Shown here: one piece after another, positions 1 through 64,000 of the stretch | Layout of the letters: each line of letters opens with the position of its first letter | Position numbering within the stretch: the first letter of the stretch is position 1 | Source of the DNA: an uncultured archaeon | GTDB taxonomy: Archaea; Iainarchaeota; Iainarchaeia; Iainarchaeales; GCA-2688035 | Assembly (NCBI GenBank): GCA_964354805.1 | Contig: CAYHBD010000009.1 | Span: 91,538-155,537 of the forward strand | DNA: 64,000 nt | Reading direction: 5' to 3' | Translations under genes and position numbers: made by a program | Notes under the pieces: generated by a model | The model's input: the letters and a program-made list of their open reading frames with translations, nothing else | Database searches by the model: none | What the model was told of the DNA's origin: nothing

Positions 1-956
1 CAAAGGTCAGGGCACTGCTGCTGCCAATGCCACTGCAGGACAGCAACGGGCACGGGGTGGAAAAATTTTTGAATGTGAAGGAAGTGCATGCAGCCGCAGG
101 AGTGAAGATTGCTGCCCCCTGCCTTGAGGATGCTTTGGCAGGCTCGCCTCTGCTGGTTGCAAAGGGCACACTGGAAAAAGCTGTTGTTGAAAAAGATGTT
201 GCTGCAGTAAAAAGGGAAACCAGCGCTGTTGGACCAGTGCTCAGGGCTGACACTTTGGGCGGCCTTGAGGCATTTGCTGTTTTGCTTGAAAAAGAGGCAA
301 AGATGCAGCTGCGAAAAGCTGATGTCGGCGATGTTACGAGAAGGGATGTGATGGACGCGATTGCGGTGAAAGAAAAGGACTGCTTGAAGGGAATCATTTT
401 TGCATTCAATGTGAAAGTTGAAGAGGCTGCAGAAGAAGAAGCCAAGAAGCACGAGATAAAAATTTTCAGGGGAAACGTGATTTACAAATTGATTGAAGAC
501 TTCAACCAGTGGGTGCAGCAGAAAGAGGCCGAACGGCAGCAGGCAGCGCTTTCACAGCTTACTCTGCCTGCAATGATGCGGTTTTTGCCGGGATTTGTTT
601 TCAGGCATAACAAGCCTGCAATAATCGGGGTGAAGGTGCTTGAAGGCAAGCTAAGACCAGGCGTGAGATTAATGAATGAAAAAGGAATTATTTTTGGCAG
701 GGTTGCAGCAGTCCAGGTGCAGGGCAAAGGCATTGAGCAGGCTGCAAAAGGCCAGGAGGTTGCTGTTTCAATTGAAAAGGGCGTTGTCGGGAGAAATTTA
801 AAGGAAAACAAGGTGTACTACACTTTCATTCCGCAAAAACAGTTCCCCCAACTGGCAGGGCTTTGCAATTTTTTCAATTCGGATGAACTGGAATTGATTG
901 AAGAGATTAAAAAACTGGTTGAAAAAGCCAAGGAAGAAGAGGAGGTTGCTGAATGA
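1..956 (+). CDS. infB: Translation initiation factor aIF5B (IF2 homolog), C-terminal part; the 5' end lies upstream of the window
   Basis: Frame is open from the window edge. The KADTLGxLEA motif (domain III) and C-terminal beta-barrel (VLEGKLRPGVRLM...GRVAAVQVQGKGIEQAAKGQEVAVSIE) are typical of aIF5B. The TGA stop overlaps the S6e start (ATGA). Confidence 0.8.
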   Translation, partial: KVRALLLPMPLQDSNGHGVEKFLNVKEVHAAAGVKIAAPCLEDALAGSPLLVAKGTLEKAVVEKDVAAVKRETSAVGPVLRADTLGGLEAFAVLLEKEAKMQLRKADVGDVTRRDVMDAIAVKEKDCLKGIIFAFNVKVEEAAEEEAKKHEIKIFRGNVIYKLIEDFNQWVQQKEAERQQAALSQLTLPAMMRFLPGFVFRHNKPAIIGVKVLEGKLRPGVRLMNEKGIIFGRVAAVQVQGKGIEQAAKGQEVAVSIEKGVVGRNLKENKVYYTFIPQKQFPQLAGLCNFFNSDELELIEEIKKLVEKAKEEEEVAE

Positions 957-1441
957 AACTTGTAATTAGCGAACCGAAAACAGGGAAAGCATTCAACAAA
1001 AAAACAGACGCGCCGGTTTTCATAAACAGGCGCATTGGAGAAGAGGTTGACCTGGGCAGCGTTGGATTGGCAGGCTTCAAGGCGAAAATAACAGGCGGCA
1101 GCGACAAACAGGGATTTCCGATGAAGCCGACTGTTGCAGGCCAGGCAAGAAAAAAGGCTCTGCTCAAAAAAGGCATTGGCTTCAGGCCCCACAGAAAAGG
1201 GTTAATCAAGAGAAAAAGCGTCAGGGGAAACACAATCAGCACTGAGACAGCCCAATTGAACCTTGTTGTAACGCATTACGGCGAAAAGCCATTGAGCGAA
1301 CTGCTGTCAAGCGGCACAGAGAAAAAAGCAGATGAAAAGGAAACAGCAAAAGAAAGGCTTGTCAGAGAAAGCCTTGAAAGCGTTGGAAAAACAGAGCTCG
1401 CGGAAGACGCAAAAAAAATTAAGGGAAAAGTAAGGGGATAA
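953..1441 (+). CDS. rps6e: 30S ribosomal protein S6e with a C-terminal K/E-rich extension
   Basis: MKLVISEPKTGKAF...GGSDKQGFPMKP...KGIGFRPHRKG matches the S6e family. It sits immediately upstream of aIF2-gamma, the conserved archaeal order. Confidence 0.85.
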   Translation: MKLVISEPKTGKAFNKKTDAPVFINRRIGEEVDLGSVGLAGFKAKITGGSDKQGFPMKPTVAGQARKKALLKKGIGFRPHRKGLIKRKSVRGNTISTETAQLNLVVTHYGEKPLSELLSSGTEKKADEKETAKERLVRESLESVGKTELAEDAKKIKGKVRG

Positions 1442-1467
1442 CCGGCAAAAATCTAAATTTTGGTGCT

Positions 1468-2988
1468 ATGCTGATGCAGAAAAAGATGAATAATCCAAAA
1501 ACAGGGCACGCTGCCAAGAGCAAAGAGCCAGCGGCAACGCAAGAGGAAAAAAAGCAAACAGGAAAAATAGCAGGGGCTGAGCCAAAACAGGGGAAAGCAA
1601 CGCAAAAAGAGCAAACAGCAGAGCCAGCGCAGGAAAAAAAGCAAACAGCAAAAGAGCAGGCAGAGGAAAAAAAACACGCAGAAAAAAAGGAATCAGGGGC
1701 ACAAGAAGCAGAACAGGCAAAGCGGCAAAAAGAGCAAACAGCAGAGCAAATGAAAGAAAAAAAGCATGCGCCAAAAGAAGAGAGTGGGGAGGCAGTGCAG
1801 TACGCAGAGCAGGCTGTAATAAACATTGGCATGGTTGGACATGTTGACCACGGCAAAACCTCACTGACCCTTGCATTGACTGGAAAATGGACCGACACGC
1901 ACAGCGAGGAATTGAAGAGGGGAATCTCAATCAGGCTTGGATACGCCGATGTCACATTCTACAAGTGCGGCAGCTGCAGGGGAAGCGAAGCCTACGGCAA
2001 CAAGCAGGTTTGCCCACTTTGCGGAAAAAAGTGCGAGAAATTGAGGAGAGTTAGCTTTGTTGATGCGCCGGGACATGAAACCCTTCTTACAACAATGCTG
2101 AGCGGTGCAGCCCTAATGAATGCAGCTATTCTTGTAATTGCAGCAAACGAGCAATGCCCGCAGCCCCAGACAGAAGAGCACCTGATGGCGCTGAAAATTG
2201 CGGGCATAAACAACATTGTTGTAGCGCAGAACAAGATTGATCTGGTTGAAATGGAGCAGGCAATAGAGAACAGGAAACAGATTGAACAGTTTCTGTCAAA
2301 AAACGGCTACAACAATATCCCGATTGTCCCTATTTCAGCAAACTTTTCAACAAACATTGATTTGCTGATAGAGGCGCTTGAACAACACATGCCAACCCCT
2401 GAATTTGACGTGAAAAAACCGCTAATAATGTATTGCGCAAGAAGCTTTGACATAAACAGGCCAGGAACACTGCCAGCTGAACTGAACGGCGGCATAGTCG
2501 GCGGAACAATAATCCAGGGAAAAGCAAAATCAGGGGATTCAATTGAAATTGCCCCTGGAGTTGACGGAACTGTGCTGCTGACAAAAATAAGGAGCCTGAG
2601 CAGCAGCGTCGCTCAACTGCGTGAAGCGATTGCAGGCGGCCTGATTGCAATTGGAACAGGGCTTGACCCAAGCATAACGCAGAATGACAGGATGCGGGGT
2701 CAGATGATTGGGCATGAGCATGTCCTGCCTGTCGCGGTTAACAAGCTGCAGCTGCAGTTGAATTACATTGAAAGGCTTGTCACAAGCGTTGACAGCAAAA
2801 TAAAGCCAAGGGAACAGGTTGTTTTGACAATCGGAACAATGACAGTGCTTGCTGTTGTTGAAAGCATACAGGGCAACAACGCAAAAATTTCCATGAACAA
2901 CAAGGCTGTTGTCCTGCCAAAACAGAGGATTGCGGTAAGCAAAAAAGACAAAGGCAGATGGAGATTGGTTGCATATGCTGTCGCATAA
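1468..2988 (+). CDS. eif2g: Translation initiation factor aIF2 gamma subunit, preceded by a ~100-aa low-complexity K/E/Q-rich N-terminal extension; an alternative internal start near 1750 is possible
   Basis: GMVGHVDHGKTSLTLALTG G1 motif, zinc ribbon CGSCRG...CPLCGKKC, and DAPGHE, NKID, SA motifs. aIF2-gamma domains II/III are present. Confidence 0.9.
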   Translation: MLMQKKMNNPKTGHAAKSKEPAATQEEKKQTGKIAGAEPKQGKATQKEQTAEPAQEKKQTAKEQAEEKKHAEKKESGAQEAEQAKRQKEQTAEQMKEKKHAPKEESGEAVQYAEQAVINIGMVGHVDHGKTSLTLALTGKWTDTHSEELKRGISIRLGYADVTFYKCGSCRGSEAYGNKQVCPLCGKKCEKLRRVSFVDAPGHETLLTTMLSGAALMNAAILVIAANEQCPQPQTEEHLMALKIAGINNIVVAQNKIDLVEMEQAIENRKQIEQFLSKNGYNNIPIVPISANFSTNIDLLIEALEQHMPTPEFDVKKPLIMYCARSFDINRPGTLPAELNGGIVGGTIIQGKAKSGDSIEIAPGVDGTVLLTKIRSLSSSVAQLREAIAGGLIAIGTGLDPSITQNDRMRGQMIGHEHVLPVAVNKLQLQLNYIERLVTSVDSKIKPREQVVLTIGTMTVLAVVESIQGNNAKISMNNKAVVLPKQRIAVSKKDKGRWRLVAYAVA

Positions 2989-3370
2989 ACAGCACACCAC
3001 AATTATTTTTGATTCAAACATTTTGATTGCAATCGAAAGAAAGAAAGCCGATGTGTTTTCAATGGCAAGGCAGTTTTTTGGTGAAAGAGTGCGGTTTGGC
3101 GTAACAGGGCAGGTGCTGCAGGAACTGCACGAGTTGCAGGACAGGGGCAAAACAATGCAGAAAGAGGTTAAAATTGCTTTAATGGCTTTGCGCAAAGAGA
3201 AAGCCAAGGTAATCAGGGTTGAGGCAGGAAATGCTGATGATTCGCTTGTTGAGGCAGCAGGGAAGGGCTATTGCATTGCTTCAAACGATAAGGCGTTAAG
3301 AAAAAGAATAAAAGGGTTTGGGGTAGCGATTATGTATCTAAGCAAAGAAAAATTGCTGAAAGTAGCGTAA
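2969..3370 (+). CDS. PIN-domain protein, the conserved partner in the archaeal aIF2gamma-PIN-RpoE-Spt4 cluster; the true start is probably a few codons inside
   Basis: IIFDSNILI...ASNDKALRK acidic PIN residues. Its position between eIF2-gamma and rpoE matches the conserved archaeal gene neighbourhood. Confidence 0.6.
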   Translation: MHMLSHKQHTTIIFDSNILIAIERKKADVFSMARQFFGERVRFGVTGQVLQELHELQDRGKTMQKEVKIALMALRKEKAKVIRVEAGNADDSLVEAAGKGYCIASNDKALRKRIKGFGVAIMYLSKEKLLKVA

Positions 3371-3391
3371 TTTTGTTGGTTGGAAAAAAAA

Positions 3392-3534
3392 ATCCATAGT
3401 TTAAACAAAATGAAAGAAAAAAAAAAGGCAATTTCCGCAGGTGAAAAAATCAGTAGTTGGTTAAAGTGAAAGAAAAAGATGGTAATTCCGGCAGGTGAAA
3501 AAAATGTATAGTTTGGTTAAAGTGAAAGACAAGG
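3392..3534 (+). repeat. Three diverged tandem copies (~45-50 bp) of the rpoE start region. The two upstream copies encode rpoE-N-terminus-like peptides with ATG mutated to ATC.
   Basis: Units: atccatagtttaaacaaaatgaaagaaaaa / atcagtagttggttaaagtgaaagaaaaag / atgtatagtttggttaaagtgaaagacaag. Confidence 0.7.
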
Positions 3535-4145
3535 TGAGGGTTCCGCCAAAGCAGTTCACATCAAAATTGGAGAAAAGCGTTCTTGGTATGGTTCAGCAGG
3601 AATACGAAGGCCTTGTTGATGAGGACATCGGCCTTGTTGTAGCCGTGACAAATGTCAGCAATGTAGGGGAAGGCATTGTTGTGCCAGGAGACGGCAGTGC
3701 ATACTATGACACGGAAATTGAAATGCTTGTATACAAGCCGCTGATGCACGAAGTGGTTGAAGGAAACATTAGTGAAATAACAGAGTTCGGCGCATTCGTA
3801 AGAATAAGCCCGATTGAAGGATTAATCCACGTTAGCCAGATAATGGATGACTTCATAAACTATGATGCGAAAACCCCTTCATTCGTTGGAAAGAAAACAA
3901 GAAAGAAGCTGATTGTCGATGACAGCGTTATTGCAAGGATTGTAACAATTTCCTTGAAGGGAAACATCCAGAACAGCAAAATCGGCCTGACAATGAGGCA
4001 GCCTTTCCTCGGAAAAGAGGACTGGATCAAAATGGACGAAAAAACAATCGGAAAAGACATTGGAAAAGAGCGAAAGGAGAAGCACGACAAGAGACAAAAA
4101 AGCGACAGGGACGAGAAAAAAGAGCAAGCACAAAAAGGGGGATAA
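3495..4145 (+). CDS. rpoE: DNA-directed RNA polymerase subunit E' (Rpo7/RpoE1) with an S1 domain and a K-rich C-terminal tail; the track start is GTG, and ATG at 3504 is the likely true start
   Basis: MYSLVKVKDKVRVPP... N-terminus, and an S1-like domain (GAFVRISPIEGLIHVSQIMDDF) typical of Rpb7/E'. Confidence 0.85.
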   Translation: MKKMYSLVKVKDKVRVPPKQFTSKLEKSVLGMVQQEYEGLVDEDIGLVVAVTNVSNVGEGIVVPGDGSAYYDTEIEMLVYKPLMHEVVEGNISEITEFGAFVRISPIEGLIHVSQIMDDFINYDAKTPSFVGKKTRKKLIVDDSVIARIVTISLKGNIQNSKIGLTMRQPFLGKEDWIKMDEKTIGKDIGKERKEKHDKRQKSDRDEKKEQAQKGG

Positions 4146-4360
4146 CAAAAAAGGGGGACAAACAAAAGGGCCATTAAAAAGCCTTTCTTTAAAAAAGAAA
4201 GCCTTGGGAAAGAAAGAATAAACAGGGGCTAAATAAAGCTTTGAAAAAATGTGAAAAAACAGGGCAACCTAAAAGGAGAAAGCGGATAAATTGCAATTAA
4301 AAAAAGGTTTTTGAAAAAAAAGGAGTAAAAGGAAAAAGCAATTTTTAATCGTGGTTTTTT

Positions 4361-4555
4361 ATGGTGAAAGAAAAAGCTTGCAGGAACTGCAGAATGGTTG
4401 TATTGGAGGGAACAGAGTGCCCGAACTGCGGCGGCGCTGCCTTCACTACATTCTGGAGAGGCTATGTTGTCATTCTTGACCCGGAAAAAAGCGAAATCGC
4501 AAAAAAGATGGGCATAAGCAAAAAAGGAAAATTCGCCCTAAGGCTGAGCAGGTAG
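4361..4555 (+). CDS. spt4: Transcription elongation factor Spt4 (RpoE''), zinc ribbon
   Basis: CRNC...CPNCG zinc ribbon followed by ILDPEKSEIAKKMGI, as in archaeal Spt4. 64 aa, ends with TAG. Confidence 0.8.
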   Translation: MVKEKACRNCRMVVLEGTECPNCGGAAFTTFWRGYVVILDPEKSEIAKKMGISKKGKFALRLSR

Positions 4556-4622
4556 TTGGGGGATTTGGGAAACAATAGGAAACGAGACAGCAAAAAAATC
4601 ACGCTAAGGCTGAGCAGGTAAA
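4534..4622 (+). repeat. Duplicate of the spt4 3' end (last ~8 codons plus stop) 66 bp downstream
   Basis: cgccctaaggctgagcaggtag versus cacgctaaggctgagcaggtaa, with the stop position conserved (TAG/TAA). Confidence 0.65.
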
Positions 4623-4645
4623 CACAGGGCGCAAGGGGTGGGACG

Positions 4646-5068
4646 ATGCACATTGATATCGAAAAGAAAAAAGAAAACAAGGCATTGAACAGAACAGAGA
4701 TTGCATTCAAAATAAGCGAGTGCAAGGTAACACCAAAGCGCTTGGATGTCAGGGCAAAAATCGCTGCTTTAATGAGTGCAAAAGAACAGCTTGCGATTGT
4801 TGACAGCCTGCACCAGCAATTCGGCTCGGACATTGTAACAGGAACTGCAAAGGTTTACAATGACGAGGCAACACTGCGAAAGCTTGAGCCAAGCTATTTG
4901 ATTGCAAGAAACGAGGGAAGAAAGGAAAAGAAGGAAAAAGCTGCGGGAAAACCGGAAGAAAAGAAAGAGAAAACAGAGAAAAAGCCCGAGGAAAAATCTG
5001 CCGAGGCAAAAGAGAAAGCAGAAAAGCCAGGGGAGAAACCAGCAGCGAAAGAGGCTGCAAAAGCGTAA
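4646..5068 (+). CDS. rps24e: 30S ribosomal protein S24e with a K/E-rich C-terminal extension
   Basis: NKALNRTEIAFKI...TPKRLDVRAKIAALM...IVDSLHQQFGSDIVTGTAKVY matches the S24e family. Confidence 0.85.
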   Translation: MHIDIEKKKENKALNRTEIAFKISECKVTPKRLDVRAKIAALMSAKEQLAIVDSLHQQFGSDIVTGTAKVYNDEATLRKLEPSYLIARNEGRKEKKEKAAGKPEEKKEKTEKKPEEKSAEAKEKAEKPGEKPAAKEAAKA

Positions 5069-5087
5069 TTGTTTGTGGAAGTGATTA

Positions 5088-5306
5088 TTGATGCCGAAGA
5101 AAGTGAAGGAAAGAAAGGGGAAAAGGCAGAGGAAAAAGCACCCGAAGCACCTCAAATCAACTCTTTATAACGCTAAAGATTCTGGCGTTGAGAGAAAGAA
5201 CCGCTTCTGCCCAAAGTGCGGCCCAGGAATTTTCATGGCCCTACACAAAGAAAGGGTCACATGCGGAAAATGCGGTTACACGGAATGGAAAAAACAGGGC
5301 AGCTGA
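5088..5306 (+). CDS. rps27ae: 30S ribosomal protein S27ae (zinc ribbon)
   Basis: CPKCG...CGKCG C4 ribbon, basic N-terminus, and the conserved S24e-S27ae adjacency. Confidence 0.85.
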
Positions 5307-5318
5307 AAAGGTAAGCAG

Positions 5319-5873
5319 ATGGTTGAAAGGTTTTTGGCGAATTTTTTAATCGATTTCCTGCTGATTTTTCTTCCAATCGCATTCTTTTTCCTGCAAAAAA
5401 AAGGTGGAAAGCAAAAATTCGGCTTAAAGGATTCCCTGCAAGAACTGGGCTTCTGCAAAATTCCGCTGAAACAATTTCTGAAAAAAACAATTATGCTGAC
5501 AGTCGCATTGATTGCAGTTGCCTTTGCAATCAGCTTTTTATTGAACGCCTTTCACGCAAACGATTTAAGCAATGTCACTCCGGCTATTGAAAGCCTGCGG
5601 GCAGTACCTCTGCTTTTGGTGTACATTGTAATCGTAAGAAGCAGCGCTGAAGAGGTTTTCTTCAGGGGCCTTTTGACAAAAAAAACAGGTGCCCTTGTTT
5701 CATCAATTCTTTTTGCATTAATCCATTTATCCTACGGCAGCTACGCCGAGGTTGCAGGAGCATTCATTCTCGGCTTCATTTTTGCGAAAGCGTTCCAATT
5801 AAATAAAAACTTGTACCCAAATATTGCAGCACACATTGCATTCAACGCAGTATCAGTGACATTAATGTATTGA
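5319..5873 (+). CDS. CPBP-family (CAAX/Abi-like) intramembrane metalloprotease
   Basis: Multi-TM protein with the EEVFFRG motif and a FALIH/HIAFN second His motif characteristic of CPBP proteases. Confidence 0.6.
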   Translation: MVERFLANFLIDFLLIFLPIAFFFLQKKGGKQKFGLKDSLQELGFCKIPLKQFLKKTIMLTVALIAVAFAISFLLNAFHANDLSNVTPAIESLRAVPLLLVYIVIVRSSAEEVFFRGLLTKKTGALVSSILFALIHLSYGSYAEVAGAFILGFIFAKAFQLNKNLYPNIAAHIAFNAVSVTLMY

Positions 5874-5955
5874 AACACAGGTTTTTGATACGGCAATAAT
5901 AAAAAAAGGCATTGGATAAGATTGGAAGCCAATAATTGAAAAAGGTGATGAAAAG

Positions 5956-6579
5956 ATGGCAATAGTAAAACAACTGTTGGGCGGAAACGAAAACGCAATA
6001 ATTGAAAAAGCCGCAAAAATCCTCAAAGATGGCGGCGTAATAATTTTCCCTACGGAAACAAGCTATGGCCTGGCTGTTGATGCAACAAACGAGACAGCAA
6101 TAACAAAAATGGTGAAGGCAAAGGAACAGCCAGAGGAAAAAAACATTTCAATAATCGTATCCGATTTGGAGCAGGCAAAAAAATTCGGCAAAATCACGCC
6201 TGAAGCAGAAACCCTTGCAAAGAAATTCATGCCAGGGCCCCTGACGCTCGTAGTGGAAAAACAGTACAATGTGTCGAATGCGCTTGCGGAGAAAACAATT
6301 GCTTTCAGAATCTCAAGCAACAGGATTGCAACAGAGCTGTGCAAAGCGCTCGGAAACCCGATAACAGCAACCAGCGCAAACCTGCACGGAAGGCCGAACA
6401 TCTATTCAGGAAAAGAGGCAATAAAGCAGTTTGGCGGCAGGGTTCACATGATTATTGACGCTGGCGAGCTGCCAAAAATCCCGCCAAGCACAATGTATGA
6501 CACAATCAACAAAAGAGTCCTGCGCTTCGGCCCAATAACAGAACAGGAAATAAAACAGGTGCTGGAGGAGCAGAAATGA
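5956..6579 (+). CDS. sua5: L-threonylcarbamoyladenylate synthase (Sua5/YrdC/TsaC family), single YrdC domain
   Basis: FPTETSYGL motif, ...TSAN...G, ~200 aa YrdC fold. Confidence 0.8.
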   Translation: MAIVKQLLGGNENAIIEKAAKILKDGGVIIFPTETSYGLAVDATNETAITKMVKAKEQPEEKNISIIVSDLEQAKKFGKITPEAETLAKKFMPGPLTLVVEKQYNVSNALAEKTIAFRISSNRIATELCKALGNPITATSANLHGRPNIYSGKEAIKQFGGRVHMIIDAGELPKIPPSTMYDTINKRVLRFGPITEQEIKQVLEEQK

Positions 6580-6694
6580 ACCGCTTCAAGAAAATGATGT
6601 TGTATGATTTTAGGGGTTCTGATTTCTTGGCTGGCAGGCTGCAAGAGTTCAGGGGAAAGGGCTGTTTAAATATTTTTTTGGAGACTGTTTTGTT

Positions 6695-7696
6695 ATGATT
6701 GAACTCAGGTTTGGCGAAATTCTTGACCCGCTGCCTGAAAGGCTTTTGGGCAGGATTACAAAGCAAACCCTGCAAGGCATAAACAGGTATCCGTCAAACT
6801 ATGGCAAGCTTGTTTCAAAGCTCGCCAAATTGCATAAAGTGGGGGAAAAAAACATTGTTCTAGCTAACGGCGTTGACGAAGCAATTGATTTGGTTGCAAG
6901 GGCATTTGGGCAAAAGATGGCGGTTTTCACGCCAACTTATTACGAATTTTGCGCTGCAGCGCAGCGCAACGGCCTGAAATGCAGTGGAATAAATTGTTTT
7001 GACGGAAAAAACTATTTCCCGAAATACGACAGCGTGCCAGGAGACTGCACGCTTTTGTTTTTGTGCAACCCCAACAATCCTTTTGGCACACTGCAAAAAA
7101 AAGAAGTCGTTGCATTGGCGCAAAAAACAAAAGCGATGGTTGCAGTGGATGAAACTTACATTGATTTTGCCGGTGAAACATTAATCAAAGAGGCTGCGAA
7201 TTGCAAAAACCTGCTTGTCTTCAGGAGTTTTTCAAAGGGCTTTTGCCTCCCTGGCTTGAGAATAGGTTACGTTGTGGGGAACGAAAAGGCAATAAAGAAA
7301 ATAATGCAGAGAAAGCTTTGCTTCAATGTTTCTTCAGTTGCAGTTGAAGCCGCGTTGCTGGCGCTGGATGAAAAAAACCATTTCAAGAAGCTCGTGAAAT
7401 CGGTAATGAAAAGAAAAGCGGCTTTTGAGAAATTTCTGAAAGCAACGGGCTTTGACGTCAAGCAAAGCAGCATACCAAAAATTTTCATGCGCTTCCGCGC
7501 ACCGAAACAGGCAATTGCATTCCAGAGGGTTCTGGAAAAAAACGGTTTTGCAATAACAGTTGGCAACGGGATTTCAACATGCGGCCTTGACAAGAGCTTT
7601 GCACAGTTTTCGTGCGGAACTGAAAAGCAAATGAGGCAACTCAAGGAAATAATAAAAAATTCGGTGAACCCTGATGGATTGGAAAAGCTTGGCTGA
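6695..7696 (+). CDS. PLP-dependent aminotransferase class I/II (HisC/CobD-like)
   Basis: FSKGFCLPGLRIGY lysine motif, NPNNPFG, and the size and architecture of histidinol-phosphate / threonine-phosphate decarboxylase-like enzymes. Confidence 0.65.
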   Translation: MIELRFGEILDPLPERLLGRITKQTLQGINRYPSNYGKLVSKLAKLHKVGEKNIVLANGVDEAIDLVARAFGQKMAVFTPTYYEFCAAAQRNGLKCSGINCFDGKNYFPKYDSVPGDCTLLFLCNPNNPFGTLQKKEVVALAQKTKAMVAVDETYIDFAGETLIKEAANCKNLLVFRSFSKGFCLPGLRIGYVVGNEKAIKKIMQRKLCFNVSSVAVEAALLALDEKNHFKKLVKSVMKRKAAFEKFLKATGFDVKQSSIPKIFMRFRAPKQAIAFQRVLEKNGFAITVGNGISTCGLDKSFAQFSCGTEKQMRQLKEIIKNSVNPDGLEKLG

Positions 7697-8786
7697 AACA
7701 AAAGCAGGAATCCTCTGTTGCGGGCTCAAAGAAAGCAAAGCCGCTGAAGAAATCTATGCATTGCAGCACCCGACATTGCATAAAAGAACAGGAAATGCCG
7801 GGTTGCAGCTTGCTTTGCCACAAGGCTTTATTGTAAACGGAATCTACGGCGAAGCTTTTTGCAAAAAATCGCCTTATTTGGCAGAGAAACAAGGAAAACA
7901 ATTTTTTGTTTCAAGGAACGGCTCCCTGGTTTGCGCCTGCACCCCGATTCCCGCCCCAAAATGGTATCACAAAACAACAACAGACGGCAAGCCAATGTCA
8001 AGCATAATGCTGCAGGAGGGCAAAGACACTCTGATTTCGAGCGTTTGGAACAATTGCTGTTATTTTCAGAACGGAACGCAATGCAAATTCTGCATATTGG
8101 GTTATCAAAAAGAAATGCAGTGGAAAAACGAAAAACAGGTTCTTGAAACACTGCTCGCAGCGCTGGAAGAAAACCCAGCATACCAGCTTCACCTGACAGC
8201 AGGCAACAGCGCCAGCCCGGACCACGGCTTGGCAAACTACGAAAAATACGTCAAAACAATCAGGAAAGAAACCAATCTGCCGGTTACATTGGAAATAAGC
8301 CCGCCTGAAGATTTAAAACAGCTCGAAAGCATAATCGCAGCAGGAGCAAATGGCTTTTCAATAAACATTGAAATATGGGATGAAAAAAAACGCAGGGAAA
8401 TCTGCCCTGGGAAATCAAAAATAAAACGCGAAAAATATTTCCAGGCATGGCAAAAAGCAGTTGATTTGCTCGGAAAATTCAAGACAAGCTCAGTGCTAAT
8501 AGTCGGCTTGGACAGCAAGGAAAATATTGCAGAAGGCATCAGGGCAATGGCCTGCATCGGAATAAAACCAGTCTTAATCCCGTTCAGGCCGTTCGCAAAG
8601 TCTGCACTGCATTATTTGCAGCCACCGAAAGCGCGAGAACTGATGAAATTGTCGGAAATTGCAGGAAAAGAATTAAAAAAAGCGGGCGCAAAGGAAAAAG
8701 AACTAATCGGCTGCGAACACTGCGGAGCATGCAGCCTTGAAAAAGATTTTCTGGTTAACGCAAGAAAGGAAAATGCGGAAAAGTGA
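7674..8786 (+). CDS. Putative radical-SAM/TIM-barrel Fe-S protein with a non-canonical Cys triad (CX7CX2C) and a C-terminal CEHCGAC cluster
   Basis: CYFQNGTQCKFCILG near the N-terminus, alternating beta/alpha pattern, and a second Cys cluster at the C-terminus. No canonical CX3CX2C. Confidence 0.35.
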   Translation: MDWKSLAETKAGILCCGLKESKAAEEIYALQHPTLHKRTGNAGLQLALPQGFIVNGIYGEAFCKKSPYLAEKQGKQFFVSRNGSLVCACTPIPAPKWYHKTTTDGKPMSSIMLQEGKDTLISSVWNNCCYFQNGTQCKFCILGYQKEMQWKNEKQVLETLLAALEENPAYQLHLTAGNSASPDHGLANYEKYVKTIRKETNLPVTLEISPPEDLKQLESIIAAGANGFSINIEIWDEKKRREICPGKSKIKREKYFQAWQKAVDLLGKFKTSSVLIVGLDSKENIAEGIRAMACIGIKPVLIPFRPFAKSALHYLQPPKARELMKLSEIAGKELKKAGAKEKELIGCEHCGACSLEKDFLVNARKENAEK

Positions 8787-8802
8787 TGAAAAATGAACTG
8801 CC

Positions 8803-9441
8803 CTAAAGCTTAAGAGCGCTTCTAAGGTGGCTTAAGTCCAATACAAAAACCATTAAAGTATTCTTTTTTGTGTCAATGACATATTCCCAACTCTCAGTGA
8901 TATCGATTCCGTCTTCTTCAGAAGCACGTTTTGTCATGACATCAACATAATCCAAAGCACTTTTTATTTCTTGGCTTCTTTCAAGACCCCTTTTTTTAAA
9001 AAAAACGAAGACGTTGTTTTTATTCATTGTTTGCAAGTCCCCAAACTTTCGCAAGTCCGTAAGTGCAAGATGTTTTTCTCCGTTAATTTCAACAACCCTT
9101 ATTGTTGGTGGCACAGGATACCCTTTTGCCCTAAGATTTTGAAACATCTTAAATTCTCTTTCAGCAATGCTGCTTTGAGTTTCACCGCAAAACTCTTTCA
9201 GGTTATATCTTTTTACAACAAGCCTTATTTTTTTATTTCCTTTACAGACTATAAAATTATAAGCCCTGCCATGCCGCCCCGCGGCGGGCATTTTCTCGGT
9301 TACTTGCAAAAGCCCAGGGCCTGTTATACCAAACAGCGCATTAACTTTCTTAATCTTTTGAACCCGGTGAACTGTATCAGGATGGAAATCCTTTTTTCCA
9401 CCCCTTAAAAAGTTTTTTTGGTGCCCGGATTTGTGCTTCAT
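8803..9441 (-). CDS. Hypothetical protein in the AT-rich island, with weak RIO/Kdo-kinase-like N-lobe similarity
   Basis: AEREFKMFQNLRAKGYPVPP resembles the RIO/Bud32/Kdo kinase helix motif, but there is no clear HGDL catalytic loop. Local GC is clearly below the window average. Confidence 0.3.
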   Translation of the reverse strand: MKHKSGHQKNFLRGGKKDFHPDTVHRVQKIKKVNALFGITGPGLLQVTEKMPAAGRHGRAYNFIVCKGNKKIRLVVKRYNLKEFCGETQSSIAEREFKMFQNLRAKGYPVPPTIRVVEINGEKHLALTDLRKFGDLQTMNKNNVFVFFKKRGLERSQEIKSALDYVDVMTKRASEEDGIDITESWEYVIDTKKNTLMVFVLDLSHLRSALKL

Positions 9442-9542
9442 AATAATTAATGTTATTAGAAAGTAATTAAATTGTTTAATGGTAGAAGAATATTACAACA
9501 TTGACTTAAGAAGGCAAATAAAGTTGTTTGTGGTTAACGCTT

Positions 9543-9878
9543 TTAGGCGAGCGCTTTTACGGCTTGTTCCTCAAACCCAATTTTTTCCATTGATTTTTTC
9601 ATCAACTCGTTGTCCAATTCAATCAATTGTTTTACCACAGGGTTTTTGTTATTGAGCTTGAACATGCTTGCCTTGCCGACTTTTCTGGTGTAAGTTACTG
9701 TATTGGCTTTTTCCAACTTGCCCCAGAAGGTTTCCAATGTATTCCAGGAAACATTGGCATTCCTGCAAATGTCTTTCTTTGAGTAGTCAAATATGTCGTT
9801 CTCTATCAAGAAATCCAAGACCCTAATTATCGGGGAATCGCCAAAGAACAGCACAAACAAAGACTTGTCTTCAGCCAT
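9543..9878 (-). CDS. Small winged-helix DNA-binding protein (putative transcriptional regulator), divergent from the next gene
   Basis: 111 aa with a predicted wHTH (RVLDFLIENDIFDYSKKDICRNANVSWNTLETF). It lies in the AT-rich island, with an AT-rich divergent promoter region at 9879..10077. Confidence 0.45.
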   Translation of the reverse strand: MAEDKSLFVLFFGDSPIIRVLDFLIENDIFDYSKKDICRNANVSWNTLETFWGKLEKANTVTYTRKVGKASMFKLNNKNPVVKQLIELDNELMKKSMEKIGFEEQAVKALA

Positions 9879-10077
9879 ACAAAGAAATCCCTTTTATAAT
9901 TGATATAACTACTTGTAGGTAAATAATTTAAATAGTAGAAGGCCAAGTTTGAGTGCAAAAGATATTTCGTTTTTTGACGGTAAGAAAGAAGCATTTTAAA
10001 AGTATCGTATGGGGGTATTTAAATAAGGAAAAAACGAAAAGAAAATATTAAATAGGAGAACTTACTTATAAAGGTAG

Positions 10078-10335
10078 ATGCACATGGCAGGAACTTCTTT
10101 TTTGACCTTCAAGAAAAATGACGTTGAACAAATACTGACAACGTTAGATATCGTCACAGAAAAAAAGGGCGTGAAAGAATTTATTTTAGATGAGAAAAAA
10201 GAGATTGCAAAGTGCTATGTCTGCGATGAAAAGCTTACTCCAGAAAACATAGGGAACATAATCAAAGGCTCAAAAATTCTCCTTTGTGACAATCCTTCCT
10301 GCTTTAGCGGATACCTTGTTGAGAAAAAACTTTAG
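10078..10335 (+). CDS. Hypothetical small protein with a CxxC...C...C putative zinc-binding motif
   Basis: CYVCDEK...LLCDNPSC. AT-rich island. Confidence 0.3.
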   Translation: MHMAGTSFLTFKKNDVEQILTTLDIVTEKKGVKEFILDEKKEIAKCYVCDEKLTPENIGNIIKGSKILLCDNPSCFSGYLVEKKL

Positions 10336-10341
10336 ACACTT

Positions 10342-11142
10342 ATGGCTGAATTTATTAACAAGGTAAAAAAACGATTTGGGGGAAAGGTAAAAATAGGCAT
10401 AAATCCCTCATTCGAAACTGAAAAGGCTGAAATCCATATTGGGCACAACTACAACATTACGATAAATCAGTTCGGAGACAAAACAGACCCAAAAAAAATC
10501 TTGGAAAGCTTTGAAAAAGAGCAAATACTTACAAGAGACGACCTACTTCTCCCAGACATAGAGCAAACAGAAACGGTTATCACAAGAAGTCAACTCCTGC
10601 TGTTCTACCGCCCCCATCTAAGCAAAAAAGATTTGGCTGCCCTCAATGACAGTCTTAGCATAATAGCTTTGGAAGATAAAGAACTGAATGAGGAAGCAAA
10701 AAAAAGACACGAGCAATTGTATAAAGCGTATAAAAAACGGGGTCTCGTGATATATAACTTTGCAAGAAGTGGGCTCTTTGAAACCGAAATAAAAGTAACC
10801 CTTGAAAGGATAATCAAGCAACATCTCGGAAAAGAAGTTAAAACAATAGATGAATTCAATAACTATTTTGAAGGACTAATTCAAAGACACCCCGCAAACA
10901 TTTATGTTAGCAAATACTGGGCTGAACATAGAGTATTGGATGAGATCCAAGAAAGATTGGAATTGATATTACGAGATAAAACAAGCTTAATCAAAATATA
11001 TTGCAGGGAACCGCAATTGGGGATGGTCAAAACTGTGTGTAACCAAGTAGAAAGTTTATTTACTATAACTCATGATGAGTATAGGTTTGGAAAAAATAAA
11101 GCATACACATTTTATCTGGCCCTTAAAGAAGATGCTGATTAA
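10342..11142 (+). CDS. Hypothetical protein (266 aa), no recognisable domain
   Basis: Long clean ORF in the AT-rich island. Its stop is immediately followed (ATG at 11143) by kae1. Confidence 0.35.
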   Translation: MAEFINKVKKRFGGKVKIGINPSFETEKAEIHIGHNYNITINQFGDKTDPKKILESFEKEQILTRDDLLLPDIEQTETVITRSQLLLFYRPHLSKKDLAALNDSLSIIALEDKELNEEAKKRHEQLYKAYKKRGLVIYNFARSGLFETEIKVTLERIIKQHLGKEVKTIDEFNNYFEGLIQRHPANIYVSKYWAEHRVLDEIQERLELILRDKTSLIKIYCREPQLGMVKTVCNQVESLFTITHDEYRFGKNKAYTFYLALKEDAD

Positions 11143-12168
11143 ATGCAGAGCAAAGACGGCATTACTTGCCTTGGCATTGAGAGCACCGCACTCTAGAGGG
11201 TTCTAGGCGGATATACTTTCGGTGCCGGAATAGTTAGCGACAGCTGCGGCAAATGCAATATTCTCGCAAACGAAAAGCACAGCGTTTCAACAGCACAGGG
11301 CGGCCTGATTCCCCGCGAATTGGCAGCGCACCATTTCAAGCACGCGAAGCAGGTGATAGAGGCAGCGCTGCAAAAAGCCAACCTGAAAATTGCAGATGTT
11401 GATTTGATTGCATTCAGCCAGGGGCCTGGCATTGGGCAGGCATTGAGGGTTGGGGCTGTTGCAGCAAGAACGCTTGCCCTCGCGCACAACAAGCCGTTGC
11501 TTGGCGTGAACCACTGCGTTGCACACGTTGAAATAGGAAAGGCACTTACTGGGGCAAAAAACCCGATTGTAGTTTATGTAAGCGGTGCAAACACGCAGAT
11601 AATCGGCTATGAGGAAGGAAAGTATCGTGTTTATGGTGAAACACTTGACATTGGAGTTGGAAATCTGCTGGATGCGTTTGGCAGGGCGCTTGGCTTGGGT
11701 TTCCCGGCAGGGCCTGTTCTGGACAAAATGTATTTTGAAAAAAAGAAATATGTTCCACTGCCTTACACTGTAAAGGGAATGGATTTGGCTTTCTCAGGGC
11801 TGCAGACAGCGGCAGAGCAAAAAATTGCAAATGAGAGAAAAGAGGACTTGGCTTACAGCCTGCTGCACAATGCCTTTGCAATGGTTACAGAGGTAAGCGA
11901 GAGGGCCCTTGCACACACTGAGAAGAACGAATTGCTGCTCACTGGCGGAGTTGCTGCAAGCAAGGCGCTGAGGGAAATGCTGCAGAAAATGTGCGATGCG
12001 CGTTCATGCAAGTTTTTTGTCCCGCCTTTTGATGTGTGCGTGGACCAGGGAACAATGATTGCATGGCTTGGATTGATAATGCACAAAGCAGGCAACAGGA
12101 TGAAAGTGGAAAACAGCGTTGTCAACCCAAAGCAGAGGGCTGACCAGATTGAAGTGAACTGGGTTTAA
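11143..12168 (+). CDS. kae1: tRNA N6-threonylcarbamoyladenosine synthase Kae1/TsaD. The N-terminal region carries a 21-nt insert with an in-frame TAG (11194..11196). The six-frame track starts at a TTG at 11320, which would delete the essential N-terminal motif.
   Basis: The frame is continuous from ATG 11143. CLGIESTA..[L*RVLGG]..YTFGAGIV flanks the insert, and HCVAHVEIG, the metal-binding His pair and a C-terminal GGVAAN-like region are all Kae1-typical. The gene is not fused to bud32. Confidence 0.8.
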
Positions 12169-12345
12169 GGCATTATAGCATAGGACAAAAATAAGTAAAC
12201 TTTTTTGGGGGTAATACGCTTCAAATTGGCGAATAAAAACAAGCCTTGCAATTATCAAAAAAAGTTTCGAAATTAATGTCCCTGACTATTAGTACACCTT
12301 TCAAAAAATAACTGTTTTTAATATAATTCCTTTAAGGTTATTTAA

Positions 12346-13272
12346 ATGAAGCAAGAAAGAAAGCCGCGCTGGAAAATGACTGATGCCGAGAAGAGCAGAG
12401 CCTGGAAAACCAAGGATAACAGTTCCACTCAATTTTACAGTGGCAGGGCTGCTATGCGCACTGAAACGAAATTGATTTTTTTGGTTGCATTGATTGCAGC
12501 TTTTGCGCTTGGCTTGTTTACTGCCTCTTATTTGCAGCCTTCTTCAATTCCAAGCGTTATTCTGAAGCAATTGCCTGCTGCTGAAAAGTTTGAGAGCAGC
12601 ATTAACATTGTTGCCGCAAGGACACAGGGCGAAGTGGGTGTTGTAAGCCAGGCGACAGCTGAAATCATTGAAGGAAAGGGCAGGGTGCTGTTTTCCTTGA
12701 ACCCGTTTGTTGAGCCTGACACCCAGCAGAGCGCTGAAACAGCTGTTGCTGTTGCACAGCAGTTCACCGGGAAGAGCCTTGCAGACAGGGATGTAATTTA
12801 CGGAATTGAGAACATTGATGCGCAATTGGTTGGAGGACCAAGCGCTGGCGCAGCGCTTACTGTTGCAACAATTGCCGCGCTGGAGGGAAAAAAGGTAAGG
12901 GAAGATGTAGCAATCACTGGAACAATTCAGGCAGACGGCTCAATCGGCCAGATTGGCGGAGTGATTGAAAAAGCAAGCGCATGCGCTGAAACAGGCTTGC
13001 GCCTGTTTTTGGTCCCAAAGGGGCAAATGAATTTAACCTATTATGAGCAGCAGGTGCAGGAGGAAAAGCACGGCTTTGTCACAATCCAGAGAATCAGGTA
13101 TATTCCAAAAACACTGAATCTGAGTGACTATGCAAAAGAGCAGGGCTGGAGTTTGGAAGTAAAGGAAGTAAGCAACATTCAAGAGGCAGTAAATTACCTG
13201 ATTGAACAAAAGGGGCACGTAAAGAAATGCAGCGAAAAGACTGGCAGTGAATTACCTGATTGCCCAAATTAA
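12346..13272 (+). CDS. Membrane-anchored Lon-like S16 peptidase domain protein, with no AAA+ module
   Basis: One N-terminal TM, then GGPSAGAALTVATIAAL (catalytic Ser) and the downstream Lys of the Lon proteolytic domain. Confidence 0.7.
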   Translation: MKQERKPRWKMTDAEKSRAWKTKDNSSTQFYSGRAAMRTETKLIFLVALIAAFALGLFTASYLQPSSIPSVILKQLPAAEKFESSINIVAARTQGEVGVVSQATAEIIEGKGRVLFSLNPFVEPDTQQSAETAVAVAQQFTGKSLADRDVIYGIENIDAQLVGGPSAGAALTVATIAALEGKKVREDVAITGTIQADGSIGQIGGVIEKASACAETGLRLFLVPKGQMNLTYYEQQVQEEKHGFVTIQRIRYIPKTLNLSDYAKEQGWSLEVKEVSNIQEAVNYLIEQKGHVKKCSEKTGSELPDCPN

Positions 13273-13407
13273 TGCTACATAACGGGTGTTTGGCTTTTCA
13301 AAAACCCCCCAAAAAAAGAAATTTATAAAAGCAAAAACGCCCTAATTTTAATGCATTTTTTGCCTTAAAATGCTTGATTTTTGTGCCTCGCCCACAATAT
13401 TTTGCGG

Positions 13408-14748
13408 CTATTTGTTTAATTTTAGTTTATTTAATATATAATATATTGGGAGGCTTGCTGCGAAGGCGATTAGGGCAAAGCCCATTAAAAGAGGCGGGAA
13501 TTGCAGCAGCATTGCAAGGCAGGTTATTGCACCAAAAAAAGGCAGTATGGGAAACCTGCCTATTGAAAGCGGCGTTTTGAAGGTTCTTTTTGCATTTGGC
13601 TTTGCATAGCGCAGCGCAACAACGCAGCAGTTGACTGCAAAGAAAATCAGGAAAATCCCCAAATTTGAGAGGGATGCAACTGATTTGATGTCGCCAATTA
13701 AAGCGAATGCCATTGCAAAAACCATTGTCAGAATAACTGCGATATAAGGGGTTCCAGCCTTGGGATGGATTCTGCGCAAAAAAGCAGGCAGGCATTTTTC
13801 CTCGCTCATTCCGAAAATCCGCCTGCTTACCGAAATCAGGGCAATCAGCACAGTGTTTGCTGTTGAGCACAGAGCAATCAATGCAAGCAAAGTGAACGCG
13901 TCAGGGCCAAATGCCTTTTGCGCAACCGAAGCAATCGGGGCGCTGCTCTGGCTCAGCTGCTGCCAGCCCAGAACGCTTACAGCCGATATTGAAACTAGGA
14001 TATATAAAACAGTTGAAATAGCAAGGCTCAAAAGCATGGCAATGGGGATTGTCCGCTTCGGGTTCCTCGTTTCCTCGGTTACATTCGCAAGGTCCTCAAA
14101 GCCGATGTAAGCGAAGAAAATCAATGCAGCTGCGCCTGCAACAGGCTGCAGAAAATCAAAGATATTTGCGGCAGCATTCGGGGTTTCAAAATAATTCACC
14201 GAGCCGAAAAAAGGCAGGCCGATTGCGATTATTATCAATAACCCAGCCAGTTCAATTGAAGTTAAAACAGTGTTGAACCTCGCTGACTCCTTCATTCCGA
14301 TGAAATTCACAACTGAAAGAACGGCAATCAGGCCGAGCGCCGCTGGCAGAAAAAAACCCGGAAAAAACTTGGTGAAATAGCCTGCAAAGCCGAGCGAAAC
14401 AGTTGCAGCGCACAAAATTCCCGCAGCCAAAGCAATCCAGCTGACAAAAAAAGCCAGGCTGTTTCTCTTGAAAGCGCTCTGCATGTAAACATACTCTGCC
14501 GCTTCTCGCGGAAACATGCCGCTCAATTCAGCATAGCTCAAGGCAGTGAAACCTGCTATAATTGCGGAAACAACAAAACTCAGCCACAAGGCGTTCCCGG
14601 CAATGCCTGCACCCTGCCCAATCAAAACATAAATTCCCGCCCCAAGGATAATTCCAATTCCGTAAAGGGTTGCCTCAAACAAGCCAATGTTCCGCTTCAA
14701 ATGCGGCTTGAAAATCCTCGGATGCGGCTGATGCAAAGGATGCCTCAA
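13408..14748 (-). CDS. APC-family amino acid permease
   Basis: About 12 predicted TM helices. N-terminal LFEATLYGIGIILGAGIYVLIG and FPREAAEYVY motifs are typical of the APC superfamily. Confidence 0.8.
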   Translation of the reverse strand: MRHPLHQPHPRIFKPHLKRNIGLFEATLYGIGIILGAGIYVLIGQGAGIAGNALWLSFVVSAIIAGFTALSYAELSGMFPREAAEYVYMQSAFKRNSLAFFVSWIALAAGILCAATVSLGFAGYFTKFFPGFFLPAALGLIAVLSVVNFIGMKESARFNTVLTSIELAGLLIIIAIGLPFFGSVNYFETPNAAANIFDFLQPVAGAAALIFFAYIGFEDLANVTEETRNPKRTIPIAMLLSLAISTVLYILVSISAVSVLGWQQLSQSSAPIASVAQKAFGPDAFTLLALIALCSTANTVLIALISVSRRIFGMSEEKCLPAFLRRIHPKAGTPYIAVILTMVFAMAFALIGDIKSVASLSNLGIFLIFFAVNCCVVALRYAKPNAKRTFKTPLSIGRFPILPFFGAITCLAMLLQFPPLLMGFALIAFAASLPIYYILNKLKLNK

Positions 14749-14809
14749 AGCAAAAAACCCCTCGGCTCTTTCAAAACCCCATTAAGGCAATACATTGAAA
14801 ACCGCCCCT

Positions 14810-15364
14810 TCACTTCTTTCTGTACCATGCAGTGTACCTGTACAGCCAGTAGAACAAGGCAAGGACAACAATTGCAACAATTGCATTCAGAACAGTTGTA
14901 ACAGGCGGGTAGATATTCCTCTGTTCCCAAGGAATCAATTCAAAGTCAGGCTCAAAAAAAGCATAGGCGGCAATAACCACTGCAGCAACAAACATCAGCT
15001 GAATGAAAAAAAGCGCTGTTGCCTGCTGGTCCTTTGCCTTGCGCAGCTTTTCCTTTGCAGCCTGCTTTATTGTTGCACCAGCCATCTTTTGGGCAGCAAA
15101 CAAAGCAGGGTGCTTTTTCTTGACAGCAAAATACATTGCAACAATCAGAACAAGAATAAAAGCAAGCAAAACATACTCAATAGGCTCCCTGCTCAAGCTG
15201 AACTGAAAAGGGTGTTCAGAAAAAACCCGCAAGCCAAACAAATAAAGCAGCTGGTAAACAAAAAGAATCACCAAAACAATCTGGGCAAACAAAAAAGCAA
15301 TTGCCCTCCGCTGCTCCCTAATCGTCTTCCGCCTGATTCTAATCATGCTATAAAAGAACAGCAT
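14810..15364 (-). CDS. Hypothetical membrane protein (3-4 TM)
   Basis: Hydrophobic helices alternate with basic loops. The overlapping plus-strand ORF 14795..15430 is low complexity and was rejected. Confidence 0.4.
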   Translation of the reverse strand: MLFFYSMIRIRRKTIREQRRAIAFLFAQIVLVILFVYQLLYLFGLRVFSEHPFQFSLSREPIEYVLLAFILVLIVAMYFAVKKKHPALFAAQKMAGATIKQAAKEKLRKAKDQQATALFFIQLMFVAAVVIAAYAFFEPDFELIPWEQRNIYPPVTTVLNAIVAIVVLALFYWLYRYTAWYRKK

Positions 15365-15451
15365 TCGAGTATAAAAATTTTAAGGAAAGGAAAAACTGCC
15401 TGCAAAATTGCAATTGCAAAGGTTTTTTAGGAAAAACAACAATAAGTTTTT

Positions 15452-16759
15452 ATGAATCCAAGAAGAACTGCCACAAGAACAAAGAAAAAGCTGGTTATGT
15501 TAACTGGAACCGCGCAGCCCAGAGAAGACCTAAGAAGGCTTGTTGCATGGCATAGCCTTGAACAGCCGGAACATGTGCTCAGGGTTGCTTCAAGCAAAAG
15601 GCTGCAACAGGCAAGCCAAGCCTGGGCAAAAAAATTTCCTGGAATAGGAAGGAGAATTGCAAAAACCCCACCACCTGAAAGGCTTCGGGCAATGCAAAAA
15701 ATTGAACAGCTTGGAATACGCCAAGTGGAAAATGCACTGCGAAAAGGCTTTGCTTTGAAAGAGGTGCTGAACTATCCAACAAGGGTAGAGCTCGCTGCTT
15801 TTATCCGCAGGACAACACCTGAAAGAGTGAAAATCCTCAGTGGCTTTGGCTTAAACGAAATCAATGCAAAAAACCTCTGCATATTGTTTGAGTGGCAGAG
15901 CCCTGAAAATATCCGCCAATTTTTTTCAGAATTGCGGAGAACAAGCATTGACCCAAACACGCTGAGCCCAAAACAGTATACCCAGTTTTATTCAACCGGA
16001 AAATGCGATTTGCTTGATTTTGAAACACCAAAAGATAAAAGACTAAGAGTGTTAGGCCACACTTCCAGGAGCGTTATTGCCTCCACTAAGCCAATAACGC
16101 GATTTGTAGACTTCAGAAGGCACGGCAGGGCGCTTTTTTCAAAGAACTTCGCCTTTTCAGAAAACCTGCGGCAATCGCTTGCAGAAAAAGGAATTGCTGC
16201 ATTTGGTTTTTCTGCAAAAGTGAGAAAGATCGTAAGCTCGAATCCCCTTGTAGGTTTCCCCGACAGGCATGCGTTTTACTTGGAAGTGCCGGAAATCGCT
16301 GACCTTTTGAGGGAAGCAAGGCCAAAAAGGCAGCACCTTCGCAATGCGCTTGCATTTGCGGACGTAACATTGATTCCAACACAAAAATACATTCACATCT
16401 ATGAATTGCAGTCAGATATTGTAGGAAAGCTGAGAGAGCCGAACAGGGAAAAATACAAAAGCTGGGCTGAACTCACTGTTCTTGGCTTGGCAGATTTTGC
16501 CGCAAAAAACGGCTACGAGTTTATGGACCTCTCAAGCCCACACATAATAAAACAAGTCTGGCCCCATCTTGGCAGAGAACTAACGCAAAGGCTCTACTAT
16601 GATTTGCCCAAAAAAATGGGTTTTGAACTTTTCAAAAGAAAAACAGCAGTACAACACTATGACAGCGCCTTTGGAGAACAGCAGTTTGGAAAAAGCAATA
16701 TTGTATGGCGAGTTGAAATAAATACCCTCAAGAAAAAGTTCCCAGAATTCTTCACCTAA
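15452..16759 (+). CDS. Hypothetical protein (435 aa)
   Basis: Long ORF with balanced composition and no recognised motif. Confidence 0.4.
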   Translation: MNPRRTATRTKKKLVMLTGTAQPREDLRRLVAWHSLEQPEHVLRVASSKRLQQASQAWAKKFPGIGRRIAKTPPPERLRAMQKIEQLGIRQVENALRKGFALKEVLNYPTRVELAAFIRRTTPERVKILSGFGLNEINAKNLCILFEWQSPENIRQFFSELRRTSIDPNTLSPKQYTQFYSTGKCDLLDFETPKDKRLRVLGHTSRSVIASTKPITRFVDFRRHGRALFSKNFAFSENLRQSLAEKGIAAFGFSAKVRKIVSSNPLVGFPDRHAFYLEVPEIADLLREARPKRQHLRNALAFADVTLIPTQKYIHIYELQSDIVGKLREPNREKYKSWAELTVLGLADFAAKNGYEFMDLSSPHIIKQVWPHLGRELTQRLYYDLPKKMGFELFKRKTAVQHYDSAFGEQQFGKSNIVWRVEINTLKKKFPEFFT

Positions 16760-16767
16760 GGGGCTTA

Positions 16768-16873
16768 TTCCTCAATTTTTATCCCGAACTCTTCATCAAT
16801 CTCTTTTGCGGTTTTCTTCACTCGTCAATTTTTATCCCGAATTCCTCATCTATTTCCTTTGCGGTTTTCTTCA
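16768..16873 (-). repeat. Tandem duplicate (2 x 53 nt) of the 3' end of the regulator gene. The extragenic copy encodes KKTAKEIDEEFGIKIEE-stop versus the genic KKTAKEIDEEFGIKIDE-stop.
   Basis: All 8 nucleotide differences fall at third codon positions in the copy's own frame, and the stop is retained (TGA to TAA). Confidence 0.8.
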
Positions 16874-17258
16874 TCCGCTGGAAAATCCTCTCAATGTCTT
16901 CCTCAATCTCCTCAATTGTTCGAAACATTGACCTGCTTCTCGGCAGATAAAAGCGCCCCTCTCGAACAACAAGACCAGAGCGCAGCATATTGTTCAAATG
17001 GTTTATTACGCTTCCCCTGCTCATCTCAACCCTCTTTGCAAGAGCAGTGGAAGTCAGGGGCTTGCTTCGCTCAGCTCCCTTAATGATTTCCTTGAAAACA
17101 CTAGCTGCTGTCTTCTCCCTGTCAATAGGTTCAAAAAAGCCGAGGCAGTTGCACAGCCAGTCAAGCTCTTTGTCAATGCCGTGGCTGAAAGGCTTTTCCA
17201 CCCTTCTCACAACAATCTTGAAAGAAGCCCTCCTGACGGTTTTTGGTTCCGGGCTCAT
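16818..17258 (-). CDS. Winged-helix transcriptional regulator divergent from grpE-dnaK-dnaJ (possible heat-shock operon regulator); the probable start is MSPEPK
   Basis: LTSTALAKRVEMSRGSVINHLNNMLRSGLVVREGRFY wHTH. An AT-rich divergent intergenic region separates it from grpE. Its 3' end is tandemly duplicated at 16768..16820. Confidence 0.5.
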   Translation of the reverse strand: MSPEPKTVRRASFKIVVRRVEKPFSHGIDKELDWLCNCLGFFEPIDREKTAASVFKEIIKGAERSKPLTSTALAKRVEMSRGSVINHLNNMLRSGLVVREGRFYLPRSRSMFRTIEEIEEDIERIFQRMKKTAKEIDEEFGIKIDE

Positions 17259-17349
17259 AAAATAATAAGAAAAGGAAAGCAATTTAAACATTTTGTTTAA
17301 GAAAATATGTAAATGATTAAATAATTTAGACATTTGGCAGTGATTTTGC

Positions 17350-17982
17350 TTGCAGAAAAAAGAAACCGGCACAACAGAGAAAAAGCAGAAACATGCTGAG
17401 AGTACAACTGAAAAAAAACAGGAGCAGACGGGAGAAGAGAAAAAGCAGTTGCACCAGCAAATTCAGGAACTTAAAGAGACATTGCAGCGCGTGCAAGCTG
17501 ACTTTGAGAACACATGCAAAAGGACGGAGAAAGAAAAGGCTGAATTCAGGAAGTATGCGAATGCTGCTATGGCAAAGGAATTGCTGCCTTTGCTTGACAG
17601 CATGGATGCTGCTGTTGAAAAGCTGCAGAAGCAGGAAGATGTGAAAAAGGAGGAGATGTTGAATGGATTGCGATTGTTGCGGATGCAATTGCTGCAGTTG
17701 CTGCAAATGCACGGGCTGCAGGAAATAAAATGCCTGGGCGAGAAATTTAATCCAATGCTGCATGAAGTAGTAACGCAGGGATGTGATGAAAGCAGGCAGG
17801 AGGATTGTGTGCTTGATGAACTGCAGAAGGGTTATTTGCTGAATGAAAGGGTTTTAAGGCATTCAAAGGTTAAAGTAAATAAGAAAAAAGAAGAGAAAAA
17901 AGGGAATGATGCTGAATCAACGGGTAAAAAAGAAGGGCAAAAGAATGGCGAAAAAAAGGGAATTGCTTCAAATAATGCATGA
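17350..17982 (+). CDS. grpE: Nucleotide exchange factor GrpE with a K/E-rich N-terminal extension; TTG start is uncertain
   Basis: LQRVQADFENTCKRTEKEK...LLPLLDSMD..., followed by dnaK and dnaJ. Confidence 0.85.
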   Translation: MQKKETGTTEKKQKHAESTTEKKQEQTGEEKKQLHQQIQELKETLQRVQADFENTCKRTEKEKAEFRKYANAAMAKELLPLLDSMDAAVEKLQKQEDVKKEEMLNGLRLLRMQLLQLLQMHGLQEIKCLGEKFNPMLHEVVTQGCDESRQEDCVLDELQKGYLLNERVLRHSKVKVNKKKEEKKGNDAESTGKKEGQKNGEKKGIASNNA

Positions 17983-18090
17983 AAAGGTGAGCAAAAGAAT
18001 GGTAAAGAGACCAAATCCAATTGATGTGCCGGATGAATTGTTTCCGGACATGCCGAATGACGGCGATGATTTTTAAGGGAGTGACGAGAA

Positions 18091-19962
18091 ATGGGCAAAG
18101 TTATTGGAATTGACTTGGGAACTTCGAACAGCGCTGCTGCTTTCCTGGAAGCCGGAAAGCCGAAAATTATTCCAAGCGCTGAAGGCGCTTCGGTTTACGG
18201 AAAAGCCTTTCCCTCTTATGTTGCTTTTACAAAAGAAGGCCAGGTGCTTGTGGGAGAGCCGGCAAAAAGGCAGGCAGTAAGCAACCCTGACAATACTTTC
18301 ACTGCTTTTAAAAGAAAAATGGGCACTGACTTCAAATACAAAGCCAGGGGCAAAGAGTACACCCCGCAGCAATTAAGCGCTTTCCTCCTGCAGAAAATAA
18401 AGAAGGATGCCGAAGAGTTTTTGGGAGAAAAAATTGAAAAAGCAGTTATCACTGTTCCAGCTTATTTTGACGATAATCAGCGCCAAGCAACAAAGGATGC
18501 AGGAGAAATTGCAGGCATGCAGGTGATTAGAATTGTTAACGAGCCAACGGCAGCCTGCCTTGCATATGGCCTAGATAAAAAAGCAAAAGAGCAGCGGATT
18601 CTTGTTTTTGATTTCGGCGGCGGAACACTTGATGTAACTGTAATGGAATTCGGGCAGGGCGTATTTGAAGTGAAATCAACCAGCGGTGACACACTGCTTG
18701 GCGGAACAGACATGGATAACACGCTTGTTGACTTCATTGCAGCTGAATTCAAAAAAGAGCAGGCAGTTGATTTGAAAAAAGATAGCATGGCAATGCAGCG
18801 CTTGAGGGAAGCAGCCGAAAAGGCAAAAATTGAATTGAGCACAGTGCTTGAAACAGACATTAATCTGCCATACATTACAGCAGACAGCTCAGGCCCAAAG
18901 CACCTTGCAATGAAAATCACCAGGGCAAAGCTTGAGAAGCTGATTGAGCCGATTATTAAGAGATGCGAAAAACCTGTGAAGCAGGCACTTGCCGACGCAA
19001 AAATGCTGCCTGCAGACATAAACAAAATCATAATGGTTGGAGGCCCAACAAGAATGCCCTGCGTGCAGAGCTTTGTTGAAAGCATTGCAGGCACAAAAGT
19101 TGAAAGGGGCGTTGACCCAATGGAATGCGTTGCTGCAGGGGCTGCAGTGCAGGCAGGTGTTTTGAGCGGAGAAGTCAAAGATGTCCTGTTGCTTGATGTC
19201 ACTCCATTGACCCTTGGGATTGAAACGCTTGGCAGCATTCGAACACAGCTTATTGCAAGGAACACAACAATTCCAACAAAAAAGAGCCAGATTTTTTCAA
19301 CGGCAGCAGACAGCCAGACAGCCGTTGACATTCATGTGCTGCAGGGAGAAAGGGAAATGGCCAGAGACAACAAAAGCCTTGGCAGGTTCCAGCTGGTTGG
19401 AATACCGCCGGCGCCAAGGGGAATTCCGCAGATTGAGGTAACATTTGACATTGATGCAAATGGAATAGTGCATGTTACAGCAAAGGATTTGGGAACAGGA
19501 AAAAGCCAGAGCATCAAAATCGTTGCATCGCAGAAGCTGAACGAGGATGAAATTGAAAGAATGAGGAAAGAAGCAGAGCAGCACGCTGCAGAGGACAAGA
19601 AAAGGAAGGGAGAAGCTGAAACAATCAACGAAGCAGATGCCGTTACTTACAGCACTGAAAAGCTGCTTGAAGAAATGAAGGACAAGGGTGAAAAGGAAAA
19701 GCTTGACAAAGTGAAAAAGCTCAATGACGAACTGAAAGAGCTTCTTGAGAAAGAGCCGAAAGACGCAGGAGCAATTAGGGCGAAGATGGATGAATTGAGC
19801 AAAAAAACGCAGGAGATTGGAACAGAGATTTACAGGAAGGCTGCGGAAGAGGCTGCAAAAAAACAGCAGGGAGCGCAGGGGGCAAAGGGCAGCGGAGAGC
19901 AAGGCGGAGAAGACAATGTTGTTGACGCTGACTACGAAGTGCGAGACGAGGACAAAAAATAA
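18091..19962 (+). CDS. dnaK: Chaperone DnaK (Hsp70)
   Basis: [27 protein letters not shown], the IVLVGG equivalent, and an EEVD-less acidic C-terminus. Full-length Hsp70. Confidence 0.95.
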
Positions 19963-20023
19963 TACCAGAAAAACAAAAAGCCCCTTTTTTAATTTCTTTT
20001 CAATTAATTTTAACTGATTTGGC

Positions 20024-21172
20024 ATGCCAGAAAAGCGCGATTACTATGATGTTCTCGGATTGAAGCGCGGCGCTTCAACTGATGAAGTGAAAAACGCTTA
20101 CAAAGAGCTTGCGAAAAAATACCACCCTGATTTGAACAAGGAAGCAGGCGCTGAAGAGAAATTCAAGGAATTGCTGGAAGCATACCAGGTTCTTTCCGAT
20201 CCGGAGAAAAAAGCAAACTATGACCAGTTCGGGCACGCGGCCGAAGGGTTCCAGGGCTTTCAGGGATTCAGGGGCGCCGGAGCAAGAGGCTTTGATTTCG
20301 ATTTCGGGGACATCTTTGAAAACATGGGCGGATTCAGCGAATTCAACCTCGGAGACCTGTTCAGGGAAGCGTTCGGTGGCAGGGGAGCAAGAGCAGCCCC
20401 AAGCCATGGAAGCAACTTGCGGCTGGACTTAAGCATCAGCTTTGAGGAAGCAGCATTCGGGGCAGAAAAAACAGTGCACATTGAAAGAGTAGAAAGCTGC
20501 GATGCATGCAATGGAAAAGGCGGTAGCGGGGAAGAAACATGCAGCCAATGCAAAGGGCACGGAGTAATAACCCAGAGCAGGAGAACAATGTTTGGAGTTT
20601 TTTCAACACAATCAACCTGCGGAAAGTGCGGCGGAAGCGGAAAAACAGTGCGAAACATCTGCAAGTCATGCAATGGAAAAGGAAAAATAAAAATCAGAAA
20701 AGAAATCAAGGTAAAAATTCCGGCTGGAGTGAACACAGGAAACCACCTGCGCTTGCACGGGCAGGGCAATGCAGGCAGCAGGGGCGGAAGAGCAGGCGAC
20801 TTGTTTGTTGTGATTTTCGTTGAACCGCACGATGTTTTCAAGCGGGATGGAACAGACATTTTTGCTGAAGTGCCGATTTCTTTTGCCGAAGCAGCGCTTG
20901 GAACAAAGCTTGATGTTCCAACACTGGATGGAGAAGCAACAATCAAAGTGCCTGCCGGAACGCAGACCGGAACAATCTTCAGGCTGCGGGACAAGGGAAT
21001 AAAGGAACTTGAGGGAAGCGGCTTTGGAGACGAATATGTCAAGGTAATTGTTGAAACCCCAAAGAAAATGAGCAGCAGGCAGCGTCAGCTGTTTGAAGAA
21101 ATTGTGAAAGAAGAAAACCTGCGCGAGGAAAGGAAAGGCTTTTTTGCGAAAGTTGGAAAAAAATTTAAGTAA
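20024..21172 (+). CDS. dnaJ: Chaperone DnaJ (Hsp40, type I)
   Basis: J domain with HPD (KKYHPDLN), G/F-rich region, and four CxxCxGxG zinc-finger repeats. Confidence 0.95.
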
Positions 21173-21322
21173 TATTTTATTACCCAAATTCACATGGTTG
21201 AGTAAACATGCCCAAAAAAAATTTGCATGACGAATTCCTGCACAAAATACAGCAACAGAAAATGAAAGAATTGTGGGATAACAAAGAAGACGAATTCTGG
21301 GAAGACGTTTAATCCAGAATTT

Positions 21323-22003
21323 TTACAGCTGCCTTTTCCCGATTTTTCTGAAAACCAAGTAAGAGTAAACAAATGTTGCTGCAAGCATCAGCAAAGCAAG
21401 CCCTATTACGAAAGCAAATGCCCAATCAGGCCAAGCAACAGAGAAAAGCATTACTATGCCGAACACAATGAACAGCTTCCCGCCGAACACATGGGTCTTT
21501 GCCCAAACCTTGTCGCTTGCAAGAGCCCAGGGAGTCCTGATTCCGATAAAAAAGTTTCTTTTAAGGTGCGGCAGCAGCAACCCGATTGCAATGAAAAGCA
21601 CTGCAATGGCTGGAGGAAAAACCTGCGCCATATTGAATTGAAAGCCAAAAGAGGGGGACAAGATTATTGCAAAAAAGGCAATGAAGAACAACTGCAGCAC
21701 CAGGCCAAAAGCCCAGTAGTGCTGTTCAAAAGCCTTCCAGTTTTCCTTAAATGGATCGATTTTTGGAAGAACAACCCACAAAAGCAGCATAACAGCCATT
21801 ATCAGCGGGATTAGGAAAGCAGAAACCCAGTTCGGGCCCCAGCCATCAATCTGCCCAGCTGCATTCCAGTGAATTGGAACAATTTCCGGCAGCATTGGAA
21901 GAACAACAAAAGCAGCCACAACAGCGGCAATCACAAGCAAAAAGCAAACTATTTCCAAAGCCAATGTTCCCTTATTTTTCTTATGCATCTGAATTGAATA
22001 CAA
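21323..22003 (-). CDS. SdpI/YhfL-like (DUF1648) membrane protein
   Basis: IPIHWNAAGQIDGWG motif after the first TM, then a four-to-six TM hydrophobic core. Confidence 0.5.
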   Translation of the reverse strand: MYSIQMHKKNKGTLALEIVCFLLVIAAVVAAFVVLPMLPEIVPIHWNAAGQIDGWGPNWVSAFLIPLIMAVMLLLWVVLPKIDPFKENWKAFEQHYWAFGLVLQLFFIAFFAIILSPSFGFQFNMAQVFPPAIAVLFIAIGLLLPHLKRNFFIGIRTPWALASDKVWAKTHVFGGKLFIVFGIVMLFSVAWPDWAFAFVIGLALLMLAATFVYSYLVFRKIGKRQL

Positions 22004-22201
22004 CGGAAAGGAATAAAAAAAGAAGTAATGGAAAAAAAGCCTGCGTTTTCCTCATCGCACGGCATTTCACAGTTTTAATTACTACGCTTGCCCGCACACT
22101 CCATCAATGCAAAAACCAGAAGCGCATTGAGTGTTATCAGTGCAGTGAGCATTTGCTTTCTTGAGGTCACAGACACCGCTCGCGCAACTATTTGGGCAGG
22201 A

Positions 22202-25200
22202 CTATGGTATTGGTCCAACACTGCTAAAATCAATTTGTTGGAATCCAATTCCTCCCTGCGAAATGGGTTTTAATGCAGGAGAATTAGCAAGCAAAGTGAA
22301 CTTGTCATTACTATAATCTTCAAACAAGGGGTCTGCAACTATTGGGTCTTGATCAAATCCTTTTTGTTTCCACTCCTCAAGATTCCAATTGGGGTTTGTA
22401 CGATAGTTGGGATTATAATAAAGATTAAAATTTGAATAATCAATTGAATGAATCTCTTGTTTCGTTATAAGTTTTCCATCATTTTCGTAATAGACAATAT
22501 TTCTTGTAAACCTGTTGCCAGAGGGCATTCTATTAGTAAATGGATCCACTATATCCTCCAAATCCGGAGAACCCCCAGCATAATTTAACTGACTCAGGCC
22601 ACCTTCAGCGAAAATATTGTTCTCAACAACATTATCAAAATTTCGAACAAGAAGCAAAGCGCCCCACGAGGCCCTATAAACTACATTATTTTTAACTTGG
22701 ATATCCTTGCTGCCCATGTCCAAATAAATTCCGACGATTCCCCAATCAGTAAGGTGTTTATTGGTCTTAACTATATCGTGACAAATATTATTTCTGACTA
22801 TTGTCCCTGGTTGTTTGCCCACAAGATAGATGGCTGCACCATCATTTAACTCTTGCATTACATGATGAACCTCGTTATACTCAATTATATTATTGCTGAC
22901 TAAAGTATCGTATGCATACCATCTCCATCCAACAGAAATTCCAGTGTAAGTAGTATCGTAAACCAGATTATGCGAGATTTTATTGCCCCCGCTCATTAAA
23001 ACCAATATCCCAGCACCCTCTTTATAGACCGCATTTGTGTTGTGAATCCTATTATTCGAAATCGTGTTATTCTTTGTTAAGTTTTCATTAACATCAATAC
23101 CAACCTTAATGCCCCCAGCGCCTGTGTCAAATATATCATTTCCGATTATTTGAAGATTTTCAGAATAACTGTATAAAGCATAAGCGCCGGTATTTTTAAT
23201 GACATTATTCTCAAACTTGCAATTTCTACAAAACTCAAAACTTACAGCAGCAGGAACTGGAATATTAAACCCTGTTTGTATACCATAATAACCATTCGCT
23301 GGAAGCCACCAATCAGAATCAGCAAAAGTAAGCCCTTTGAAATTTATGTTTTCGGCAAACGTAAGAACTAATCTAGTATCCACATCAAATCGCAGAGCCT
23401 TTCCTATCTTACCCTCAACAAATTGCTGTTTACCAACTAATGTAATATTCTTGAAATTTCCAGATACGTCATTAAGACTGCCTTCAAAAGGAACGTGAAG
23501 GATTAAACCATTTGTTATATCCTTCGCATTAAACAACTCTTCTACCTCACTCTGGCTTAAGCTCCTGTTGAATATCCTCAATTCATCCATAGCCCCTACA
23601 AAACCATCACAATAAGGGGGTTTTCCAATTTCAGGAGAGTCAAGTTTCATATTGGGATAAAAATCAATCGGCACTTCCCCTTCATATTCGCCATCAATAT
23701 AACAAATAAATTTTTTACTTTCCTTATTCTCCCTGTCAAAAACACCAGTAATCAAATGCCATTGAGCATCACTGACAATAGTATTCCCACAAATAGTTTC
23801 TGTATATTTGCTGCCATCTCCAATTAAAAATTTTATTTTCCCTCTACTAAGCCCAAACCGATAGCCATTCCCAGCACCTGCATTACCCACTGTATACATC
23901 CTGATTGATGTAGAAGCAGTGTTAACCCAATGAGAAATAGTAAAAGAACCTGCCAAATTTAAACCATTTTCTTCACCGTTAACCTTAACAAGTTGATTTA
24001 AAATAGGGGCAACAATTTCAGAACTATCTACTTTTTTTCCAGGCAAAGGCCAGTAATACAATTTTCCAGCATGCTTATCAAGATACCATTCACCAGGGCT
24101 ATCGAGCCCTTCAAAAACATTTTCAACATAATACCTTCCTGTACTAGGGTTATAATCATAGTCATACCCCCTGTCTATTGGCAGGCTGCCAACAAAATAA
24201 ACCTTTTGCCCTTCCACCCTGGCTATCTTAAATCTTGACTCCTTCCATCTCCTATAAGAAATAACCTCAACATCATTAAGATTTGTCCATTTAGCACTAA
24301 TATCACTACCACTAAAATTAAATGCAGTAAGATTTGTGCCAGCATCTACACCATTAATATAGTAAAAGCCCTCGTCCGGCTCCCTTGCCCTCACAGCCCT
24401 TTTGCCATCCACAAAAAGAGAATTAAAATCACCATACTGGCCCAAAAAAGAAGAAACATCAGCAACATAAATTCCACCTTTATAGGGTTTCCAATCTAAC
24501 TTTAATTTTTTCCCTCCAGAAATAACCACTTCTTCTCCAGGGTAAGCCTGGTAAGTAATTGGCTTATCAGAAGCCCCAGAGTCTTCAAAGGTAAGGTTAA
24601 ATGTCTTATCCAATCGATAAACCCCTCCCCGAACATAAACATTTACCGGGGCATTAAACCTATTTTGCTGCTTTAAACCCCTAACAGCATCCCTTGCTTT
24701 CTCCAAAGTCTTAAAAGGACTATCAATTGTCCCCAAACCGTTATCATTCCCAGACGCAGAAACATAATAACAAATTGTCCCAGGAACCGGGCAAGCTGGT
24801 GGTGAACAGTCGTTGTCCACAAAGTAGTTACAATCTGCTGGACAGCAACCGTCGCCATTTTGGCATCTGGTGATTGGCGTGTGGAGGCAAGCATTGTTTG
24901 TATCGCAAATGTCAACAGTGCACGCGTTTTGGTCATTGCACTGTGAGTCATTGTAGCATTCAATTGGGTTTATGCATTCCCCCAGGCAGCATTGGGTTGT
25001 GCCTGTTGCAAGAACAACAGACCTCGAGCAAACCTTGTTGCTTGGGCAGAGTGTTCCCCCCATTTCATCACATGTTTTGAGCACGCACCCGCCGCTGACA
25101 CATTTCTTATTCGGGTCACAGGTCACGTTTTTGCAGGGGTCAGGAGTGCCCTCCTCACAGTCACTTGGGCAGCATCTATCGCTATCAAATGCTGATATAA

Positions 25201-25771
25201 AATTACTCGGGCATGTTTCATTACTCGAGCATATCCTGCCACTTTGTGCAGCACATGTCAGCGTAGTGCAATCGCTGTCATTTAAGTGGCTGCAGTTACT
25301 TGGGCAACATCCATCACCTGAGTTGCAGTTGATTATCTGACTATGCGAGCACTTTTTTGGGGCACCGCTGCAAACATCACTTGTGCAACTGGCCCCATCA
25401 TCGCAGTCTGAATTTTTCTGGCACTCATCCAGCGTTACTGGCTTTTTGTAAACGCATAAAACTTCTGTTCCTTTTTCATCAAGCCATGCTTCAAGCTGGT
25501 TTTCATTCTTTTTAATCAAAAAATACAAATGGGGTTTCTCTTCGAACTGTCGACCGCATTTCTCCATAATTGTGTTTATTTGTGATTTTACCTGGCTTTT
25601 TTCCCAAAGACTGCTTGTAATTGCTGCGTCAGGATTTTCTGCAAGAAATTCCTTCACTCTTGAATCAGCTTTAACTACATTAATTGGATCCTGCGGGCCA
25701 ACGCACCCGCCCAAAGCAACTGCTACAAAAAACAAAACAAAAAGCAATATCACGCCTATTCTTTCCATCAA
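22202..25771 (-). CDS. Large secreted/surface protein (1189 aa): signal peptide, Cys-rich CCP-type repeats, LamG/concanavalin-like domain, and right-handed parallel beta-helix repeats
   Basis: N-terminal hydrophobic signal (VILLFVLFFVAVALGGCVG). Three repeats of the type CxxGDGCCPxxCxxxxDxDC, and a LamG-like block (ISHWVN...DELRIFNRSLSQSEVEELF). Repeated NN(R/V)I..N beta-helix turns (NNRIHNTN, NNIIEYNEVHH, NNVVYRA). Confidence 0.6.
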   Translation of the reverse strand: MMERIGVILLFVLFFVAVALGGCVGPQDPINVVKADSRVKEFLAENPDAAITSSLWEKSQVKSQINTIMEKCGRQFEEKPHLYFLIKKNENQLEAWLDEKGTEVLCVYKKPVTLDECQKNSDCDDGASCTSDVCSGAPKKCSHSQIINCNSGDGCCPSNCSHLNDSDCTTLTCAAQSGRICSSNETCPSNFISAFDSDRCCPSDCEEGTPDPCKNVTCDPNKKCVSGGCVLKTCDEMGGTLCPSNKVCSRSVVLATGTTQCCLGECINPIECYNDSQCNDQNACTVDICDTNNACLHTPITRCQNGDGCCPADCNYFVDNDCSPPACPVPGTICYYVSASGNDNGLGTIDSPFKTLEKARDAVRGLKQQNRFNAPVNVYVRGGVYRLDKTFNLTFEDSGASDKPITYQAYPGEEVVISGGKKLKLDWKPYKGGIYVADVSSFLGQYGDFNSLFVDGKRAVRAREPDEGFYYINGVDAGTNLTAFNFSGSDISAKWTNLNDVEVISYRRWKESRFKIARVEGQKVYFVGSLPIDRGYDYDYNPSTGRYYVENVFEGLDSPGEWYLDKHAGKLYYWPLPGKKVDSSEIVAPILNQLVKVNGEENGLNLAGSFTISHWVNTASTSIRMYTVGNAGAGNGYRFGLSRGKIKFLIGDGSKYTETICGNTIVSDAQWHLITGVFDRENKESKKFICYIDGEYEGEVPIDFYPNMKLDSPEIGKPPYCDGFVGAMDELRIFNRSLSQSEVEELFNAKDITNGLILHVPFEGSLNDVSGNFKNITLVGKQQFVEGKIGKALRFDVDTRLVLTFAENINFKGLTFADSDWWLPANGYYGIQTGFNIPVPAAVSFEFCRNCKFENNVIKNTGAYALYSYSENLQIIGNDIFDTGAGGIKVGIDVNENLTKNNTISNNRIHNTNAVYKEGAGILVLMSGGNKISHNLVYDTTYTGISVGWRWYAYDTLVSNNIIEYNEVHHVMQELNDGAAIYLVGKQPGTIVRNNICHDIVKTNKHLTDWGIVGIYLDMGSKDIQVKNNVVYRASWGALLLVRNFDNVVENNIFAEGGLSQLNYAGGSPDLEDIVDPFTNRMPSGNRFTRNIVYYENDGKLITKQEIHSIDYSNFNLYYNPNYRTNPNWNLEEWKQKGFDQDPIVADPLFEDYSNDKFTLLANSPALKPISQGGIGFQQIDFSSVGPIP

Positions 25772-25913
25772 TAAAAAATAGTAAACTTTGAAATATTTAA
25801 ACAGGCAGGATGCCTGAATTTTGGGATAAAATTACTTAAACGCAAAAAACCTTCAAAAATCAACTAATGGAATTTGCCTGCGGGAAGAAAAGCGAATAAA
25901 CCAAGCGATTTTG

Positions 25914-26327
25914 TTAAAGCATTTTTTCAATTTCTTTTGTTGTTAGAACCTTTATTTCGTTTTGCTGCCTGAAGTGCTTGTCATCTGACCAGATTGGCTT
26001 GTTTCCAAGCTCTATTGAAAGGGCTATGAACGGAACATCGTCGGCATCAATTCCCTTCATTATCCCAAGCGCTTTGTTGATTGATTTTTTTGATATTTCA
26101 TTTTCTGACAAGACAGCTATTTTTGACAGGAGATGTTTCATTAAAAAGTTGAATTGCTGCTCGTTTATTCCAGCCTTCTTTTTTATCAGCGCTTTGTATT
26201 TTCCCACTTCTTTTAGCCCAAATTCCACGGTGTATAAAGAAAATTTTTTGCTCAGAATTATTCTCCTGCTTACGCTGTCTCTTATGAGCGCGGCGATAAT
26301 TCTGTTCGTGTCCACAATCAGCTCCAT
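25914..26327 (-). CDS. vapC: PIN-domain toxin (VapC-like)
   Basis: MELIVDTN... N-terminal acidic triad context, DADDV and SDD motifs. Overlaps the upstream small antitoxin gene by 10 nt. Confidence 0.65.
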   Translation of the reverse strand: MELIVDTNRIIAALIRDSVSRRIILSKKFSLYTVEFGLKEVGKYKALIKKKAGINEQQFNFLMKHLLSKIAVLSENEISKKSINKALGIMKGIDADDVPFIALSIELGNKPIWSDDKHFRQQNEIKVLTTKEIEKML

Positions 26328-26557
26328 GAGCCAAACCTTTTCTCAAAACGCCGCCTGATTTCTGCCTTGATACCGTGCCCTATTTCCTCGGCATCAGCCT
26401 CTGAAAGAGCGCTGTCCTTCAGGATTTTGTCCATAAACTCCAGCTCCCTGACCCTTTCCTCAAATGTTTCCCTCGCAATGCTGCTCCACCTGATTTCATT
26501 ATGCTTTGACATTCTTTTATGCAATTCATCCGGAATAGCCAGAGTCATATTAGCCAC
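26318..26557 (-). CDS. vapB: Small antitoxin-like protein paired with the PIN toxin (VapB-like)
   Basis: 79 aa charged protein immediately upstream of, and overlapping, vapC. Classic TA arrangement. Confidence 0.5.
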   Translation of the reverse strand: MANMTLAIPDELHKRMSKHNEIRWSSIARETFEERVRELEFMDKILKDSALSEADAEEIGHGIKAEIRRRFEKRFGSWS

Positions 26558-26783
26558 AAAAAATCACCAAATAGATTATGTGAAAACACATATTTAAACA
26601 TATGCCCGGCGGCCGGGGCAAAAAGAAATAAAAAAAGAATTAATGAGGCGGGAAAAATTTATTTAAATTCTTTTTCTTTCCCTTAAAAAGGGGGTTGAAT
26701 ATCTTTCTTTGATTTATAAATTAATTGACAAAAGAAATATAACTATTTAACACCCTTTTAAATTATAACCAATTTTAACGGTT

Positions 26784-29174
26784 TTGCATATGGACCTTGA
26801 TTTCCACAAAATAGAGCAAAAATGGCAGGCGCACTGGGAAAAGAATAAGATATACAAATTCAACCCAAAAAGCAAGCAGCCTGTTTACAGCATAGACTCA
26901 CCGCCGCCGACTGTTTCTGGGACAATGCACCTGGGGCACGCATTTGCATTCACCCAGCAGGACTTCATTGCACGCTACAAAAAAATGCGCGGTTTCAACG
27001 TTTTCCACCCGTTCGGCTTTGATAACAACGGCCTGGCAACAGCGCTGATGGTTGAAAAAAAGCTTGGAATAAAACAGAAGAATTTCCAGAGAGACGAATT
27101 CATCAAAATCGTTCTGAAGGAAACAGCGGAAGAAGAGCGCAAGATGCTTGCAGCATTCAAAAGCATTGGATTAAGCGTTGACTGGAGCCTTTTATACAGG
27201 ACAATTGATGAGCTTGCAAGGAAAACAGCGCAATACAGCTTCCTTGATTTGTTCAAGCAGGGCAGGCTTTACCAGAAAGACGCTCCAACAATGTGGTGCC
27301 CGAGCTGCGAGACAGCGGTAGCACAGGCAGAGCTTGAGGACAGGGAAATTGAAAGCACCTTCAACGACATTGTTTTCAAAACAGAGCAGGGAAAAGAGGT
27401 AATAATTGCAACAACAAGGCCGGAATTGCTGCCTGCGTGTGTTGCTGTTTTCGTTCACCCAAGCGATGAAAGATTCAATCACTTGGTTGGAAAAAAATTA
27501 AAGGTGCCGTTGTTTGATTTGCTTGTTCCAGTGCTTGAGGACCAGAGAGCAGACCCTGAAAAAGGGACAGGAATTGTAATGTGCTGCACTTTCGGAGACC
27601 AGACAGACATGGAATGGTATCAGGCGCACAACCTGCCAATGAGGGTTGCAATAACAAAAGACGGCAGAATGAACGAACTCGCGGGAAAATTCAAAGGCAT
27701 GACTCTTGTTGAAGCAAGGAAAGCGGTTATTGAGGATTTGCGCAAAGAAGGTCTGCTTAAAGCACAAAAGCCGATAAAGCACGCTGTGAATGTTCATGAG
27801 AGATGCAAAACAGAAATGGAGATTCTGCCAAGCAAACAGTGGTTTATACACTACCTTGACTTGAAAGACGAGTACATAGTGAAAGCCGATGCATTGCAAT
27901 GGGTTCCAAAATTCATGAAATCAAGGTATGACAACTGGATCAAGGGATTGCAGTGGGACTGGTGCATTTCAAGGCAGCGCTATTATGGTGTGCCGTTCCC
28001 GGTATGGTACTGCAAGAAATGCGGAGAGGTAATGCTGGCTGAAGAAAAGCAATTGCCTGTTGATCCCCTAAAAGACAATCCCTTAAAGAAATGCAAGTGC
28101 GGAAGCGGCGAATTTGTTGGGGAGAAAGACACTCTTGACACATGGTTCATTTCATCGCTCACTCCGCAGATCAACTGCAAATGGGCCGAGGATTCCGCTT
28201 TCTTCAAAAAAATGTTCCCAATGGATTTGAGGCCGCAGGGACATGACATTATTGCATTGTGGGCGTTCAACACAATTGTCAAAGCATTGTTCCACCAGCA
28301 GCAGCTGCCCTGGAAAACAATTACAATAAACGGCTGGGCGCTTGATTCCAAAGGAAAAAAGATGTCAAAGAGCCTGGGCAATGTAATAAAGCCAGAGGAA
28401 ATGATCCAGAAATACTGCGCTGACGCACTGCGCTACTGGGCAGGCCTGCCTGTATTGGGAGAGGACGTTCCATTCATGGAAAAGGAAATGGTTGCGGGAA
28501 AAAAGTTTTTGGTGAAACTGCACAATGCCGCAATGTTTGTTGCAAACTCAACAAAAGGCGTGAAAATCGGGAAAATCAATAAAAAGGAATTAATGCCTGA
28601 GGACAAAGCGATTTTGAGCAAGCTGAACAGGCTGATAAAAGAATGCACTGATGCCTGTGAAAGGTTTGAGTTCAGCAAGGCACTGAATCCAGCAAGGAAT
28701 TTCTTCTGGCTGCAGTTCGCTGACTTTTACATTGAGGAAGTTAAAACAAGGGTTTACAACAAAAAAGACAAAAGCGGGAAAATAGCTGCAGCCATATTGC
28801 AGGAAGCAATTTGGGATTGCCTGCTTTTGCTTGCGCCATTTTTGCCGCACACAACGGAGGAAATAGCGCAGACAATGTTCAAGCACAAGCTGAAAGAGGA
28901 AAGCATTCATTTGCTACAATGGCCCTCGGCAGATGAAAAAATGATTGATGAAAAAGCAGAGCAAACAGGCGAACTGATTAATGAGGTCATTGCAGCAATG
29001 AGGAAAGAGAAAAGCAAAGCGCAAAAGCCGATGAATGCGGAAGTGCAAAAAGCAATTGTTTCATTGGCTGAACCGGAAAAGCTAAAGGAAGGGCTTGACA
29101 CTATTAAAAGGACAATGAACCTAAAGGAAATTGAATTAAAGAAAGGCGAGTTGGCAGTTGAATTGGAATTCTGA
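26784..29174 (+). CDS. valS: Valyl-tRNA synthetase (class I, archaeal type)
   Basis: SPPPTVSGTMHLGHA (PPP + HxGH), WDWCISRQRYYGVP, KMSKSLGNVI. The 796-aa length fits a compact ValRS better than IleRS or LeuRS. Confidence 0.7.
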   Translation: MHMDLDFHKIEQKWQAHWEKNKIYKFNPKSKQPVYSIDSPPPTVSGTMHLGHAFAFTQQDFIARYKKMRGFNVFHPFGFDNNGLATALMVEKKLGIKQKNFQRDEFIKIVLKETAEEERKMLAAFKSIGLSVDWSLLYRTIDELARKTAQYSFLDLFKQGRLYQKDAPTMWCPSCETAVAQAELEDREIESTFNDIVFKTEQGKEVIIATTRPELLPACVAVFVHPSDERFNHLVGKKLKVPLFDLLVPVLEDQRADPEKGTGIVMCCTFGDQTDMEWYQAHNLPMRVAITKDGRMNELAGKFKGMTLVEARKAVIEDLRKEGLLKAQKPIKHAVNVHERCKTEMEILPSKQWFIHYLDLKDEYIVKADALQWVPKFMKSRYDNWIKGLQWDWCISRQRYYGVPFPVWYCKKCGEVMLAEEKQLPVDPLKDNPLKKCKCGSGEFVGEKDTLDTWFISSLTPQINCKWAEDSAFFKKMFPMDLRPQGHDIIALWAFNTIVKALFHQQQLPWKTITINGWALDSKGKKMSKSLGNVIKPEEMIQKYCADALRYWAGLPVLGEDVPFMEKEMVAGKKFLVKLHNAAMFVANSTKGVKIGKINKKELMPEDKAILSKLNRLIKECTDACERFEFSKALNPARNFFWLQFADFYIEEVKTRVYNKKDKSGKIAAAILQEAIWDCLLLLAPFLPHTTEEIAQTMFKHKLKEESIHLLQWPSADEKMIDEKAEQTGELINEVIAAMRKEKSKAQKPMNAEVQKAIVSLAEPEKLKEGLDTIKRTMNLKEIELKKGELAVELEF

Positions 29175-29224
29175 AAAAAATTGAAGAAAGAAAAGGCGAG
29201 CTTGCGGTTGAAATGCAATTCTGA
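29130..29224 (+). repeat. Duplicate of the valS 3' end (14 codons plus stop) 50 nt downstream, frame-shifted relative to the gene
   Basis: IELKKGELAVELEF-stop versus IEERKGELAVEMQF-stop. Both end in ttctga. Confidence 0.7.
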
Positions 29225-29317
29225 GGGATAGTGGCAAAAAAATCAAAAATACCACTTATTTAAAGGTTTCTACTTTTATCGAAACATTTATATATAAATT
29301 GTGCAGCATATTGTATT

Positions 29318-29908
29318 ATGCGGAAGGCAGAGTTTGTTTTCAGGGAATTGCTTTTTCAGGTGCTTGAAAAAAGGGCGTATTCCTTTACCCAAAAGGATTT
29401 AAGCAGCAGGCTGAATATCAGCCTGAGCAATGTAAACCATGCCTTGCTCAGGCTGAGGGCAATGAACGCAGTCAAAGTAAAGCCAATGGGCTGCTCTGTT
29501 GTGAATGCAAAGAAGATCCTGTTCCACTGGGCTTGCAGCAGGAACCTGCAAAAGGACATTGTGTACAGCACAAGGGCTGAAATGCCTGTCAGGGAGATTG
29601 AGAAAAACATGCCTGCTGATGCAATTTTCACTGCTTACAGCGGATTCAAATTCAAATTCAATGATGCGCCTGCTGACTACAGCGAGGTGTATGTTTACGC
29701 TGCTGACTTGGATGAAATGCGCAAAAGGTTTCCGCATTCGGCGAAGCAGCCAAACCTTTTCGTATTGCAGTGCGATGCAATAATGCAAAGGCATGGAAAC
29801 ATTGCCCCAACAGGACAGTTATTCGCTGACTTGTGGAATTTGCCTGAATGGTATGCGCGAGACTTCCTTAAAGCGCTGGAGGCGAAAATCGATGCCCTAC
29901 TGGAATGA
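29318..29908 (+). CDS. wHTH-containing protein, candidate AbiEi-like antitoxin/regulator of the downstream nucleotidyltransferase
   Basis: N-terminal HTH (FTQKDLSSRLNISLSNVNHALLRLRAMN). Overlaps the downstream NTase gene by 17 nt. Confidence 0.35.
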   Translation: MRKAEFVFRELLFQVLEKRAYSFTQKDLSSRLNISLSNVNHALLRLRAMNAVKVKPMGCSVVNAKKILFHWACSRNLQKDIVYSTRAEMPVREIEKNMPADAIFTAYSGFKFKFNDAPADYSEVYVYAADLDEMRKRFPHSAKQPNLFVLQCDAIMQRHGNIAPTGQLFADLWNLPEWYARDFLKALEAKIDALLE

Positions 29909-30512
29909 ACTGGTAACTGAAAAAAGCTGGCGAAAACTGGCGGAACTGCGCCAGCAAAAAATACGGTTTGTTTTAATCGGAGGCTGGGCGGCATGGCTTT
30001 ACACAAAATCGCTAAAAAGCAAAGACATTGACATAATTGTGGGCTTTTCTGAATTAAGCAAGCTGCGCCAATTGTTTGATTTGACCAAAAATGATAGGCT
30101 GAAAAAATACCAGTTCGTTTTGGACGAAATTGACGTTGACGTTTATGTTGAACACTTTTCACTACTGGCAATTCCAGTGGAAGAGGCCATGAAAGAAATA
30201 ACACAAATAGAGGGCTTTACAGTAGTAAAGCCAGAAATGCTGTTGATTCTGAAGCAGGGCGCGGAAGAAGCAAGGCAAAAAAGCGAAAAGGGCCTGAAGG
30301 ACAGAATCGACATAATTGAACTGCTGCTGAAAGCAGGCATAAACTTTTCAGAATACAACAAAACACTGCAAAGGCACGGCATTGAACACTTCAGGCAGAG
30401 GCTGATTGAAATACTGCAAAACTTCAGTGAAACAAAATACCTGAACCTCAACCCAAGGGAATTCAAAAAAAAGAAGCAACAACTGCTGCGTGAAATAAAA
30501 GAAACCAAATAA
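29892..30512 (+). CDS. Minimal nucleotidyltransferase-fold protein (AbiEii/DUF1814-like candidate toxin); the track ORF starts earlier at 29793
   Basis: LIGGWAAWLYTKSLKSKDIDIIV matches the hGG-x(n)-DhDh polymerase-beta NTase signature. Paired with the upstream wHTH gene. Confidence 0.45.
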   Translation: MPYWNELVTEKSWRKLAELRQQKIRFVLIGGWAAWLYTKSLKSKDIDIIVGFSELSKLRQLFDLTKNDRLKKYQFVLDEIDVDVYVEHFSLLAIPVEEAMKEITQIEGFTVVKPEMLLILKQGAEEARQKSEKGLKDRIDIIELLLKAGINFSEYNKTLQRHGIEHFRQRLIEILQNFSETKYLNLNPREFKKKKQQLLREIKETK

Positions 30513-30596
30513 TTGCAGGACAGCTGGGTCAAATTTTTTAACGGCAGTAAAGCCCAAACAGAAAAAAACAAATTCAGGCTCAAATTTAAAACAATT

Positions 30597-30637
30597 AAAT
30601 TTTTATTAAAGAAAGCGCTTTATTTAACTGGATAAAA
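30597..30637 (+). promoter_or_regulatory. Conserved ~40-nt upstream element (TATA-like TTTTTATT plus conserved spacer) shared by all five WKRGEI-tail family genes; copy A
   Basis: aaatttttattaaagaaagcgctttatttaactggataaaa followed directly by ATG. The other copies are at 42159..42199, 44379..44419, 45965..46003 and 48109..48147. Confidence 0.55.
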
Positions 30638-32368
30638 ATGAGACGCAATCCCGCATTTTTTGTAATTGCTTTTCTTGCAGCATTTTTGCTAGTGAGCAAT
30701 GGCTGCTATGCCCAAGCCTTTGAGCATTCGCTCCATTTTTTTCAAATCAGGTATGGTGACAGTATGGGGGAGCCTCTTCCAGCCGGCAAAGTTGAGTTCA
30801 CAATCGGGCCTAATGCATATGACGGCTTGCTGCAGTATGCGTATGTATCGTTTATGACAATTACCCCCCAGGAAAATGTTAGTAGGGGAGATGCTCCGGG
30901 TTATGTTGTTTCACTTGACCCGAGTGAAATAGACACTGTATACAGCCAAAAAGGATACTGGCGGGGCAACGTATATCGGGTAGATAAAAATGAGCTGCAA
31001 ATAGCGGATATTCAAAAAATACACAAAGAATTAAATCCAAGCGATCCGGCATTATATTTTGGCGCTGAGTTGGATGCCAGCGAGAAACCAGCCAAGCCCG
31101 CTGGCTTAACAGATGCGGATTATCAGAATGGCAAAACAATTGTTGTTCCAGCAAGATATAATAATGATGTACCGTTCCAGAGAAGGTTTTTTTTTAATTT
31201 AAATGCCGAGGCAGTGAGAGAATACATGATCCTGTACGCGTTAAAGCAAGCTGGGTCAAAAAACATTTTTGTTGATGGTGCTTTTGTTAGTAACTGCCAG
31301 ATTTGTGTTAATTGCGGTTTTTATTCAGGTGGGGAATGTCCTAAAGGAGAATTAGGAGAATCAAAAGAATTGCATTATATTTCCAACGAGAGCGCTTCTA
31401 GTCAAATAATTACTTACACCTCGCAAATAAATGGCATCCTCAACAAAATAAAGGGCAGCCGACAGATTATACTTAATGGCTTTAGTTTAAGCCAATCCCA
31501 CCCATCTACCGCAGAAGTGCTTCGTTGGCTGTTGGATCATGGTTCCACTAATTTTGATGGAATAATGCTGGAAAACGGATTTTGGGGAGATGATCAGTTT
31601 TATGCCACTGATTTTTCTGCCAACGGGGGGCATGGCAATAACTGCATTGAGCCCTGGAAGTATCAAGGATTGGGCTACAGGGATCATATATGCACTGATA
31701 TCGAATATTATAGGAAGTATATATTGGAGTTAAAGAACACGAACAAGAAATTTTTGTTTGTAGCTGGAAGTGATGTTGAAGGCCACCCAGATTATTTAAA
31801 ATTTGCTATAGGCAACCCTTTGATTGAAGATATATGGCTGTGGTTTCACCTTATTGCAAGCCAAAACACCTATTTCTATATCACGCAGACTACCCAAGAG
31901 CCAATGCTAAATTACCCAGTCTACGATTCTCCTTTGGGGGTGCCCTTAGAAGAAGAGGGGCCCAGCAAAGATGGCAATACCTGGTCCAGAGAATACGAAA
32001 GAGGCACAGTTGTTTTTGACACAACAAAAGGCTGCATAAGTGAAATCAAATTCATTGAAAAAGAAATATGCGACGGCAAAGACAACGACGGCGATACCCT
32101 TATCGATGAAGACAATGTCTGCTGCAACAACGGGCAATGCGATGCTGGCGAAACAGTTACAACATGCCCGCAAGACTGCAAGTGTGGCAATACCCTATGC
32201 GATGCAGGCGAAACATTTGAAACCTGCCCAGAGGATTGCCAAGAATGCGTTGATAACGAAAAACTAGTAGGCGACTACATCCCCAAATGGAAAAGGGGAG
32301 AAATAACCATGCTTGTGCTGATGCAGAAAATCGCGGCACGAAACGCAGGAACAGGATGCCCGCAATAA
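30638..32368 (+). CDS. Secreted protein, family member A of the 'WKRGEI-tail' family. Signal peptide with Cys near the cleavage site, a putative carbohydrate-active/TIM-like core, two Cys mini-modules, and the conserved C-terminal tail.
   Basis: Signal MRRNPAFFVIAFLAAFLLVSNGC. C-terminus CKCGNTLCDAGETFETCPEDCQECVDNEKLVGDYIPKWKRGEITMLVLMQKIAARNAGTGCPQ. Conserved upstream element at 30597..30637. Confidence 0.7.
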   Translation: MRRNPAFFVIAFLAAFLLVSNGCYAQAFEHSLHFFQIRYGDSMGEPLPAGKVEFTIGPNAYDGLLQYAYVSFMTITPQENVSRGDAPGYVVSLDPSEIDTVYSQKGYWRGNVYRVDKNELQIADIQKIHKELNPSDPALYFGAELDASEKPAKPAGLTDADYQNGKTIVVPARYNNDVPFQRRFFFNLNAEAVREYMILYALKQAGSKNIFVDGAFVSNCQICVNCGFYSGGECPKGELGESKELHYISNESASSQIITYTSQINGILNKIKGSRQIILNGFSLSQSHPSTAEVLRWLLDHGSTNFDGIMLENGFWGDDQFYATDFSANGGHGNNCIEPWKYQGLGYRDHICTDIEYYRKYILELKNTNKKFLFVAGSDVEGHPDYLKFAIGNPLIEDIWLWFHLIASQNTYFYITQTTQEPMLNYPVYDSPLGVPLEEEGPSKDGNTWSREYERGTVVFDTTKGCISEIKFIEKEICDGKDNDGDTLIDEDNVCCNNGQCDAGETVTTCPQDCKCGNTLCDAGETFETCPEDCQECVDNEKLVGDYIPKWKRGEITMLVLMQKIAARNAGTGCPQ

Positions 32369-32527
32369 AAAAAGTGGCGAAAGAAGAGTTAAACAATATT
32401 ATTAAAGACTTTTTAAACGCAATTAATTGAAAGGGGCAAAAGAAAAGGGGCAATTGCAATGCAACTCATCAGGCAGAAGCCTTTTTTGCTGATGCAAAAA
32501 AGCCTTGGGAAAGAAAGGTGCCAATAA

Positions 32528-33130
32528 ATGCGGCTGGTAAGGCAGGGAGCAGAGGCAAAGCTGTTCAGAACAGAATTTGAGGGAAAGCCCGCGCTCTTGA
32601 AGCAGCGTTTGCCAAAAGATTACAGGTGCAATGAGTTGGATGAAAGGCTGAGGAAGGAAAGAACAACAGTGGAGGGAAATCTGCTGAGGGCCGCAAGGCA
32701 GCTTGGCATCAACACACCGCTCGTTTTCTCAGTTGAAAAGGGGAAGAGCGAAATATTAATGCAATTCATTTCCGGGCCCAGGGTAAAAGACGTTTTAAGC
32801 AAAAAGAACCTGAAAATCTGTAGTGACATTGGCAAAGCAATTGCACTAATGCACGAAAGCAATCTGATTCACGGCGACCTGACCACTTCAAATATTCTGC
32901 TTGACGGAAAAAAGTTGTTCTTTATTGATTTTGGATTGGGCTACCGCAGCAGCAAGCTGGAGGACAAGGCAGTTGATTTGCTTGTTTTCAAAAAAACATT
33001 TGAGGCAACCCACTGCAAGCTGATGCCAAAAGGCTGGGAGAAAATAATTGGGGGCTATCTGCAGGCAGGCGGCTCAGATGGCATTGTAAAACAGATGCAG
33101 AAAGTGGAGCAAAGAGTGAGGTACCATTAG
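32528..33130 (+). CDS. bud32: KEOPS complex kinase Bud32 (standalone)
   Basis: About 200 aa RIO-type kinase. LIHGDLTTSNILL catalytic loop and FIDFGLG DFG-like motif. Confidence 0.8.
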   Translation: MRLVRQGAEAKLFRTEFEGKPALLKQRLPKDYRCNELDERLRKERTTVEGNLLRAARQLGINTPLVFSVEKGKSEILMQFISGPRVKDVLSKKNLKICSDIGKAIALMHESNLIHGDLTTSNILLDGKKLFFIDFGLGYRSSKLEDKAVDLLVFKKTFEATHCKLMPKGWEKIIGGYLQAGGSDGIVKQMQKVEQRVRYH

Positions 33131-33332
33131 GCAGCAAAAAGGCTTTGCCGAAGGCAGTTTTCCCAAGGCTTTTTCCAGGGGGAAAAAGGCTTTTTAAATG
33201 TTTTGAAAGCAAAGGTATTTACAATTTTTAGTTTTTTCTTTCCCGTTTCAGTAAGAGCGGGAAGGTAGCTGCTGAAAAGCGGTGATTCTTGGCAAAAAAT
33301 GAAAATGGCTGGCAAGGTAAACCCAATCGTTT

Positions 33333-34043
33333 TTGGTGATTTTATTGGCAAAAAAGAAGGAAGAGCAAAAAGAGGGCAGGGAAGCCAAGCGGGAAAAGGC
33401 TAGCGATAAGAAGGCTGCGAAAGAAAAGGAAGAAGAGAAACAGAAAGCTGCCGAAAAAAAGCCCAGGCAGCACAAGCCGAGGGTAACGGAATTGGAGCAC
33501 AAGCTGGCTGAGGCACAGGAAAAGCTTAGGCAGAAAAAGGAGAAAGAGGCCAAAGAGGAGGGCAAAGCAGCTGAAAAAGCCACTGCTGAAAAGCCGCTGC
33601 ATGCAAAGGAAGGTCTGCCTGAAAGACTGCACAGGGAGCGGAAGCCGGGAGTTCCTGCATGGGTTGAATTAAAGCCAGCTGAGGCAGTTGAGGCAATGGT
33701 TAATCTGGCTAACGCAGGGCACAGCAGCAGCGAGATTGGAATGCTTTTGAGGGACCAGTACGGGGTTCCAAACATTAAGGCATTGTGCGGCAAGAGCATT
33801 GAAGAGATTCTTGCAGAGCACAAATTGCTGCCTGAGATTCCATCAGACCTGATGAATTTGATTAAGAGAAGCGTTAATTTAAACAAGCACCTTGCGAAAA
33901 ACAGGAAGGATTTCACTGCAAAAAGGGGCCTGCAGCTCAGTGTCGCAAAAATCAGGAACCTTGTAACTTACTACAAGAGAAAGGGCAAGCTGCCAATGGA
34001 CTGGCATTACAGCGAGGAAACAGCAGCATTGCTGGTGAAGTGA
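33333..34043 (+). CDS. rps15: 30S ribosomal protein S15 (uS15, eukaryotic S13e type) with a ~90-aa K/E-rich N-terminal extension; non-ATG start, exact start uncertain
   Basis: GHSSSEIGMLLRDQYGVPNIK...LMNLIKRSVNLNKHL...RGLQLSVAKIRNLVTYYKRKGKLP is closely similar to the archaeal S15/S13e family. Confidence 0.8.
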   Translation: MVILLAKKKEEQKEGREAKREKASDKKAAKEKEEEKQKAAEKKPRQHKPRVTELEHKLAEAQEKLRQKKEKEAKEEGKAAEKATAEKPLHAKEGLPERLHRERKPGVPAWVELKPAEAVEAMVNLANAGHSSSEIGMLLRDQYGVPNIKALCGKSIEEILAEHKLLPEIPSDLMNLIKRSVNLNKHLAKNRKDFTAKRGLQLSVAKIRNLVTYYKRKGKLPMDWHYSEETAALLVK

Positions 34044-34233
34044 TATTAAAAAAGTGAATTAAATGGATTGTGGTTTTGTTTTGAAAAAGCAGGGCAAAGT
34101 GATTGCAAAACAGAAAGGGATTGCTGACTTGCAGCAAATGCTTTGTGCAATTGACGCAGTAATCACGAAAGAGCAGGGCAACTGAAAATGGATGCTGAAA
34201 AAGGAAAAAATGGTGGAACAAAGGTGACTGAGA

Positions 34234-34842
34234 ATGGCTGCTGAGAAAGAGAAGAAGGCAAGGGTTGTTGACAAGTGGAAGAAAAAGCAGTGGTTTGAAC
34301 TGGTTGCGCCGAAAGAGTTTGATGAAAAGGTCATTGGCGAAACAATTGCTGAAAAAGAGAAAAACCTTTTGAACAGGGTTGTGAGCGTTAATCTGGGCGA
34401 CCTGAGCGGCCAGAGGCAGAGAAGGCACATAAGCATCTTGTTCAAGGTAGTGCAGGTTGAAGGAAAGAGGGCGAAAACAATTGCAATTGGCCACAGCATA
34501 AGCGGGGGCTTTGTGAACAGAATGATCAGGCGGAGAATGAGCAAGCTTGAGGTAACCCAGCAGATTGACATTGCTGAAGGAAAAAAACTGAAGGTCAAAA
34601 CCATTGTTCTTTCTGTTAAAAAGCTGAGCAGCAAGCAGGAAACTGCCCTGCGAAACCAGCTGGCTGAAAGGATTGAAAAAATGTACAGGAAAAAGACAGA
34701 GCTGCAGACAATGCAGGAATTGTTTTTCGGAGTCACGGCATCCAAGCTTTTCAAGCCACTTTTAAAGATCGCGCCACTGAAGAAAATCGAAGTGATTGAA
34801 AGCAGGCTGATTGGACAAGGGGCAATTGAACAAAAGGCTTAA
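34234..34842 (+). CDS. rps3ae: 30S ribosomal protein S3Ae
   Basis: VVDKWKKKQWFELVAPKEF...VNLGDLSG matches the S3Ae family N-terminus. About 200 aa. Confidence 0.85.
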   Translation: MAAEKEKKARVVDKWKKKQWFELVAPKEFDEKVIGETIAEKEKNLLNRVVSVNLGDLSGQRQRRHISILFKVVQVEGKRAKTIAIGHSISGGFVNRMIRRRMSKLEVTQQIDIAEGKKLKVKTIVLSVKKLSSKQETALRNQLAERIEKMYRKKTELQTMQELFFGVTASKLFKPLLKIAPLKKIEVIESRLIGQGAIEQKA

Positions 34843-34917
34843 AGAAAAATTGAATGACTGAATTAAATTTAAATAAGTTAACGCAGGCTGATTGGATAGA
34901 ACTGTCGAAGGGAAAGT

Positions 34918-35601
34918 ATGACTGAACTGCTGCATGCGGCAATAGTTCTGGCTGTTTTGTGCATTTTCTCAATTGTGAGCTATAAAAAAAAGCTGCTTGA
35001 CTTTGAAGGCATTCTTGTTGCAAACATCGTTGGCTTATTCATTTTTTTGCTTGGGAACATTGTAAATTTTCTTTTCATCGTTTTCTTTTTCATAATAGCC
35101 GAAGCCAGCACTATTTTTGCAAGGAAAAACAGTAGAACAAAACATGAAGTGAGGACAACCGGAAACATTTTGGGCAACAGCGGAGCAGCTGTTCTTTCCC
35201 TCATATTCAATTTTCCTTTCGGTTTCTTTGCTGCATTGTCAGCTGCTTTGGCTGACACGCTGAGCAGCGAAATAGGCCTGCTTTCAAAAAGAAAACCTGT
35301 CCTGATAACAACACTGGAAAAAGTGCCGCACGGCACTGATGGTGGGGTTACACCGCTCGGAATGTACGCTGCGCTGGCAGGCGCTGCAGCGATTGCCTCA
35401 ATCCACTTTTATTTGCAGCAAAACCTTTTGCTTTTTCTTGTTTTGATTGCAAGCGGTTTTATCGGCAGCACTGTTGACAGCTTCTTCGGCGCAGTATTCG
35501 AAAGAAAAAAAATGCTGAACAACGCCGAAGTAAACTTTTTGGGCAGCTGCGGCGGGGTTGCAGCAGGGCTTCTTTTAATCAGGCTGGCTGCAATCTTGTA
35601 A
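34918..35601 (+). CDS. DUF92/TMEM19-family integral membrane protein
   Basis: Polytopic membrane protein with Gly-rich segments (LGNSGAAVLS, ADTLSSEIG) characteristic of DUF92. Confidence 0.5.
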   Translation: MTELLHAAIVLAVLCIFSIVSYKKKLLDFEGILVANIVGLFIFLLGNIVNFLFIVFFFIIAEASTIFARKNSRTKHEVRTTGNILGNSGAAVLSLIFNFPFGFFAALSAALADTLSSEIGLLSKRKPVLITTLEKVPHGTDGGVTPLGMYAALAGAAAIASIHFYLQQNLLLFLVLIASGFIGSTVDSFFGAVFERKKMLNNAEVNFLGSCGGVAAGLLLIRLAAIL

Positions 35602-35668
35602 GTTTTGCCAAAGTGCCACAATCAGCTTTCAAAAGCCAGTTTGTCTGAAACCCGCCAATTTTTGCAGG

Positions 35669-36589
35669 CTATGACTGTATGCTCGGCTGCTGGCTTTCAA
35701 ACATGCCCTGCTTCATCCCAAAGCCGAAGCTGTAGCCTGCGCTGCCTAATAAGTCGAGCAAGCTCGCTTCCTTTTTTCCAAAATCAACTGTTTCAGGGGA
35801 CTCAATGCCTGCAAACTGGGCTGCCTTTGCTATTGCATCCTGCTTTGTGCCAAGCCCGTCAATCAGGCCTGCTGCAAGCGCCTGCTCTCCGCTCAAAATC
35901 CTGCCGTCGCTCAAGCGCTCAAACTCGGCTCTATTCAGCCTTTCGCCCCTGAATTTGATTATATCTCCCTTGAAGTGCTTGAATGCGCTGGACAAAATTT
36001 CCTGCATTATTTCAAGCTGCTCTGCATCCATTTCTTCGAACATGCTGCCCATTGCCTTGTTCTCGCCTTCCTTCAGAACCCGCACTTTCACGCCGTATTT
36101 TTTCAGCAGTTCCTCAATGTTTGCAACAATGCTTATCACCCCAATGCTGCCGGTCAGGCTATCCGCATCGGCAACAACGTAGTCGCTGGCTGCCGCAACA
36201 TAGTATGCGCCGCTTGCTCCAAGGTCTCCAATCCATGCAACAACCTTTTTGCTCTTCTTTGCTTCCTGCACTGCAGCAACTATTTGCTTTGTTGCAACAA
36301 TGCTGCCGCCAGGGCTGTCAATGTCAAGTAATATTGCTGCAATGCTGGGGTCATCAGCTGCCTGCTGGACTTTCTCGGCTATTTCACTGCTGCTTAATTC
36401 CGTTACAAAAGAGGACTTTTCGGCTTCAATGCTGCCCTTTACAGGGATTACGGCGATTTTGCCTGAAAAAAGGCTGAATGAAGGAGAGAGAACAAGCAAT
36501 GCGCTGAACAAAAAAGCCAGGCCGATCAAGGCAACCAAGCCAAGCACTACGGCAATTAGAATCTTGTTCATCCCAAAAAACCCGGACAT
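35669..36589 (-). CDS. sppA: Signal peptide peptidase SppA (S49 family, 36K type)
   Basis: N-terminal TM, then ...GGSIVATKQI...WIGDLGASGAYYVAAASDYVVADADSLTGSIGV with the catalytic Ser and Lys of S49. Confidence 0.75.
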   Translation of the reverse strand: MSGFFGMNKILIAVVLGLVALIGLAFLFSALLVLSPSFSLFSGKIAVIPVKGSIEAEKSSFVTELSSSEIAEKVQQAADDPSIAAILLDIDSPGGSIVATKQIVAAVQEAKKSKKVVAWIGDLGASGAYYVAAASDYVVADADSLTGSIGVISIVANIEELLKKYGVKVRVLKEGENKAMGSMFEEMDAEQLEIMQEILSSAFKHFKGDIIKFRGERLNRAEFERLSDGRILSGEQALAAGLIDGLGTKQDAIAKAAQFAGIESPETVDFGKKEASLLDLLGSAGYSFGFGMKQGMFESQQPSIQS

Positions 36590-36732
36590 TATAACACCAA
36601 TTGCCCTGCAACAGTATAAAAATTTAATTGCCCCTCTTACCTTATAAATTTAATAACCATCCACCCGTTAAACAAAAAACCTGAATTAAAAAATTAAAAT
36701 CTTAGAATTAAACAAAAAAAAGTGGTTTTTCG

Positions 36733-37257
36733 GTGAGCCCAGATTTCATTCTCTTCGTTGCAAGAGCAAGCCTGATGGCGATTCCGCTCTACTTATGCAA
36801 CAGCATGGCCCTGGTTTTCGGAGGCAAAAAGCCAATCGATTTTGGAAAAAAATTCACGGATGGAAAGCGACTGCTTGGAGACGGCAAAACAATCAGGGGA
36901 ACAATTGCAGGAATCGCAATCAGCTCGGCAGCAGCGCTTGCCCTGAGCGCAATATTCCCTGAAACTACGATTTTTTTGAACGCAAACTACGCTCTTTACG
37001 GCACACTGCTCGCAATCGGGGCGGTTGCAGGTGACTTTGCAGGCAGCTTCGCGAAAAGGCGCAGGGGCATTGAAAGGGGCGGAAGCGTTTTCCTGCTTGA
37101 CCAGCTCGGCTTCGTTATTGCAGGGCTTGCGTTCGGCTGCCTGCTTGCCCAGCCGACAGCGCTTGAATTTTTTTTCCTGCTTGCATTCACAATGCTGGCG
37201 CACGTCATCGGCAACAGGATTGCCTTTCTGGCGAAAATAAAAAAAGTCCCATGGTAA
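36733..37257 (+). CDS. carS: CDP-archaeol synthase (CarS, DUF46 family)
   Basis: About 170 aa, five TM. GGKKPIDFGKK...DGKRLLGDGKTIRG cytoplasmic loop and GSFAKRRRGI motif typical of CarS. Confidence 0.6.
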   Translation: MSPDFILFVARASLMAIPLYLCNSMALVFGGKKPIDFGKKFTDGKRLLGDGKTIRGTIAGIAISSAAALALSAIFPETTIFLNANYALYGTLLAIGAVAGDFAGSFAKRRRGIERGGSVFLLDQLGFVIAGLAFGCLLAQPTALEFFFLLAFTMLAHVIGNRIAFLAKIKKVPW

Positions 37258-37308
37258 GCGAATGCCAAAAAAATAGAAAAAGTAAAAAAAATTTCCAAGG
37301 GTAATAAA

Positions 37309-37845
37309 ATGAAAAAAACCAAAAAGGAAAAGAAAAGCCATAGCGCAAAAGCAGCAAAAAAGGGTTTTGGTAAAAAAGCGGTTATTTTTCTAATCAAATT
37401 TTTTGCAATCTACGCAATAGCACAGGCGGCAATTTTAATCGCACCGCTCGGTCCGCTGAAAGAATGGATTGCATTAATTGAAGCAAGCGCGCTTGGGCTG
37501 CAGGCGCAGGGCAACAATATTTTGTTCAACGCGCATTCTTTTGAAATCACGGCGCAGTGCACTGGCTTGATGAGCGCAAGCGTTCTTGCGGCAATCGCAC
37601 TTAGCTTGAAAAAGCCCGGCCAGCGGAAAAAAATCGTGTTAATTGCTGCAGGCGCTGTGCTGCTCTTCTTCATAAACCTGTTTCGCGTTTATCTTGTCCT
37701 GCTTGCAGCAATCGCATTCAATCCTGATGCAGCAGGAACCCTGCACGAAATAACATGGTTCGCAATGGCTGCGCTAATTATTGTAATATGGTATTATTTG
37801 ACTAAAAGGATTGCCGGCGCAAAGGCGTTTGCGGAAATGCTGTAA
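37309..37845 (+). CDS. Exosortase/archaeosortase-family protein (short form)
   Basis: Multi-TM protein with TAQCTGLMS (the catalytic Cys motif xxCSGxxS of exo-/archaeosortases) followed by NLFRVYLVLL (conserved Arg). Only 178 aa with a basic N-terminus. Confidence 0.5.
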   Translation: MKKTKKEKKSHSAKAAKKGFGKKAVIFLIKFFAIYAIAQAAILIAPLGPLKEWIALIEASALGLQAQGNNILFNAHSFEITAQCTGLMSASVLAAIALSLKKPGQRKKIVLIAAGAVLLFFINLFRVYLVLLAAIAFNPDAAGTLHEITWFAMAALIIVIWYYLTKRIAGAKAFAEML

Positions 37846-38029
37846 AAGATCCACGCCTAAAGGTGTGGGCTTTGTTAAGCACAATGACAACGCAGAACAC
37901 GGCTGTGCTATTGGAGCAGGATTCATCCAACAGCCTTTAACAAAGGCTGGCGAAATTTTAATGCACTTTTTGCTAAAAAGTGCAATCGTTAAAGCAAATG
38001 ACTTTTTCCTGCACAGGCGTAAAGCAACG

Positions 38030-39640
38030 CTATTTCTTCTCAAGTATTGCTTTTGCGACTTCTCCGAAGGCTGGCCTTGTGATAAACACTCCGACCAGGA
38101 CTCCGATTGTGGTTGTGATTGCAAACCCGACCAGCCTGCCCAGACCGAAGCCGAGCAAAATCAGTGGCATCATTGTTGCAACGCTGACTGATGCAGCAGC
38201 CACCACAATAAAGAAAGCCCTCTTTGCCCTAGCCAAGAGGCTGCCGCTTTCTGCATCTATTTCGCCTTTTCGCAGCTCGTCCGTTATAATAATCTGGTCG
38301 TCAACGCCTGTTCCAACAGCCGCAACCAGGCCTGCAATGCTGCCCAAGTCAAATTTGCTTATTAAGGAAGTGAAAGCAGCAGCCATTACTACCTCGCTAA
38401 CGCTCCAGAAAATCATGGGCAGAGTCAGCTTCAGTAACCTGTATCTTATGAACAAAATAATGGCAACAACAATTATTGCAAGCAGCCCCATCAAAAACGC
38501 ATTCTGCAGGAAGTTCTCTCCAAGCAGCGGGCTGATTGTTTCCTTGCTAATGCTTTTAACTCTCTGGCTCAGGCTGCCTGATTGCAGGATTATCTCCAAA
38601 TCGCTTCTCCTCTGCTGCGCTGTTTCAGCTGTAGCGCCGCTGCCGAAAATCTGCAGTTTGTCCATTGCCTTTGCGTCCTCAAGCCTTGCGACATCCATCT
38701 GGGCAACGCTCTCGCTCAGGCTGATAATGCTACGCATGCCCAGTGCATCGAAAATAAACGGCTTTTGCTCCGGCACTGGAAACGGCTTTAGCTCAAAGCC
38801 CATTGCTGCGAGCTGCTGCTGCAGTTCATTGCCAAAATCGGATGGAATTATTGCATTCTTTTTCTGCGCAACAAGCGCCTGCAATTGCTGCAATTGCTCT
38901 TGGCTGAAATTGTTTCCGTCAACGATAAAATAGGGCAGTGCCCCGTTCGCCAAAACCTCTTTCATTTTTGTGCCCTCGGGAATGCCTTCAGCCTGCAGCC
39001 CCTGCAATAAAATCTGCTCGTCGTTGTAGTAAATTTTTTTAGGCAGAATCAAAACAGCGTTTTTCGGCCTGTCTATGAAGAAATAGGTTTTATCGCACTC
39101 GTATTCCCTTCCTGCAGTTGGGTCAAAGGAAACAAGCTGGCACCTGTGGAATGTCATTTCCTTAAAGCGGTTTGCTGCATTTATCCTTAAAATAAAGGGC
39201 AGTACCCACCTGAAGCCGTCGCCCTCCTTGTATAGGCCATAGCCCATTGTAGGGTCTTTCTCTATGCTGATTTCTTCGCCTGTAAAGAGAACGTTGCCGT
39301 CGATTGTTGCCTCGAAAACGCCCTGCTTTTTCAGCAGGCTCTCAATCCTTTCAATCGCGGCAGGATCTGTTTCGGCAATCTGGGCAATGACAAAGCTGTC
39401 GCCAAAAAAGTTCACGCTTGTGTCCCTCAAGCCTGTCCAGTCAAGCCTCTGCTGGACTGTTGTTATCATTCTTGCCCTTTCAACAGGGTCTGTTATCGGC
39501 TCCTCCAACTGAACCTGGAAAAGGGTGCCTCCGCTGAAATCGATTCCAAACTGCATGCCTCTTAATCCAAGAATCAAAAGAGCAATGCACAGAAAGAAAA
39601 TCATCAAGAGTATTCTCCAGTTTTTCAACAAAGAAGCCAT
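38030..39640 (-). CDS. secD: Protein-export membrane protein SecD (archaeal); the likely ATG start is at 39640, the track extends to 39676
   Basis: N-terminal TM, a large periplasmic domain, and a C-terminal six-TM bundle (GTGVDDQIIITDE motif). Downstream of secF on the same strand. Confidence 0.8.
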   Translation of the reverse strand: MASLLKNWRILLMIFFLCIALLILGLRGMQFGIDFSGGTLFQVQLEEPITDPVERARMITTVQQRLDWTGLRDTSVNFFGDSFVIAQIAETDPAAIERIESLLKKQGVFEATIDGNVLFTGEEISIEKDPTMGYGLYKEGDGFRWVLPFILRINAANRFKEMTFHRCQLVSFDPTAGREYECDKTYFFIDRPKNAVLILPKKIYYNDEQILLQGLQAEGIPEGTKMKEVLANGALPYFIVDGNNFSQEQLQQLQALVAQKKNAIIPSDFGNELQQQLAAMGFELKPFPVPEQKPFIFDALGMRSIISLSESVAQMDVARLEDAKAMDKLQIFGSGATAETAQQRRSDLEIILQSGSLSQRVKSISKETISPLLGENFLQNAFLMGLLAIIVVAIILFIRYRLLKLTLPMIFWSVSEVVMAAAFTSLISKFDLGSIAGLVAAVGTGVDDQIIITDELRKGEIDAESGSLLARAKRAFFIVVAAASVSVATMMPLILLGFGLGRLVGFAITTTIGVLVGVFITRPAFGEVAKAILEKK

Positions 39641-39843
39641 ATTGTCACCAAAAACAATTTTTAGTTTTCTCTCCAAATTCCAAAAAATCTCCTAAAAAAA
39701 TTTTAGTTTTCTTTCCAATTTCCCAAAAATCACCCAAAAAAAATTTTGATTCCACCTAATTTCCCAAAAATGCCAACCTCAAATTACCCCAAAAAAAAAT
39801 TTTAATTTCCACCCACTTCCAAAAAACCTTTTTCCCAAATCAC
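39641..39843 (-). repeat. Four degenerate tandem ~40-55 bp units between the secF stop and the secD start, each ending in a T7-T9 run (oligo-T terminator-like)
   Basis: Minus-strand units begin GGTGATTT(T)TGGGAAA... or GGGGTAATTTGAGG..., and each ends in AAAATTTTTTT(TT). Confidence 0.6.
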
Positions 39844-40923
39844 CTAAAATATTGTCTTTTTCTTTGCCCTCTCAACATACCACAGCAGCAGCGGGGCGTT
39901 CATCAGCCATGTTCCAATTATGTCTCCAACAAGGCCAAACAGCAGCACTGCTGAGATTTCAAAAATTATGCTGATCTGGTTGAAGTAAGAGACTACCAAC
40001 ATCACCAGAAGCGCGCCTATTGTTGTGCCAGTCATTGTAAGGCCGGTGTTGAGGCTGCCGTAAGCCCTTTCAACAGGGCTTTTCTCCTTCCTCTGCAGCA
40101 TTCTCGAGGTGAGCATTACATCAGTGTCAATGCTGTAACCCAACAGCATCAGCAGTGTTGGAATGCTGCTCAGGGACAAAGGTATTGAGAATACAGCCAT
40201 CATTGCAACAGCGCACCCCACATCAAAGATTCCGCACACTATGACTGCAAAGCTGGGAATGATTTTCCTGAAGAAAATGAAAATCACTATGGTTACGAGA
40301 ATAACCGCGAATATTGCAACATTAAGCCCTGTCTGCCAGAAAGAAGCGCTCAGGGTAGGCGATATCTCCCTTCTCTGGAAAGCACTGCTTTCGGATAATG
40401 AAAAGCGCTGCTTGATCAAATCCTGCATTTGCTGGCTGGCATTCTTGCCTGCCTCAATCAAGGCTAATTCAGCCTTGTTTACCGCCTCTTCAGGCTCACT
40501 TGGCAGGGTTGTGTCAGTGAGGTAACGCTTTACGCTTTCCACTGCATCCCTCGCAAGCTGCAGCGCGGCATCAGGATTATCAGGGTTTGTTTCAAGCGCT
40601 GCCCTGGCTGCCTCTACAGATGCTTTTCCTGATTCCAGGGCAGTGTCTGCCGCAAACTGGATGTTCACGCCGTATCCAGCAGGGCCTGAAACACTGCTTA
40701 CTTTTAATTCTGTTAGTTCAAAGTTTTGTGAGAGCAGACTGCTCAGTTCTGTTGCATCAATGGGCTTGTCTGCCCTGATTATCACCATGGTTCCGCCCTT
40801 GAAGTCAATTCCCATAGGCACTTTGGGCCATACGAAAATGAGGATAAAGAAGACTATGTATAGGGCAATCGGAATTGCGAGCAGCATTTTGTAGTTTTTA
40901 CCGTAGAAGTTTGGCAGCTGCAA
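39844..40923 (-). CDS. secF: Protein-export membrane protein SecF (archaeal)
   Basis: GIDFKGGTMV motif, periplasmic domain, C-terminal TM bundle. Ends with TAG. Confidence 0.8.
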   Translation of the reverse strand: MQLPNFYGKNYKMLLAIPIALYIVFFILIFVWPKVPMGIDFKGGTMVIIRADKPIDATELSSLLSQNFELTELKVSSVSGPAGYGVNIQFAADTALESGKASVEAARAALETNPDNPDAALQLARDAVESVKRYLTDTTLPSEPEEAVNKAELALIEAGKNASQQMQDLIKQRFSLSESSAFQRREISPTLSASFWQTGLNVAIFAVILVTIVIFIFFRKIIPSFAVIVCGIFDVGCAVAMMAVFSIPLSLSSIPTLLMLLGYSIDTDVMLTSRMLQRKEKSPVERAYGSLNTGLTMTGTTIGALLVMLVVSYFNQISIIFEISAVLLFGLVGDIIGTWLMNAPLLLWYVERAKKKTIF

Positions 40924-40983
40924 TCAAAAAACCCCTTTTTAGCAAAAAAACCATTTTTTCAGCAAAAAAACCCTTTTTTTAAA
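40924..40983 (-). repeat. Three tandem A6-7 GGG T6-8 units immediately upstream of secF
   Basis: aaaaaaagggtttttttgctg aaaaaatggtttttttgct aaaaaaggggtttttt (minus-strand reading). Confidence 0.5.
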
Positions 40984-41086
40984 GGCTTAAAAAAAGCTTA
41001 TAACAATAAATTAACTAAAGAATTATTTAAAAAGGTTGGGAAAGAATGAGGCTGCAATCGATTGGAACAAAAGGGGGTGAAAAGCA

Positions 41087-42160
41087 ATGAGGCTGCAATT
41101 GGCATTTCTTCCGCCGCAAAAGGAATTGCTTGAGATAGCTTTCAGCAGGGCAAGAAAGCAGGCGGAAAAAATTGGCGGGCAAGGGACCAAGCTGCAGAAA
41201 TCAAAGCAAAAAGCAACCCAAAAAATCATCACAAGCGCGGCTTACTTCACCGAAAAGCTGCAGCAGGCTGTCCAAGGATTCCCCTCAATGCAAAAACAGC
41301 ACCCTTTCTACAGGGAGCTAATTGAGGCAACTGTTGATTTGGATGCAATGCTCAGGGCCCTTGGCCAAATGAGCGCTGCCAGGAGAATAACCGACAGGCT
41401 GAAAGGGCAGTACATCGGAAAAATCAGGTCCCTTGGAAAGGGAGAGGAAAAAAAAGCGGCTGACCTTGTAAGCGGATTCTACGGCAGGCTTGCATCGCTT
41501 GCAAAAACCATGGACAAAGGGATTACAGCATACAACGAGAACGCGAAAAAAATGCTGGAGCTGCCAAACATAAGATTTGATTTGCCGACGGCAATAATCG
41601 CAGGCTATCCGAACACAGGCAAAACAACAATCCTAAGCAGGCTCACAAAAAGCAAGCCAAAAATAGCTGCATACCCATTCACAACACAGTATCTGCAAAT
41701 AGGATACCTTGTGCAAAACTATCTGGAATTCCAGCTGATTGACACCCCTGGCTTGCTTGACAGGCCTCTTGAGAAAAGAAACAAAATTGAAAGGAAAGCG
41801 ATTGCTGCCCTGCGGCACCTTGCAAATGCCATAATTTTCGTTGTTGACCCGACAACAAGGTGCGGATTTGAACTTGAAAAACAAGCGAATTTGTTCAAAG
41901 AGATTGCAGAAGAATTCAAGGAAACAAAAATTTTGATTGTCTTAAACAAAGCTGACATCGCAAGCAAAGAGGAAATGCATGCTGCGAAAGAAGCATTCGG
42001 CAAAGCTACAATAGTGGAAGGGCAAGGCATCCACTCCAAACTGCGGGAAAAAATCGCAGAAGCGCTGAAGGAAAGAACCGAACCAACGCAGCAGGAAAAG
42101 GAGGCGGAATCAACGGAAGAAAAGAATACAAGCGAGAGCCAAGGCAAGGCAATTGGTTAA
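41087..42160 (+). CDS. nog1: NOG1-family GTP-binding protein (archaeal Nog1 homolog)
   Basis: IAGYPNTGKTTIL (G1), FTT (G2), IDTPGLLDRP (G3), LNKAD (G4), and an N-terminal NOG1 helical domain. Confidence 0.75.
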   Translation: MRLQLAFLPPQKELLEIAFSRARKQAEKIGGQGTKLQKSKQKATQKIITSAAYFTEKLQQAVQGFPSMQKQHPFYRELIEATVDLDAMLRALGQMSAARRITDRLKGQYIGKIRSLGKGEEKKAADLVSGFYGRLASLAKTMDKGITAYNENAKKMLELPNIRFDLPTAIIAGYPNTGKTTILSRLTKSKPKIAAYPFTTQYLQIGYLVQNYLEFQLIDTPGLLDRPLEKRNKIERKAIAALRHLANAIIFVVDPTTRCGFELEKQANLFKEIAEEFKETKILIVLNKADIASKEEMHAAKEAFGKATIVEGQGIHSKLREKIAEALKERTEPTQQEKEAESTEEKNTSESQGKAIG

Positions 42161-42199
42161 ATTTTTATTCAAGAAAGCGCTTATTCTAAAGGATTAAAG
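42159..42199 (+). promoter_or_regulatory. Conserved family upstream element, copy B
   Basis: aaatttttattcaagaaagcgcttattctaaaggattaaag then ATG. Confidence 0.55.
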
Positions 42200-44353
42200 A
42201 TGAAACCCAACAGGGCGGTTTTTGCGATTGCCTTTGCAGCAGCATTCCTGCTCGCAAGCACAAATTGCTACAGCGTGCAACCTGAAAAAGTGTCTTTGGA
42301 GGGGGAAGATTTCATTTTCACTTTTTGGCCGATTTACATAAGCGGATGCACACAGCAAAAACTGGACGACCCTAACAGTATCGCGAGCAAAAGAATGCAG
42401 GGAATTGACACAATGATGGACCCTAGTATAGGAATGACCCATGCAGGCATACATTTCGTGGCCCTTCCCACTGATGAAAATCCATGTTTAACGAATCTTA
42501 AGAATATTAAAAAATACAAGCTGGCTTTAGAAATTAGCGCAGGGCATGGTAGATTAAATGAGGGGCGTACAGAATTAGCTGACATTAAGTGGCCAGCCGA
42601 GTATTTAAACACGGACAAGGGAAAGCAGTTTCTCAAGGCGCCCTGCCTGTGCAATAATTGCACTATCACTGAAGAGATTGCAAACAATTGGTCTGATTAC
42701 GTTGACAAAGAAAGGTGCGGGGATTGGAACAACAATCGTGCACTAGACCCTTCATATACCGGCATATTATGGCAGAATACTTTGAATAATACAAAGGATG
42801 TTGTAGCAAAGGCTCAGCCTGAAATTGTTTTATTTGACACTGAACTATGGCTTAGGCCAGGAGCCATAGACACGGATTTTTATGGGGATACTGATTGCCA
42901 GTGCATGCTTCTTCAAAAGGCCTTTGGATATGATGGATGCGGAACACAACCACCTTGCAACAGGTATGATTATTACCAAAAGAACCCGCTATGCTGCCAA
43001 TATGACCGCTATATTTCTGCCTGGAGGCAGCGCGGGCTTGAGCTGAAAGCGGCAGTTCAATCAGTTTCTTCAGCAAAAGTTTCTTTTTACGACGAAATTC
43101 CAGCAAATGGAAGAAGATATGTTCAGACCTATACCGGGGCGTACTGGGATAATTATGACACAATTGGAGCAATGCCAAGCGGCGTTAGCGACTACCCATC
43201 GCCTTATTTGTACATTGTTCCAAATTTAGAGGTTTTTGAAAAAAACACGCCCTATCTTTCTGGCACAGTCCCCTGGGTCAGCTATACTCACATGATGGGG
43301 TACAGCAATTTCAATGAGCAAAAAGCAGATGTGTACTTTGATCCAAGCGTGAGCAGGGAAGCCGGGCGAATGCTAAGGGAAGCTGGGGCAAAAGGGTTCA
43401 TAGTTTACCCAAACGGCCAAAACATGGAGGAAAGGACTGCTGGAGAGAAGTATTGGCAACACTATGGGAAACAGGGCTATGATTATTGGCTGGCGCATGC
43501 CAAGGAAATGATTGCAGGATTCAACGAAGAACCAACATATGTTGAGAAAAACAAGATTAGGAACAGTGATTTTGAGGCATTCAGGGCAGTAACTAAAGAA
43601 TATAAAAAGGGGGCGGGAATGTCCCATACTAGCAGCCAATTGGTTGGGCAAACACAGTTTGCGCCTGTTTTTTGGTTTTGGCAGGATTCAAGCCCAAATT
43701 ACAACGACATTAATAATGCGGCATTTAGCAATTTGGTTTATGATGACTCGCTGCAAGAATACCTTAAAGTCCCTGATGCTCAACCGTACAAGAATTTTGT
43801 TTTCGCCGATGTTAAGAGCGGAAGCGTTGCCTGGAAGCATTCAAGGAACGGCGAGCCAGGCAGCAGAACCATTTTGTCAAAAACATTCTCAATTGGGGCT
43901 GCTGAGGAAGGAAAGTATAAGTTTTCCATTTGGACAAAAGCAAGCCTTGATTCTGCTAACGGCAAAATTGAATTCTTTTTAGTGAACACAAGCACTTTGG
44001 CAGAGCAAAAACTCGGCGAAACAGGCTTTGAAACAAGCTGGAAAGAATTCAAAAAATATGCAAACATGGCAGTTGGAGACTACAACGTAAAAATACTAAT
44101 AAATGACCAAACAGGGCAAGCAATTGACATATTTCTTGACAAAGCATCGCTGGAAAAAGCGGGGGAAGAATGCGGAAACACAATATGCGAAGCAGGCGAA
44201 ACTGTCTCATGCCCGCAGGATTGCCAAGAATGCATTGATACGCCGAAATTAATAGGCTACATTAGCCAGTGGAAAAGGGGAGAAATAAGCATGCTCACGC
44301 TGATGCAAAAAATGAAGCAATATAAAGCAGGAACAGGATGTCCGACGCAGTAA
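42200..44353 (+). CDS. Secreted protein, family member B of the 'WKRGEI-tail' family
   Basis: Signal MKPNRAVFAIAFAAAFLLASTNC, a large divergent core, and C-terminus CGNTICEAGETVSCPQDCQECIDTPKLIGYISQWKRGEISMLTLMQKMKQYKAGTGCPTQ. Conserved upstream element at 42159..42199. Confidence 0.7.
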   Translation: MKPNRAVFAIAFAAAFLLASTNCYSVQPEKVSLEGEDFIFTFWPIYISGCTQQKLDDPNSIASKRMQGIDTMMDPSIGMTHAGIHFVALPTDENPCLTNLKNIKKYKLALEISAGHGRLNEGRTELADIKWPAEYLNTDKGKQFLKAPCLCNNCTITEEIANNWSDYVDKERCGDWNNNRALDPSYTGILWQNTLNNTKDVVAKAQPEIVLFDTELWLRPGAIDTDFYGDTDCQCMLLQKAFGYDGCGTQPPCNRYDYYQKNPLCCQYDRYISAWRQRGLELKAAVQSVSSAKVSFYDEIPANGRRYVQTYTGAYWDNYDTIGAMPSGVSDYPSPYLYIVPNLEVFEKNTPYLSGTVPWVSYTHMMGYSNFNEQKADVYFDPSVSREAGRMLREAGAKGFIVYPNGQNMEERTAGEKYWQHYGKQGYDYWLAHAKEMIAGFNEEPTYVEKNKIRNSDFEAFRAVTKEYKKGAGMSHTSSQLVGQTQFAPVFWFWQDSSPNYNDINNAAFSNLVYDDSLQEYLKVPDAQPYKNFVFADVKSGSVAWKHSRNGEPGSRTILSKTFSIGAAEEGKYKFSIWTKASLDSANGKIEFFLVNTSTLAEQKLGETGFETSWKEFKKYANMAVGDYNVKILINDQTGQAIDIFLDKASLEKAGEECGNTICEAGETVSCPQDCQECIDTPKLIGYISQWKRGEISMLTLMQKMKQYKAGTGCPTQ

Positions 44354-44378
44354 TAGCATCGCAGCATTTCAATCAATT

Positions 44379-44419
44379 AAATTTTTATTAAAGAAAGCAC
44401 TTATTCTAATTGATTAAAA
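44379..44419 (+). promoter_or_regulatory. Conserved family upstream element, copy C
   Basis: aaatttttattaaagaaagcacttattctaattgattaaaa then ATG. Confidence 0.55.
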
Positions 44420-45871
44420 ATGAAAAAAACAATCAGGGCAATTGCCATCTTTGCATTACTTTTGCTTGCAAGCACAAATGGCAGCAGCGCAAAAAATAAT
44501 ATTTACGGTAGCGGCATAGATACAAATGGCTTGATGCCAATCAATGTTGATGACACCAATGTTAGCTATCGTTTCAGGGCAGAGCATTCAGGGTTGCTTG
44601 AAAGCGTTGCATTTTACCTTGTAATCAACAAGCCGTTGTACACTCAGGGCGATGGCGGGCATTTGCTGGTTGAATTACGAACTGATGATGGCACTGGAAA
44701 TCATTTTCCGTCCAACGAAGTTTTAGCATCACACTATATTGATAAACCAATGGATGGGCGCAGTTATCCCGGTTCTTTTGTTCCTTTACCAGGCAACCCT
44801 TCACCCTGCACTGGCAGCTCGTGCGGCGCTGCTTTCCCAAAAATTCCTTTAAATGCACAAATTGAAGAAGGAAAGCTTTACCACATTGTTTTTTCCAATA
44901 CGCACGCAGACAGCAGGAATAATTGGATGTCCCTGAATCTGCTTTGGGCTGACAGCACACCAATGCAGCCCATGTTTGATGACCTTGATTTTGCACTCCT
45001 TTTTTACGACAACTTCCACAAAACATGGACAACCAATAGCGAAACTCTTAGGACCCCAATATTAAGCGTAGATTACGTTGGTGGCAATTCGCAAGGGCAA
45101 GGCTACATAGAAGCGTGGACAAATGGCTCTGTTGCTATTGCAGGCGATAACAAAGTAAGGGAAAGATTTACTGTAAGCGGCAAGGACAGGCAGATATCAA
45201 AGGCATTTGTCAAGGTGCAAAAACCAGCTGGAACAAATCCAGGGGATTTAACATTCAAACTACAAAAAGATGACGGCACCATTATTGAAGAAGGCAATGT
45301 TGCCTCAGCCAGCATTAGTGAAGGAAGAATGCAATGGGCAAGCTATAGCTTCCGAGAGAAACACACATTAAAAGCAGGGGAAACATATGCCCTTGTTCTT
45401 GAAGCCCCACCCGGTGACTCATATAGTACTTTTGCAATTAGGGAAGGGGGAGATGTTGGATTGAACGGGGGTTTATTCAAAGACGGCAATGCATACTATA
45501 GTGATGACGGTGGACAGAGCTGGAAGGTGATTAGATACAGCGGATTTGATTTACAATTCTATTTTGAATTATCCTGCCCAAACGGAAACTGTGAGGAAGG
45601 GGAAAATTGTTTAACTTGCCCGCAGGATTGCCCCATATGCCAGCCCCAATGCGGCAACGGCACAGCGGACACTGGGGAAAACTGCTCAAGCTGCCCTGCA
45701 GACGTGCAGTGCGAAACAGGACAAGAGTGCATAGAAGGAACATGCACAGCAACGGAATGCATTAGGGAACCAGAGCTGCTCGGCTACATCAGCCAGTGGA
45801 AAAGGGGCGAAATAAGCATGCTCACGCTAATGCAAAAAATGAAACTATGGAGCACCGGAACAGGATGCTAA
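44420..45871 (+). CDS. Secreted protein, family member C of the 'WKRGEI-tail' family
   Basis: Signal peptide, a Cys-rich region CPNGNCEEGENCLTCPQDC..., and C-terminus ECIREPELLGYISQWKRGEISMLTLMQKMKLWSTGTGC. Conserved upstream element at 44379..44419. Confidence 0.7.
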   Translation: MKKTIRAIAIFALLLLASTNGSSAKNNIYGSGIDTNGLMPINVDDTNVSYRFRAEHSGLLESVAFYLVINKPLYTQGDGGHLLVELRTDDGTGNHFPSNEVLASHYIDKPMDGRSYPGSFVPLPGNPSPCTGSSCGAAFPKIPLNAQIEEGKLYHIVFSNTHADSRNNWMSLNLLWADSTPMQPMFDDLDFALLFYDNFHKTWTTNSETLRTPILSVDYVGGNSQGQGYIEAWTNGSVAIAGDNKVRERFTVSGKDRQISKAFVKVQKPAGTNPGDLTFKLQKDDGTIIEEGNVASASISEGRMQWASYSFREKHTLKAGETYALVLEAPPGDSYSTFAIREGGDVGLNGGLFKDGNAYYSDDGGQSWKVIRYSGFDLQFYFELSCPNGNCEEGENCLTCPQDCPICQPQCGNGTADTGENCSSCPADVQCETGQECIEGTCTATECIREPELLGYISQWKRGEISMLTLMQKMKLWSTGTGC

Positions 45872-45964
45872 CGCCAGCATAGCGCAGGCAATGAAAAGCA
45901 GGTGAAGGCTGCCCAATATAAAAATGGCTGCAAGGGGAAAAAGAATTGCAAAAACTGGGGCATT

Positions 45965-46003
45965 AAATTTTTATTCAAGAAAGACCTACTCTAATTGATT
46001 AAA
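45965..46003 (+). promoter_or_regulatory. Conserved family upstream element, copy D (runs into the TTG start)
   Basis: aaatttttattcaagaaagacctactctaattgattaaa. Confidence 0.5.
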
Positions 46004-48025
46004 TTGAAATCCTGCATTAAAATTCCTGCAATCGCATTCCTTGCAATGCTGTTGATCGGGGCAGCATCAGCCCAAAAAATGAGGCATAAAGAGAAAAAGT
46101 TAATACAAGCGAATTTAGTGCTAGCAATTGGTATAGTTTCTTTACTGATTTTTTTTAGTTTGGGAAGTATTAGAGAGCCAGTTAAAGAAGGTTTAACGAG
46201 CTTTGCCGTATCAAGTTTTGATGAAGTTGTTCCCAATTGTGGCAATAATCTTTGCGAGAGTGGAGAAATTGCTGAAAGTTGTCCTGATGATTGCGATATA
46301 TGTTCTGAAGAAAAATGTGATGTGTATGCCCCTATTCAGCATAAGAAATATTTTAAGGCTGAAAAGGAAGTTTATGGTTATGACCCGCCTTTCCAACCAG
46401 CTCGAGTAACCTTTGACGCTAATAATAGGCCATATATCAGAAAGAATGACTGTAACACTACAAATGACTTCGCGTTTCGATGTTTTACAAATCAGCTAAT
46501 TATTCAAACCCTTAACAGCAGTGGAGAGTGGGAGTATTGGGATTTATCTAATATAGTAAAAACATACAAAGACCAAATGTTTAGATCCAGCACTCAAACA
46601 GATGAAAGAGTAATTATTGATTCTGACGGAGATATGTATCTTGCAGTTGAATACAATCTTGAACCTTCTCTGCTACTTTTATATTCAAATGATGAGGGTA
46701 AAAACTGGCAGAGTTATCCTATCCAAGGGGTGTCTATGAAGTTTGAACCATGGCCAGGGCGAAATACTCCATCAATTTTAATCACAAATCGTGATAATAA
46801 GGAATTATATTTTATTATACCCCAAAAATTATCAAATGGCACCTTAGATCTCTCCCATAAAATAAAATTATCAGATAATGCCTGGGAACCACTAAATCCT
46901 GGAGGGTATATGAGTTATTCTTTTAGTTATGGTGATCTAACTTTTTTTGTTTGGGCAGAATCAATTAGTTCTACTCCTAATGAAAACGGAACTCCATCTT
47001 ACATTGCCGTGTATAATAGGACAAGCAGATTGTTAAGTCAACCATATCATATTGGAAATGGTGGAACTTATAATGGGGGGACAGGACTCACTGAGCCCCA
47101 TAATCAACCAACCTTATGTTTGGATTCCAAAGGGTATATTCATGTTATCCTAGGAGGCCATAATGAGCAATTTAAATATTACAAATCAAAATATCCTTTA
47201 AATATCACAAAGTGGGAAGCACCCGTCTATCTTGGGGATCCAAATATTGATAATGTACAGAATAAACTAACTTATCCTGCACTACTTTGCGGAAAGGATG
47301 ATACTTTACATCTTGCTATGCGTTCAATAATTCCTACTTATAGTTTCACTTTATCTTATACAAGAAAAAAAACAGGTCAGGGTTGGGAAAAAATTAAGCC
47401 GCTTGTTTTACCATTCAGAGCCTATTATGGACACTGGTATCATCAACTGAACATGGATAATAATGGCGTATTGTACTTAAATTATTGGTATCTTGCAAAT
47501 AATTTATTTGATGATGAGCTTGAGGCTTATCAACAAAAGTGGCCAGACGAAGACATTAATCTTAGCGGAGCATACAAACCAACAAACAACACATATTGGT
47601 GGAATCTCTATCCACTATACCACAGTCCAGCGATGCTTGTTTCCTACGATAACGGAGATTCTTGGAAGCTCGCTGTTACAAGTGATTTTATAAAAGGAAT
47701 GAACAAAGAAATCTGCGGAAACCAGCAATGCGAAGCAGGCGAAACCTTTGAAAGCTGCCCAACAGACTGCAAATGCGGCAATAGCGCCTGCGAAGTAGGC
47801 GAAACTTTCACAACATGCCCGGCAGACTGCAAATGCGGCAATGCAACATGCGACGCAGGCGAAACATTCGAAACCTGCCCACGAGACTGCCCTCAAGAAT
47901 GCGTTGACAACGAAAAACTGGTAGGCTACTATATCCCCCAGTGGAAAAGGGGGGAAATAACCATGCTGACACTAATGCAGAAAATGAGGCAATGGAAAGC
48001 TGGAACAGGATGCCAGCCAGCATAG
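45995..48025 (+). CDS. Secreted protein, family member D: an N-terminal Cys mini-module, a BNR/propeller-like core, three C-terminal Cys mini-modules and the conserved tail; apparent TTG start
   Basis: Signal MIKLKSCIKIPAIAFLAMLL. C-terminus CGNQQCEAGETFESCPTDCKCGNSACEVGETFTTCPADCKCGNATCDAGETFETCPRDCPQECVDNEKLVGYYIPQWKRGEITMLTLMQKMRQWKAGTGCQPA. Confidence 0.7.
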   Translation: MIKLKSCIKIPAIAFLAMLLIGAASAQKMRHKEKKLIQANLVLAIGIVSLLIFFSLGSIREPVKEGLTSFAVSSFDEVVPNCGNNLCESGEIAESCPDDCDICSEEKCDVYAPIQHKKYFKAEKEVYGYDPPFQPARVTFDANNRPYIRKNDCNTTNDFAFRCFTNQLIIQTLNSSGEWEYWDLSNIVKTYKDQMFRSSTQTDERVIIDSDGDMYLAVEYNLEPSLLLLYSNDEGKNWQSYPIQGVSMKFEPWPGRNTPSILITNRDNKELYFIIPQKLSNGTLDLSHKIKLSDNAWEPLNPGGYMSYSFSYGDLTFFVWAESISSTPNENGTPSYIAVYNRTSRLLSQPYHIGNGGTYNGGTGLTEPHNQPTLCLDSKGYIHVILGGHNEQFKYYKSKYPLNITKWEAPVYLGDPNIDNVQNKLTYPALLCGKDDTLHLAMRSIIPTYSFTLSYTRKKTGQGWEKIKPLVLPFRAYYGHWYHQLNMDNNGVLYLNYWYLANNLFDDELEAYQQKWPDEDINLSGAYKPTNNTYWWNLYPLYHSPAMLVSYDNGDSWKLAVTSDFIKGMNKEICGNQQCEAGETFESCPTDCKCGNSACEVGETFTTCPADCKCGNATCDAGETFETCPRDCPQECVDNEKLVGYYIPQWKRGEITMLTLMQKMRQWKAGTGCQPA

Positions 48026-48108
48026 CGCAGGCAATGAAAAGCAGGTGAAGGCTGCCCAATATAAAAATGGCTGTAAAGGAGAAAAAGAATTGCAAAAATG
48101 GGAGCAGT

Positions 48109-48147
48109 AGATTTTTATTCGAAAAAGACATACTCTAATTGATTAAA
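48109..48147 (+). promoter_or_regulatory. Conserved family upstream element, copy E (runs into the TTG start)
   Basis: agatttttattcgaaaaagacatactctaattgattaaa. Confidence 0.5.
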
Positions 48148-50310
48148 TTGAAATCCTGCGCTAAAATTCTCGCAATCGCATTACTTGCAATGCTTTTGGC
48201 TGGAACAGCGGCGGCTGCCAACTGCATAGGCAACAAGTCTGGGAATCTTATAGTTAACGGAGACCTGGAGGCAGTCACCGCAGGCATTCCTGACTGCTGG
48301 TATAAAGAGGGCTGGGAAAAAGATGGGGTGGCGCTGCCAGGAAGGGATTTGAATTGGGTTAAGGACCCTATTACAGGCGGAGACCATGGAATGGTTTTGA
48401 AAACGCAGAACACAAGCAATGGATCAGGCACAGGGCTTGCATGGCAAAATCCAGTTGCCCCTGAGCTTGTAGAGCCAAACACCTGGTATGAGCTTTCCTT
48501 CTCTTATGCCACTGAAGGCATTGAACCACTGCTTGACACAGACGGCAACATGCTACAGGACAGCGTTTGGATTGGGGCAGGCGCTATAATATGGGACGGA
48601 AACTGGAATAAGATAGATAAAGTGGATTCGTTAATTTGGGCTCAGGACCTTGAATTGGACAAGTGGGATGACAGCGCATGGGTTTACAGGACATACAAAA
48701 AAACAGGGCTTAAGCCATGGAAAGACGTAAAAAAATATTTTAAGACCCCTGCTGTGGTTGGACATATATACATATTAACATACAATTATCCAAAAGGAAC
48801 AGCATATTTTGATAATTTCTCACTCAGGAAAATAGGTTACAATCCTAATGATGTTCCATTTAAAAAATCCGGGACACTGCGCTTCCTCCAGTTTAAGGAT
48901 GAGGATTTTTTCCCAATATTCCTGCACTCGTTTCCACAAAGAGGAGGGACAGATATTGGATTAAATGAGGTTAAAGAAAACGGATTCAACACAACAAACA
49001 GCTGGAACAAAACAAAAATCGAGGAGTTGGATCTGGCAAGCGCAATAGACCTGCCTGAAATCCACAAAGGCTCTCCTGATAATCTCTCATGGTACAATGA
49101 CCCTGGCCCTGGGAATTCAATTGCATACACTGGAAAGGCAGAAATTAAAACCAGAGTTTCCGAATGGAAAGATTTTGACAACCTTTTATTTTTTATAACC
49201 AGGAATGAAATTGAGTGCCACCCTGTCAGAGACGAGTCATTTGTGCCTGATTTAGAAACATACAAAAAAATCAGCGAATATGTCAGAGGCAATGGGGCAA
49301 AAATATTCTACGGGTTCTGCGGAAGCTATTACAATACCCCGGAAGCATATACTGGAAGCTATGATGACTTTGTAAATTATTACCATCCGCTTGCGGATAT
49401 TATAAGCCATACCGCAAACCTGCCGCCGGCATACCCAAGCGCATACAACGAACCTCAATTAGACAAGGTCGGCATATGGACAAGGACAGACCTTTCCAGG
49501 AGCCCCGAAAAATATTTTATTGCAAGAGGCTTCAGCAGAATGGACTGGGCAAACTGGGACAGGGCAAGGGAAGCAGATGGGAGTGTTCGCAGGTACGACA
49601 TATATGTACCGTTCAACCTGCAAAGGTTCCTTGTGTGGACCCAGATAATAAACGGCGCCACAGGGGCTGATTTTCTGTATACAAGCGCGATAAACCTAAC
49701 TGACAAAGACTATGCCAAATACTATGCCCACAGCTGGAAGCAGATAACCGCAATATCAAAAGAGCTCTCGGAATTATACCCTGTTCTTGTTGAACCCCAG
49801 TTCCTTGACGAGTGGCAGGTTTCCGATCCAAGAGTGGAGATAATGATGAAAAAGCATGATGAAAAGATTTACCTTTTTGCAGCAAGCACGCATTATGAGG
49901 ATTTGCTCAAGGAAACAATAACACTTGACAGCAAATACAACATAGCAAAAATAACGGCACTGAACGAAGTAATAAACGGGGATGTGGACAATCCCCCAAC
50001 TGACAGAAGCATTGAGCTAGCTTCACCAAACAGCTTTGTTGACGACTTTGTTGGAGACGACGGCTCGCACGCATCTGCAGCAAGCCCTGGATATGCTGTG
50101 CACATTTACGAGATTGAATTAAGCGCCTGCGGCAATGGCACATGCGATTCAGGCGAAACTGTCTCATGCCCGCAGGATTGCCAAGAATGCGTTGACACGC
50201 CGACATTAATGAACCAGTACATTCCCCAGTGGAAAAGAGGAGAAATAAGCATGCTAACACTAATGCAGAAAATAAGGCAACGGAACACAGGGGAAGGATG
50301 CCCGCAATAA
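48139..50310 (+). CDS. Secreted protein, family member E: CBM4/9-like N-terminal domain, a glycoside-hydrolase-like core, one Cys mini-module and the conserved tail
   Basis: Signal MIKLKSCAKILAIALLAMLL. NGDLEAVTAGIPDCWYKEGW (CBM-like). C-terminus CGNGTCDSGETVSCPQDCQECVDTPTLMNQYIPQWKRGEISMLTLMQKIRQRNTGEGCPQ. Confidence 0.7.
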   Translation: MIKLKSCAKILAIALLAMLLAGTAAAANCIGNKSGNLIVNGDLEAVTAGIPDCWYKEGWEKDGVALPGRDLNWVKDPITGGDHGMVLKTQNTSNGSGTGLAWQNPVAPELVEPNTWYELSFSYATEGIEPLLDTDGNMLQDSVWIGAGAIIWDGNWNKIDKVDSLIWAQDLELDKWDDSAWVYRTYKKTGLKPWKDVKKYFKTPAVVGHIYILTYNYPKGTAYFDNFSLRKIGYNPNDVPFKKSGTLRFLQFKDEDFFPIFLHSFPQRGGTDIGLNEVKENGFNTTNSWNKTKIEELDLASAIDLPEIHKGSPDNLSWYNDPGPGNSIAYTGKAEIKTRVSEWKDFDNLLFFITRNEIECHPVRDESFVPDLETYKKISEYVRGNGAKIFYGFCGSYYNTPEAYTGSYDDFVNYYHPLADIISHTANLPPAYPSAYNEPQLDKVGIWTRTDLSRSPEKYFIARGFSRMDWANWDRAREADGSVRRYDIYVPFNLQRFLVWTQIINGATGADFLYTSAINLTDKDYAKYYAHSWKQITAISKELSELYPVLVEPQFLDEWQVSDPRVEIMMKKHDEKIYLFAASTHYEDLLKETITLDSKYNIAKITALNEVINGDVDNPPTDRSIELASPNSFVDDFVGDDGSHASAASPGYAVHIYEIELSACGNGTCDSGETVSCPQDCQECVDTPTLMNQYIPQWKRGEISMLTLMQKIRQRNTGEGCPQ

Positions 50311-50517
50311 AAAAAGAAATGGCTGCAAGGGAGAAAAGAAACAGCCCCCCACATGGGAAGGGGGGAGTGGCGGCAATTCCTGCAAAAGGGGCAATTGGGC
50401 TTTTGGGAAAAAAAGCGGTGTATTTAAATTTTTTGTCCCAGGTATGTTTTATTAGGTATTTTTGGCAAGTCAAGTGGATCTTAATTTAGCTTTCCATTTG
50501 GCGCTGATTTTAGGTGA

Positions 50518-50805
50518 TTGGGCATGGATGCTGCTGTTAAGAAGGAAATGCAGGAGTTGCTTGATTTGATGCGGTCAATCCTGAACGACAGGCTTGTTCC
50601 GAGAAACATCAGGGCTGTTGTGGAGGAAGCAATGCAGAAAATAGGGGTGAAAAAGCCCAAGGTTGAGGACTTCAGCACCGCAATTTACCTGCTTGACGAC
50701 ATAAGCGCTGACATCAACATGCCAACGCACACAAGAACCGATATCTGGGAAGCAATCAGCAAAATGGAAGCTATTAAAGAGAAAATAAAGGAGCTTCCGG
50801 TTTGA
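50518..50805 (+). CDS. Small conserved archaeal protein (UPF0147-like), stop overlapping the DP1 start
   Basis: 95 aa, helical. ...LLDDISADINMPTHTR... resembles the UPF0147 family. Likely co-transcribed with polD. Confidence 0.35.
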   Translation: MGMDAAVKKEMQELLDLMRSILNDRLVPRNIRAVVEEAMQKIGVKKPKVEDFSTAIYLLDDISADINMPTHTRTDIWEAISKMEAIKEKIKELPV

Positions 50806-52308
50806 ATGCAGTTGGCTGAAGTAAAGGAAAAGGAAATAGTTGAATACGCTGGCAGCAAAGAAGCGCTAATTGATGAACAGGCGGTTAAGCTGCTTAGCGA
50901 AAGGCCTGATTTCAGGGAAATAATTGACAGTCTGCTCAGTGAGGGAACGTTCATCATTGACAGGAAAGCGGTTGAGAAAAAAATCCTGAAGCCGAAAACA
51001 GGTATTGCAGCAAAAGAAGAAGCGGTTGTAGAAAAAAGCAGGTTCAAGCCGCATGCGAAAGAAATAACCGCGAATTTCAAAATCCTGCCCCAGCTTGACA
51101 TAACAGGACAGAGCAAAACGTATGGTACGGCAAAGGATTTCCTGCACTATTTCCAGAGAAAATTCGAATTGCTTTCAGAAATGCTGAAAAAAAGGCACAC
51201 GCTCAGCCCAAAGCCGCTCAACAGGCTGAAAGCAGTTCCCAAAGGCAGCGCTGTTGACGTAATAGGCATGGTTTTCAAAAAGTGGGTTACAAAAAACGGG
51301 CATGTTGCACTGCAGCTGGAGGATTTGGAAGCAAAATGCATTGCCCTTGTGCTAAAGGATGAGCTTGCCTTGACAGCTGCAGTAGAGCACATAATCATTG
51401 ACGACGTGATTGCAGTAAAGGCAGTGAAATGGCAGGAGGGAATGCTGATTATAAAGGAAATAATCAGGCCTGATTTGCCAGTGAGGGAGAACAGGAAAGC
51501 AGAGCAGAATGTTTCAATTGCGAGCATAAGCGACATGCATGTTGGAAGCAAGCTTTTTCTGGAAAAGCCTTTCCAGAATTTCCTGGAATGGCTGAATGGA
51601 AGGGCTGAAAACAAAAAAGAGCAGGAAAAGGTAAGCAAAATAAAGTATTTGATTGTAACAGGAGACAATGTTGATGGGTGTGGCGTTTACCCAAACCAAT
51701 TCAGCGAACTGAACATAAAGGACATCTACCAGCAATACAAGGAATTCAGCAAATTCATTATGCAGGTACCGGAATACATTGAAGTATTCATTATTCCGGG
51801 GCAGCACGATGCAGTAAGATGGGCTGACCCACAGCCTGCAATCCCGAAAGAATTTGCCCCTGAACTGCATGCCCTGCCCAATGTCCATTTCCTCGGCAGC
51901 CCAAGCTGGGTTTCAATCGAAGGAATGCTCACAATGCTTTACCACGGGGGGGCATTGCACGAATTGATTGCTTCACTCAGCTTCCTAAACAGCGAACACC
52001 CGGAAGAAGCAATGATTGAAGTTCTAAGAAGAAGGGACCTTATGACAGGATATGGCCACAAGCAGCCTTATGTTCCGGAAAAAGAGGACCTGCTTGTAAT
52101 AAGGGAGCCCCCGGACCTGATTTACATTGGAGACATGCACCACAACGCTTACGGAAACTACAGGGGAACAACAATAATAAACAGCGGGACATGGCAGGCA
52201 AGAACAAGCTACCAGGTAAAGCTTGGTCACATCCCAACGCCGTGCATTGCGCCGGTGCTGAATCTCGCAACAGGAAAAATAACGGAAAATCACTTCATGC
52301 AGCAGTAG
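50806..52308 (+). CDS. dp1: DNA polymerase II (PolD) small subunit DP1, a calcineurin-like phosphoesterase/exonuclease
   Basis: ISDMHVGS, VTGDNVDG, GQHD, and GDMHHNAY metallophosphatase motifs, with an N-terminal OB-like region. Confidence 0.9.
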   Translation: MQLAEVKEKEIVEYAGSKEALIDEQAVKLLSERPDFREIIDSLLSEGTFIIDRKAVEKKILKPKTGIAAKEEAVVEKSRFKPHAKEITANFKILPQLDITGQSKTYGTAKDFLHYFQRKFELLSEMLKKRHTLSPKPLNRLKAVPKGSAVDVIGMVFKKWVTKNGHVALQLEDLEAKCIALVLKDELALTAAVEHIIIDDVIAVKAVKWQEGMLIIKEIIRPDLPVRENRKAEQNVSIASISDMHVGSKLFLEKPFQNFLEWLNGRAENKKEQEKVSKIKYLIVTGDNVDGCGVYPNQFSELNIKDIYQQYKEFSKFIMQVPEYIEVFIIPGQHDAVRWADPQPAIPKEFAPELHALPNVHFLGSPSWVSIEGMLTMLYHGGALHELIASLSFLNSEHPEEAMIEVLRRRDLMTGYGHKQPYVPEKEDLLVIREPPDLIYIGDMHHNAYGNYRGTTIINSGTWQARTSYQVKLGHIPTPCIAPVLNLATGKITENHFMQQ

Positions 52309-52428
52309 AGGGAACAGATGCCAATAAAATTGGATTTGACAAATTGAAAAATAAAATGAAAAAAAATTTAAAAGTGAAAAAAACATGCCGATAAAATTGG
52401 ATTCACTGACAGGCGAGAAAAAAAGTAA

Positions 52429-55400
52429 GTGATAATTATGCCGATAAAAATTGACATTGATGCAAGTAGTGCGGTTAAGAGCTACTATGATTCAGTTGCA
52501 GCTGAAGTGGAAAAACAGCTTTCCGTTGCAGCAGAGGCAAAGTCAAGGGGCTTTGATGTAAGCACTGCAATCGAAACAAAGCCTGTGGCAGACCTTGCCG
52601 ACAGGACTGAAACAATTATCGGGCCGCCGGGAATTGCAAAAAGGTACAGGGAAGTGTTTGAGGAAAAGAATGGAAACAGGATGGATGCAATATTCCAAAT
52701 ATTCAAGGAAATAATCGACCAGCAGTGGTGCAAGATTGTGGACGACCAGAAAAGGATTGAACAGGCAATCAAAACATGCCTTGTTTTGAATACCGAGGGC
52801 GTTGTTGTTGCACCGCTTGACGGGGTGCCTGAAATAAAAATAAGCAGAAACCCTGATGGAAGCAAATACATCGATGTTTACTACGCAGGCCCGATAAGGG
52901 CAGCAGGCGGAACATCAGCAGTATTGCCGCTTATTTTAGGGGATTACGCAAAGCAGTTGCTCGGTCTGGACAGGTTCAAGCCGACAGAGGATGAAGTGGA
53001 GAGATATGTTGAAGAATGCCAGATTTATGAAGAGATTGTAAGCAGGCAGTACAGGCTGAGCGAGGCTGAAGTGAAAAAAATAATTAGGGGCTGCACTGTG
53101 TGCATCAACGGCGAACCAACGGAAGAAAGGGAAGTGGCAGTGCACAGGAACCTGCCGAGAATTGAAAGCAACAGGATAAGGGGCGGAATGTGCCTTGTGA
53201 TAAGCGAAGGCGTTGCACTAAAAGCGCCGAAGATTCTGCAGTTTTCGAAACAGCTTGGATTGGACTGGAGCTGGCTTGAAGGAATAATAAAGGTGGGAAA
53301 AAGCGAAAGCGGCGAGAGAAAAATTGAGCCGAACGAAAAGTTTTTGGAGGGCACAGCAGCTGGAAGGCCGATCTTCTGCTATCCTGAGCGAATCGGGGGC
53401 TTCAGGCTGCGCTACGGCAAAGCAAGAAACACCGGGATAATGGGGAAAGGGATTCACCCTGCAACAATGTTTCTGCTGGATGAATTTGTTGCTGTTGCAA
53501 CACAGCTGAAAGTGGAAAGGCCTGGAAAAGCAGCAGGAATTTTCCCGGTTGATTCTATTGAAGGGCCGATAGTAAAGCTGCTGAACGGCTACGTTGTGAA
53601 AGTAAACAGCCTGCAGCAGGCAATTGAATTGAAACAGAAAATTGCCCAGATTCTTTTCTTGGGTGACATTCTTGTAAGCGTTGGCGATTTTCGGCACAGC
53701 GCCCATCCATTGGTGCCAGCCGGCTATTGTAGTGAATGGTGGGCAAAGGAACTGCAAAGGCAGCTGCGAAAAATCCCTGTGGAAAAAGAGCAGTTCGAGG
53801 AAATAATTGCAAAGCCGGAAAATGTAAGCATTGAACAGGCAATTGAATTGAGCGAAAAATTCAATGCGCCGCTGCACCCGAACGCGCTGTATTACTATGA
53901 CGCTTTGAACAAAAATGAATTAATTCAATTAATTAGTTTCTTGCAGAAAGCTGAAACAACCAAAGAAGGCAAAAAAATTTCCGCGATTGAATTGCCAAAA
54001 CAAGGAGCGGAAAAACAACTGCTTGAAAAAATTGGTTTGCCACACAAGGTTGAGGGCGACAAAATAATAATTGACGCAGATAATGCCCTTGCTTTAACCA
54101 AAACACTTGCCTTGCAGAAAAGCAGCCCTGAAATTGCAGGCATAATAGAAAAATCCGCTGATGTAATTGACGCATTGAACAATTTAAGCGGCCTTGTGAT
54201 TAGAGACCTTTGCGGAACATTTGTCGGAAGCAGGATGGGCAGGCCTGAGGCAAGCAGGCCGAGGAAAATGATCGGAAACCCAAACGTGCTTTTCCCAATA
54301 GGCTTGCACGGTGGCAACATCAGGAGCGTCAACAAGGCAATGGCAAGTGAAACAGAGGGCAGCCCAGGCAAAATACTGGTTGAAATAGCTTTATTCAAAT
54401 GCCCGGAATGCAGGCAGGTAAGGGAGCAGCCATTCTGCCCTGCATGCGGCAAAAGAGCTGAAAAAATAAACCAGTGCCCGAACTGCGGCAGCATTTCTGC
54501 AACGGAAAAATGCGCAAAATGCGGCAAGATGACATCGCCTTTCTCAAAAAGGGAGATTGACCTAGGCCTTACAATGCAACAGGCAGCACAGAACCTTGGC
54601 ATAAAAGTGCCTGAACTTGTAAAAGGAGTAAAAGGGACAATAAACAAGGACAGAGTAACCGAACCCCTGGAAAAAGGACTGCTGAGAGCAAAGCACGACA
54701 TGCATGTTTTCAGGGACGCGACAATAAGGTATGAGCTGATAAATGCGCCCTTAACGCACTTCACTGCAGCAGAGATTGGAATAAGCATTGCCAAGCTGCG
54801 CGAATTAGGCTACAGTAAGGACAGTGAAGGAAAGGAATTGGAAAAGAACGGGCAATTGGTCGAATTAATGCCCCAGGACATAATAATCCACGAGCAGGCA
54901 GGCGAATTCTTTGCAAAAGAAACAAAATTCATAGACGAACTGCTGCAGCGCTTCTACAAAATACAGCCATACTTCAACGTAAACAAAAAAGAAGATTTGG
55001 TGGGGCAACTGCTGCTTGGGCTAGCACCCCACACAAGCGCGGCAATAGTCGGCAGGGTGATTGGCTTCACAAAAGCAAGATGCTGCTTTGCCCACCCATT
55101 CTTCCACCAGACAAAGAGGCGAAACATAGACGGAGACCAGGATTCACTGCTTCTGCTTATGGATGCCCTGCTGAATTTCTCGCATTCGTATCTGCCGAGC
55201 AGCAGGGGAGGCAGAATGGATGCACCGCTCGTTTTCACCATTGCCTTGAAACCAACAGAAATAGATGATGAGTGCTATCAAATGGAGAAATGCAGCAGCT
55301 ATCCGCTTGAATTGTATGAAATGGCCCAGAAAATAATGCCGGCTGATGTAAGCGGCATTGAAAGAGTGAAAGACAGCCTTGGCAAGCAAAGCCAGTATGA

Positions 55401-55875
55401 CGGATTCGAGTGCACGCATTCAACAAGCCAGTTTGATGCCGGTCCTACAACAAGCAGATATGTTACGCTTGGCACAATGGAGGAAAAGCTGAGGGCGCAG
55501 GCAAAACTGCAGTTCAAAATCGCGGCATGCGAAGGAAAAGACGCCATGGAAAGAGTGATGGTATCGCACCTTTTGCCTGACATAATCGGAAACACCAGGG
55601 CATTCAGCAGGCAGCAGTTTCGCTGCACTGCATGCAACGCAAAAATGAGGAGGATTCCGCTTGACGGAAAATGCATTCAGTGCGGAAAACCCAGCGTCAT
55701 TCTGACAATAGCGCAGGGCAGCGTGCGAAAATACCTGCTGATAGCGAAAGCGCTTGCGGAAGAATACCAGCTAAGCGATTACCTGAAGCAGAGGCTTGAA
55801 TTAGCCGGCAGGGAAATAGACAGCATATTCCAAAACGAGCAAAAAGAGCAAAAAAAGCTGGCGGAATTTGTTTAA
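52429..55875 (+). CDS. dp2: DNA polymerase II (PolD) large subunit DP2, no intein
   Basis: 1148 aa. CPECRQ...CPACG and CPNCG...CAKCG zinc modules, and the conserved DP2 catalytic core with C-terminal Cys clusters (CTACNA...CIQCG). Confidence 0.9.
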   Translation: MIIMPIKIDIDASSAVKSYYDSVAAEVEKQLSVAAEAKSRGFDVSTAIETKPVADLADRTETIIGPPGIAKRYREVFEEKNGNRMDAIFQIFKEIIDQQWCKIVDDQKRIEQAIKTCLVLNTEGVVVAPLDGVPEIKISRNPDGSKYIDVYYAGPIRAAGGTSAVLPLILGDYAKQLLGLDRFKPTEDEVERYVEECQIYEEIVSRQYRLSEAEVKKIIRGCTVCINGEPTEEREVAVHRNLPRIESNRIRGGMCLVISEGVALKAPKILQFSKQLGLDWSWLEGIIKVGKSESGERKIEPNEKFLEGTAAGRPIFCYPERIGGFRLRYGKARNTGIMGKGIHPATMFLLDEFVAVATQLKVERPGKAAGIFPVDSIEGPIVKLLNGYVVKVNSLQQAIELKQKIAQILFLGDILVSVGDFRHSAHPLVPAGYCSEWWAKELQRQLRKIPVEKEQFEEIIAKPENVSIEQAIELSEKFNAPLHPNALYYYDALNKNELIQLISFLQKAETTKEGKKISAIELPKQGAEKQLLEKIGLPHKVEGDKIIIDADNALALTKTLALQKSSPEIAGIIEKSADVIDALNNLSGLVIRDLCGTFVGSRMGRPEASRPRKMIGNPNVLFPIGLHGGNIRSVNKAMASETEGSPGKILVEIALFKCPECRQVREQPFCPACGKRAEKINQCPNCGSISATEKCAKCGKMTSPFSKREIDLGLTMQQAAQNLGIKVPELVKGVKGTINKDRVTEPLEKGLLRAKHDMHVFRDATIRYELINAPLTHFTAAEIGISIAKLRELGYSKDSEGKELEKNGQLVELMPQDIIIHEQAGEFFAKETKFIDELLQRFYKIQPYFNVNKKEDLVGQLLLGLAPHTSAAIVGRVIGFTKARCCFAHPFFHQTKRRNIDGDQDSLLLLMDALLNFSHSYLPSSRGGRMDAPLVFTIALKPTEIDDECYQMEKCSSYPLELYEMAQKIMPADVSGIERVKDSLGKQSQYDGFECTHSTSQFDAGPTTSRYVTLGTMEEKLRAQAKLQFKIAACEGKDAMERVMVSHLLPDIIGNTRAFSRQQFRCTACNAKMRRIPLDGKCIQCGKPSVILTIAQGSVRKYLLIAKALAEEYQLSDYLKQRLELAGREIDSIFQNEQKEQKKLAEFV

Positions 55876-55955
55876 GTGGAAGGGCAGACCCGAAACAATG
55901 TTTTTTAAAATAAACCTGAAAATCTTATTTATATAAACTGCTAAAGGGAAAAAGT

Positions 55956-56237
55956 ATGGCTGCGAATAAACCTGCATTTCACGGGATTACAAAATCAAGT
56001 ATGCACAATGTTGGTGGCGGCAGGCGCAGAGGAGGCACCAGAGGAGTCAGCGTTTACAAAAACGTGGTCATACTAAAGCCAGGGCAGAGAATAGTTTACA
56101 GATCAAGCTGCCCGCATAGCATTGTGGACGCAAAAGGGAGAACAATTAGACTTTTCAAGGAGTGGGCATTAACAGCAAGGAAAAAGATAAGCAGGCAAGG
56201 GGGTAATAAACCCACGTCGATGAGTGAAGAGGTATAA
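55956..56237 (+). CDS. Hypothetical small basic protein
   Basis: 93 aa, Arg/Gly-rich N-terminus. No confident family assignment. Confidence 0.3.
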   Translation: MAANKPAFHGITKSSMHNVGGGRRRGGTRGVSVYKNVVILKPGQRIVYRSSCPHSIVDAKGRTIRLFKEWALTARKKISRQGGNKPTSMSEEV

Positions 56238-56250
56238 AAGGGCCAAAAAA

Positions 56251-56362
56251 TTATTCTCCCATCAATTCCTTTTCCAAAACAGCCCTGAGTTTTTTTGTGC
56301 CGAAGGTTTTATTCTCCCATCAGCTCTTTTTCCAGCACAGCTCTTAATTTTTTCGCATCGAA
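56251..56362 (-). repeat. Duplicate of the orc1/cdc6 3' end (17 codons plus stop) immediately downstream of the gene
   Basis: Gene FDAKKLRAVLEKELMGE-stop versus copy FGTKKLRAVLEKELMGE-stop. 12 nt differences in 54 nt, 8 of them synonymous. Similarity ends exactly at the stop codons. Confidence 0.8.
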
Positions 56363-57634
56363 CCCGAGCTTTATGAGCGTGGTTGCTCCCCTTACTCCTT
56401 TTCCGCTTGCTGTTGTCAAAAGCAGCCCGTATGTGTCCAATTCATTGATGTATTCCCTGAACCATCTGCTGCTTACAACGCTTTCGTTCAGGGAGAGAGC
56501 AATGCGCTTGTATTCGTTGTAGATGTCACCGCTGCAGAAAACGCCTTCCTCGCTTTGGCCTGAACCTGTTATTCTCTGCATTCCTTTTCCCTGTGTTGTG
56601 AGCAGGGAAATCGCGTACAACACCAGCTGCTGCTGCTTTGGCAGGGTTGCAACCATGTTAAGGATGATTTCCTGTTCAACGCTTGTCTTTGCCTTTCTTA
56701 CCATGACATCAGTTACCTCGCTGAATTGCATTTTGTCCGCCTCTTCTCCGGCTCTAAGAAGCAGCATTATTGCTGTTCTTGCATCCCCTGTTTCCTGCGC
56801 TGCGATTGCGGATGCGAGGTTGATTGCGCTGCTGCTTACAGCGCCGGGCCTGAATGCCTTTGCAATCCTTTCCTGTAGGATTGCCTTGAGCTCTTCAGCG
56901 TTGTAAGGCGGGAAAACCATTTCTTTTTCCAAGAGTGCGCTTTTTGTTCTTGCATCAAGGCGCTCTTTGAAGAAAAGGTTGTTGCTTATTCCAAGGATGC
57001 TGATGCTACCGAATGGCAGCTCGTCGTTTGCCCTTGTAAGCGAGTAAACCAGTTCGTCCAAATCCTTGGCTTTGTCTATTTCATCCAGCACAATGATGAG
57101 GTTCTTTCCTTTTTCAGATGCCGCCTGCAGCAGTTTTTCGAACACAAAGGAAGCGCTGTATCCAATGAAGTCCTCTTTTGGATGGAATTTCTGCATTGCC
57201 TTGAGCAGAACCTTATATTTGCTGTTGTGGTTTCTGCAGTTAACGAAAGCGAAGTCAACTGGCGAATTGCTTTGCTCAATGAATTGCTGCAATTGCTGCA
57301 ATACGTGCTTTACAGTGACTGTTTTTCCTGTTCCGACTTTTCCGTAAATGAAAACATTGTCTGCTTTTTTCCCCTGCAGAGTTGCAGCAAGCGCTGTGCT
57401 GATTTGCTCGATCTGCTTTTGCCTGAATGGCAGGGCATCAGGGACATAGTGCGGGGAAATAATGTTTTTATCCAGAAAAACAGTGTGCTTTGTGATAAAC
57501 TGCTGGAAAATGTTCTGCTGCGGAAATGTTTCGTCCTGTAGTGAAACAATTTTTTTCTGCTGCAGCAATGTTTCGTTCTGCGCTGAAACAATTTTCTGCC
57601 CCAGTCCCACCAATGTCTGCTGTGCCACACCCAT
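56309..57634 (-). CDS. cdc6: Orc1/Cdc6 replication initiator (AAA+ and winged helix); the N-terminus contains an in-frame tandem 14-aa repeat and the true start is possibly internal
   Basis: FIYGKVGTGKTVTV Walker A, IVLDEID Walker B, a sensor region, and a C-terminal wHTH. An AT-rich candidate origin lies immediately upstream (57635..57980). Confidence 0.85.
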   Translation of the reverse strand: MGVAQQTLVGLGQKIVSAQNETLLQQKKIVSLQDETFPQQNIFQQFITKHTVFLDKNIISPHYVPDALPFRQKQIEQISTALAATLQGKKADNVFIYGKVGTGKTVTVKHVLQQLQQFIEQSNSPVDFAFVNCRNHNSKYKVLLKAMQKFHPKEDFIGYSASFVFEKLLQAASEKGKNLIIVLDEIDKAKDLDELVYSLTRANDELPFGSISILGISNNLFFKERLDARTKSALLEKEMVFPPYNAEELKAILQERIAKAFRPGAVSSSAINLASAIAAQETGDARTAIMLLLRAGEEADKMQFSEVTDVMVRKAKTSVEQEIILNMVATLPKQQQLVLYAISLLTTQGKGMQRITGSGQSEEGVFCSGDIYNEYKRIALSLNESVVSSRWFREYINELDTYGLLLTTASGKGVRGATTLIKLGFDAKKLRAVLEKELMGE

Positions 57635-57980
57635 TTGAACCCCGCCTGATTGTTGATTTGTTCAAAAAACAATTGAACCAAAAAAATCCCTTAAATTTTT
57701 TCCTTTTAAAAGGTTTAATTCAATTGAAAAAATCGCTTTTTATTTTTTAAATGAATTTAAGAAATTGGGAGCATAATATTATTGGCTGTTGTTTTAAAAA
57801 AAGGGAGGGCTTTCAAAAGCAAACCATCCTGCTGCCAAAAATTTGCTTTCCTTACCGAAAAAAATTATTTTTCCGCAGCAAATTGTTATGTAGGATTGCA
57901 GAATACTATTTAAAAAAGTGTTTGTAAGGGAAATACTATAACTAAAATTATTTAAAAAAAACCGGGGGTGTAGTAATTTT
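57635..57980. other. Candidate replication origin (oriC): a ~345-bp AT-rich intergenic region directly upstream of orc1/cdc6, next to polD DP1/DP2
   Basis: The window's longest AT-rich non-coding stretch, with inverted repeats (ttgttcaaaaaacaattgaacc; caattgaa) and G-strings (aaaaaagggaggg; ccgggggtg) reminiscent of ORB/mini-ORB elements. The oriC-cdc6-polD gene order matches Pyrococcus-type origins. Confidence 0.45.
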
Positions 57981-58340
57981 ATGGCTCTTTTGGAAAAAGT
58001 CCTAAAAAAATCAGACGCGCTTGACATGGAGGACTTCCTGAACAACTTGGACAAGGAAGACGAAACAATGTACGAGGACGCCGACGCTTTTGTTAAGCCA
58101 TTCACTCTTGCGGCAGACGCCGACGCGGACATTGTCATAAACGAGGCAAAAGCCGGAAACATTGTCCTGCTGAATATCGGCGATTTAAGCAAGAGAAACG
58201 CGATAAAACTGAAGGAAATGGTTTCAAAAATAAGAGACGGCGTATACTCAATGAACGGAGACATAGCAAGAATAAGCCAAGACAGGGTCCTGATAACGCC
58301 AACCAGAGTAAAAATAGTTAAAAAGAGAGGGGCCCAGTAA
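57981..58340 (+). CDS. sepF: SepF-like cell division protein (DUF552)
   Basis: 119 aa. ...ADADIVINEAKAGNIVLLNIGDLSKRNAIKLKEMVSKIRDGVYSMNGDIARISQDRVLITP matches the SepF core fold signature. Confidence 0.6.
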   Translation: MALLEKVLKKSDALDMEDFLNNLDKEDETMYEDADAFVKPFTLAADADADIVINEAKAGNIVLLNIGDLSKRNAIKLKEMVSKIRDGVYSMNGDIARISQDRVLITPTRVKIVKKRGAQ

Positions 58341-58390
58341 AGGGTTAGGGGAAACATTTTTTATTCCCTCAACTCCAAATATTTTTATAT

Positions 58391-58702
58391 ATGGTACTGC
58401 AAACCCCCTCATTTTCTATTTCAGAAAAAGCACCTGAGCCTACGGCAGAATCGCCCGAGAGAAAAAAAGGCAGCATTGAAATAATAAAAGAAACACTGCA
58501 AGAGCTCAAACAGCCAAGCGCCTGGCTGCGCTACACAAAAGAAATCGCCGCAGGCGTGGCAGGCAAAGCTGTTGCGCAAGGAAAAAAAGGCAGCAAGGGA
58601 GAAAAAAAGCACTTCTGGCAACTGCTGCAAAAACCCAGCTTCTGGATAACAATTGCGCTGCTGATTATTCTGGCAATAGTGCTTGCATGGATTTATTTAT
58701 AA
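58391..58702 (+). CDS. Hypothetical tail-anchored membrane protein
   Basis: Soluble charged N-terminus and a single C-terminal TM (FWITIALLIILAIVLAWIYL). The track's minus-strand U32-like ORF (58665..59483) overlaps its 3' end by ~38 nt, but that ORF's N-terminus is uncertain. Confidence 0.3.
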   Translation: MVLQTPSFSISEKAPEPTAESPERKKGSIEIIKETLQELKQPSAWLRYTKEIAAGVAGKAVAQGKKGSKGEKKHFWQLLQKPSFWITIALLIILAIVLAWIYL

Positions 58703-59483
58703 CCAGCCTGTCAATCCCCTTCAGCAGCAATTCTTTTTCCTTCGGCAATTTGTTGTTTTGGAAAAAAATCGCATTGCCGAACAAATAAAGCTGCGTTGGA
58801 AAGAAAGAATTGGTTAATTTGAACTGGTAAAGCCTGCACTCTTTATTGCAAGGGAAAACGCCGATTTTGCCGTGAAAAGAAATTTTATCACAGTTTGCAG
58901 CAAGACACAAACGAGTTGCTGAAACAAAGCAAAAAGGAAAGTAAAGGGAGCAGCGCAGCCTGCTCTTGCCCAAATTGGTGGCAATGCCCTGCGCCAAGTT
59001 ATCCAACTCAACCCTGGCAACACCATTCTGCTGCAAAAACTTTTGGAAATGACTATTTGCAGCATGGCTCTGCATTAAGTGTGCGTAGAATTCCTTTGGA
59101 ACTTTGGCTTTGAATGACGAAATCCTTGGGTCCCTGTACTGCCTGTTCAGCAGCCTGCCTGCAATCAGGGTTGCCTTGCTTTCTTTTGCAGCGTGCAGCA
59201 AGCCGTAATCGTTTACAACCAGCTCATCGCGCTCTGAAAGCATCTCTGCAAGAGGCAGAACAGAGCGCATTCCTGCATTTGTCAAAAAAGGCGTTACAAA
59301 AGAAAAACCGATTTCGTTCGCAGCACAAAAATTTTTAACAAAAAGGAAATCCTTTTTGGTTGGCAACAATCGTTCACAAAATTCAGCGCCGAAATAAATT
59401 CTATTAAATGATTTATCCCACTGGCGCAATTGCACCTTATTTTCTACAAACAAAGCTTTCTCAATGCCCTTCATATTTTCCAC
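58665..59483 (-). CDS. Peptidase U32-family paralog (UbiV/RlhA-like partner); N-terminus uncertain
   Basis: RIYFGAEFCERL N-terminal U32-like motif with several conserved Cys. It overlaps the upstream U32 gene by 13 nt, suggesting a co-translated pair. Confidence 0.45.
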   Translation of the reverse strand: MENMKGIEKALFVENKVQLRQWDKSFNRIYFGAEFCERLLPTKKDFLFVKNFCAANEIGFSFVTPFLTNAGMRSVLPLAEMLSERDELVVNDYGLLHAAKESKATLIAGRLLNRQYRDPRISSFKAKVPKEFYAHLMQSHAANSHFQKFLQQNGVARVELDNLAQGIATNLGKSRLRCSLYFPFCFVSATRLCLAANCDKISFHGKIGVFPCNKECRLYQFKLTNSFFPTQLYLFGNAIFFQNNKLPKEKELLLKGIDRLVINKSMQALLPE

Positions 59484-60490
59484 TTCCCTGCGCTCGGGTA
59501 ATAGCAGTTATTGCACTCGCAGGCCCTGTGATACAAATCAAAGTAAAGCCTGCCTGCCTCTTCCGCGAATTTTTTTGCAGGCAACTTTTTTGCATGCGAA
59601 GCGTTTTTTCGCAAGCCTTTTGTTAAAAGGCTTAAAGCAATCCCCTCTTTCACGGCAGCAATGTCCGCAATCTTTTTCTGCAGGCTGTTTGCCCTGCCTG
59701 CAATCTTCACTGAATCAACGCCGGCTTTGAGAAAAAAGGGCAAAGCGCACAAGCCGCAGTCATTATAGACAGTGTTGCACCAGACCTTTGCGTGCGCTGC
59801 AGCAATCTCCTTCTTGCAGGGAGCAGCGTTTCCCAGAACGCTTACAGAATAATTCATCCTGCACGCGAGAGGTTGCATTGGCAATTGCTGGCTTGGCTCA
59901 ACAATGTGCTGGAAAGAGCACAAGCCGTCAATGAAAGGGCAGATTGCATTCAAAACAAAGCACTCTGTTTCCAAGCCAAACCTTTTCGCCTGCCTTGAAA
60001 GCTGCACTGCTTCATTAACAGCCAAATGCCTTGGAAGAACAATTCGCTGAACGCCGAGCTGCTTGAAGAAATGCAGGGAATTGCTGTTGAAGCAGGGCTG
60101 CCCTGTGCTCAAAGAAATTTTTGCACCAGGAAACTTTTCCCGAGCCAACTGAATTAGAACAGGGTCTGCAATTATCAGCCCAGCTGCTCCGGCAGCAAGA
60201 GCTTGCTTAACATAGCGCAAAACAATTGGCATCTGTTCCTGGCTGTAAAAATGCGCGTTGAATGCAGCAAAAACTGGCACATTGCGCTTTTCAGCTGTTC
60301 TCACCGCGAGGCGCAATTCATTGAAAGAGGAAAGGTTCGCTGCCTTGTCATGCCTCAGGTTTATGCTCCCAACGAAAGTGAAGCGCTTTGCCCAATCAGG
60401 GGTCATAACGCCACAGTATAATTCGTTTGCCCCTGCTTCAATCAGGGGCAGCACTTCTGCACTGCTTGCAAAGGGAGAAAGTATTTGCAT
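59471..60490 (-). CDS. Peptidase U32-family protein (Fe-S dependent hydroxylase-type U32, UbiU/RlhA/TrhP-like)
   Basis: GANELYCGV...RF N-terminal U32 signature, a TIM-barrel-like alternation, and a conserved Cys cluster (CPFIDGLC...C). Confidence 0.6.
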   Translation of the reverse strand: MQILSPFASSAEVLPLIEAGANELYCGVMTPDWAKRFTFVGSINLRHDKAANLSSFNELRLAVRTAEKRNVPVFAAFNAHFYSQEQMPIVLRYVKQALAAGAAGLIIADPVLIQLAREKFPGAKISLSTGQPCFNSNSLHFFKQLGVQRIVLPRHLAVNEAVQLSRQAKRFGLETECFVLNAICPFIDGLCSFQHIVEPSQQLPMQPLACRMNYSVSVLGNAAPCKKEIAAAHAKVWCNTVYNDCGLCALPFFLKAGVDSVKIAGRANSLQKKIADIAAVKEGIALSLLTKGLRKNASHAKKLPAKKFAEEAGRLYFDLYHRACECNNCYYPSAGKWKI

Positions 60491-60502
60491 AATACAAATT
60501 AA

Positions 60503-61873
60503 TTGATAGAAATCACTTATAATCCTTTTTGGAAAAGAAATAATACTATGGTTATTGATATTTCAGCGCAGGAATTGCTTGAACTGCGCAAAGCAGGCAT
60601 TGAAAAAAATCCCAGGGACCACGACTTTGTTTACAGGTATCCGCCGAGCGACAAAATGCCTTTCATTGATTTGAAGCGATTTATCGGCAATTTGGAGGGG
60701 GCAGATTTTGCCAAAGAGGAAATTGCTTTTTATTTGCACCTGCCATTCTGCACAAAAATCTGCTCATACTGCCACTACAGCAAGCAGCTGGCAGTGAGCA
60801 AAGAAATCGAATTATACGCGGAAGCGGTAAAAAAAGAAATGTCCGGTTACAGGGAATTAATCAAGGGAGAAATTAAACTGAACAGCGTTTTCTTCGGGGG
60901 TGGAACCCCGACAGTGTTGAAAGCAGAGCAGCTAAGCGAGTTATTGCAATCACTTTCAACAACATTTGACTTGAATCTGGAAAAAAAAGAAATTTCGATT
61001 GAATCAAGCCCGGAAACACTTGGAGAAGAGAAACTTTTTGCGTTAAGGGAAGCGGGATTCAACAGGCTCAGCATCGGAGCGCAGGATTTCGATGATGCTG
61101 TGTTAAAGCAGTGCAACAGAAATCACGGCACTAAGCAGGCGCTGCAGGCATTTGATTCGGCGAGAAGCGCAGGCTTCCAAAACATTAACATCGATTTGTT
61201 GTACGGGCTGCCAGGGCAGACAATTGAATCATGGGAGCAGACAATGCAGCAAATCAGCGAACTAAAACCTGAAAGCGTTACTGCATCTGATTTGCGCATT
61301 CTGCCAGGCGCAAAATTCTACAGCACAGATGAAATTTTTCCAAGCACTGGGCAAATGGTTGAAATGTATTCTTTGTTTGCTGAAAAAATGCTGTCAATGC
61401 ATTACATCCAGCAGTTCCCATACCAGTTCGTCAAGCCGGGCAGGGAAATGGCTTTCCTCGAACAACAGTGGAGCAATGGCAGCTTTCTTGGAATAGGGCA
61501 AAGCAGCTGCTCTTTCATAGCGAAATGGGACTACAACAATGCTTTCCCGCTGAAAAAATACTGTGAAGCAATTACTGACAACAAAATTTCCGCTGCAATG
61601 GGAAAAAAGCTGAGCAAAAAAGAGGAAATGATTAGGTTTGCTGCGCTCGGGCTGAAAAAGTGCGGCATTAACAGGGAGCAAAGCGGGATAAACAAGGCTA
61701 CATTTAAGAAAAAATTCGGCATTGAAATCGAAGGGGCATTCAAAGAACAAATTGAAAAACTGCTGGCATTGGGATTAATTGAAAACAAAGGTGATTGGCT
61801 GCGCCTGAGCGGGAAAGGCCTGTTCTTCCACGATGAAATTGGGAAGCGGTTTTTTGAATTTTCCAAAAACTAG
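60503..61873 (+). CDS. Radical SAM protein of the HemN/HemW (oxygen-independent coproporphyrinogen oxidase-like) family
   Basis: LHLPFCTKICSYCHY (CX3CX2C), VFFGGGTP, and a HemN C-terminal-like domain. Divergent from the U32 pair with only ~12 nt between the annotated starts. Confidence 0.75.
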   Translation: MIEITYNPFWKRNNTMVIDISAQELLELRKAGIEKNPRDHDFVYRYPPSDKMPFIDLKRFIGNLEGADFAKEEIAFYLHLPFCTKICSYCHYSKQLAVSKEIELYAEAVKKEMSGYRELIKGEIKLNSVFFGGGTPTVLKAEQLSELLQSLSTTFDLNLEKKEISIESSPETLGEEKLFALREAGFNRLSIGAQDFDDAVLKQCNRNHGTKQALQAFDSARSAGFQNINIDLLYGLPGQTIESWEQTMQQISELKPESVTASDLRILPGAKFYSTDEIFPSTGQMVEMYSLFAEKMLSMHYIQQFPYQFVKPGREMAFLEQQWSNGSFLGIGQSSCSFIAKWDYNNAFPLKKYCEAITDNKISAAMGKKLSKKEEMIRFAALGLKKCGINREQSGINKATFKKKFGIEIEGAFKEQIEKLLALGLIENKGDWLRLSGKGLFFHDEIGKRFFEFSKN

Positions 61874-63840
61874 CTTAAATCAGATATTGTTATTTCCTTT
61901 ATTTCTTGCCCGCTTGCGTTAAAAAACTTGACCCTGTGCTGCTCCATGTCAGTAACTGCAATTAAGCTGCCTGAAGAGGCAACCTCCAAAATGCTGAGTT
62001 CCTGCAGGCTTGAGCCAAAACTGCCGAATGATGAGAATTTTTCGGTTTCGATGTCAACTGCCACGACTTTCCTGTTCCTGTTGTCGCAGAATAACAGCCT
62101 GCCTGCATTGTCCAAAGCAAGGCTCTCGTTGAACTCCACATTGACCCCGACTGCCTCGTCAATGCCGGAAATGGTTTTCAATTTTTGCAGGCCTGAATCA
62201 AAGATTTCTATTGTAGCCTCTTTGTCATCTGTGATGTAAACCTTTCCGCCTTGCGCAAGAACTCCCAATGGCAGTGTTATGCCCTGCCCTTCGCCAATCT
62301 CTCCAGTCTTGTTTCCCTGCTGGTTAAAAATGAGCACCTTTTTGTATTTGTCATCCACAACAAAAATTTCGCCCTGTTCCGAAACAGAGATTGCAAGCGG
62401 CCAGATTAGCTCGCTGTCTGTTATTGTACTGAGGTAACCATATTCCGGCGAAAACACCTGCACCCTCCTGTTTCCGGAATCAGAAACATACAGCTTGCCA
62501 TCAGGCCCAAAGGCAAGCCCTTTTGGCGTGTTGAATTGGCTGTTGCCAAAGCCCTTGCCCCCGATTGTTTTTTTCAGGTTGTATTTCGAATCAAGCACAA
62601 AAACCTTGTTGTTCATGGGATCTGAAAAGGCAATGTCTGCTTTTGGGGAAATCGCTGGATAGAATGGCGCGAAAGAAACACTGAATTGCTGCTCTATTCC
62701 GGCAACCATCTTCTCAAAGCCCAGGCTGTTGTTGAGGACCTGAATCCTGTTGTTGCCCTCTTCAACAACAAAAATGTTTCCCTCTGAATCGAGTTTTAGG
62801 GCTCTTGCATTGTAGAACTGCAGCTCGCCCCTGCCCAAGCCACCAACCTCTTTTATAAGCGAGCCTTGCTGGTCAAGCTGCTTGAGCTTGCTGTCTGCAT
62901 TGTCAAAAACAAGGATTTTGCCGTCTGCAGCAACGGCAATTCCTACCGGCATGGAAAGTCCGGCTGAAATGCTTTTTACAAGATTCAGCCCTGAATCAAA
63001 AACCTGGATTCTGCCATTGCCGCTGTCTGCAACAAAAAGGCTTTCTCCAGAAAGGGCAATCTGCCTTGGAATATTCAAGGCATTCTGGCTGCTGCCTGAA
63101 ACAGATTTTAACAGCTTTAGGCTGGAATCAAAAACGCAGATTGCATTGCTGACCTCGTCTGCCACAAAAATCTTGCCATCGGAAGAAACAGCAATTGAAG
63201 CAGCGCCGCCATCGGCATTTGGCGGGTCAGGCAGCTTTGGCAAAGCCTGAATAGCATCAGCTGAAAAGCCCAGCGTCTTCTCGAAAACCAGGTCTTTGCT
63301 AAAAACCTGTATTCTTGGGACCCTGTCCAAAACATAAACTTTGCCATTTGCAATAGCGATTGAGGCAGGGAACAACAGCTTGTCATCTGTAACTCCGCCG
63401 CTTTCAGCTGTCCAGCCGCCATCAGGCGTCTGCACCAGCGTTTCCCCAAAGTTCTTTATGTAATTGAATAGTGAATCGTAAAGAATTATCCTGTGCCTCA
63501 TTTCGTCAAGCACATAAACGTTTCCGCTGCCATGGTCAATCGCAATATCCGAAATTGAAACAGGAAGGACATAAGCCGGGTCATCAGGCTGCACTGAAGG
63601 GCATGCCGCAGGGCAAACGCCGCCGCAGTCAATGCCTTGCTCCCCTGCATCCAAAACCCCATTCTCGCAGGAAGACGGCGGAATAATCGGGATCTGCGTA
63701 AGCAGAAGGAAAGCCCCTGCCAAAACCAGAATTACAACTATGGCAATCGGCAGCGCAAAGCGCTTTTTCCCCTTTTCTTTCCTTTCAGCTGATTTAACAG
63801 CTTCGGCAATGCCTGAAACAATCTCCTGCTTTTCAACCAT
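61870..63840 (-). CDS. Secreted/membrane-anchored NHL-repeat (six-bladed beta-propeller) protein with an N-terminal Cys mini-module
   Basis: N-terminal TM (ALPIAIVVILVLAGAFLLL), then CENGVLDAGEQGIDCGGVCPAAC. Multiple NHL-like repeats (GNGRIQVFD, NNRIQVLN, GNRRVQVF, DNRNRKVVAVD). Confidence 0.65.
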   Translation of the reverse strand: MVEKQEIVSGIAEAVKSAERKEKGKKRFALPIAIVVILVLAGAFLLLTQIPIIPPSSCENGVLDAGEQGIDCGGVCPAACPSVQPDDPAYVLPVSISDIAIDHGSGNVYVLDEMRHRIILYDSLFNYIKNFGETLVQTPDGGWTAESGGVTDDKLLFPASIAIANGKVYVLDRVPRIQVFSKDLVFEKTLGFSADAIQALPKLPDPPNADGGAASIAVSSDGKIFVADEVSNAICVFDSSLKLLKSVSGSSQNALNIPRQIALSGESLFVADSGNGRIQVFDSGLNLVKSISAGLSMPVGIAVAADGKILVFDNADSKLKQLDQQGSLIKEVGGLGRGELQFYNARALKLDSEGNIFVVEEGNNRIQVLNNSLGFEKMVAGIEQQFSVSFAPFYPAISPKADIAFSDPMNNKVFVLDSKYNLKKTIGGKGFGNSQFNTPKGLAFGPDGKLYVSDSGNRRVQVFSPEYGYLSTITDSELIWPLAISVSEQGEIFVVDDKYKKVLIFNQQGNKTGEIGEGQGITLPLGVLAQGGKVYITDDKEATIEIFDSGLQKLKTISGIDEAVGVNVEFNESLALDNAGRLLFCDNRNRKVVAVDIETEKFSSFGSFGSSLQELSILEVASSGSLIAVTDMEQHRVKFFNASGQEIKEITISDLS

Positions 63841-64000
63841 AAATGCACCTGATTAATTTGATACTAAATAACAGTTTTGTTATATTTATTTATTGCCCTT
63901 CTGGGGTTTGTGCAGGTTTTCGTAAGGAGACATAAAATTTGGGGGTGGTATTTTGTGATTTTTTCTACCGCCCGTTTTTGTTTATAATTTTTTGTAAATT

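Follow-up and report, generated by a model that had tools for sequence, protein, structure and literature searches.

The question raised by this locus is why the coding end of valS (valyl-tRNA synthetase) is followed by a second, slightly different version of itself that carries its own stop codon. The locus lies in a stretch of 64,000 nucleotides from an uncultured archaeon of the Iainarchaeota, which is the whole of the DNA analysed here and is called the window. Homologous loci of relatives are given by number (L093, L161 and so on).

The repeated 3' end of valS

The valS product was matched by the Pfam families tRNA-synt_1 (1.3e-92) and Anticodon_1 (3.1e-36), and its amino acid identity was 93% to the enzyme of L093 and 78–82% to those of other Iainarchaeota. 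The features of the locus and of the related relics are listed in Table 1. The last 15 codons of the gene including the stop (copy A, 29130-29174, att gaa tta aag aaa ggc gag ttg gca gtt gaa ttg gaa ttc tga) encode IELKKGELAVELEF, and copy B (att gaa gaa aga aaa ggc gag ctt gcg gtt gaa atg caa ttc tga) begins and ends with the same codons. Aligned over 45 nt without gaps, the two copies were identical at 36/45 positions (9 mismatches, 80%), with a longest common exact run of 9 nt, a stop codon kept in each and an out-of-frame offset of 50 nt. The preliminary description had reported a second, out-of-frame valS tail 50 nt downstream with its stop retained, and its peptides, coordinates and frame were all correct; the alignment also bears out its view of copy B as a relic of the C-terminal coding end of valS.

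Table 1. Positions of valS, its two tails, the adjoining segments and the other gene-end relics in the window
Feature	Position	Strand	Remark
wHTH tail relic of the winged-helix regulator gene 16818..17372	16765..16821	-	period 53; retains its stop, TAA; first codon GTG, in overlap with the TGA of the gene
valS (valyl-tRNA synthetase)	26790..29174	+	794 aa, working gene
Copy A, working C-terminal tail LKEIELKKGELAVELEF, then stop	29121..29174	+	repeat unit 1 is 29121-29170
Junction CTGAAAAAA	29171..29179	+	stop of copy A and A-run, read directly from the sequence
Copy B, relic tail IEERKGELAVEMQF, then stop	29180..29224	+	-1 frame, without usable start codon, decaying
Shared flank gggatagtggcaaaaaaa … tttatatataaattg	29225..29317	+	directly 3' of the single valS stop in L161, L162 and L167; ends at the next gene start, 29318
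Three genes (196-aa winged-helix protein, 239-aa ORF, 576-aa Cys-repeat protein)	29318..32368	+	between valS and bud32 in this clade only
bud32 start relic ATGCAACTCATCAGGCAG, MQLIRQ	32460..32477	+	68 nt upstream of the real bud32 ATG, 32528
cdc6/orc1 tail relic	56251..56308	-	gene 56309..57634; period 58; last 14 codons and stop give the same peptide

A repeat search widened the unit to 29121-29170 and 29171-29220 (76% identity, period 50), which lie head-to-tail, ungapped and with no unrelated DNA between them. Copy B itself is separated from the stop of copy A by the 5-nt spacer aaaaa. A period of 50 shifts copy B by -1 relative to valS, and no plus-strand open reading frame was listed in its frame. 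CT(A/G)A tetramers stand at 29121-29124 (CTAA), 29171-29174 (CTGA) and 29221-29224 (CTGA). Their spacing would correspond weakly to the R-X-R-X-R layout of a microhomology-flanked duplication, the microhomology being only 3–4 nt and one of the three copies being CTAA.

The match between copies A and B exceeds chance. Each of ten composition-preserving shuffles of the window gave 0–1 local direct-repeat matches. Of 1806 gene tails from the window and the other loci compared at that stage, 5, valS among them, agreed with the DNA downstream at 33 or more of their final 42 positions; the in-gene control reached a maximum of 29, apart from one uninspected match of 38/42.

Single tails in relatives and the favoured origin

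L161 (from JGI) and L162 (from Logan), which are about 86% identical to the window over valS and the following segment, share its gene order and the flank after the stop (gggatagcggcaaaaaaa to tttatatataaattg) but have a single tail, and in the three-way alignment the window has exactly 50 extra nucleotides. To either side of the duplication the window and L161 were about 90% identical, and the level did not change at the junction. In L167 (90% nucleotide identity) an intact single tail adjoins the same flank, and this tail is identical to copy A at 37/42 positions and to copy B at 31/42. The valS of L093 also ends in a single tail, without the shared downstream flank. Copy B was absent from every sampled relative, including L161, L162 and L093, and no tail relic was present in any of the more distant ValRS loci examined (absent in 29/29). 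The valS relic is known from one contig, and no independent assembly carries it. By our own reading, the flank contains a putative TATA-like element (tttatatata, 29288-29297).

Since the tail is single in L161/L162, L167 and L093, we read copy B as a lineage-specific tandem duplication spanning the stop codon. Our main conclusion, to which we give a probability of about 0.7, is that a head-to-tail duplication of 50 nt at the 3' end of valS gave rise to copy B, which has no function, after the split from the sampled relatives. The preliminary description had proposed a comparison with relatives to find the native copy. Such a comparison does place each copy, with copy A continuous with valS and copy B continuous with the flank of L161, L162 and L167 (tga followed directly by gggatag…), and for a tandem duplication there is no single answer as to which one is native.

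Polarised by the relatives, the changes fell differently in the two copies. Those private to copy B against the single tails of three relatives were tta to gaa (L to E, 2 nt), aag to aga (K to R, 2 nt) and ctg to atg (L to M), all of them non-synonymous, with E to K added if the preceding 9 nt are counted. Those private to copy A were synonymous, and its differences from the relatives' tails lie mainly at synonymous sites (ttg, gca, ttg). The conservative substitutions noted earlier can therefore not be taken as a sign of a preserved or constrained peptide, since every private change of copy B alters the amino acid, L to E and E to K are not conservative, and the synonymous changes sit in the working copy A. 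About 5–8 private changes were counted in the 50 nt of copy B against 10–12 expected for neutral change since the split from L161, by which copy B may be younger. A simulation with a neutral relic and a constrained tail reproduced the 4 synonymous and 5 non-synonymous differing codons (P = 0.16), and copy B agrees with a relic in neutral decay. That the 3-nt stop has been retained is unremarkable for copies diverged to this degree.

Copy B does resemble the ValRS tails of relatives, a point on which the preliminary description had let its reading depend. It matched the working tail of L093 at 40/45 positions and at 23/24 in the 3' half. Copies A and B are equidistant from L093 (40/45 each), the tail of L161 is identical to copy A at 38/45 positions versus 35/45 for copy B, and a donor search among all gathered valS loci found no tail closer to copy B than to copy A. 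Copy B has ctt gcg … caa ttc tga in common with L093, and copy A has ttg gaa in common with L167. Because the copies are equidistant from L093 and the sharing of codons is split between L093 and L167, copy B may conceivably derive from a sister lineage.

The tandem duplication would have originated by slippage or template switching between short direct repeats, for which the CT(A/G)A tetramers at the unit borders are candidates; this is a route known from microhomology-mediated tandem duplications. As the duplicated unit includes the stop codon, valS still terminates normally in the first copy. The second copy would have become untranslated DNA between valS and the promoter of the next gene, and the insertion would have been free of cost, would not have been removed and would have drifted since. 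Out-of-frame duplications of 40–60 nt would survive only across gene ends or between genes, which would explain the location at gene borders in this compact genome. Among tandem duplications of 40–58 nt in the window, those within genes keep the frame (42 nt at 57513-57595), and those that break it are confined to gene borders (periods 50, 53, 58 and 54/56).

Fission and budding yeast have tandem duplications of 55–92 bp with 5–8 bp of microhomology, described as microhomology-mediated tandem duplications, or MTDs, and essential genes are depleted of them (PMC8639346). Like these head-to-tail duplications of 55/68/92 bp, the 50-nt valS case may be bordered by short direct repeats and lies where no essential reading frame is broken, which is mainly where MTDs are tolerated (PMC8639346). 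The likeness extends to L161 and L162, which are colinear with the window to either side of the duplication and are short of precisely one unit, and to divergence after birth with a neutral relic beside a constrained gene, as given by the non-synonymous changes of copy B, the synonymous ones of copy A and the simulation above, the initial identity of the copies not being observable. The valS case differs in its microhomology (3–4 nt against 5–8 bp) and in age, MTDs being reversible subclonal variants whereas the valS copy is old and diverged (80% identity). It also occurs in an archaeon and spans a stop codon, so that the gene is unaffected, and unlike for the yeast MTDs we infer its route of formation.

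Sister relics and other explanations

The preliminary description had regarded the valS tail as one case of a wider phenomenon of gene-tail relics, and similar ones are indeed found at the winged-helix regulator gene and at cdc6/orc1 (Table 1). Neutral decay does not account for these sister relics (P = 0.001 each, simulation); in the wHTH relic 7/8 differing codons were synonymous (P = 0.001 under neutral decay), and its junction was identical in three independent assemblies (L164, L165 and L166). The cdc6 relic is also present in L155, has decayed in L171 (L to F, M to T and a 1-nt deletion) and is absent in L168-170. It is identical at 42/45 positions to the working tail of the distant L156, though the cdc6 genes are 70.8% identical. 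Head relics of bud32 are present also in L161 and L167; that of the window matched the bud32 start of L081 at 17/18 positions and opens a 22-codon upstream ORF ending at the bud32 start. An exact 16-nt inverted pair around bud32 is real. Enrichment of the motif AGCYTTGGGAAAG across the window was rejected (10 found versus 7.9 expected, with 2 mismatches allowed).

Taking the window together with its close relatives, five gene ends showed copies (wHTH tail, valS tail, bud32 head, cdc6 tail and PolD tail), and no relics were detected at the other eight conserved/variable borders of the window. Since the sister relics of the window depart from what neutral duplicates would show, the process behind the relics may be more than slippage. 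It is possible, and we put it forward tentatively, that the valS relic is the decayed end-state of a process recurrent in this clade, in which conserved gene ends facing variable DNA repeatedly gain a second, differently coded copy. The copies might perhaps come from short foreign patches, from homeologous recombination whose resolution slips out of register where homology ends, or from a duplication that releases a nucleotide-level signal of the old gene end from its coding role. On this uncertain account, the differences between the copies would be almost wholly synonymous, and the copies would have lasted through about 10% of genome divergence.

A recombination scar is an unlikely origin for the valS relic. 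One copy would then come from the valS tail of another lineage, joined out of register at microhomology during homeologous recombination where conserved valS meets variable DNA; such a scar, improbable as it is here, would resemble homology-facilitated illegitimate recombination or a short single-stranded patch at the replication fork (SPDIR). By the account in its preprint, SPDIR inserts single-stranded patches of 3 to ~100 bp, taken from the cell's own or from foreign DNA, at microhomologies (bioRxiv 10.1101/2023.11.22.568220). The setting agrees with a scar: valS stands at a border of conserved and variable DNA, where relatives have either no gene or two, three or four genes before bud32, 4/4 window relics sit at such borders, and the layout is nested (tail A, tail B, variable genes, relic bud32 head, working head). 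Pairing of the junction with an A-run of the kind that follows the stop in L093 is also conceivable. Further agreement comes from the sister relics, which have one copy resembling a working tail from elsewhere, as with cdc6 and L156, and from the wHTH relics of the window and L164, which switch mid-relic from identical to diverged but coding-like. The last 10 codons of the working PolD copy in L168 hold 7 synonymous differences, beside nearly identical DNA; a long imported tract was rejected as the cause of this odd tail, the divergence being limited to the last 30 nt.

At valS itself, however, L161 and L162 have the same neighbouring genes without the relic, so the relic did not arrive with them. 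Divergence is unchanged across the junction, no sampled tail is nearer copy B than copy A, and the all-non-synonymous changes of copy B are unlike a recently working foreign tail. A copy nearer to the working sequence of another lineage was thus found for the cdc6 relic and not for valS. SPDIR, as its preprint presents it, would account for tandem copies with one foreign-looking member, such as those of the clade at cdc6 and PolD, but it was shown experimentally in bacteria and at very low frequency, and at valS there is no sign of either copy being foreign. To our knowledge, there is no archaeal case of SPDIR.

In most relatives valS is followed directly by bud32, and the extra segment between them here is 3.35 kb. 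The first two of the three intervening genes are found also in L161/L162, L163 and L167, and the three genes predate the valS-tail duplication. The idea that the valS relic is an insertion scar of these genes arose from the extra segment together with the bud32 head relic, and it was rejected because L161/L162 hold the same segment without the relic. Duplicated 3' gene ends are also present at the attachment sites of integrated elements, in tRNA and tmRNA genes and some protein genes. The likeness lies in a 3' gene end that occurs twice, one copy working and one displaced, beside DNA varying between genomes. In those systems, however, the copies flank an inserted element and an integrase is present, whereas the valS copies are adjacent. 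Pfam searches of 29318..29908, 29793..30512 and 30638..32368 gave only HTH_24, a weak DUF6036 and a weak GHL15, with no integrase, recombinase or reverse transcriptase domain in the genes of this segment, and a search of both strands of 29230-32527 gave no further valS-tail copy. With no third copy and no integrase, the reading as attachment-site repeats of an integrated island was rejected.

Diversity-generating retroelements have template and variable repeats, and the valS locus is like them in that the stretch encoding the C-terminus recurs, slightly altered, a short way downstream. They were rejected since the mismatches are not adenine-specific, 3/9 being at A in copy B and 2/9 at A in copy A; the nine fall on g, a, g, a, c, t, g, a and c of copy B. 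No reverse transcriptase domain was found among the ORFs scanned between 22202 and 33130, including just upstream of valS, and valS encodes a housekeeping enzyme, not a ligand-binding target as in these elements.

It is very unlikely that copy B is functional, whether translated via a frameshift near the valS stop or from its own small ORF, or serving through its nucleotide sequence as a 3' UTR or regulatory element. Its stop and tail-like reading frame are intact and some sister relics look constrained, the cdc6 relic of the window and that of L155 being 91% identical versus 77% at third codon positions. The wHTH relic, with GTG as its first codon, keeps an open frame in four assemblies, and the upstream ORF that begins in the bud32 head relic exists in L161 as well as in the window. 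Against this, the -1 frame is closed by a TGA at 29159, which leaves a shift no room but 29160-29174, no ATG, GTG or TTG is present in the frame of copy B between this TGA and the ATG three codons before its stop, and no X XXY YYZ slippery heptamer was seen in 29160-29174; frameshift, readthrough and a small ORF were rejected accordingly. Zero-frame readthrough past the valS stop gives a peptide unrelated to the tail, and the extension is absent in relatives. An RNA element or terminator at copy B was rejected likewise (folding z = -0.40 versus shuffled sequence, no terminator-like site and no Rfam match). The absence of copy B in every sampled relative and the private changes that alter its peptide also speak against function, and the decayed cdc6 relic of L171 speaks against a general function of the relics.

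An assembly artefact, in which the assembler joined two strain variants of the valS tail in tandem, is highly improbable: the window appears to be a metagenome-assembled contig and no second assembly has the valS relic, but no exact run common to the copies exceeds 9 nt, no k-mer-length overlap able to link two alleles was seen at the junction, copy B carries non-synonymous changes found in no sampled tail, and the cdc6 and wHTH relics recur with identical junctions in independent assemblies (NCBI, JGI, Logan and ENA).

Meaning of the relics

Taken alone, the valS relic is ordinary, a harmless scar, and for annotators it is neither a gene nor a recoding signal. Tail relics were found at 3 of 58 genes in the window versus 2 in ~1750 gene tails of other DPANN loci, which suggests that this lineage makes or keeps gene-border duplications of 50–60 nt unusually often. 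In our opinion, a reduced DNA-repair toolkit could lie behind their frequency. The interesting part is the sister relics and not the valS relic, since some of them look unexpectedly well kept, do not fit neutral decay and include a copy that resembles the working tail of another lineage. If the sister relics were imported or selectively kept, they would be a sequence-level record of DNA exchange at the borders of conserved and variable DNA in small archaeal genomes.

A second valS tail downstream of the gene

The source of the window is a DPANN archaeon belonging to the Iainarchaeota (Diapherotrites), with the nearest ValRS genes all from Iainarchaeota, and Rpo7, ribosomal protein S3Ae, Cdc6/Orc1, SecDF and PolD are encoded in it. 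The last 15 codons of valS including the stop (copy A) recur after five A's (copy B), the two copies being identical at 36/45 positions, ungapped and ending each in TTCTGA. The preliminary description of a tail duplicate 50 nt downstream, out of frame and with its stop kept, was thus confirmed as written. The repeat search widened the pair to two 50-nt units (29121-29170 and 29171-29220; 76% identity), with CT(A/G)A direct repeats, a very short microhomology, at the unit borders (29121, 29171 and 29221). With this period of 50, copy B lies in the -1 frame relative to valS, which a TGA at 29159 closes and in which the first start codon stands only three codons before the relic's stop. Local repeats as strong as this pair appeared 0-1 times per shuffle in 10 composition-preserving shuffles of the window, and a match of at least 33/42 to the DNA just downstream was reached by only 5 of 1806 gene tails (in-gene control: peak 29, except one 38/42 match). 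Directly upstream of valS (25914-26557) lies a gene for a PIN-domain toxin, accompanied by a small partner ORF.

With a probability of roughly 70%, copy B is the relic of a tandem duplication of 50 nt across the stop codon and is decaying neutrally; this reading is based on the tandem structure, on the lack of a second copy in colinear relatives and on the asymmetry of the substitutions. This relic is known from one contig.

Coordinates of valS and of the gene-end relics (in the window unless a contig of a related archaeon, L number, is named)
Feature	Position	Strand	Remarks
valS	26790 (ATG) to TGA 29172-29174	+	ORF list puts start at TTG 26784
valS tail, copy A	29130-29174	+	working tail
valS tail, copy B	29180-29224	+	relic
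wHTH regulator tail relic	16765-16821; gene 16818..17372	-	last 18 codons, period 53, stop kept as TAA
wHTH relic, L164	8441-8500
cdc6/orc1 tail relic	56251-56308; gene 56309..57634	-	period 58
cdc6 relic, L155	3659-3715
cdc6 relic, L171	1516-1570
bud32 start relic	32460-32477
bud32 relic regions	32460-32527; L161 about 14766-14833; L167 about 1389-1450
PolD DP2 tail relic	L168 about 4912-4960; L171 about 1570-1600		period 49

The valS tail in relatives and the fate of the two copies

No second valS tail was found in 29 ValRS loci of other Iainarchaeota. In the closest of these loci bud32 starts 10-20 nt past the valS stop, and L093, the metagenome contig nearest to the window (93% aa and 87.5% nt identity), has a single valS tail with bud32 21 nt on; in the window, 3.35 kb separate valS from bud32 (at 32528). 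In the related locus L009, two small genes lie between valS and bud32 (8131-8765), which by reading resemble a RelE/ParE-like toxin pair.

Two independent assemblies, L161 and L162, were reached via the first gene of the 3.35-kb segment (29318..29908). Their valS, flank (stop codon followed by gggatagcggcaaaaaaa…tttatatataaattg) and following genes are as in the window, but the tail is single; exactly 50 nt are extra in the window at the valS stop, and the window and L161 share about 90% identity on either side of the duplication, with no step at the junction. Since both assemblies have the segment's genes with a single tail, the relic as a scar of a 3.35-kb insertion was refuted. Contig L167 (90% nt identity) begins 42 nt upstream of its valS stop, and its tail adjoining the common flank is intact. 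The single tail on the common flank in L161, L162 and L167 indicates that the duplication arose only in the lineage of the window, when the neighbouring genes were already in place. A tandem duplication leaves neither copy as the sole native one: copy A is continuous with the gene and copy B with the downstream flank. Copy A resembles the L167 tail (37/42, versus 31/42 for copy B), and L093 is equally far from both (40/45 each). With L093 favouring neither, copy B could still have been derived from a sister lineage.

Private changes of the two copies were called against L093, L161 and L167. Those of copy B are tta>gaa (L>E), aag>aga (K>R), ctg>atg (L>M) and, if the preceding 9 nt are included, gaa>aaa (E>K), all of which alter the residue, while those of copy A (ttg, gca and ttg) are synonymous; the polarity of the gaa (A)/caa (B) site is ambiguous against these relatives. 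This is the pattern expected of a working tail under purifying selection beside an unconstrained copy. The differing codons, 4 synonymous and 5 non-synonymous, were reproduced by a neutral-relic simulation with an equal mutation rate for both copies and a filter on the working copy alone (P=0.16). The substitutions had been called conservative; L>E and E>K are not, and given the private changes and the simulation result they carry no sign of constraint.

Gene-end relics across the window and the clade

The suggestion that the same phenomenon occurs elsewhere was borne out by the wHTH and cdc6 tail relics. The four relics of the window (wHTH, valS, bud32 and cdc6) each lie where a conserved gene meets genes lacking counterparts in 154 related loci, and the window's eight other conserved/variable borders showed none. 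The wHTH relic begins with a GTG that overlaps the TGA of the gene, and in four assemblies its frame stays open as far as the relic's stop; the junction is identical in JGI, Logan and ENA assemblies (L164-L166). The cdc6 relic is present also in the NCBI assemblies L155 and L171 and absent in L168-L170. Found in independent assemblies, the wHTH and cdc6 relics are not assembly artefacts. Beyond this clade, the scan of 1806 tails gave a comparable relic only in L010, Candidatus Iainarchaeum andersonii (6961-8200; period 98), with the peptide FGKLKGMFE retained and the stop changed from TAA to TGA.

For the wHTH pair as for the cdc6 pair, the neutral-relic simulation was rejected (P=0.001 each). 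The last 14 codons and stop of the cdc6 relic give the same peptide as the working tail via eight synonymous differences. This relic matches the working tail of the distantly related L156 at 42/45 positions, although the cdc6 gene of L156 is only 70.8% identical overall, with no 45-nt stretch of the true gene alignment reaching 42; at all seven relic-versus-tail differences L156 sides with the relic. The cdc6 relics of the window and of its close relative L155 are 91% identical, versus 77% at third codon positions, and gene conversion between copies is visible in L155. In L171 the convergent cdc6 and PolD genes have no other gene between them, and their two relics, that of cdc6 visibly decayed, are nested there back to back. 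The working PolD tail of L168 is odd, as seven synonymous differences fall within its final ten codons beside almost identical DNA, and the L168 PolD relic equals the window's working PolD tail. PolD DP2 of L155 (5582-10456; 1624 aa) contains an intein with LAGLIDADG and intein-splicing domains; the window's PolD (52429-55875; 1148 aa) is without intein.

Over 36 nt the wHTH relic of the window is identical to that of L164; the two then differ at 7/21 nt, the tails staying plausible (FGIKIEE and FGIQVEE, each with stop) and being followed by unrelated DNA. Three synonymous changes separate the bud32 head relic of the window from that of L161, and each starts, with MQLIRQ, an upstream ORF of 22-23 codons ending at or overlapping the bud32 ATG. 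MQLIRQ is the common form and persists in the relics, the N-termini of the working bud32 genes having diverged (MRLVRQ, MNLLRQ). On its two sides bud32 has the arms of a perfect inverted repeat of 16 nt, AAAAAGCCTTGGGAAA / TTTCCCAAGGCTTTTT (32497-32512 and 33159-33174); the upstream copy is present in L161 and L009, and a 14-mer of the repeat lies also downstream of rpo7 (4198-4211).

At these sister relics one copy looks like another lineage's working gene end, or like sequence kept for itself. Candidate routes are the insertion of short foreign patches at microhomologies (SPDIR; bioRxiv 10.1101/2023.11.22.568220), homeologous recombination resolved out of register at the end of homology, gene conversion between copies, and a role of the former gene end at the nucleotide level.

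Other repeats were observed in the window. Upstream of rpo7 (3381-3505) are two decayed copies of its ribosome-binding/start region (periods 54/56/112), the ATG being lost in both, and the spacer of secF (39844..40923) and secD (38030..39676) holds four direct repeats of about 42 nt (39645-39832). Large proteins of the variable regions have in common 60-nt Cys-rich repeats and a C-terminal motif, fragments of which recur right after the stop codons (32138-32257, 47729-47908; 45842-45913, 47987-48056).

Origin of the valS relic

It seems rather unlikely that the valS relic represents the decayed end-state of a process specific to the clade, one adding differently coded second copies at gene ends facing variable DNA. 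The signatures of foreign patches, recombination, conversion or kept sequence seen at the sister relics were not found at valS. In the relic region no terminator-like site and no Rfam family match was detected, and RNA folding was not better than in shuffled sequence (z=-0.40). The relic did not pass the tests for a recoding signal, for attachment-site repeats of an integrated element (no integrase among the neighbouring genes, no third tail copy past them) and for retroelement template/variable repeats (no adenine specificity in the A/B mismatches, no reverse transcriptase among the neighbouring genes).

The relic behaves like a microhomology-flanked tandem duplication in most tests of that class, for which lengths of 55-92 bp were reported (PMC8639346). 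In the favoured reading of a neutral tandem duplication, slippage or template switching between the CT(A/G)A repeats would have formed the second unit. With the stop inside the duplicated unit, the ValRS protein would have been unchanged and the duplication could survive. The other 40-58-nt tandem duplications of the window are in frame where they lie within genes (57513-57595 in cdc6, 42 nt) and lose the frame at gene borders only, a distribution that fits such a survival filter.

Follow-up and report, generated by a model that had tools for sequence, protein, structure and literature searches.

Relics of gene 3′ ends behind stop codons in a clade of uncultured Iainarchaeia: the duplicated tail of orc1/cdc6

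Microhomology-mediated tandem duplication (MTD) has been described as a universal source of repeats of ~10-500 bp, also in archaea, and the duplications it generates are easily reverted (bioRxiv 10.64898/2026.02.28.708716). At the e14 (phage 21) site of Escherichia coli, icd has a working C-terminal end and, downstream, a pseudogenic copy of it (icdC) with mostly synonymous or conservative changes, and recombination between icd and icdC leads to chimeric tails (PMC13626634). There, the two copies are separated by a 15-kb prophage with a site-specific integrase, and the new tail comes from the element. Partial 3′ ends of tRNA genes flank genomic islands as the att repeats of integrases, by site-specific recombination. 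Furthermore, where one side of an import is anchored by homology and the other is joined through microhomology, gene ends may become duplicated next to the foreign DNA; such homology-facilitated illegitimate recombination has reportedly been described for naturally transformable bacteria, and we know of no demonstration of it in DPANN archaea. A literature search for a described equivalent of the duplicated archaeal gene end considered in the following returned only the MTD and icd/e14 analogues.

The duplication lies in the window, i.e. the whole stretch of 64 000 nucleotides that was analysed, at the 3′ end of an orc1/cdc6 gene on the minus strand (56309..57529; the open reading frame, ORF, is open up to an ATG at 57634, and the outgroup proteins, of 406 amino acids, align from ~57529). 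The host gene is identified as ORC1/Cdc6 by its Pfam matches (Cdc6_lid, 2e-18; Cdc6_C, 4e-17; AAA_16/AAA_22), its domains being an AAA+ ATPase, a Cdc6 lid and a C-terminal winged helix, and, among 2131 Orc1 homologues, the best are ORC1-type proteins of Diapherotrites/Iainarchaeia. The gene ends with the genic tail, copy B (56309..56362, minus strand), which consists of the last 17 codons plus TAA (56309..56311) and reads TTCGATGCG...GGAGAATAA, encoding FDAKKLRAVLEKELMGE* (asterisks denote stops); the duplicated 17 residues are the final ones of Orc1, beyond the winged-helix domain. A spacer of 4 nt (56305..56308, minus strand; sense AACC) separates the stop codon of orc1 from the extragenic relic, copy A (56251..56304, minus strand), an orc1 tail with TAA that reads TTCGGCACA...GGAGAATAA and encodes FGTKKLRAVLEKELMGE*. 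The frame of the relic is +1 relative to orc1, with no start codon of its own and with an in-frame TGA five codons upstream.

Directly after the stop of the relic is a T6 run (56245..56250, minus strand), which is probably the original transcription terminator signal of orc1, since in the L060 lineage, which has no relic, the TAA of orc1 is followed directly by TTTTTT. Neither bacterial-type hairpin terminators nor matches to RNA families (Rfam) were found around the orc1 tail site. The stop of a convergent ORF of 93 amino acids (55956..56237, plus strand) is found 13 bases further on; this ORF, for which a Pfam search gave no match and a search of related loci no homologues, is lineage-specific cargo of an island between orc1 and the gene of the DNA polymerase D large subunit (DP2; 52429..55875, plus strand). 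The latter, also convergent with orc1, has in the window a tail of the ‘old type’ (see below) and no relic. At its 5′ end the orc1 ORF contains a separate in-frame tandem duplication of 42 nt (57513..57595, minus strand), the copy number of which is variable among relatives. Origin-recognition-box repeats were considered for the tail copies and discarded: these copies lack a dyad, and what is repeated upstream of orc1 is a tandem repeat of its own, in frame.

Compared with the systems outlined above, the orc1 locus and its siblings in the same clade resemble MTD in their units of 42-64 nt arranged head to tail, in the 4-5-nt junction microhomology present in the valyl-tRNA synthetase (ValRS) and HTH regulator cases, and in being reversible by deletion between the repeats, the L060 lineage (for orc1) and L028 (for DP2) looking like revertants. 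However, the orc1 array has a non-matching spacer of 4-10 nt, the synonymous divergence between its copies is far higher than would follow from the age of the clade, and the duplications that survive here span the stop codon, leaving the protein unchanged. The orc1 copies also depart from the MTD trait of being identical at birth and accumulating mutations afterwards, although this trait may hold if recombination replaced one of them. As in icd/e14, orc1 keeps a working tail with a pseudogenic copy downstream; unlike those of E. coli, the two copies are 4 nt apart, without an intervening element or integrase. The relic adjoins lineage-specific cargo, which would fit homology-facilitated illegitimate recombination; the latter, however, predicts variable lengths of relic and spacer and not tandem units in perfect register. 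Finally, a short relic of a gene 3′ end marks the border of a variable island, as in the case of tRNA genes, but att repeats flank the insert, while the orc1 relic adjoins the gene, and the gene is protein-coding.

A first interpretation of the locus, made from the letters alone and hereafter called the sequence-only reading, had described the last 17 codons plus stop as repeated after 4 nt with 12 of 54 nt changed, mostly at synonymous sites, and with homology ending exactly at the stops. This description holds in all its parts. The copies are 78% identical, with two amino-acid changes, and the ungapped match ends at both stop codons; a chance match of at least 42 of 54 nt has P ~2e-15 per comparison and ~5e-8 when all positions and offsets of up to 400 are allowed for, so chance is excluded. 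Seven codons (8 nt) differ synonymously only, whereas the other 4 nt fall in two adjacent codons (D>G and A>T) near the 5′ edge of the copies, where the codons for FGT may partly be spacer and not diverged tail, as suggested by an alternative alignment to the spacer of L028. The differences (10 transitions and 2 transversions) are distributed 4/1/7 over the three codon positions. A template/variable repeat of the type found in diversity-generating retroelements (DGR) was considered and rejected, given that the differences are synonymous, not adenine-specific, and that the target is a housekeeping gene.

The codon-wise comparison proposed in that reading was carried out by the method of Nei and Gojobori, giving 9 synonymous differences over 10.5 sites (pS 0.86) and 3 non-synonymous differences over 40.5 sites (pN 0.074). 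In simulations of a relic that decays neutrally beside a gene that accepts synonymous changes only, the occurrence of at most two amino-acid differences, given 12 differences in all, had P = 0.001-0.007 (transition/transversion ratios of 2-10). The synonymous bias between the orc1 copies is, therefore, real and significant. Their pS compares with 0.33-0.36 among clade members and with 0.72 between the clade and the outgroup L002; pooling of five relic pairs yields a pS of 0.71 and a pN of 0.076. The premise that an untranslated duplicate cannot accumulate such a bias is, on the other hand, no valid argument by itself: changes in the genic copy are necessarily synonymous, and ~9 of the 12 differences are found there.

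The closest Orc1 match belongs to a 90% cluster with five members, the contigs of which were compared. Related genomes were, as had been advised, searched for the same structure: the same junction, including the AACC spacer, is present in L001 (GCA_053536015.1), the orc1 gene of which is 10% diverged at the DNA level and the relic of which has a 1-nt deletion. A variant of it is found in both L028 (JGI Ga0315276 contig) and L064 (GCA_030692205.1), where a spacer GCTTTCTGGT is followed by a relic one codon longer (GFDAKKLRAVFEKELTG...), with an ATG>ACG change and a 1-nt deletion. Four assemblies of one lineage (L060-L063) have a single orc1 tail and then directly TTTTTT, and a single tail is also found in the more distant relatives (72-79% amino-acid identity); in L008, L030, L031 and L058, which are among these, orc1 and DP2 converge on a short spacer. 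The relic of L028 abuts the DP2 stop, where the ancestral orc1 tail would sit. Exact matches to the Orc1 and ValRS of the window were looked for and none was found, and a scan of GTDB species representatives found no genome closer than 79%.

The relic is thus real and common to related uncultured archaea. That two strain alleles of the tail were concatenated during assembly, a worry raised from the start and a reasonable one for a metagenome-assembled genome (MAG) from a strain-diverse population, has practically no probability left: the junction recurs in an independent, 10%-diverged MAG (L001) and, as a variant, in a JGI contig and another MAG (L028 and L064), the relics carry substitutions and indels of their own that are specific to each lineage, and the sibling duplication in the HTH regulator gene is present in three further assemblies of different sources.

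Judging from the lineage-specific frameshifts, and from a frame that changes between lineages, the relic is untranslated. The offset between the copies is 58 nt in the window (+1), 58 and then 57 nt in L001, where the 1-nt deletion turns the frame of the relic to 0 part-way through, and 64 and then 63 nt in L028; this lack of conservation of the downstream frame led to the rejection of a recoding signal (frameshift or readthrough). Between the window and L001 the relic has changed slowly, with 6 differences where ~16 would be expected from synonymous sites (Poisson P = 0.004), which calls for synonymous divergence inflated by recombination, for constraint on the relic, or for a recent exchange. 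Other intergenic DNA is, however, likewise slower than synonymous sites (e.g. ~9% downstream of ValRS). Slow change, together with persistence in a compact genome, would also agree with a relic that serves as an alternative C-terminus reached by +1 frameshifting or readthrough, or as a cis element such as a terminator of the convergent transcripts: for the plus-strand ORF, the first long T-run on the downstream side is the A7/T7 run inside the relic, and orc1 has its T6 behind the relic. This is scarcely probable, as the frame is +1 in the window, shifted in L001 and broken again in L028 and L064, a start codon is absent, the relic has been lost in L060, there is no Rfam match, and the slowness is shared with the other intergenic DNA just mentioned. 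The second tail is a relic without function, left by a mutation of a known kind, and no new functional element.

The differences between copies A and B were polarised with the five clade sequences and outgroups. About nine of the 12 are placed on the genic copy (CTC>TTA, AGG>AGA, GTT>GTG, TTG>CTG, AAG>AAA, GAA>GAG, TTG>CTG and GCA>GCG) and about three on the relic (GAT>GGC and GCA>ACA). Relative to the genic tail of the outgroup L002, the relic differs at 7 of 54 nt and the genic tail of the window at 14 of 54. Where relic and L002 encode the same amino acid, 10 of 13 codons are identical, as opposed to 47.7% over the whole gene (P = 0.03), and the similarity of the relic to L002 (87%, the mean being 71%) is reached by only 0.5% of the 18-codon windows of orc1. 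These polarity tests, which draw on few sites and a near-saturated outgroup, are strong hints and not proof. They suggest that the extragenic copy keeps the older codon states, with most changes in the genic copy, and the relic looks more like a former resident tail than imported DNA. Thus, of the proposal that the extragenic copy evolved as coding sequence in another lineage and was brought in by recombination, the coding-type divergence and the recombination are borne out, while the choice of that copy as the newcomer is probably wrong, the relic appearing to be the older of the two.

The 3:9 split between relic and genic copy has P ~6e-5 if all 54 relic sites mutate freely, and, therefore, either the genic differences did not arise by mutation in place or the relic has been protected or renewed. 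This result bears on the simplest scheme, namely a plain tandem duplication in place followed by point mutation only, without recombination. Some decay of this sort does take place, as testified by the frameshifts carried by the relics and by the five changed residues in the ValRS relic, and the sibling cases are tandem with microhomology. Nevertheless, we consider mutation alone very unlikely for orc1: besides the improbable split, the simulation of this very model gave P = 0.001-0.007, the pS between A and B exceeds that within the clade although the duplication is shared in the clade, and L028 and L064 have identical relics next to divergent genic tails. A transposon target-site duplication with an excision footprint, which would also yield copies identical at birth, was rejected, and we know of no element with a target-site duplication of ~50 nt.

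Recombination between diverged lineages is directly visible at the orc1 tail locus. Over the last 45 codons, all five clade members encode an identical Orc1 protein with dense, mosaic synonymous polymorphism. Between L028 and L064, orc1 as a whole is 5.2% divergent, but 16 of its last 90 nt are changed (including CTG CGC in one and TTA AGA in the other); 9-10 of the first 30 nt of their genic tails are different, and the last eight codons, the spacer and the relic are the same, which places a breakpoint inside the genic tail. The groupings of the tails (window, L001 and L060 versus L028 and L064) conflict with gene-wide distances, the tails being recombination mosaics, and in those of L028 and L064 (‘Group II’) the resident coding sequence includes the relic-like codons AAG GAA TTA. 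The interval between orc1 and DP2 contains different genes in every lineage: homologues of one L001 cargo gene occupy this same locus in the L004 lineage, and the cargo genes of relatives show NTP_transf_2 only or no domain. The mosaic tails and the changing cargo indicate that the duplicated tail sits at the edge of an island that is exchanged between lineages.

A variable island at a gene 3′ end, with a synonymous replacement tail and a displaced old one, is also the pattern of icd/icdC (PMC13626634), and an integrative element that targets the orc1 3′ end, like e14 or phage 21 at icd, might have supplied the replacement tail and left an attachment-site remnant. There is only a slight chance of this being so. 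Only 4 nt separate the tails, and the cargo lies beyond them, not in between; no integrase is found among the cargo genes; and, across the cargo, neither the window nor L001 nor L028 has a third copy of the tail, a search of both strands of these three and of L002 having found none.

Stop-spanning duplications recur in the clade. A scan for gene tails repeated just after the stop codon bears out the earlier count of at least four such cases in the window, orc1 being joined by an HTH regulator, ValRS and surface proteins. All relics are 36-60 nt long and share a common anatomy, i.e. the gene, the new tail with its stop, 0-10 nt, the old tail with its stop, and the old downstream flank. In ~130 kb of clade sequence, the 3′ ends of at least seven genes are affected by a short tandem duplication, and six of these genes are followed by relics proper; over the 876 kb scanned, tail relics were found only in the Iainarchaeia clade studied, and tandem repeats with a period of 30-120 nt amount to 0.97 per 10 kb in the clade as against 0.18 in 734 kb of other DPANN loci.

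In the HTH regulator gene, a perfect 53-nt tandem duplication (16765..16873, minus strand) has given the gene a TGA stop (16818..16820), which is the first triplet of the second unit and was formerly out of frame, while the original TAA is at 16765..16767. The junction microhomology is approximate (TGAAG versus TAAG), and the copies have 7 differences, all at third codon positions, for which polarisation with the outgroup L069 gave no clear polarity, the outgroup being too diverged. The duplication is common to L066-L068, relative to which the relic is identical for 33 nt, the following 21 nt having 7 differences of a coding-like kind (GIKIEE* versus GIQVEE*, with TAA versus TAG); the switch point coincides with the end of downstream synteny, placing a crossover inside the relic.

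The ValRS gene carries a perfect 50-nt tandem duplication (29121..29224, plus strand) with flanks of CTGA microhomology that recreate TTC TGA. It is absent from the 94%-identical L059 and from L065, and the flank GGGATAG.GGCAAAAAAA stands after the single ValRS stop in L059 and after the relic stop in the window, the ~40 nt after the relic being unusually diverged from L059. The relic, which shows amino-acid-changing decay, equals the coding tail of L065 in its 3′ half except for one base and carries coding variants of L065. These codon variants, the crossover in the HTH relic and the tails of L028 and L064 together uphold the recombination between diverged lineages that the sequence-only reading had invoked. 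As for the surface proteins, the tail RQWKAGTGCQPA* (47987..48064, plus strand) has a relic, RQ*KAGEGCPI*, at an offset of 42 nt, and an identical relic is found behind a paralogue (45886..45921).

The other partner of the orc1 island, DP2, is duplicated in relatives. In L060/L061 and L064 its genic tail (AAG AAA TTR GCA GAR) is followed by a spacer of 8 nt and by a relic, which is the ‘old-type’ tail (AAA AAG CTG GCG GAA) that serves as coding sequence in L001, in the outgroups and in the window; further on, L060 contains yet another copy of the tail, the third and a shorter one. The DP2 spacer of L060 (AGCAGATT) resembles the flank after the DP2 relic (AGCAAAAT) at 6 of 8 positions. In the window, the DP2 tail is L002-like in the last 27 nt and identical to L060 in the 45 nt upstream, which would be equally compatible with a crossover and with ancestral retention; at a resolution of 30 codons, no L002-like recombination tract was found in the DP2 3′ end.

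On this evidence, it is a little more probable than otherwise that copy A was once the 3′ end of orc1 and has been displaced and made non-coding, as the result of a short stop-spanning duplication combined with allelic recombination. In an ancestor of the small Iainarchaeia (DPANN) clade, a tandem duplication across the stop codon would have copied a segment of 58-64 nt containing the last ~17 codons plus stop. Of the two copies, the upstream one, having kept the reading frame and the stop, would have become the working tail, and the downstream one would have been left in the old place, still flanked by the original T-run of the terminator and by the convergent neighbour. As the protein is unchanged, a duplication of this kind would be neutral. 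The genic tail would later have been overwritten by short recombination tracts from alleles that had evolved under coding constraint, as indicated by the differences being almost all in the working copy and by the gene end bordering an exchanged variable island.

The first event was probably a microhomology-type tandem duplication: the gap-free arrays with microhomology, the likeness of DP2 spacer and flank, and the excess of repeats in the clade all speak for an ordinary short tandem duplication, and the single tails of L060 (for orc1) and L028 (for DP2) give the impression of having reverted by way of the last 12 nt, which are identical. The coding-type divergence requires recombination with diverged alleles, of the kind seen at the orc1 tail locus, and would have come by this later allelic exchange and not at birth. 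Some features fit less well. The AACC spacer of the window matches neither the sequence before the genic tail nor that after the relic, so that the array is not a clean tandem one; at orc1 no junction microhomology can be recognised, the flank behind the relic varying from lineage to lineage; and the blocks of synonymous change in the orc1 and DP2 tails roughly coincide with the duplicated segments, which fits a tail already diverged when it was put in place and not later independent tracts.

The latter observation would be accounted for if the relic had been imported, i.e. if a fragment from an L002-like lineage, carrying the final ~54 nt of the orc1 of that lineage and either including cargo or not, had recombined through a homologous anchor on the DP2 side and had been joined illegitimately after the resident stop. 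The joins would then fall within a few bases of the stop because the convergent stops are only a few bases apart. This origin, which we hold to be possible but doubtful, agrees with copy A being closer to the coding tail of L002 than to the resident tail, with copies that look diverged at birth, with the short spacers and the junction microhomology, and with a relic that is always on the island side, beside cargo that differs between lineages. Furthermore, L064 has orc1 and DP2 relics together in the native convergent arrangement, like one inserted junction fragment, and the unusual divergence of the ~40 nt after the ValRS relic would be understandable. However, the old-type codons are also ancestral in several outgroups, making import unnecessary, and AAG GAA TTA is resident coding sequence in the genic tails of L028 and L064. 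The perfect-register tandem arrays of ValRS and the HTH regulator would be a coincidence under illegitimate joins, and the ends of donor fragments should vary, in contrast to the uniform relics of 36-60 nt. The cargo itself differs between the window and L001 behind an identical junction, and no homologue of the relic-adjacent cargo of the window was found in L002.

The homology-facilitated illegitimate joining that had been put forward as an example of how a tail may be left behind is not demonstrated, the sibling cases being perfect tandem duplications with junction microhomology. A related scheme, in which an incoming tail with its stop is joined by microhomology before the resident tail and both are kept, as a regular outcome of homeologous recombination in the clade, seems unlikely. 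If it were true, the relics would be a direct, datable record of DNA transfer between lineages, and their density would reflect a lineage-specific repair or recombination pathway and not replication slippage.

The value of the relic is as evidence, nothing obvious being done by the relic itself. In an uncultivated DPANN lineage with small genomes, it speaks of frequent short tandem duplications and of frequent recombination between alleles 10-25% diverged, with breakpoints at gene ends that border variable islands. Duplications that span a stop codon form a class of neutral mutations and preserve an older or foreign allele beside the current one. They also pose a risk for annotation, since a relic may be taken for a small ORF, a frameshifted gene or an error of assembly. 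A genome-wide census of such relics could be used to measure the rates of recombination and duplication in organisms that cannot be grown. Of greater interest than the single case is the density of relics in the clade, as a clue to duplication and recombination in DPANN archaea.

The convergent orc1/cdc6 and PolD-DP2 genes flank a variable island, found at 55876..56250 in the window, at 3659..5581 in L001 (the closest MAG locus), at 11306..11960 in the related locus L060 and at 11222..12013 in the outgroup L002, and made up of small genes that are unrelated from lineage to lineage. The 93-aa open reading frame of the window's island gave no family match; the island of L001 carries a nucleotidyltransferase gene and two other genes, for one of which the L004 lineage has homologues at the corresponding locus. 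Relics of the PolD-DP2 tail, i.e. leftover copies of the gene's end, are present in relatives (L060, 11800..11960; L064, 1516..1640). Two of them follow one another in L060, while in L064 an orc1 relic and a DP2 relic lie back to back between both working tails, which represents the ancestral convergent arrangement. The DP2 of L001 (5582..10456; 1624 aa) contains an intein, with LAGLIDADG and Intein_splicing hits, which is absent from the 1148-aa DP2 of the window.

Relics also lie behind two paralogous Cys-repeat surface proteins of the window (45886..45921 and 48029..48064); they are 100% identical over 36 nt, and the genic tails that precede them differ (KLWSTGTGC versus RQWKAGTGCQPA, each followed by the stop).

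Tandem duplication is found at gene ends as well. At the 3' end of grpE, relatives carry a 57-nt tandem duplication (L059, 879..990; L066, 3228..3339); the window (about 17900..18010) has about 1.5 copies of the unit, and its grpE reading frame stops elsewhere, and in another frame, than in the relatives. The 5' end of the orc1 reading frame (57513..57595, minus strand) holds an in-frame 42-nt tandem duplication, with units KIVSAQNETLLQQ and KIVSLQDETFPQQ, inside a putative clade-specific N-terminal extension, which is missing from outgroup Orc1 proteins and in which a 21-nt unit occurs two or three times in relatives (e.g. DETLSVQGETLSVQGETRSVQGET in P0244). This stretch may be coding or may instead belong to the origin region. 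Elsewhere in the window, a repeat containing ATGACTGAA (34776..34896) suggests a duplicated 5' gene end, an intergenic 56-nt repeat in 2.6 copies (3386..3529) may include duplicated gene starts, and a further intergenic repeat of 42 nt is present in about four copies (39645..39832).

The valyl-tRNA synthetase gene of the L001 MAG (L065, 251..2635) is a mosaic relative to that of the window (26790..29174). Because its central approximately 600 nt are far more diverged from the window (37-46%) than the remainder (10-15%), the sequence comparison indicates a probable large import into the centre of this gene, with a distant lineage as the source.

Follow-up and report, generated by a model that had tools for sequence, protein, structure and literature searches.

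Does the AT-rich spacer beside orc1/cdc6 in this archaeon hold the chromosomal origin of replication, or does it serve only to control the genes on either side? We addressed this question in a 64-kb stretch of archaeal DNA (the window), in which tblastn identified a single copy of orc1. The nearest proteins in public data bear the names Candidatus Diapherotrites, Iainarchaeum or 'archaeon', and the window therefore derives from a DPANN archaeon; homologues of its Orc1 protein are named Diapherotrites or archaeon Cdc6. The original prediction, a candidate oriC, started from an AT-rich non-coding spacer directly upstream of orc1 on the minus strand. That description proved correct, and Pfam searches confirmed the gene calls made for orc1, DP1, DP2 and sepF. 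The locus is made up as follows.

50806-52308, plus strand: gene for the PolD small subunit DP1 (Pfam DNA_pol_E_B).
52429-55875, plus strand: gene for the PolD large subunit DP2 (Pfam PolC_DP2_N/central/cat).
56309-57634, minus strand: orc1/cdc6 coding sequence, 441 aa (Pfam Cdc6_lid, Cdc6_C (winged helix) and AAA_16/22).
57513-57604, minus strand: in-frame 21/42-nt tandem repeat, coding for a Q-rich N-terminal extension of Orc1 and lying outside the spacer.
57635-57980: orc1/sepF spacer, 346 nt with no credible open reading frame, GC 0.283 against 0.438 for the window.
57649-57803, no strand: extreme AT-rich stretch with GC of 0.20 or less per 100 nt, putative orc1 5' leader.
57981-58340, plus strand: sepF coding sequence, 119 aa (Pfam SepF, 4.7e-12).

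The order is DP1, DP2, orc1, spacer and sepF; orc1 is convergent with the polD genes and divergent from sepF, and the spacer faces sepF, not polD. This arrangement had been said to mirror that of Pyrococcus. In Pyrococcus and other Thermococcales an AT-rich non-coding region likewise directly precedes the single Orc1-1-type gene (PMC1904270, PMC4640148) and the PolD subunit genes are in its immediate neighbourhood, and to this extent the likeness holds. It does not extend to the co-directional oriC-cdc6-dp1-dp2 string, as orc1 in the window converges with polD and has sepF as its divergent partner. The spacers also differ in length (346 nt compared with 0.8-1.5 kb) and in content, with 15-17 TTCCAsTGGAAA sites at two Thermococcus loci (L067 and L080) and none in the window spacer. 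The 42-nt repeats at 57513-57604 were considered as origin boxes within a mis-called reading frame and rejected as a coding insertion. They are coding because the Shine-Dalgarno sequence and ATG of orc1 are homologous to the start of short homologues and because copy number moves by multiples of 21 nt, as seen in the relative L081.

Is the spacer under constraint? We aligned it across 13 loci whose Orc1 proteins are 65-94% identical, the closest being L111 and L081 (Orc1 94% and 91% identical to that of the window). Among these three the spacer was 90-92% identical, compared with 68-75% at the four-fold sites of orc1 and sepF, which argues that it is functional; judged from these alignments, it is under purifying selection. 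Comparison of the 13 loci revealed two conserved modules, one on the sepF side and one on the orc1 side, flanking a segment that differs in length between loci (about 10 to 110 nt) and contains species-specific hairpins. In one relative (L121) a 1.5-kb IS605/TnpB insertion lies within this segment. Both the variable distance between the modules and the insertion fit two autonomous promoters. The orc1 module spans approximately 105 columns with a single 1-nt indel across the 13 loci, and its invariant blocks are box A, box B, a T/A box and ATAATAnTTAyrCTCCCAA. The elements of the two modules are listed below, in the direction of orc1 transcription and then of sepF transcription.

57841-57857, minus strand: box A, GGTAAGGAAAGCAAATT (clade consensus GGTAwGGAAAsCAAAtT), conserved in 13 loci.
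57811-57826, minus strand: box B, TGGTTTGCTTTTGAAA (clade consensus GGTTTGCTTTykmAA), conserved in 13 loci.
57803-57809, plus strand: GGGAGGG, an unconserved G-string where the BRE of the putative orc1 promoter would fall.
57792-57802, minus strand: T/A box TTTTTTTAAAA, which may be the TATA box of orc1 or else an oligo-T terminator.
57765-57783, minus strand: block AATAATATTATGCTCCCAA, putative AT-rich proximal element and Py-Pu initiator, near-invariant columns in 13 loci.
57640-57646, minus strand: Shine-Dalgarno-like GGCGGGG of orc1, 5 nt before the ATG at 57634.
57885-57894, minus strand: conserved block CCTACATAAC, located towards orc1 at about 23 nt from the sepF TATA box.
57907-57917, plus strand: putative sepF TATA box TATTTAAAAAA with a flanking conserved ACAAAC block, invariant columns in alignment A3.
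57933-57942, plus strand: conserved block ATACTATAAC, which may provide the start site and proximal element of sepF at a distance of about 25 nt from its TATA box.
57964-57970, plus strand: sepF Shine-Dalgarno GGGGGTG, 10 nt before the ATG.

The motifs that had been put forward as origin features were all present at the positions given for them, and none behaved as such a feature in the comparison. The G-string CGGGGGTG (57963) corresponds to the conserved sepF Shine-Dalgarno sequence, which keeps a fixed distance from the ATG in all relatives. Its other strand, ACACCCCC, was invariant in the nine A3-aligned loci, 8-12 nt from the sepF start codon (CAT); the remaining loci have CACCCCC (L117-L120) or CACTCCC (L121), and GGGGGTG/GGTGA-type sites precede further genes of the window, for example those at 41087 and 4646. 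We assign GGGGGTG as a Shine-Dalgarno sequence because its distance to start codons is fixed and the same motif stands ahead of other genes. The second G-string, GGGAGGG (57803), reads GGGTGCGC in both 91-94% relatives, L111 and L081 (GCGCACCC on the minus strand), and the site is A/T-rich in L112-L116. The inverted repeat GTTCAA/TTGAAC (TTGTTCAAAAAACAATTGAAC at 57658) has broken arms in the same two relatives, with no compensation: the right arm is TTGAAT in L111, and the arms are ATTCAA and TTGGGC in L081. The palindrome CAATTG occurs 69 times in the window, where about 19 copies are expected from composition, and its two copies here are unremarkable. These elements fall inside the extreme AT-rich stretch (GTTCAA/TTGAAC at 57658-57678 and CAATTG at 57670 and 57721), as does the palindrome TTCAATTGAA (57719-57728), for which no enrichment was found with up to 1 mismatch. 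Perfect 6-bp stems in the spacer numbered 7 compared with 2.2 in shuffles, a marginal excess (p about 0.03), and when repeat families were sought de novo within the spacer, the best 10-12-mer family did not rise above dinucleotide shuffles (p 0.17-0.40).

If the individual motifs of the original prediction are at or near chance level and unconserved, one reading is that the locus is nothing more than an ordinary AT-rich intergenic spacer in which palindromes and G-runs have arisen by chance. We find this scarcely credible. Conservation of the spacer exceeds that of four-fold sites by 15-25 percentage points, and the spacer contains blocks that are invariant across Orc1 proteins only 65% identical; these data already contradict such a reading.

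The geometry of the orc1 module resembles that of a promoter with upstream binding sites. Box A lies upstream of box B at a spacing of 31-32 nt that is fixed in all 13 loci; this distance is three helical turns and places the two boxes on the same face of the DNA. Each occurs once in the 64 kb (box A at 0 mismatches), and both are single-copy at the loci of relatives as well, apart from a box-A-like string inside orc1. This possible second box A (56687-56702) was rejected, as it encodes VRKAK and is found only where the peptide VRKAK exists. The T/A box, with its TTTT-AA columns invariant in alignment A5, lies 24 nt downstream of box B, and the Py-Pu step falls 25 nt downstream of the centre of the T/A box, giving a predicted orc1 transcription start at about 57772. 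Archaeal BRE/TATA/initiator promoters have the same layout, in which a conserved Py-Pu block follows the T/A box at about 25 nt, and other genes of the window carry TTTAAATA boxes 25-35 nt before their starts, a geometry that the T/A box matches. The Shine-Dalgarno-like sequence of orc1 has an equivalent, AGGTGGG, preceding the TTG or ATG in L117-L121. For both genes, therefore, the putative elements have the geometry, conserved position and Shine-Dalgarno leader of an archaeal BRE/TATA divergent promoter region, and because the distances from box B to the T/A box and from the T/A box to the Py-Pu step match archaeal promoter geometry, we read the spacer as two back-to-back promoters. The promoter and start-site assignments for sepF and orc1 are predictions from this layout.

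The alignments show the spacer to be strongly constrained and modular, and on balance we think it somewhat probable that it is a bidirectional control region of sepF and orc1 and that transcriptional control is the whole story. In such a region sepF would be transcribed from its TATA-like box and proximal/initiator block through a leader of approximately 40 nt containing the Shine-Dalgarno GGGGGTG. On the other side, orc1 transcription would depend on boxes A and B, the T/A box 24 bp on and the Py-Pu initiator 25 bp after it, and its AT-rich leader of about 137 nt would have its own Shine-Dalgarno sequence. A protein binding boxes A and B would control orc1, and sepF would be controlled separately. 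The two boxes are most likely binding sites for a regulator of orc1 transcription. In some more distant Iainarchaeota the motif GCGGAAkTGGTTTAnTTCC stands just upstream of the orc1 T/A box and has TGGTTT in common with box B, which may point to a conserved operator position.

The candidate binder is plausibly Orc1 itself, acting by autoregulation. Five euryarchaeal control loci (L067, L080, L073, L076 and L077) have their best-scoring upstream origin recognition box (ORB) at a distance of 40-103 nt from where the orc1 match starts. Robinson and colleagues are said to have described in 2004 an Orc1 autoregulation of this kind at Sulfolobus oriC1, through an ORB that overlaps the cdc6 promoter. 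The window resembles the Sulfolobus type in having conserved boxes just upstream of a T/A box, and differs in that its boxes have no sequence match to an ORB.

Could the conserved core instead encode a structured RNA? It extends on the minus strand from CCTACATAAC via boxes A and B as far as the T-run (approximately 57795-57894). Were it a small non-coding RNA gene, its transcription would start divergently from the sepF TATA box and end at the oligo-T run. The conserved ACATAA block about 23 nt from the quasi-symmetric TATA box, the conserved T-run at the opposite end, and the hairpins of differing sequence that fill the variable part in each species are all consistent with this. So is one further element.

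57828-57883, no strand: inverted repeat enclosing box A, with arms at about 57828-57842 and 57869-57883, within the variable inter-module segment.

This 15-bp stem had a duplex energy of -17.6 kcal/mol, matched by 0 of 200 shuffles, and in L081 a paired T>C / A>G change preserves it (TGCTGC/GCAGCA to TGCCGC/GCGGCA). Significant pairing was confined to the window, L111 and L081 (-15 to -17.6 kcal/mol, equalled by no more than 1% of shuffles); beyond this trio a sequence paired with itself no better than with shuffled or cross-species partners. A covarying helix around box A, seen by eye, accordingly failed on duplex energies, RNAalifold and Rfam: RNAalifold returned 0 consensus pairs for the 13 sequences, and Rfam gave no family at the gathering threshold or at E<=10. 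A tRNA search of the spacer also found none. The inverted core AAAGCAAA/TTTGCTTT that boxes A and B have in common showed uncompensated changes across relatives, which is not the behaviour of paired sites. Finally, the IS605 insertion in L121 would split the supposed promoter from the RNA body, yet the body is still conserved, with the CCTACATAAC block remaining on the orc1 side of the insertion. A structured RNA in the conserved core is unlikely and an unstructured transcript conceivable; we regard the small-RNA gene as very improbable.

The question of the origin was examined by a search for Orc1 recognition boxes. The ORB/mini-ORB core is TTCCAsTGGAA, with invariant TTCC and GAA (PMC1904270), and euryarchaeal loci from the same homology search served as positive controls. 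The Thermococcus sites lay upstream of orc1 and inside dp1, and the Methanosarcinales and Methanocellales loci had ORB clusters within about 600 nt upstream of orc1, with the extension ..GGAAAyararGGGGT. The nearest euryarchaeal relatives of the window orc1 are origin-linked genes that all have ORB clusters upstream. In the window, a search of 56-58.4 kb that allowed up to 3 mismatches found no match to the ORB core. A PSSM built from 36 control ORBs scored at best 6.6 bits in the spacer, a value equalled by 10% of equal-sized segments, compared with 16-23 bits in the euryarchaeal controls. Box A scored -10 bits, so that its reading as a degenerate mini-ORB (TGGAAAC) was dropped, and box B scored +0.9 bits; two weak matches within DP1 (12.4 and 11.7 bits) were at background level. 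The formal search thus yielded no ORB or mini-ORB repeats in the spacer, against the original prediction, and its G-runs are either Shine-Dalgarno sequence or unconserved. In the 450 nt preceding orc1, sites scoring 12 bits or more were present at 9 of 13 euryarchaeal control loci and at 1 of 103 DPANN loci; since the DPANN as a class are without canonical ORBs here, their absence is weak evidence against this particular spacer.

Two other places in the window were considered as origins and set aside. A small RHH-like ORF (by eye) takes up most of the spacer at 26.3-26.8 kb, together with a promoter, and the co-directional secF and secD flank the tandem repeats at 39.65-39.83 kb; neither place contains ORBs.

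The orc1/sepF spacer might alternatively combine a chromosomal oriC with the promoters of orc1 and sepF, a reading that we hold to be possible, if rather doubtful. Boxes A and B would then be lineage-specific, non-canonical Orc1 boxes, and the stretch at 57649-57803 would be the unwinding element at which MCM is loaded. The spacer abuts the start of the only orc1 in the window. Its two unique boxes are conserved at a fixed helical phasing and have an inverted core in common, and a minimal origin equipped with lineage-specific ORBs would likewise show conserved, phased boxes beside an AT-rich stretch. The stretch is the sole plausible unwinding element in the spacer. It includes the lowest-GC 100-150 nt of all 64 kb (minimum GC 0.18), a value that only 0.008% of 100-nt segments of the window reach; the runner-up (26618-26779) is a divergent promoter spacer too. 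Its length, however, is special to the three closest genomes: in the window and in L111 and L081, which alone have some 80 extra nt, it measures approximately 135 nt, compared with approximately 50-60 nt in L117-L121, and outside the trio only about 50-60 nt separate the initiator block from the orc1 Shine-Dalgarno sequence. Nor do the boxes form a repeated initiator family flanking the element, as they are single-copy, unlike the ORB PSSM, and placed together to one side of the AT-rich stretch, and their inverted core does not behave as a paired site across relatives. What stands of the predicted oriC is an AT-rich, orc1-adjacent spacer under purifying selection; each of its origin-specific cues has failed.

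Strand asymmetry gave no sign of an origin. An origin or terminus of replication is expected to reverse the sign of strand asymmetry. Raw cumulative GC skew climbed from position 1 to about 57-59 kb and was then flat, tracking gene orientation; 73% of coding bases in the 57 kb left of the spacer are on the plus strand, pointing towards the spacer. Within the limits of 64 kb, the spacer therefore sits at a local maximum or plateau of the skew and not at the minimum looked for in the original prediction. Left of the spacer, 33 plus-strand genes had a third-position A-T skew of +0.19 in the sense direction and 13 minus-strand genes one of -0.09 (p about 0.001), opposite values showing that the plus strand is A-rich regardless of gene orientation. 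We infer that replication is the cause of this asymmetry. The plus-strand component at four-fold sites had the same sign on both sides of the spacer, with AT +0.127+/-0.017 and GC +0.070+/-0.021 on the left and AT +0.142+/-0.057 and GC +0.167+/-0.059 over the 6 kb on the right. The gene-level likelihood ratio was 170-760 for no switch over a switch, a result of limited reach, as the right side comprises only 6 kb and five or six genes. A first cross-locus version of the test returned 'no switch' in 53 of 67 DPANN loci, a result probably driven by large syntenic genes and given no weight here; when unweighted and with orc1, sepF, DP1 and DP2 removed, it gave 22 loci of the same sign versus 14 of opposite sign, and the controls were also without a switch. 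The outcomes of the ORB search and of the skew analysis make the origin reading less probable.

Precedent speaks for an origin at this position. In Candidatus Forterrea multitransposorum (Diapherotrites), which belongs to the same phylum-level lineage as the window, cumulative GC skew and Z-curve analysis of the complete genome place the origin beside cdc6 (PMC5905446), and Orc1-1-type genes usually sit at origins (PMC3914693). These precedents keep the prior for an orc1-adjacent origin substantial. The Forterrea origin rests on a switch in whole-genome skew, whereas the asymmetry in the window keeps its sign across the orc1-sepF spacer.

We also examined the arrangement in relatives. The divergent sepF-orc1 pair was adjacent at 23 of 37 Iainarchaeota-type loci, where 13 others have the two genes within 5 kb, and at 17 of 50 Micrarchaeota-type loci, compared with 0 of 12 euryarchaeal controls. 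PolD genes were nearby at 24 of the 37 Iainarchaeota-type loci, in two different arrangements. The main survey of SepF describes the context of archaeal sepF as variable and does not mention orc1 (PMC8178401). In most DPANN relatives the sepF-orc1 gap is only 65-200 nt, and most DPANN loci have no non-coding gap of at least 200 nt within 3 kb of orc1; most euryarchaeal controls, by comparison, have 240-760 nt of non-coding DNA directly upstream of the gene. The sepF-orc1 spacers of sister lineages (65-160 nt) are too short for an origin of the ORB-DUE-ORB type, which argues against an oriC of this form. Under our preferred reading as a control region, the spacer would not, or at least not demonstrably, be a start site of replication; the roles of control region and origin are compatible and not mutually exclusive.

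A stronger version of the origin reading, which we consider unlikely, is that boxes A and B replace the canonical ORB, that the DPANN as a group abandoned TTCCAsTGGAAA, and that the spacer is a minimal origin of approximately 250-350 bp embedded in a bidirectional promoter. If this were true, one Orc1-bound site would license replication and co-regulate orc1 and the FtsZ-anchor gene sepF, a hard-wired coupling of replication and division conserved across the Iainarchaeota and part of the Micrarchaeota.

As a control element the spacer is of an ordinary kind in a new lineage, and its interest is in where and how DPANN archaea start replication. Their replication origins have been assumed rather than mapped; in a 2026 preprint, 208 Nanobdellota genomes were rotated to orc1 without a test of the origin (bioRxiv 10.64898/2026.05.13.725050). 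At this locus the usual sequence signatures do not back the orc1 assumption. If boxes A and B are not Orc1 sites, the true origin would lie elsewhere, and orc1-based rotation and origin-distance analyses of DPANN genomes would need checking. If they are Orc1 sites, they would represent a new recognition element, and the initiation of replication would be tied to the expression of sepF.

The divergent sepF-orc1 gene pair was widespread in DPANN archaea among the fetched loci carrying orc1 homologues (L001-L121). Of the 37 Iainarchaeota-type loci, 23 had sepF and orc1 adjacent, as did 17 of the 50 Micrarchaeota-type loci. The divergent pair was also identified in an Altiarchaeales locus (L061). 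None of the 12 euryarchaeal controls carried the pair, and no mention of it was found in a survey of SepF (PMC8178401). In locus L121, an IS605 OrfB/TnpB (Cas12f-like) gene lies inside the sepF-orc1 spacer (1354-3000). The insertion point has the putative sepF TATA box on one side and the ACATAA block on the other; box A, box B and the putative orc1 promoter are undamaged beside orc1.

Analysis of the sepF side of the spacer revealed a truncated gene:
58391-58702, 103-aa ORF after sepF, what remains (residues about 185-248) of a gene of 256-266 aa.
The full-length counterpart follows sepF in the related loci L111 and L112; the window genome has a deletion of about 420 nt.

Two features were examined within the orc1 coding region:
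57513-57604, minus strand, Q-rich N-terminal extension of Orc1, arising from in-frame 21/42-nt tandem repeats (L081 counterpart at about 960-1040).
56687-56702, minus strand, box-A-like string GGTAAGAAAGGCAAAG inside orc1, coding for VRKAK.
The extension contains two 42-nt repeats in the window and L111 and four 21-nt repeats in L081, and is absent from homologues of 79% identity or less. The repeats are much more variable than the adjacent non-coding spacer (76-85% versus 90-92% DNA identity). The likeness of GGTAAGAAAGGCAAAG to box A is probably coincidental, because the string is confined to the subclade whose Orc1 has the VRKAK peptide. Two further contigs, L114 (3961-4270) and L115 (371-739), encode an identical Orc1 and differ by a 59-nt tandem duplication taking in the orc1 SD and first codons.

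Directly downstream of orc1 lies a 54-nt copy of its 3' end including the stop codon (56251-56304 compared with 56309-56362, 78% identical). This duplication resembles a scar left when the DNA between orc1 and DP2 was rearranged; L111 has additional genes inserted at the same position. In the PolD genes, ATGCCGATAAAATTGGA occurs three times over the DP1 stop/DP2 start region (52318, 52385 and 52438). The true DP2 start is probably the ATG at 52438 rather than the called GTG at 52429, and the first codons from this ATG are duplicated upstream. No intein was detected in the window DP2 (52429-55875, 1148 aa), unlike the DP2 of the 94%-related genome L111 (5582-9658), which carries one in its catalytic domain (Intein_splicing, LAGLIDADG).

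Repeats were also identified elsewhere in the window:
39652-39832, secF-secD spacer, made up of four units in tandem, each about 42-56 nt long.
On the minus strand the unit reads GGTGA-T5-GGGAAATTGGAAAGAAAAC-TAAAA-T7, resembling in each case a repeated SD/leader or terminator element. In 42200-50310, two pairs of large paralogues (42200/44420 and 45995/48139) have near-identical upstream leaders. Genes at 30.6-32.4 kb share Cys-rich 60-nt repeat units with genes at 46-48 kb (32138-32257 and 47729-47908).

The entire 64 kb displayed strong strand asymmetry independent of gene orientation. At four-fold sites across the window the plus strand has an excess of A and G (AT +0.13, GC +0.07), and it carries 73% of the coding bases to the left of orc1. 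A single replichore appears to contain the whole window.

Archaeal orc1 was present on two contigs filed as bacterial, L001 (JAFCBY010000063.1, 'Candidatus Falkowbacteria bacterium'), together with sepF and PolD DP2, and L079 (JAJPHT010000007.1, 'Proteobacteria bacterium'), together with a canonical origin recognition box (ORB). Both are evidently mis-binned archaeal contigs. Across L001-L121, the 450 nt upstream of orc1 contain a canonical ORB (PSSM score of at least 12 bits) in 9 of 13 euryarchaeal controls compared with 1 of 103 DPANN loci. Either the Orc1 of DPANN archaea recognizes a box of another sequence, or DPANN origins are not adjacent to orc1.
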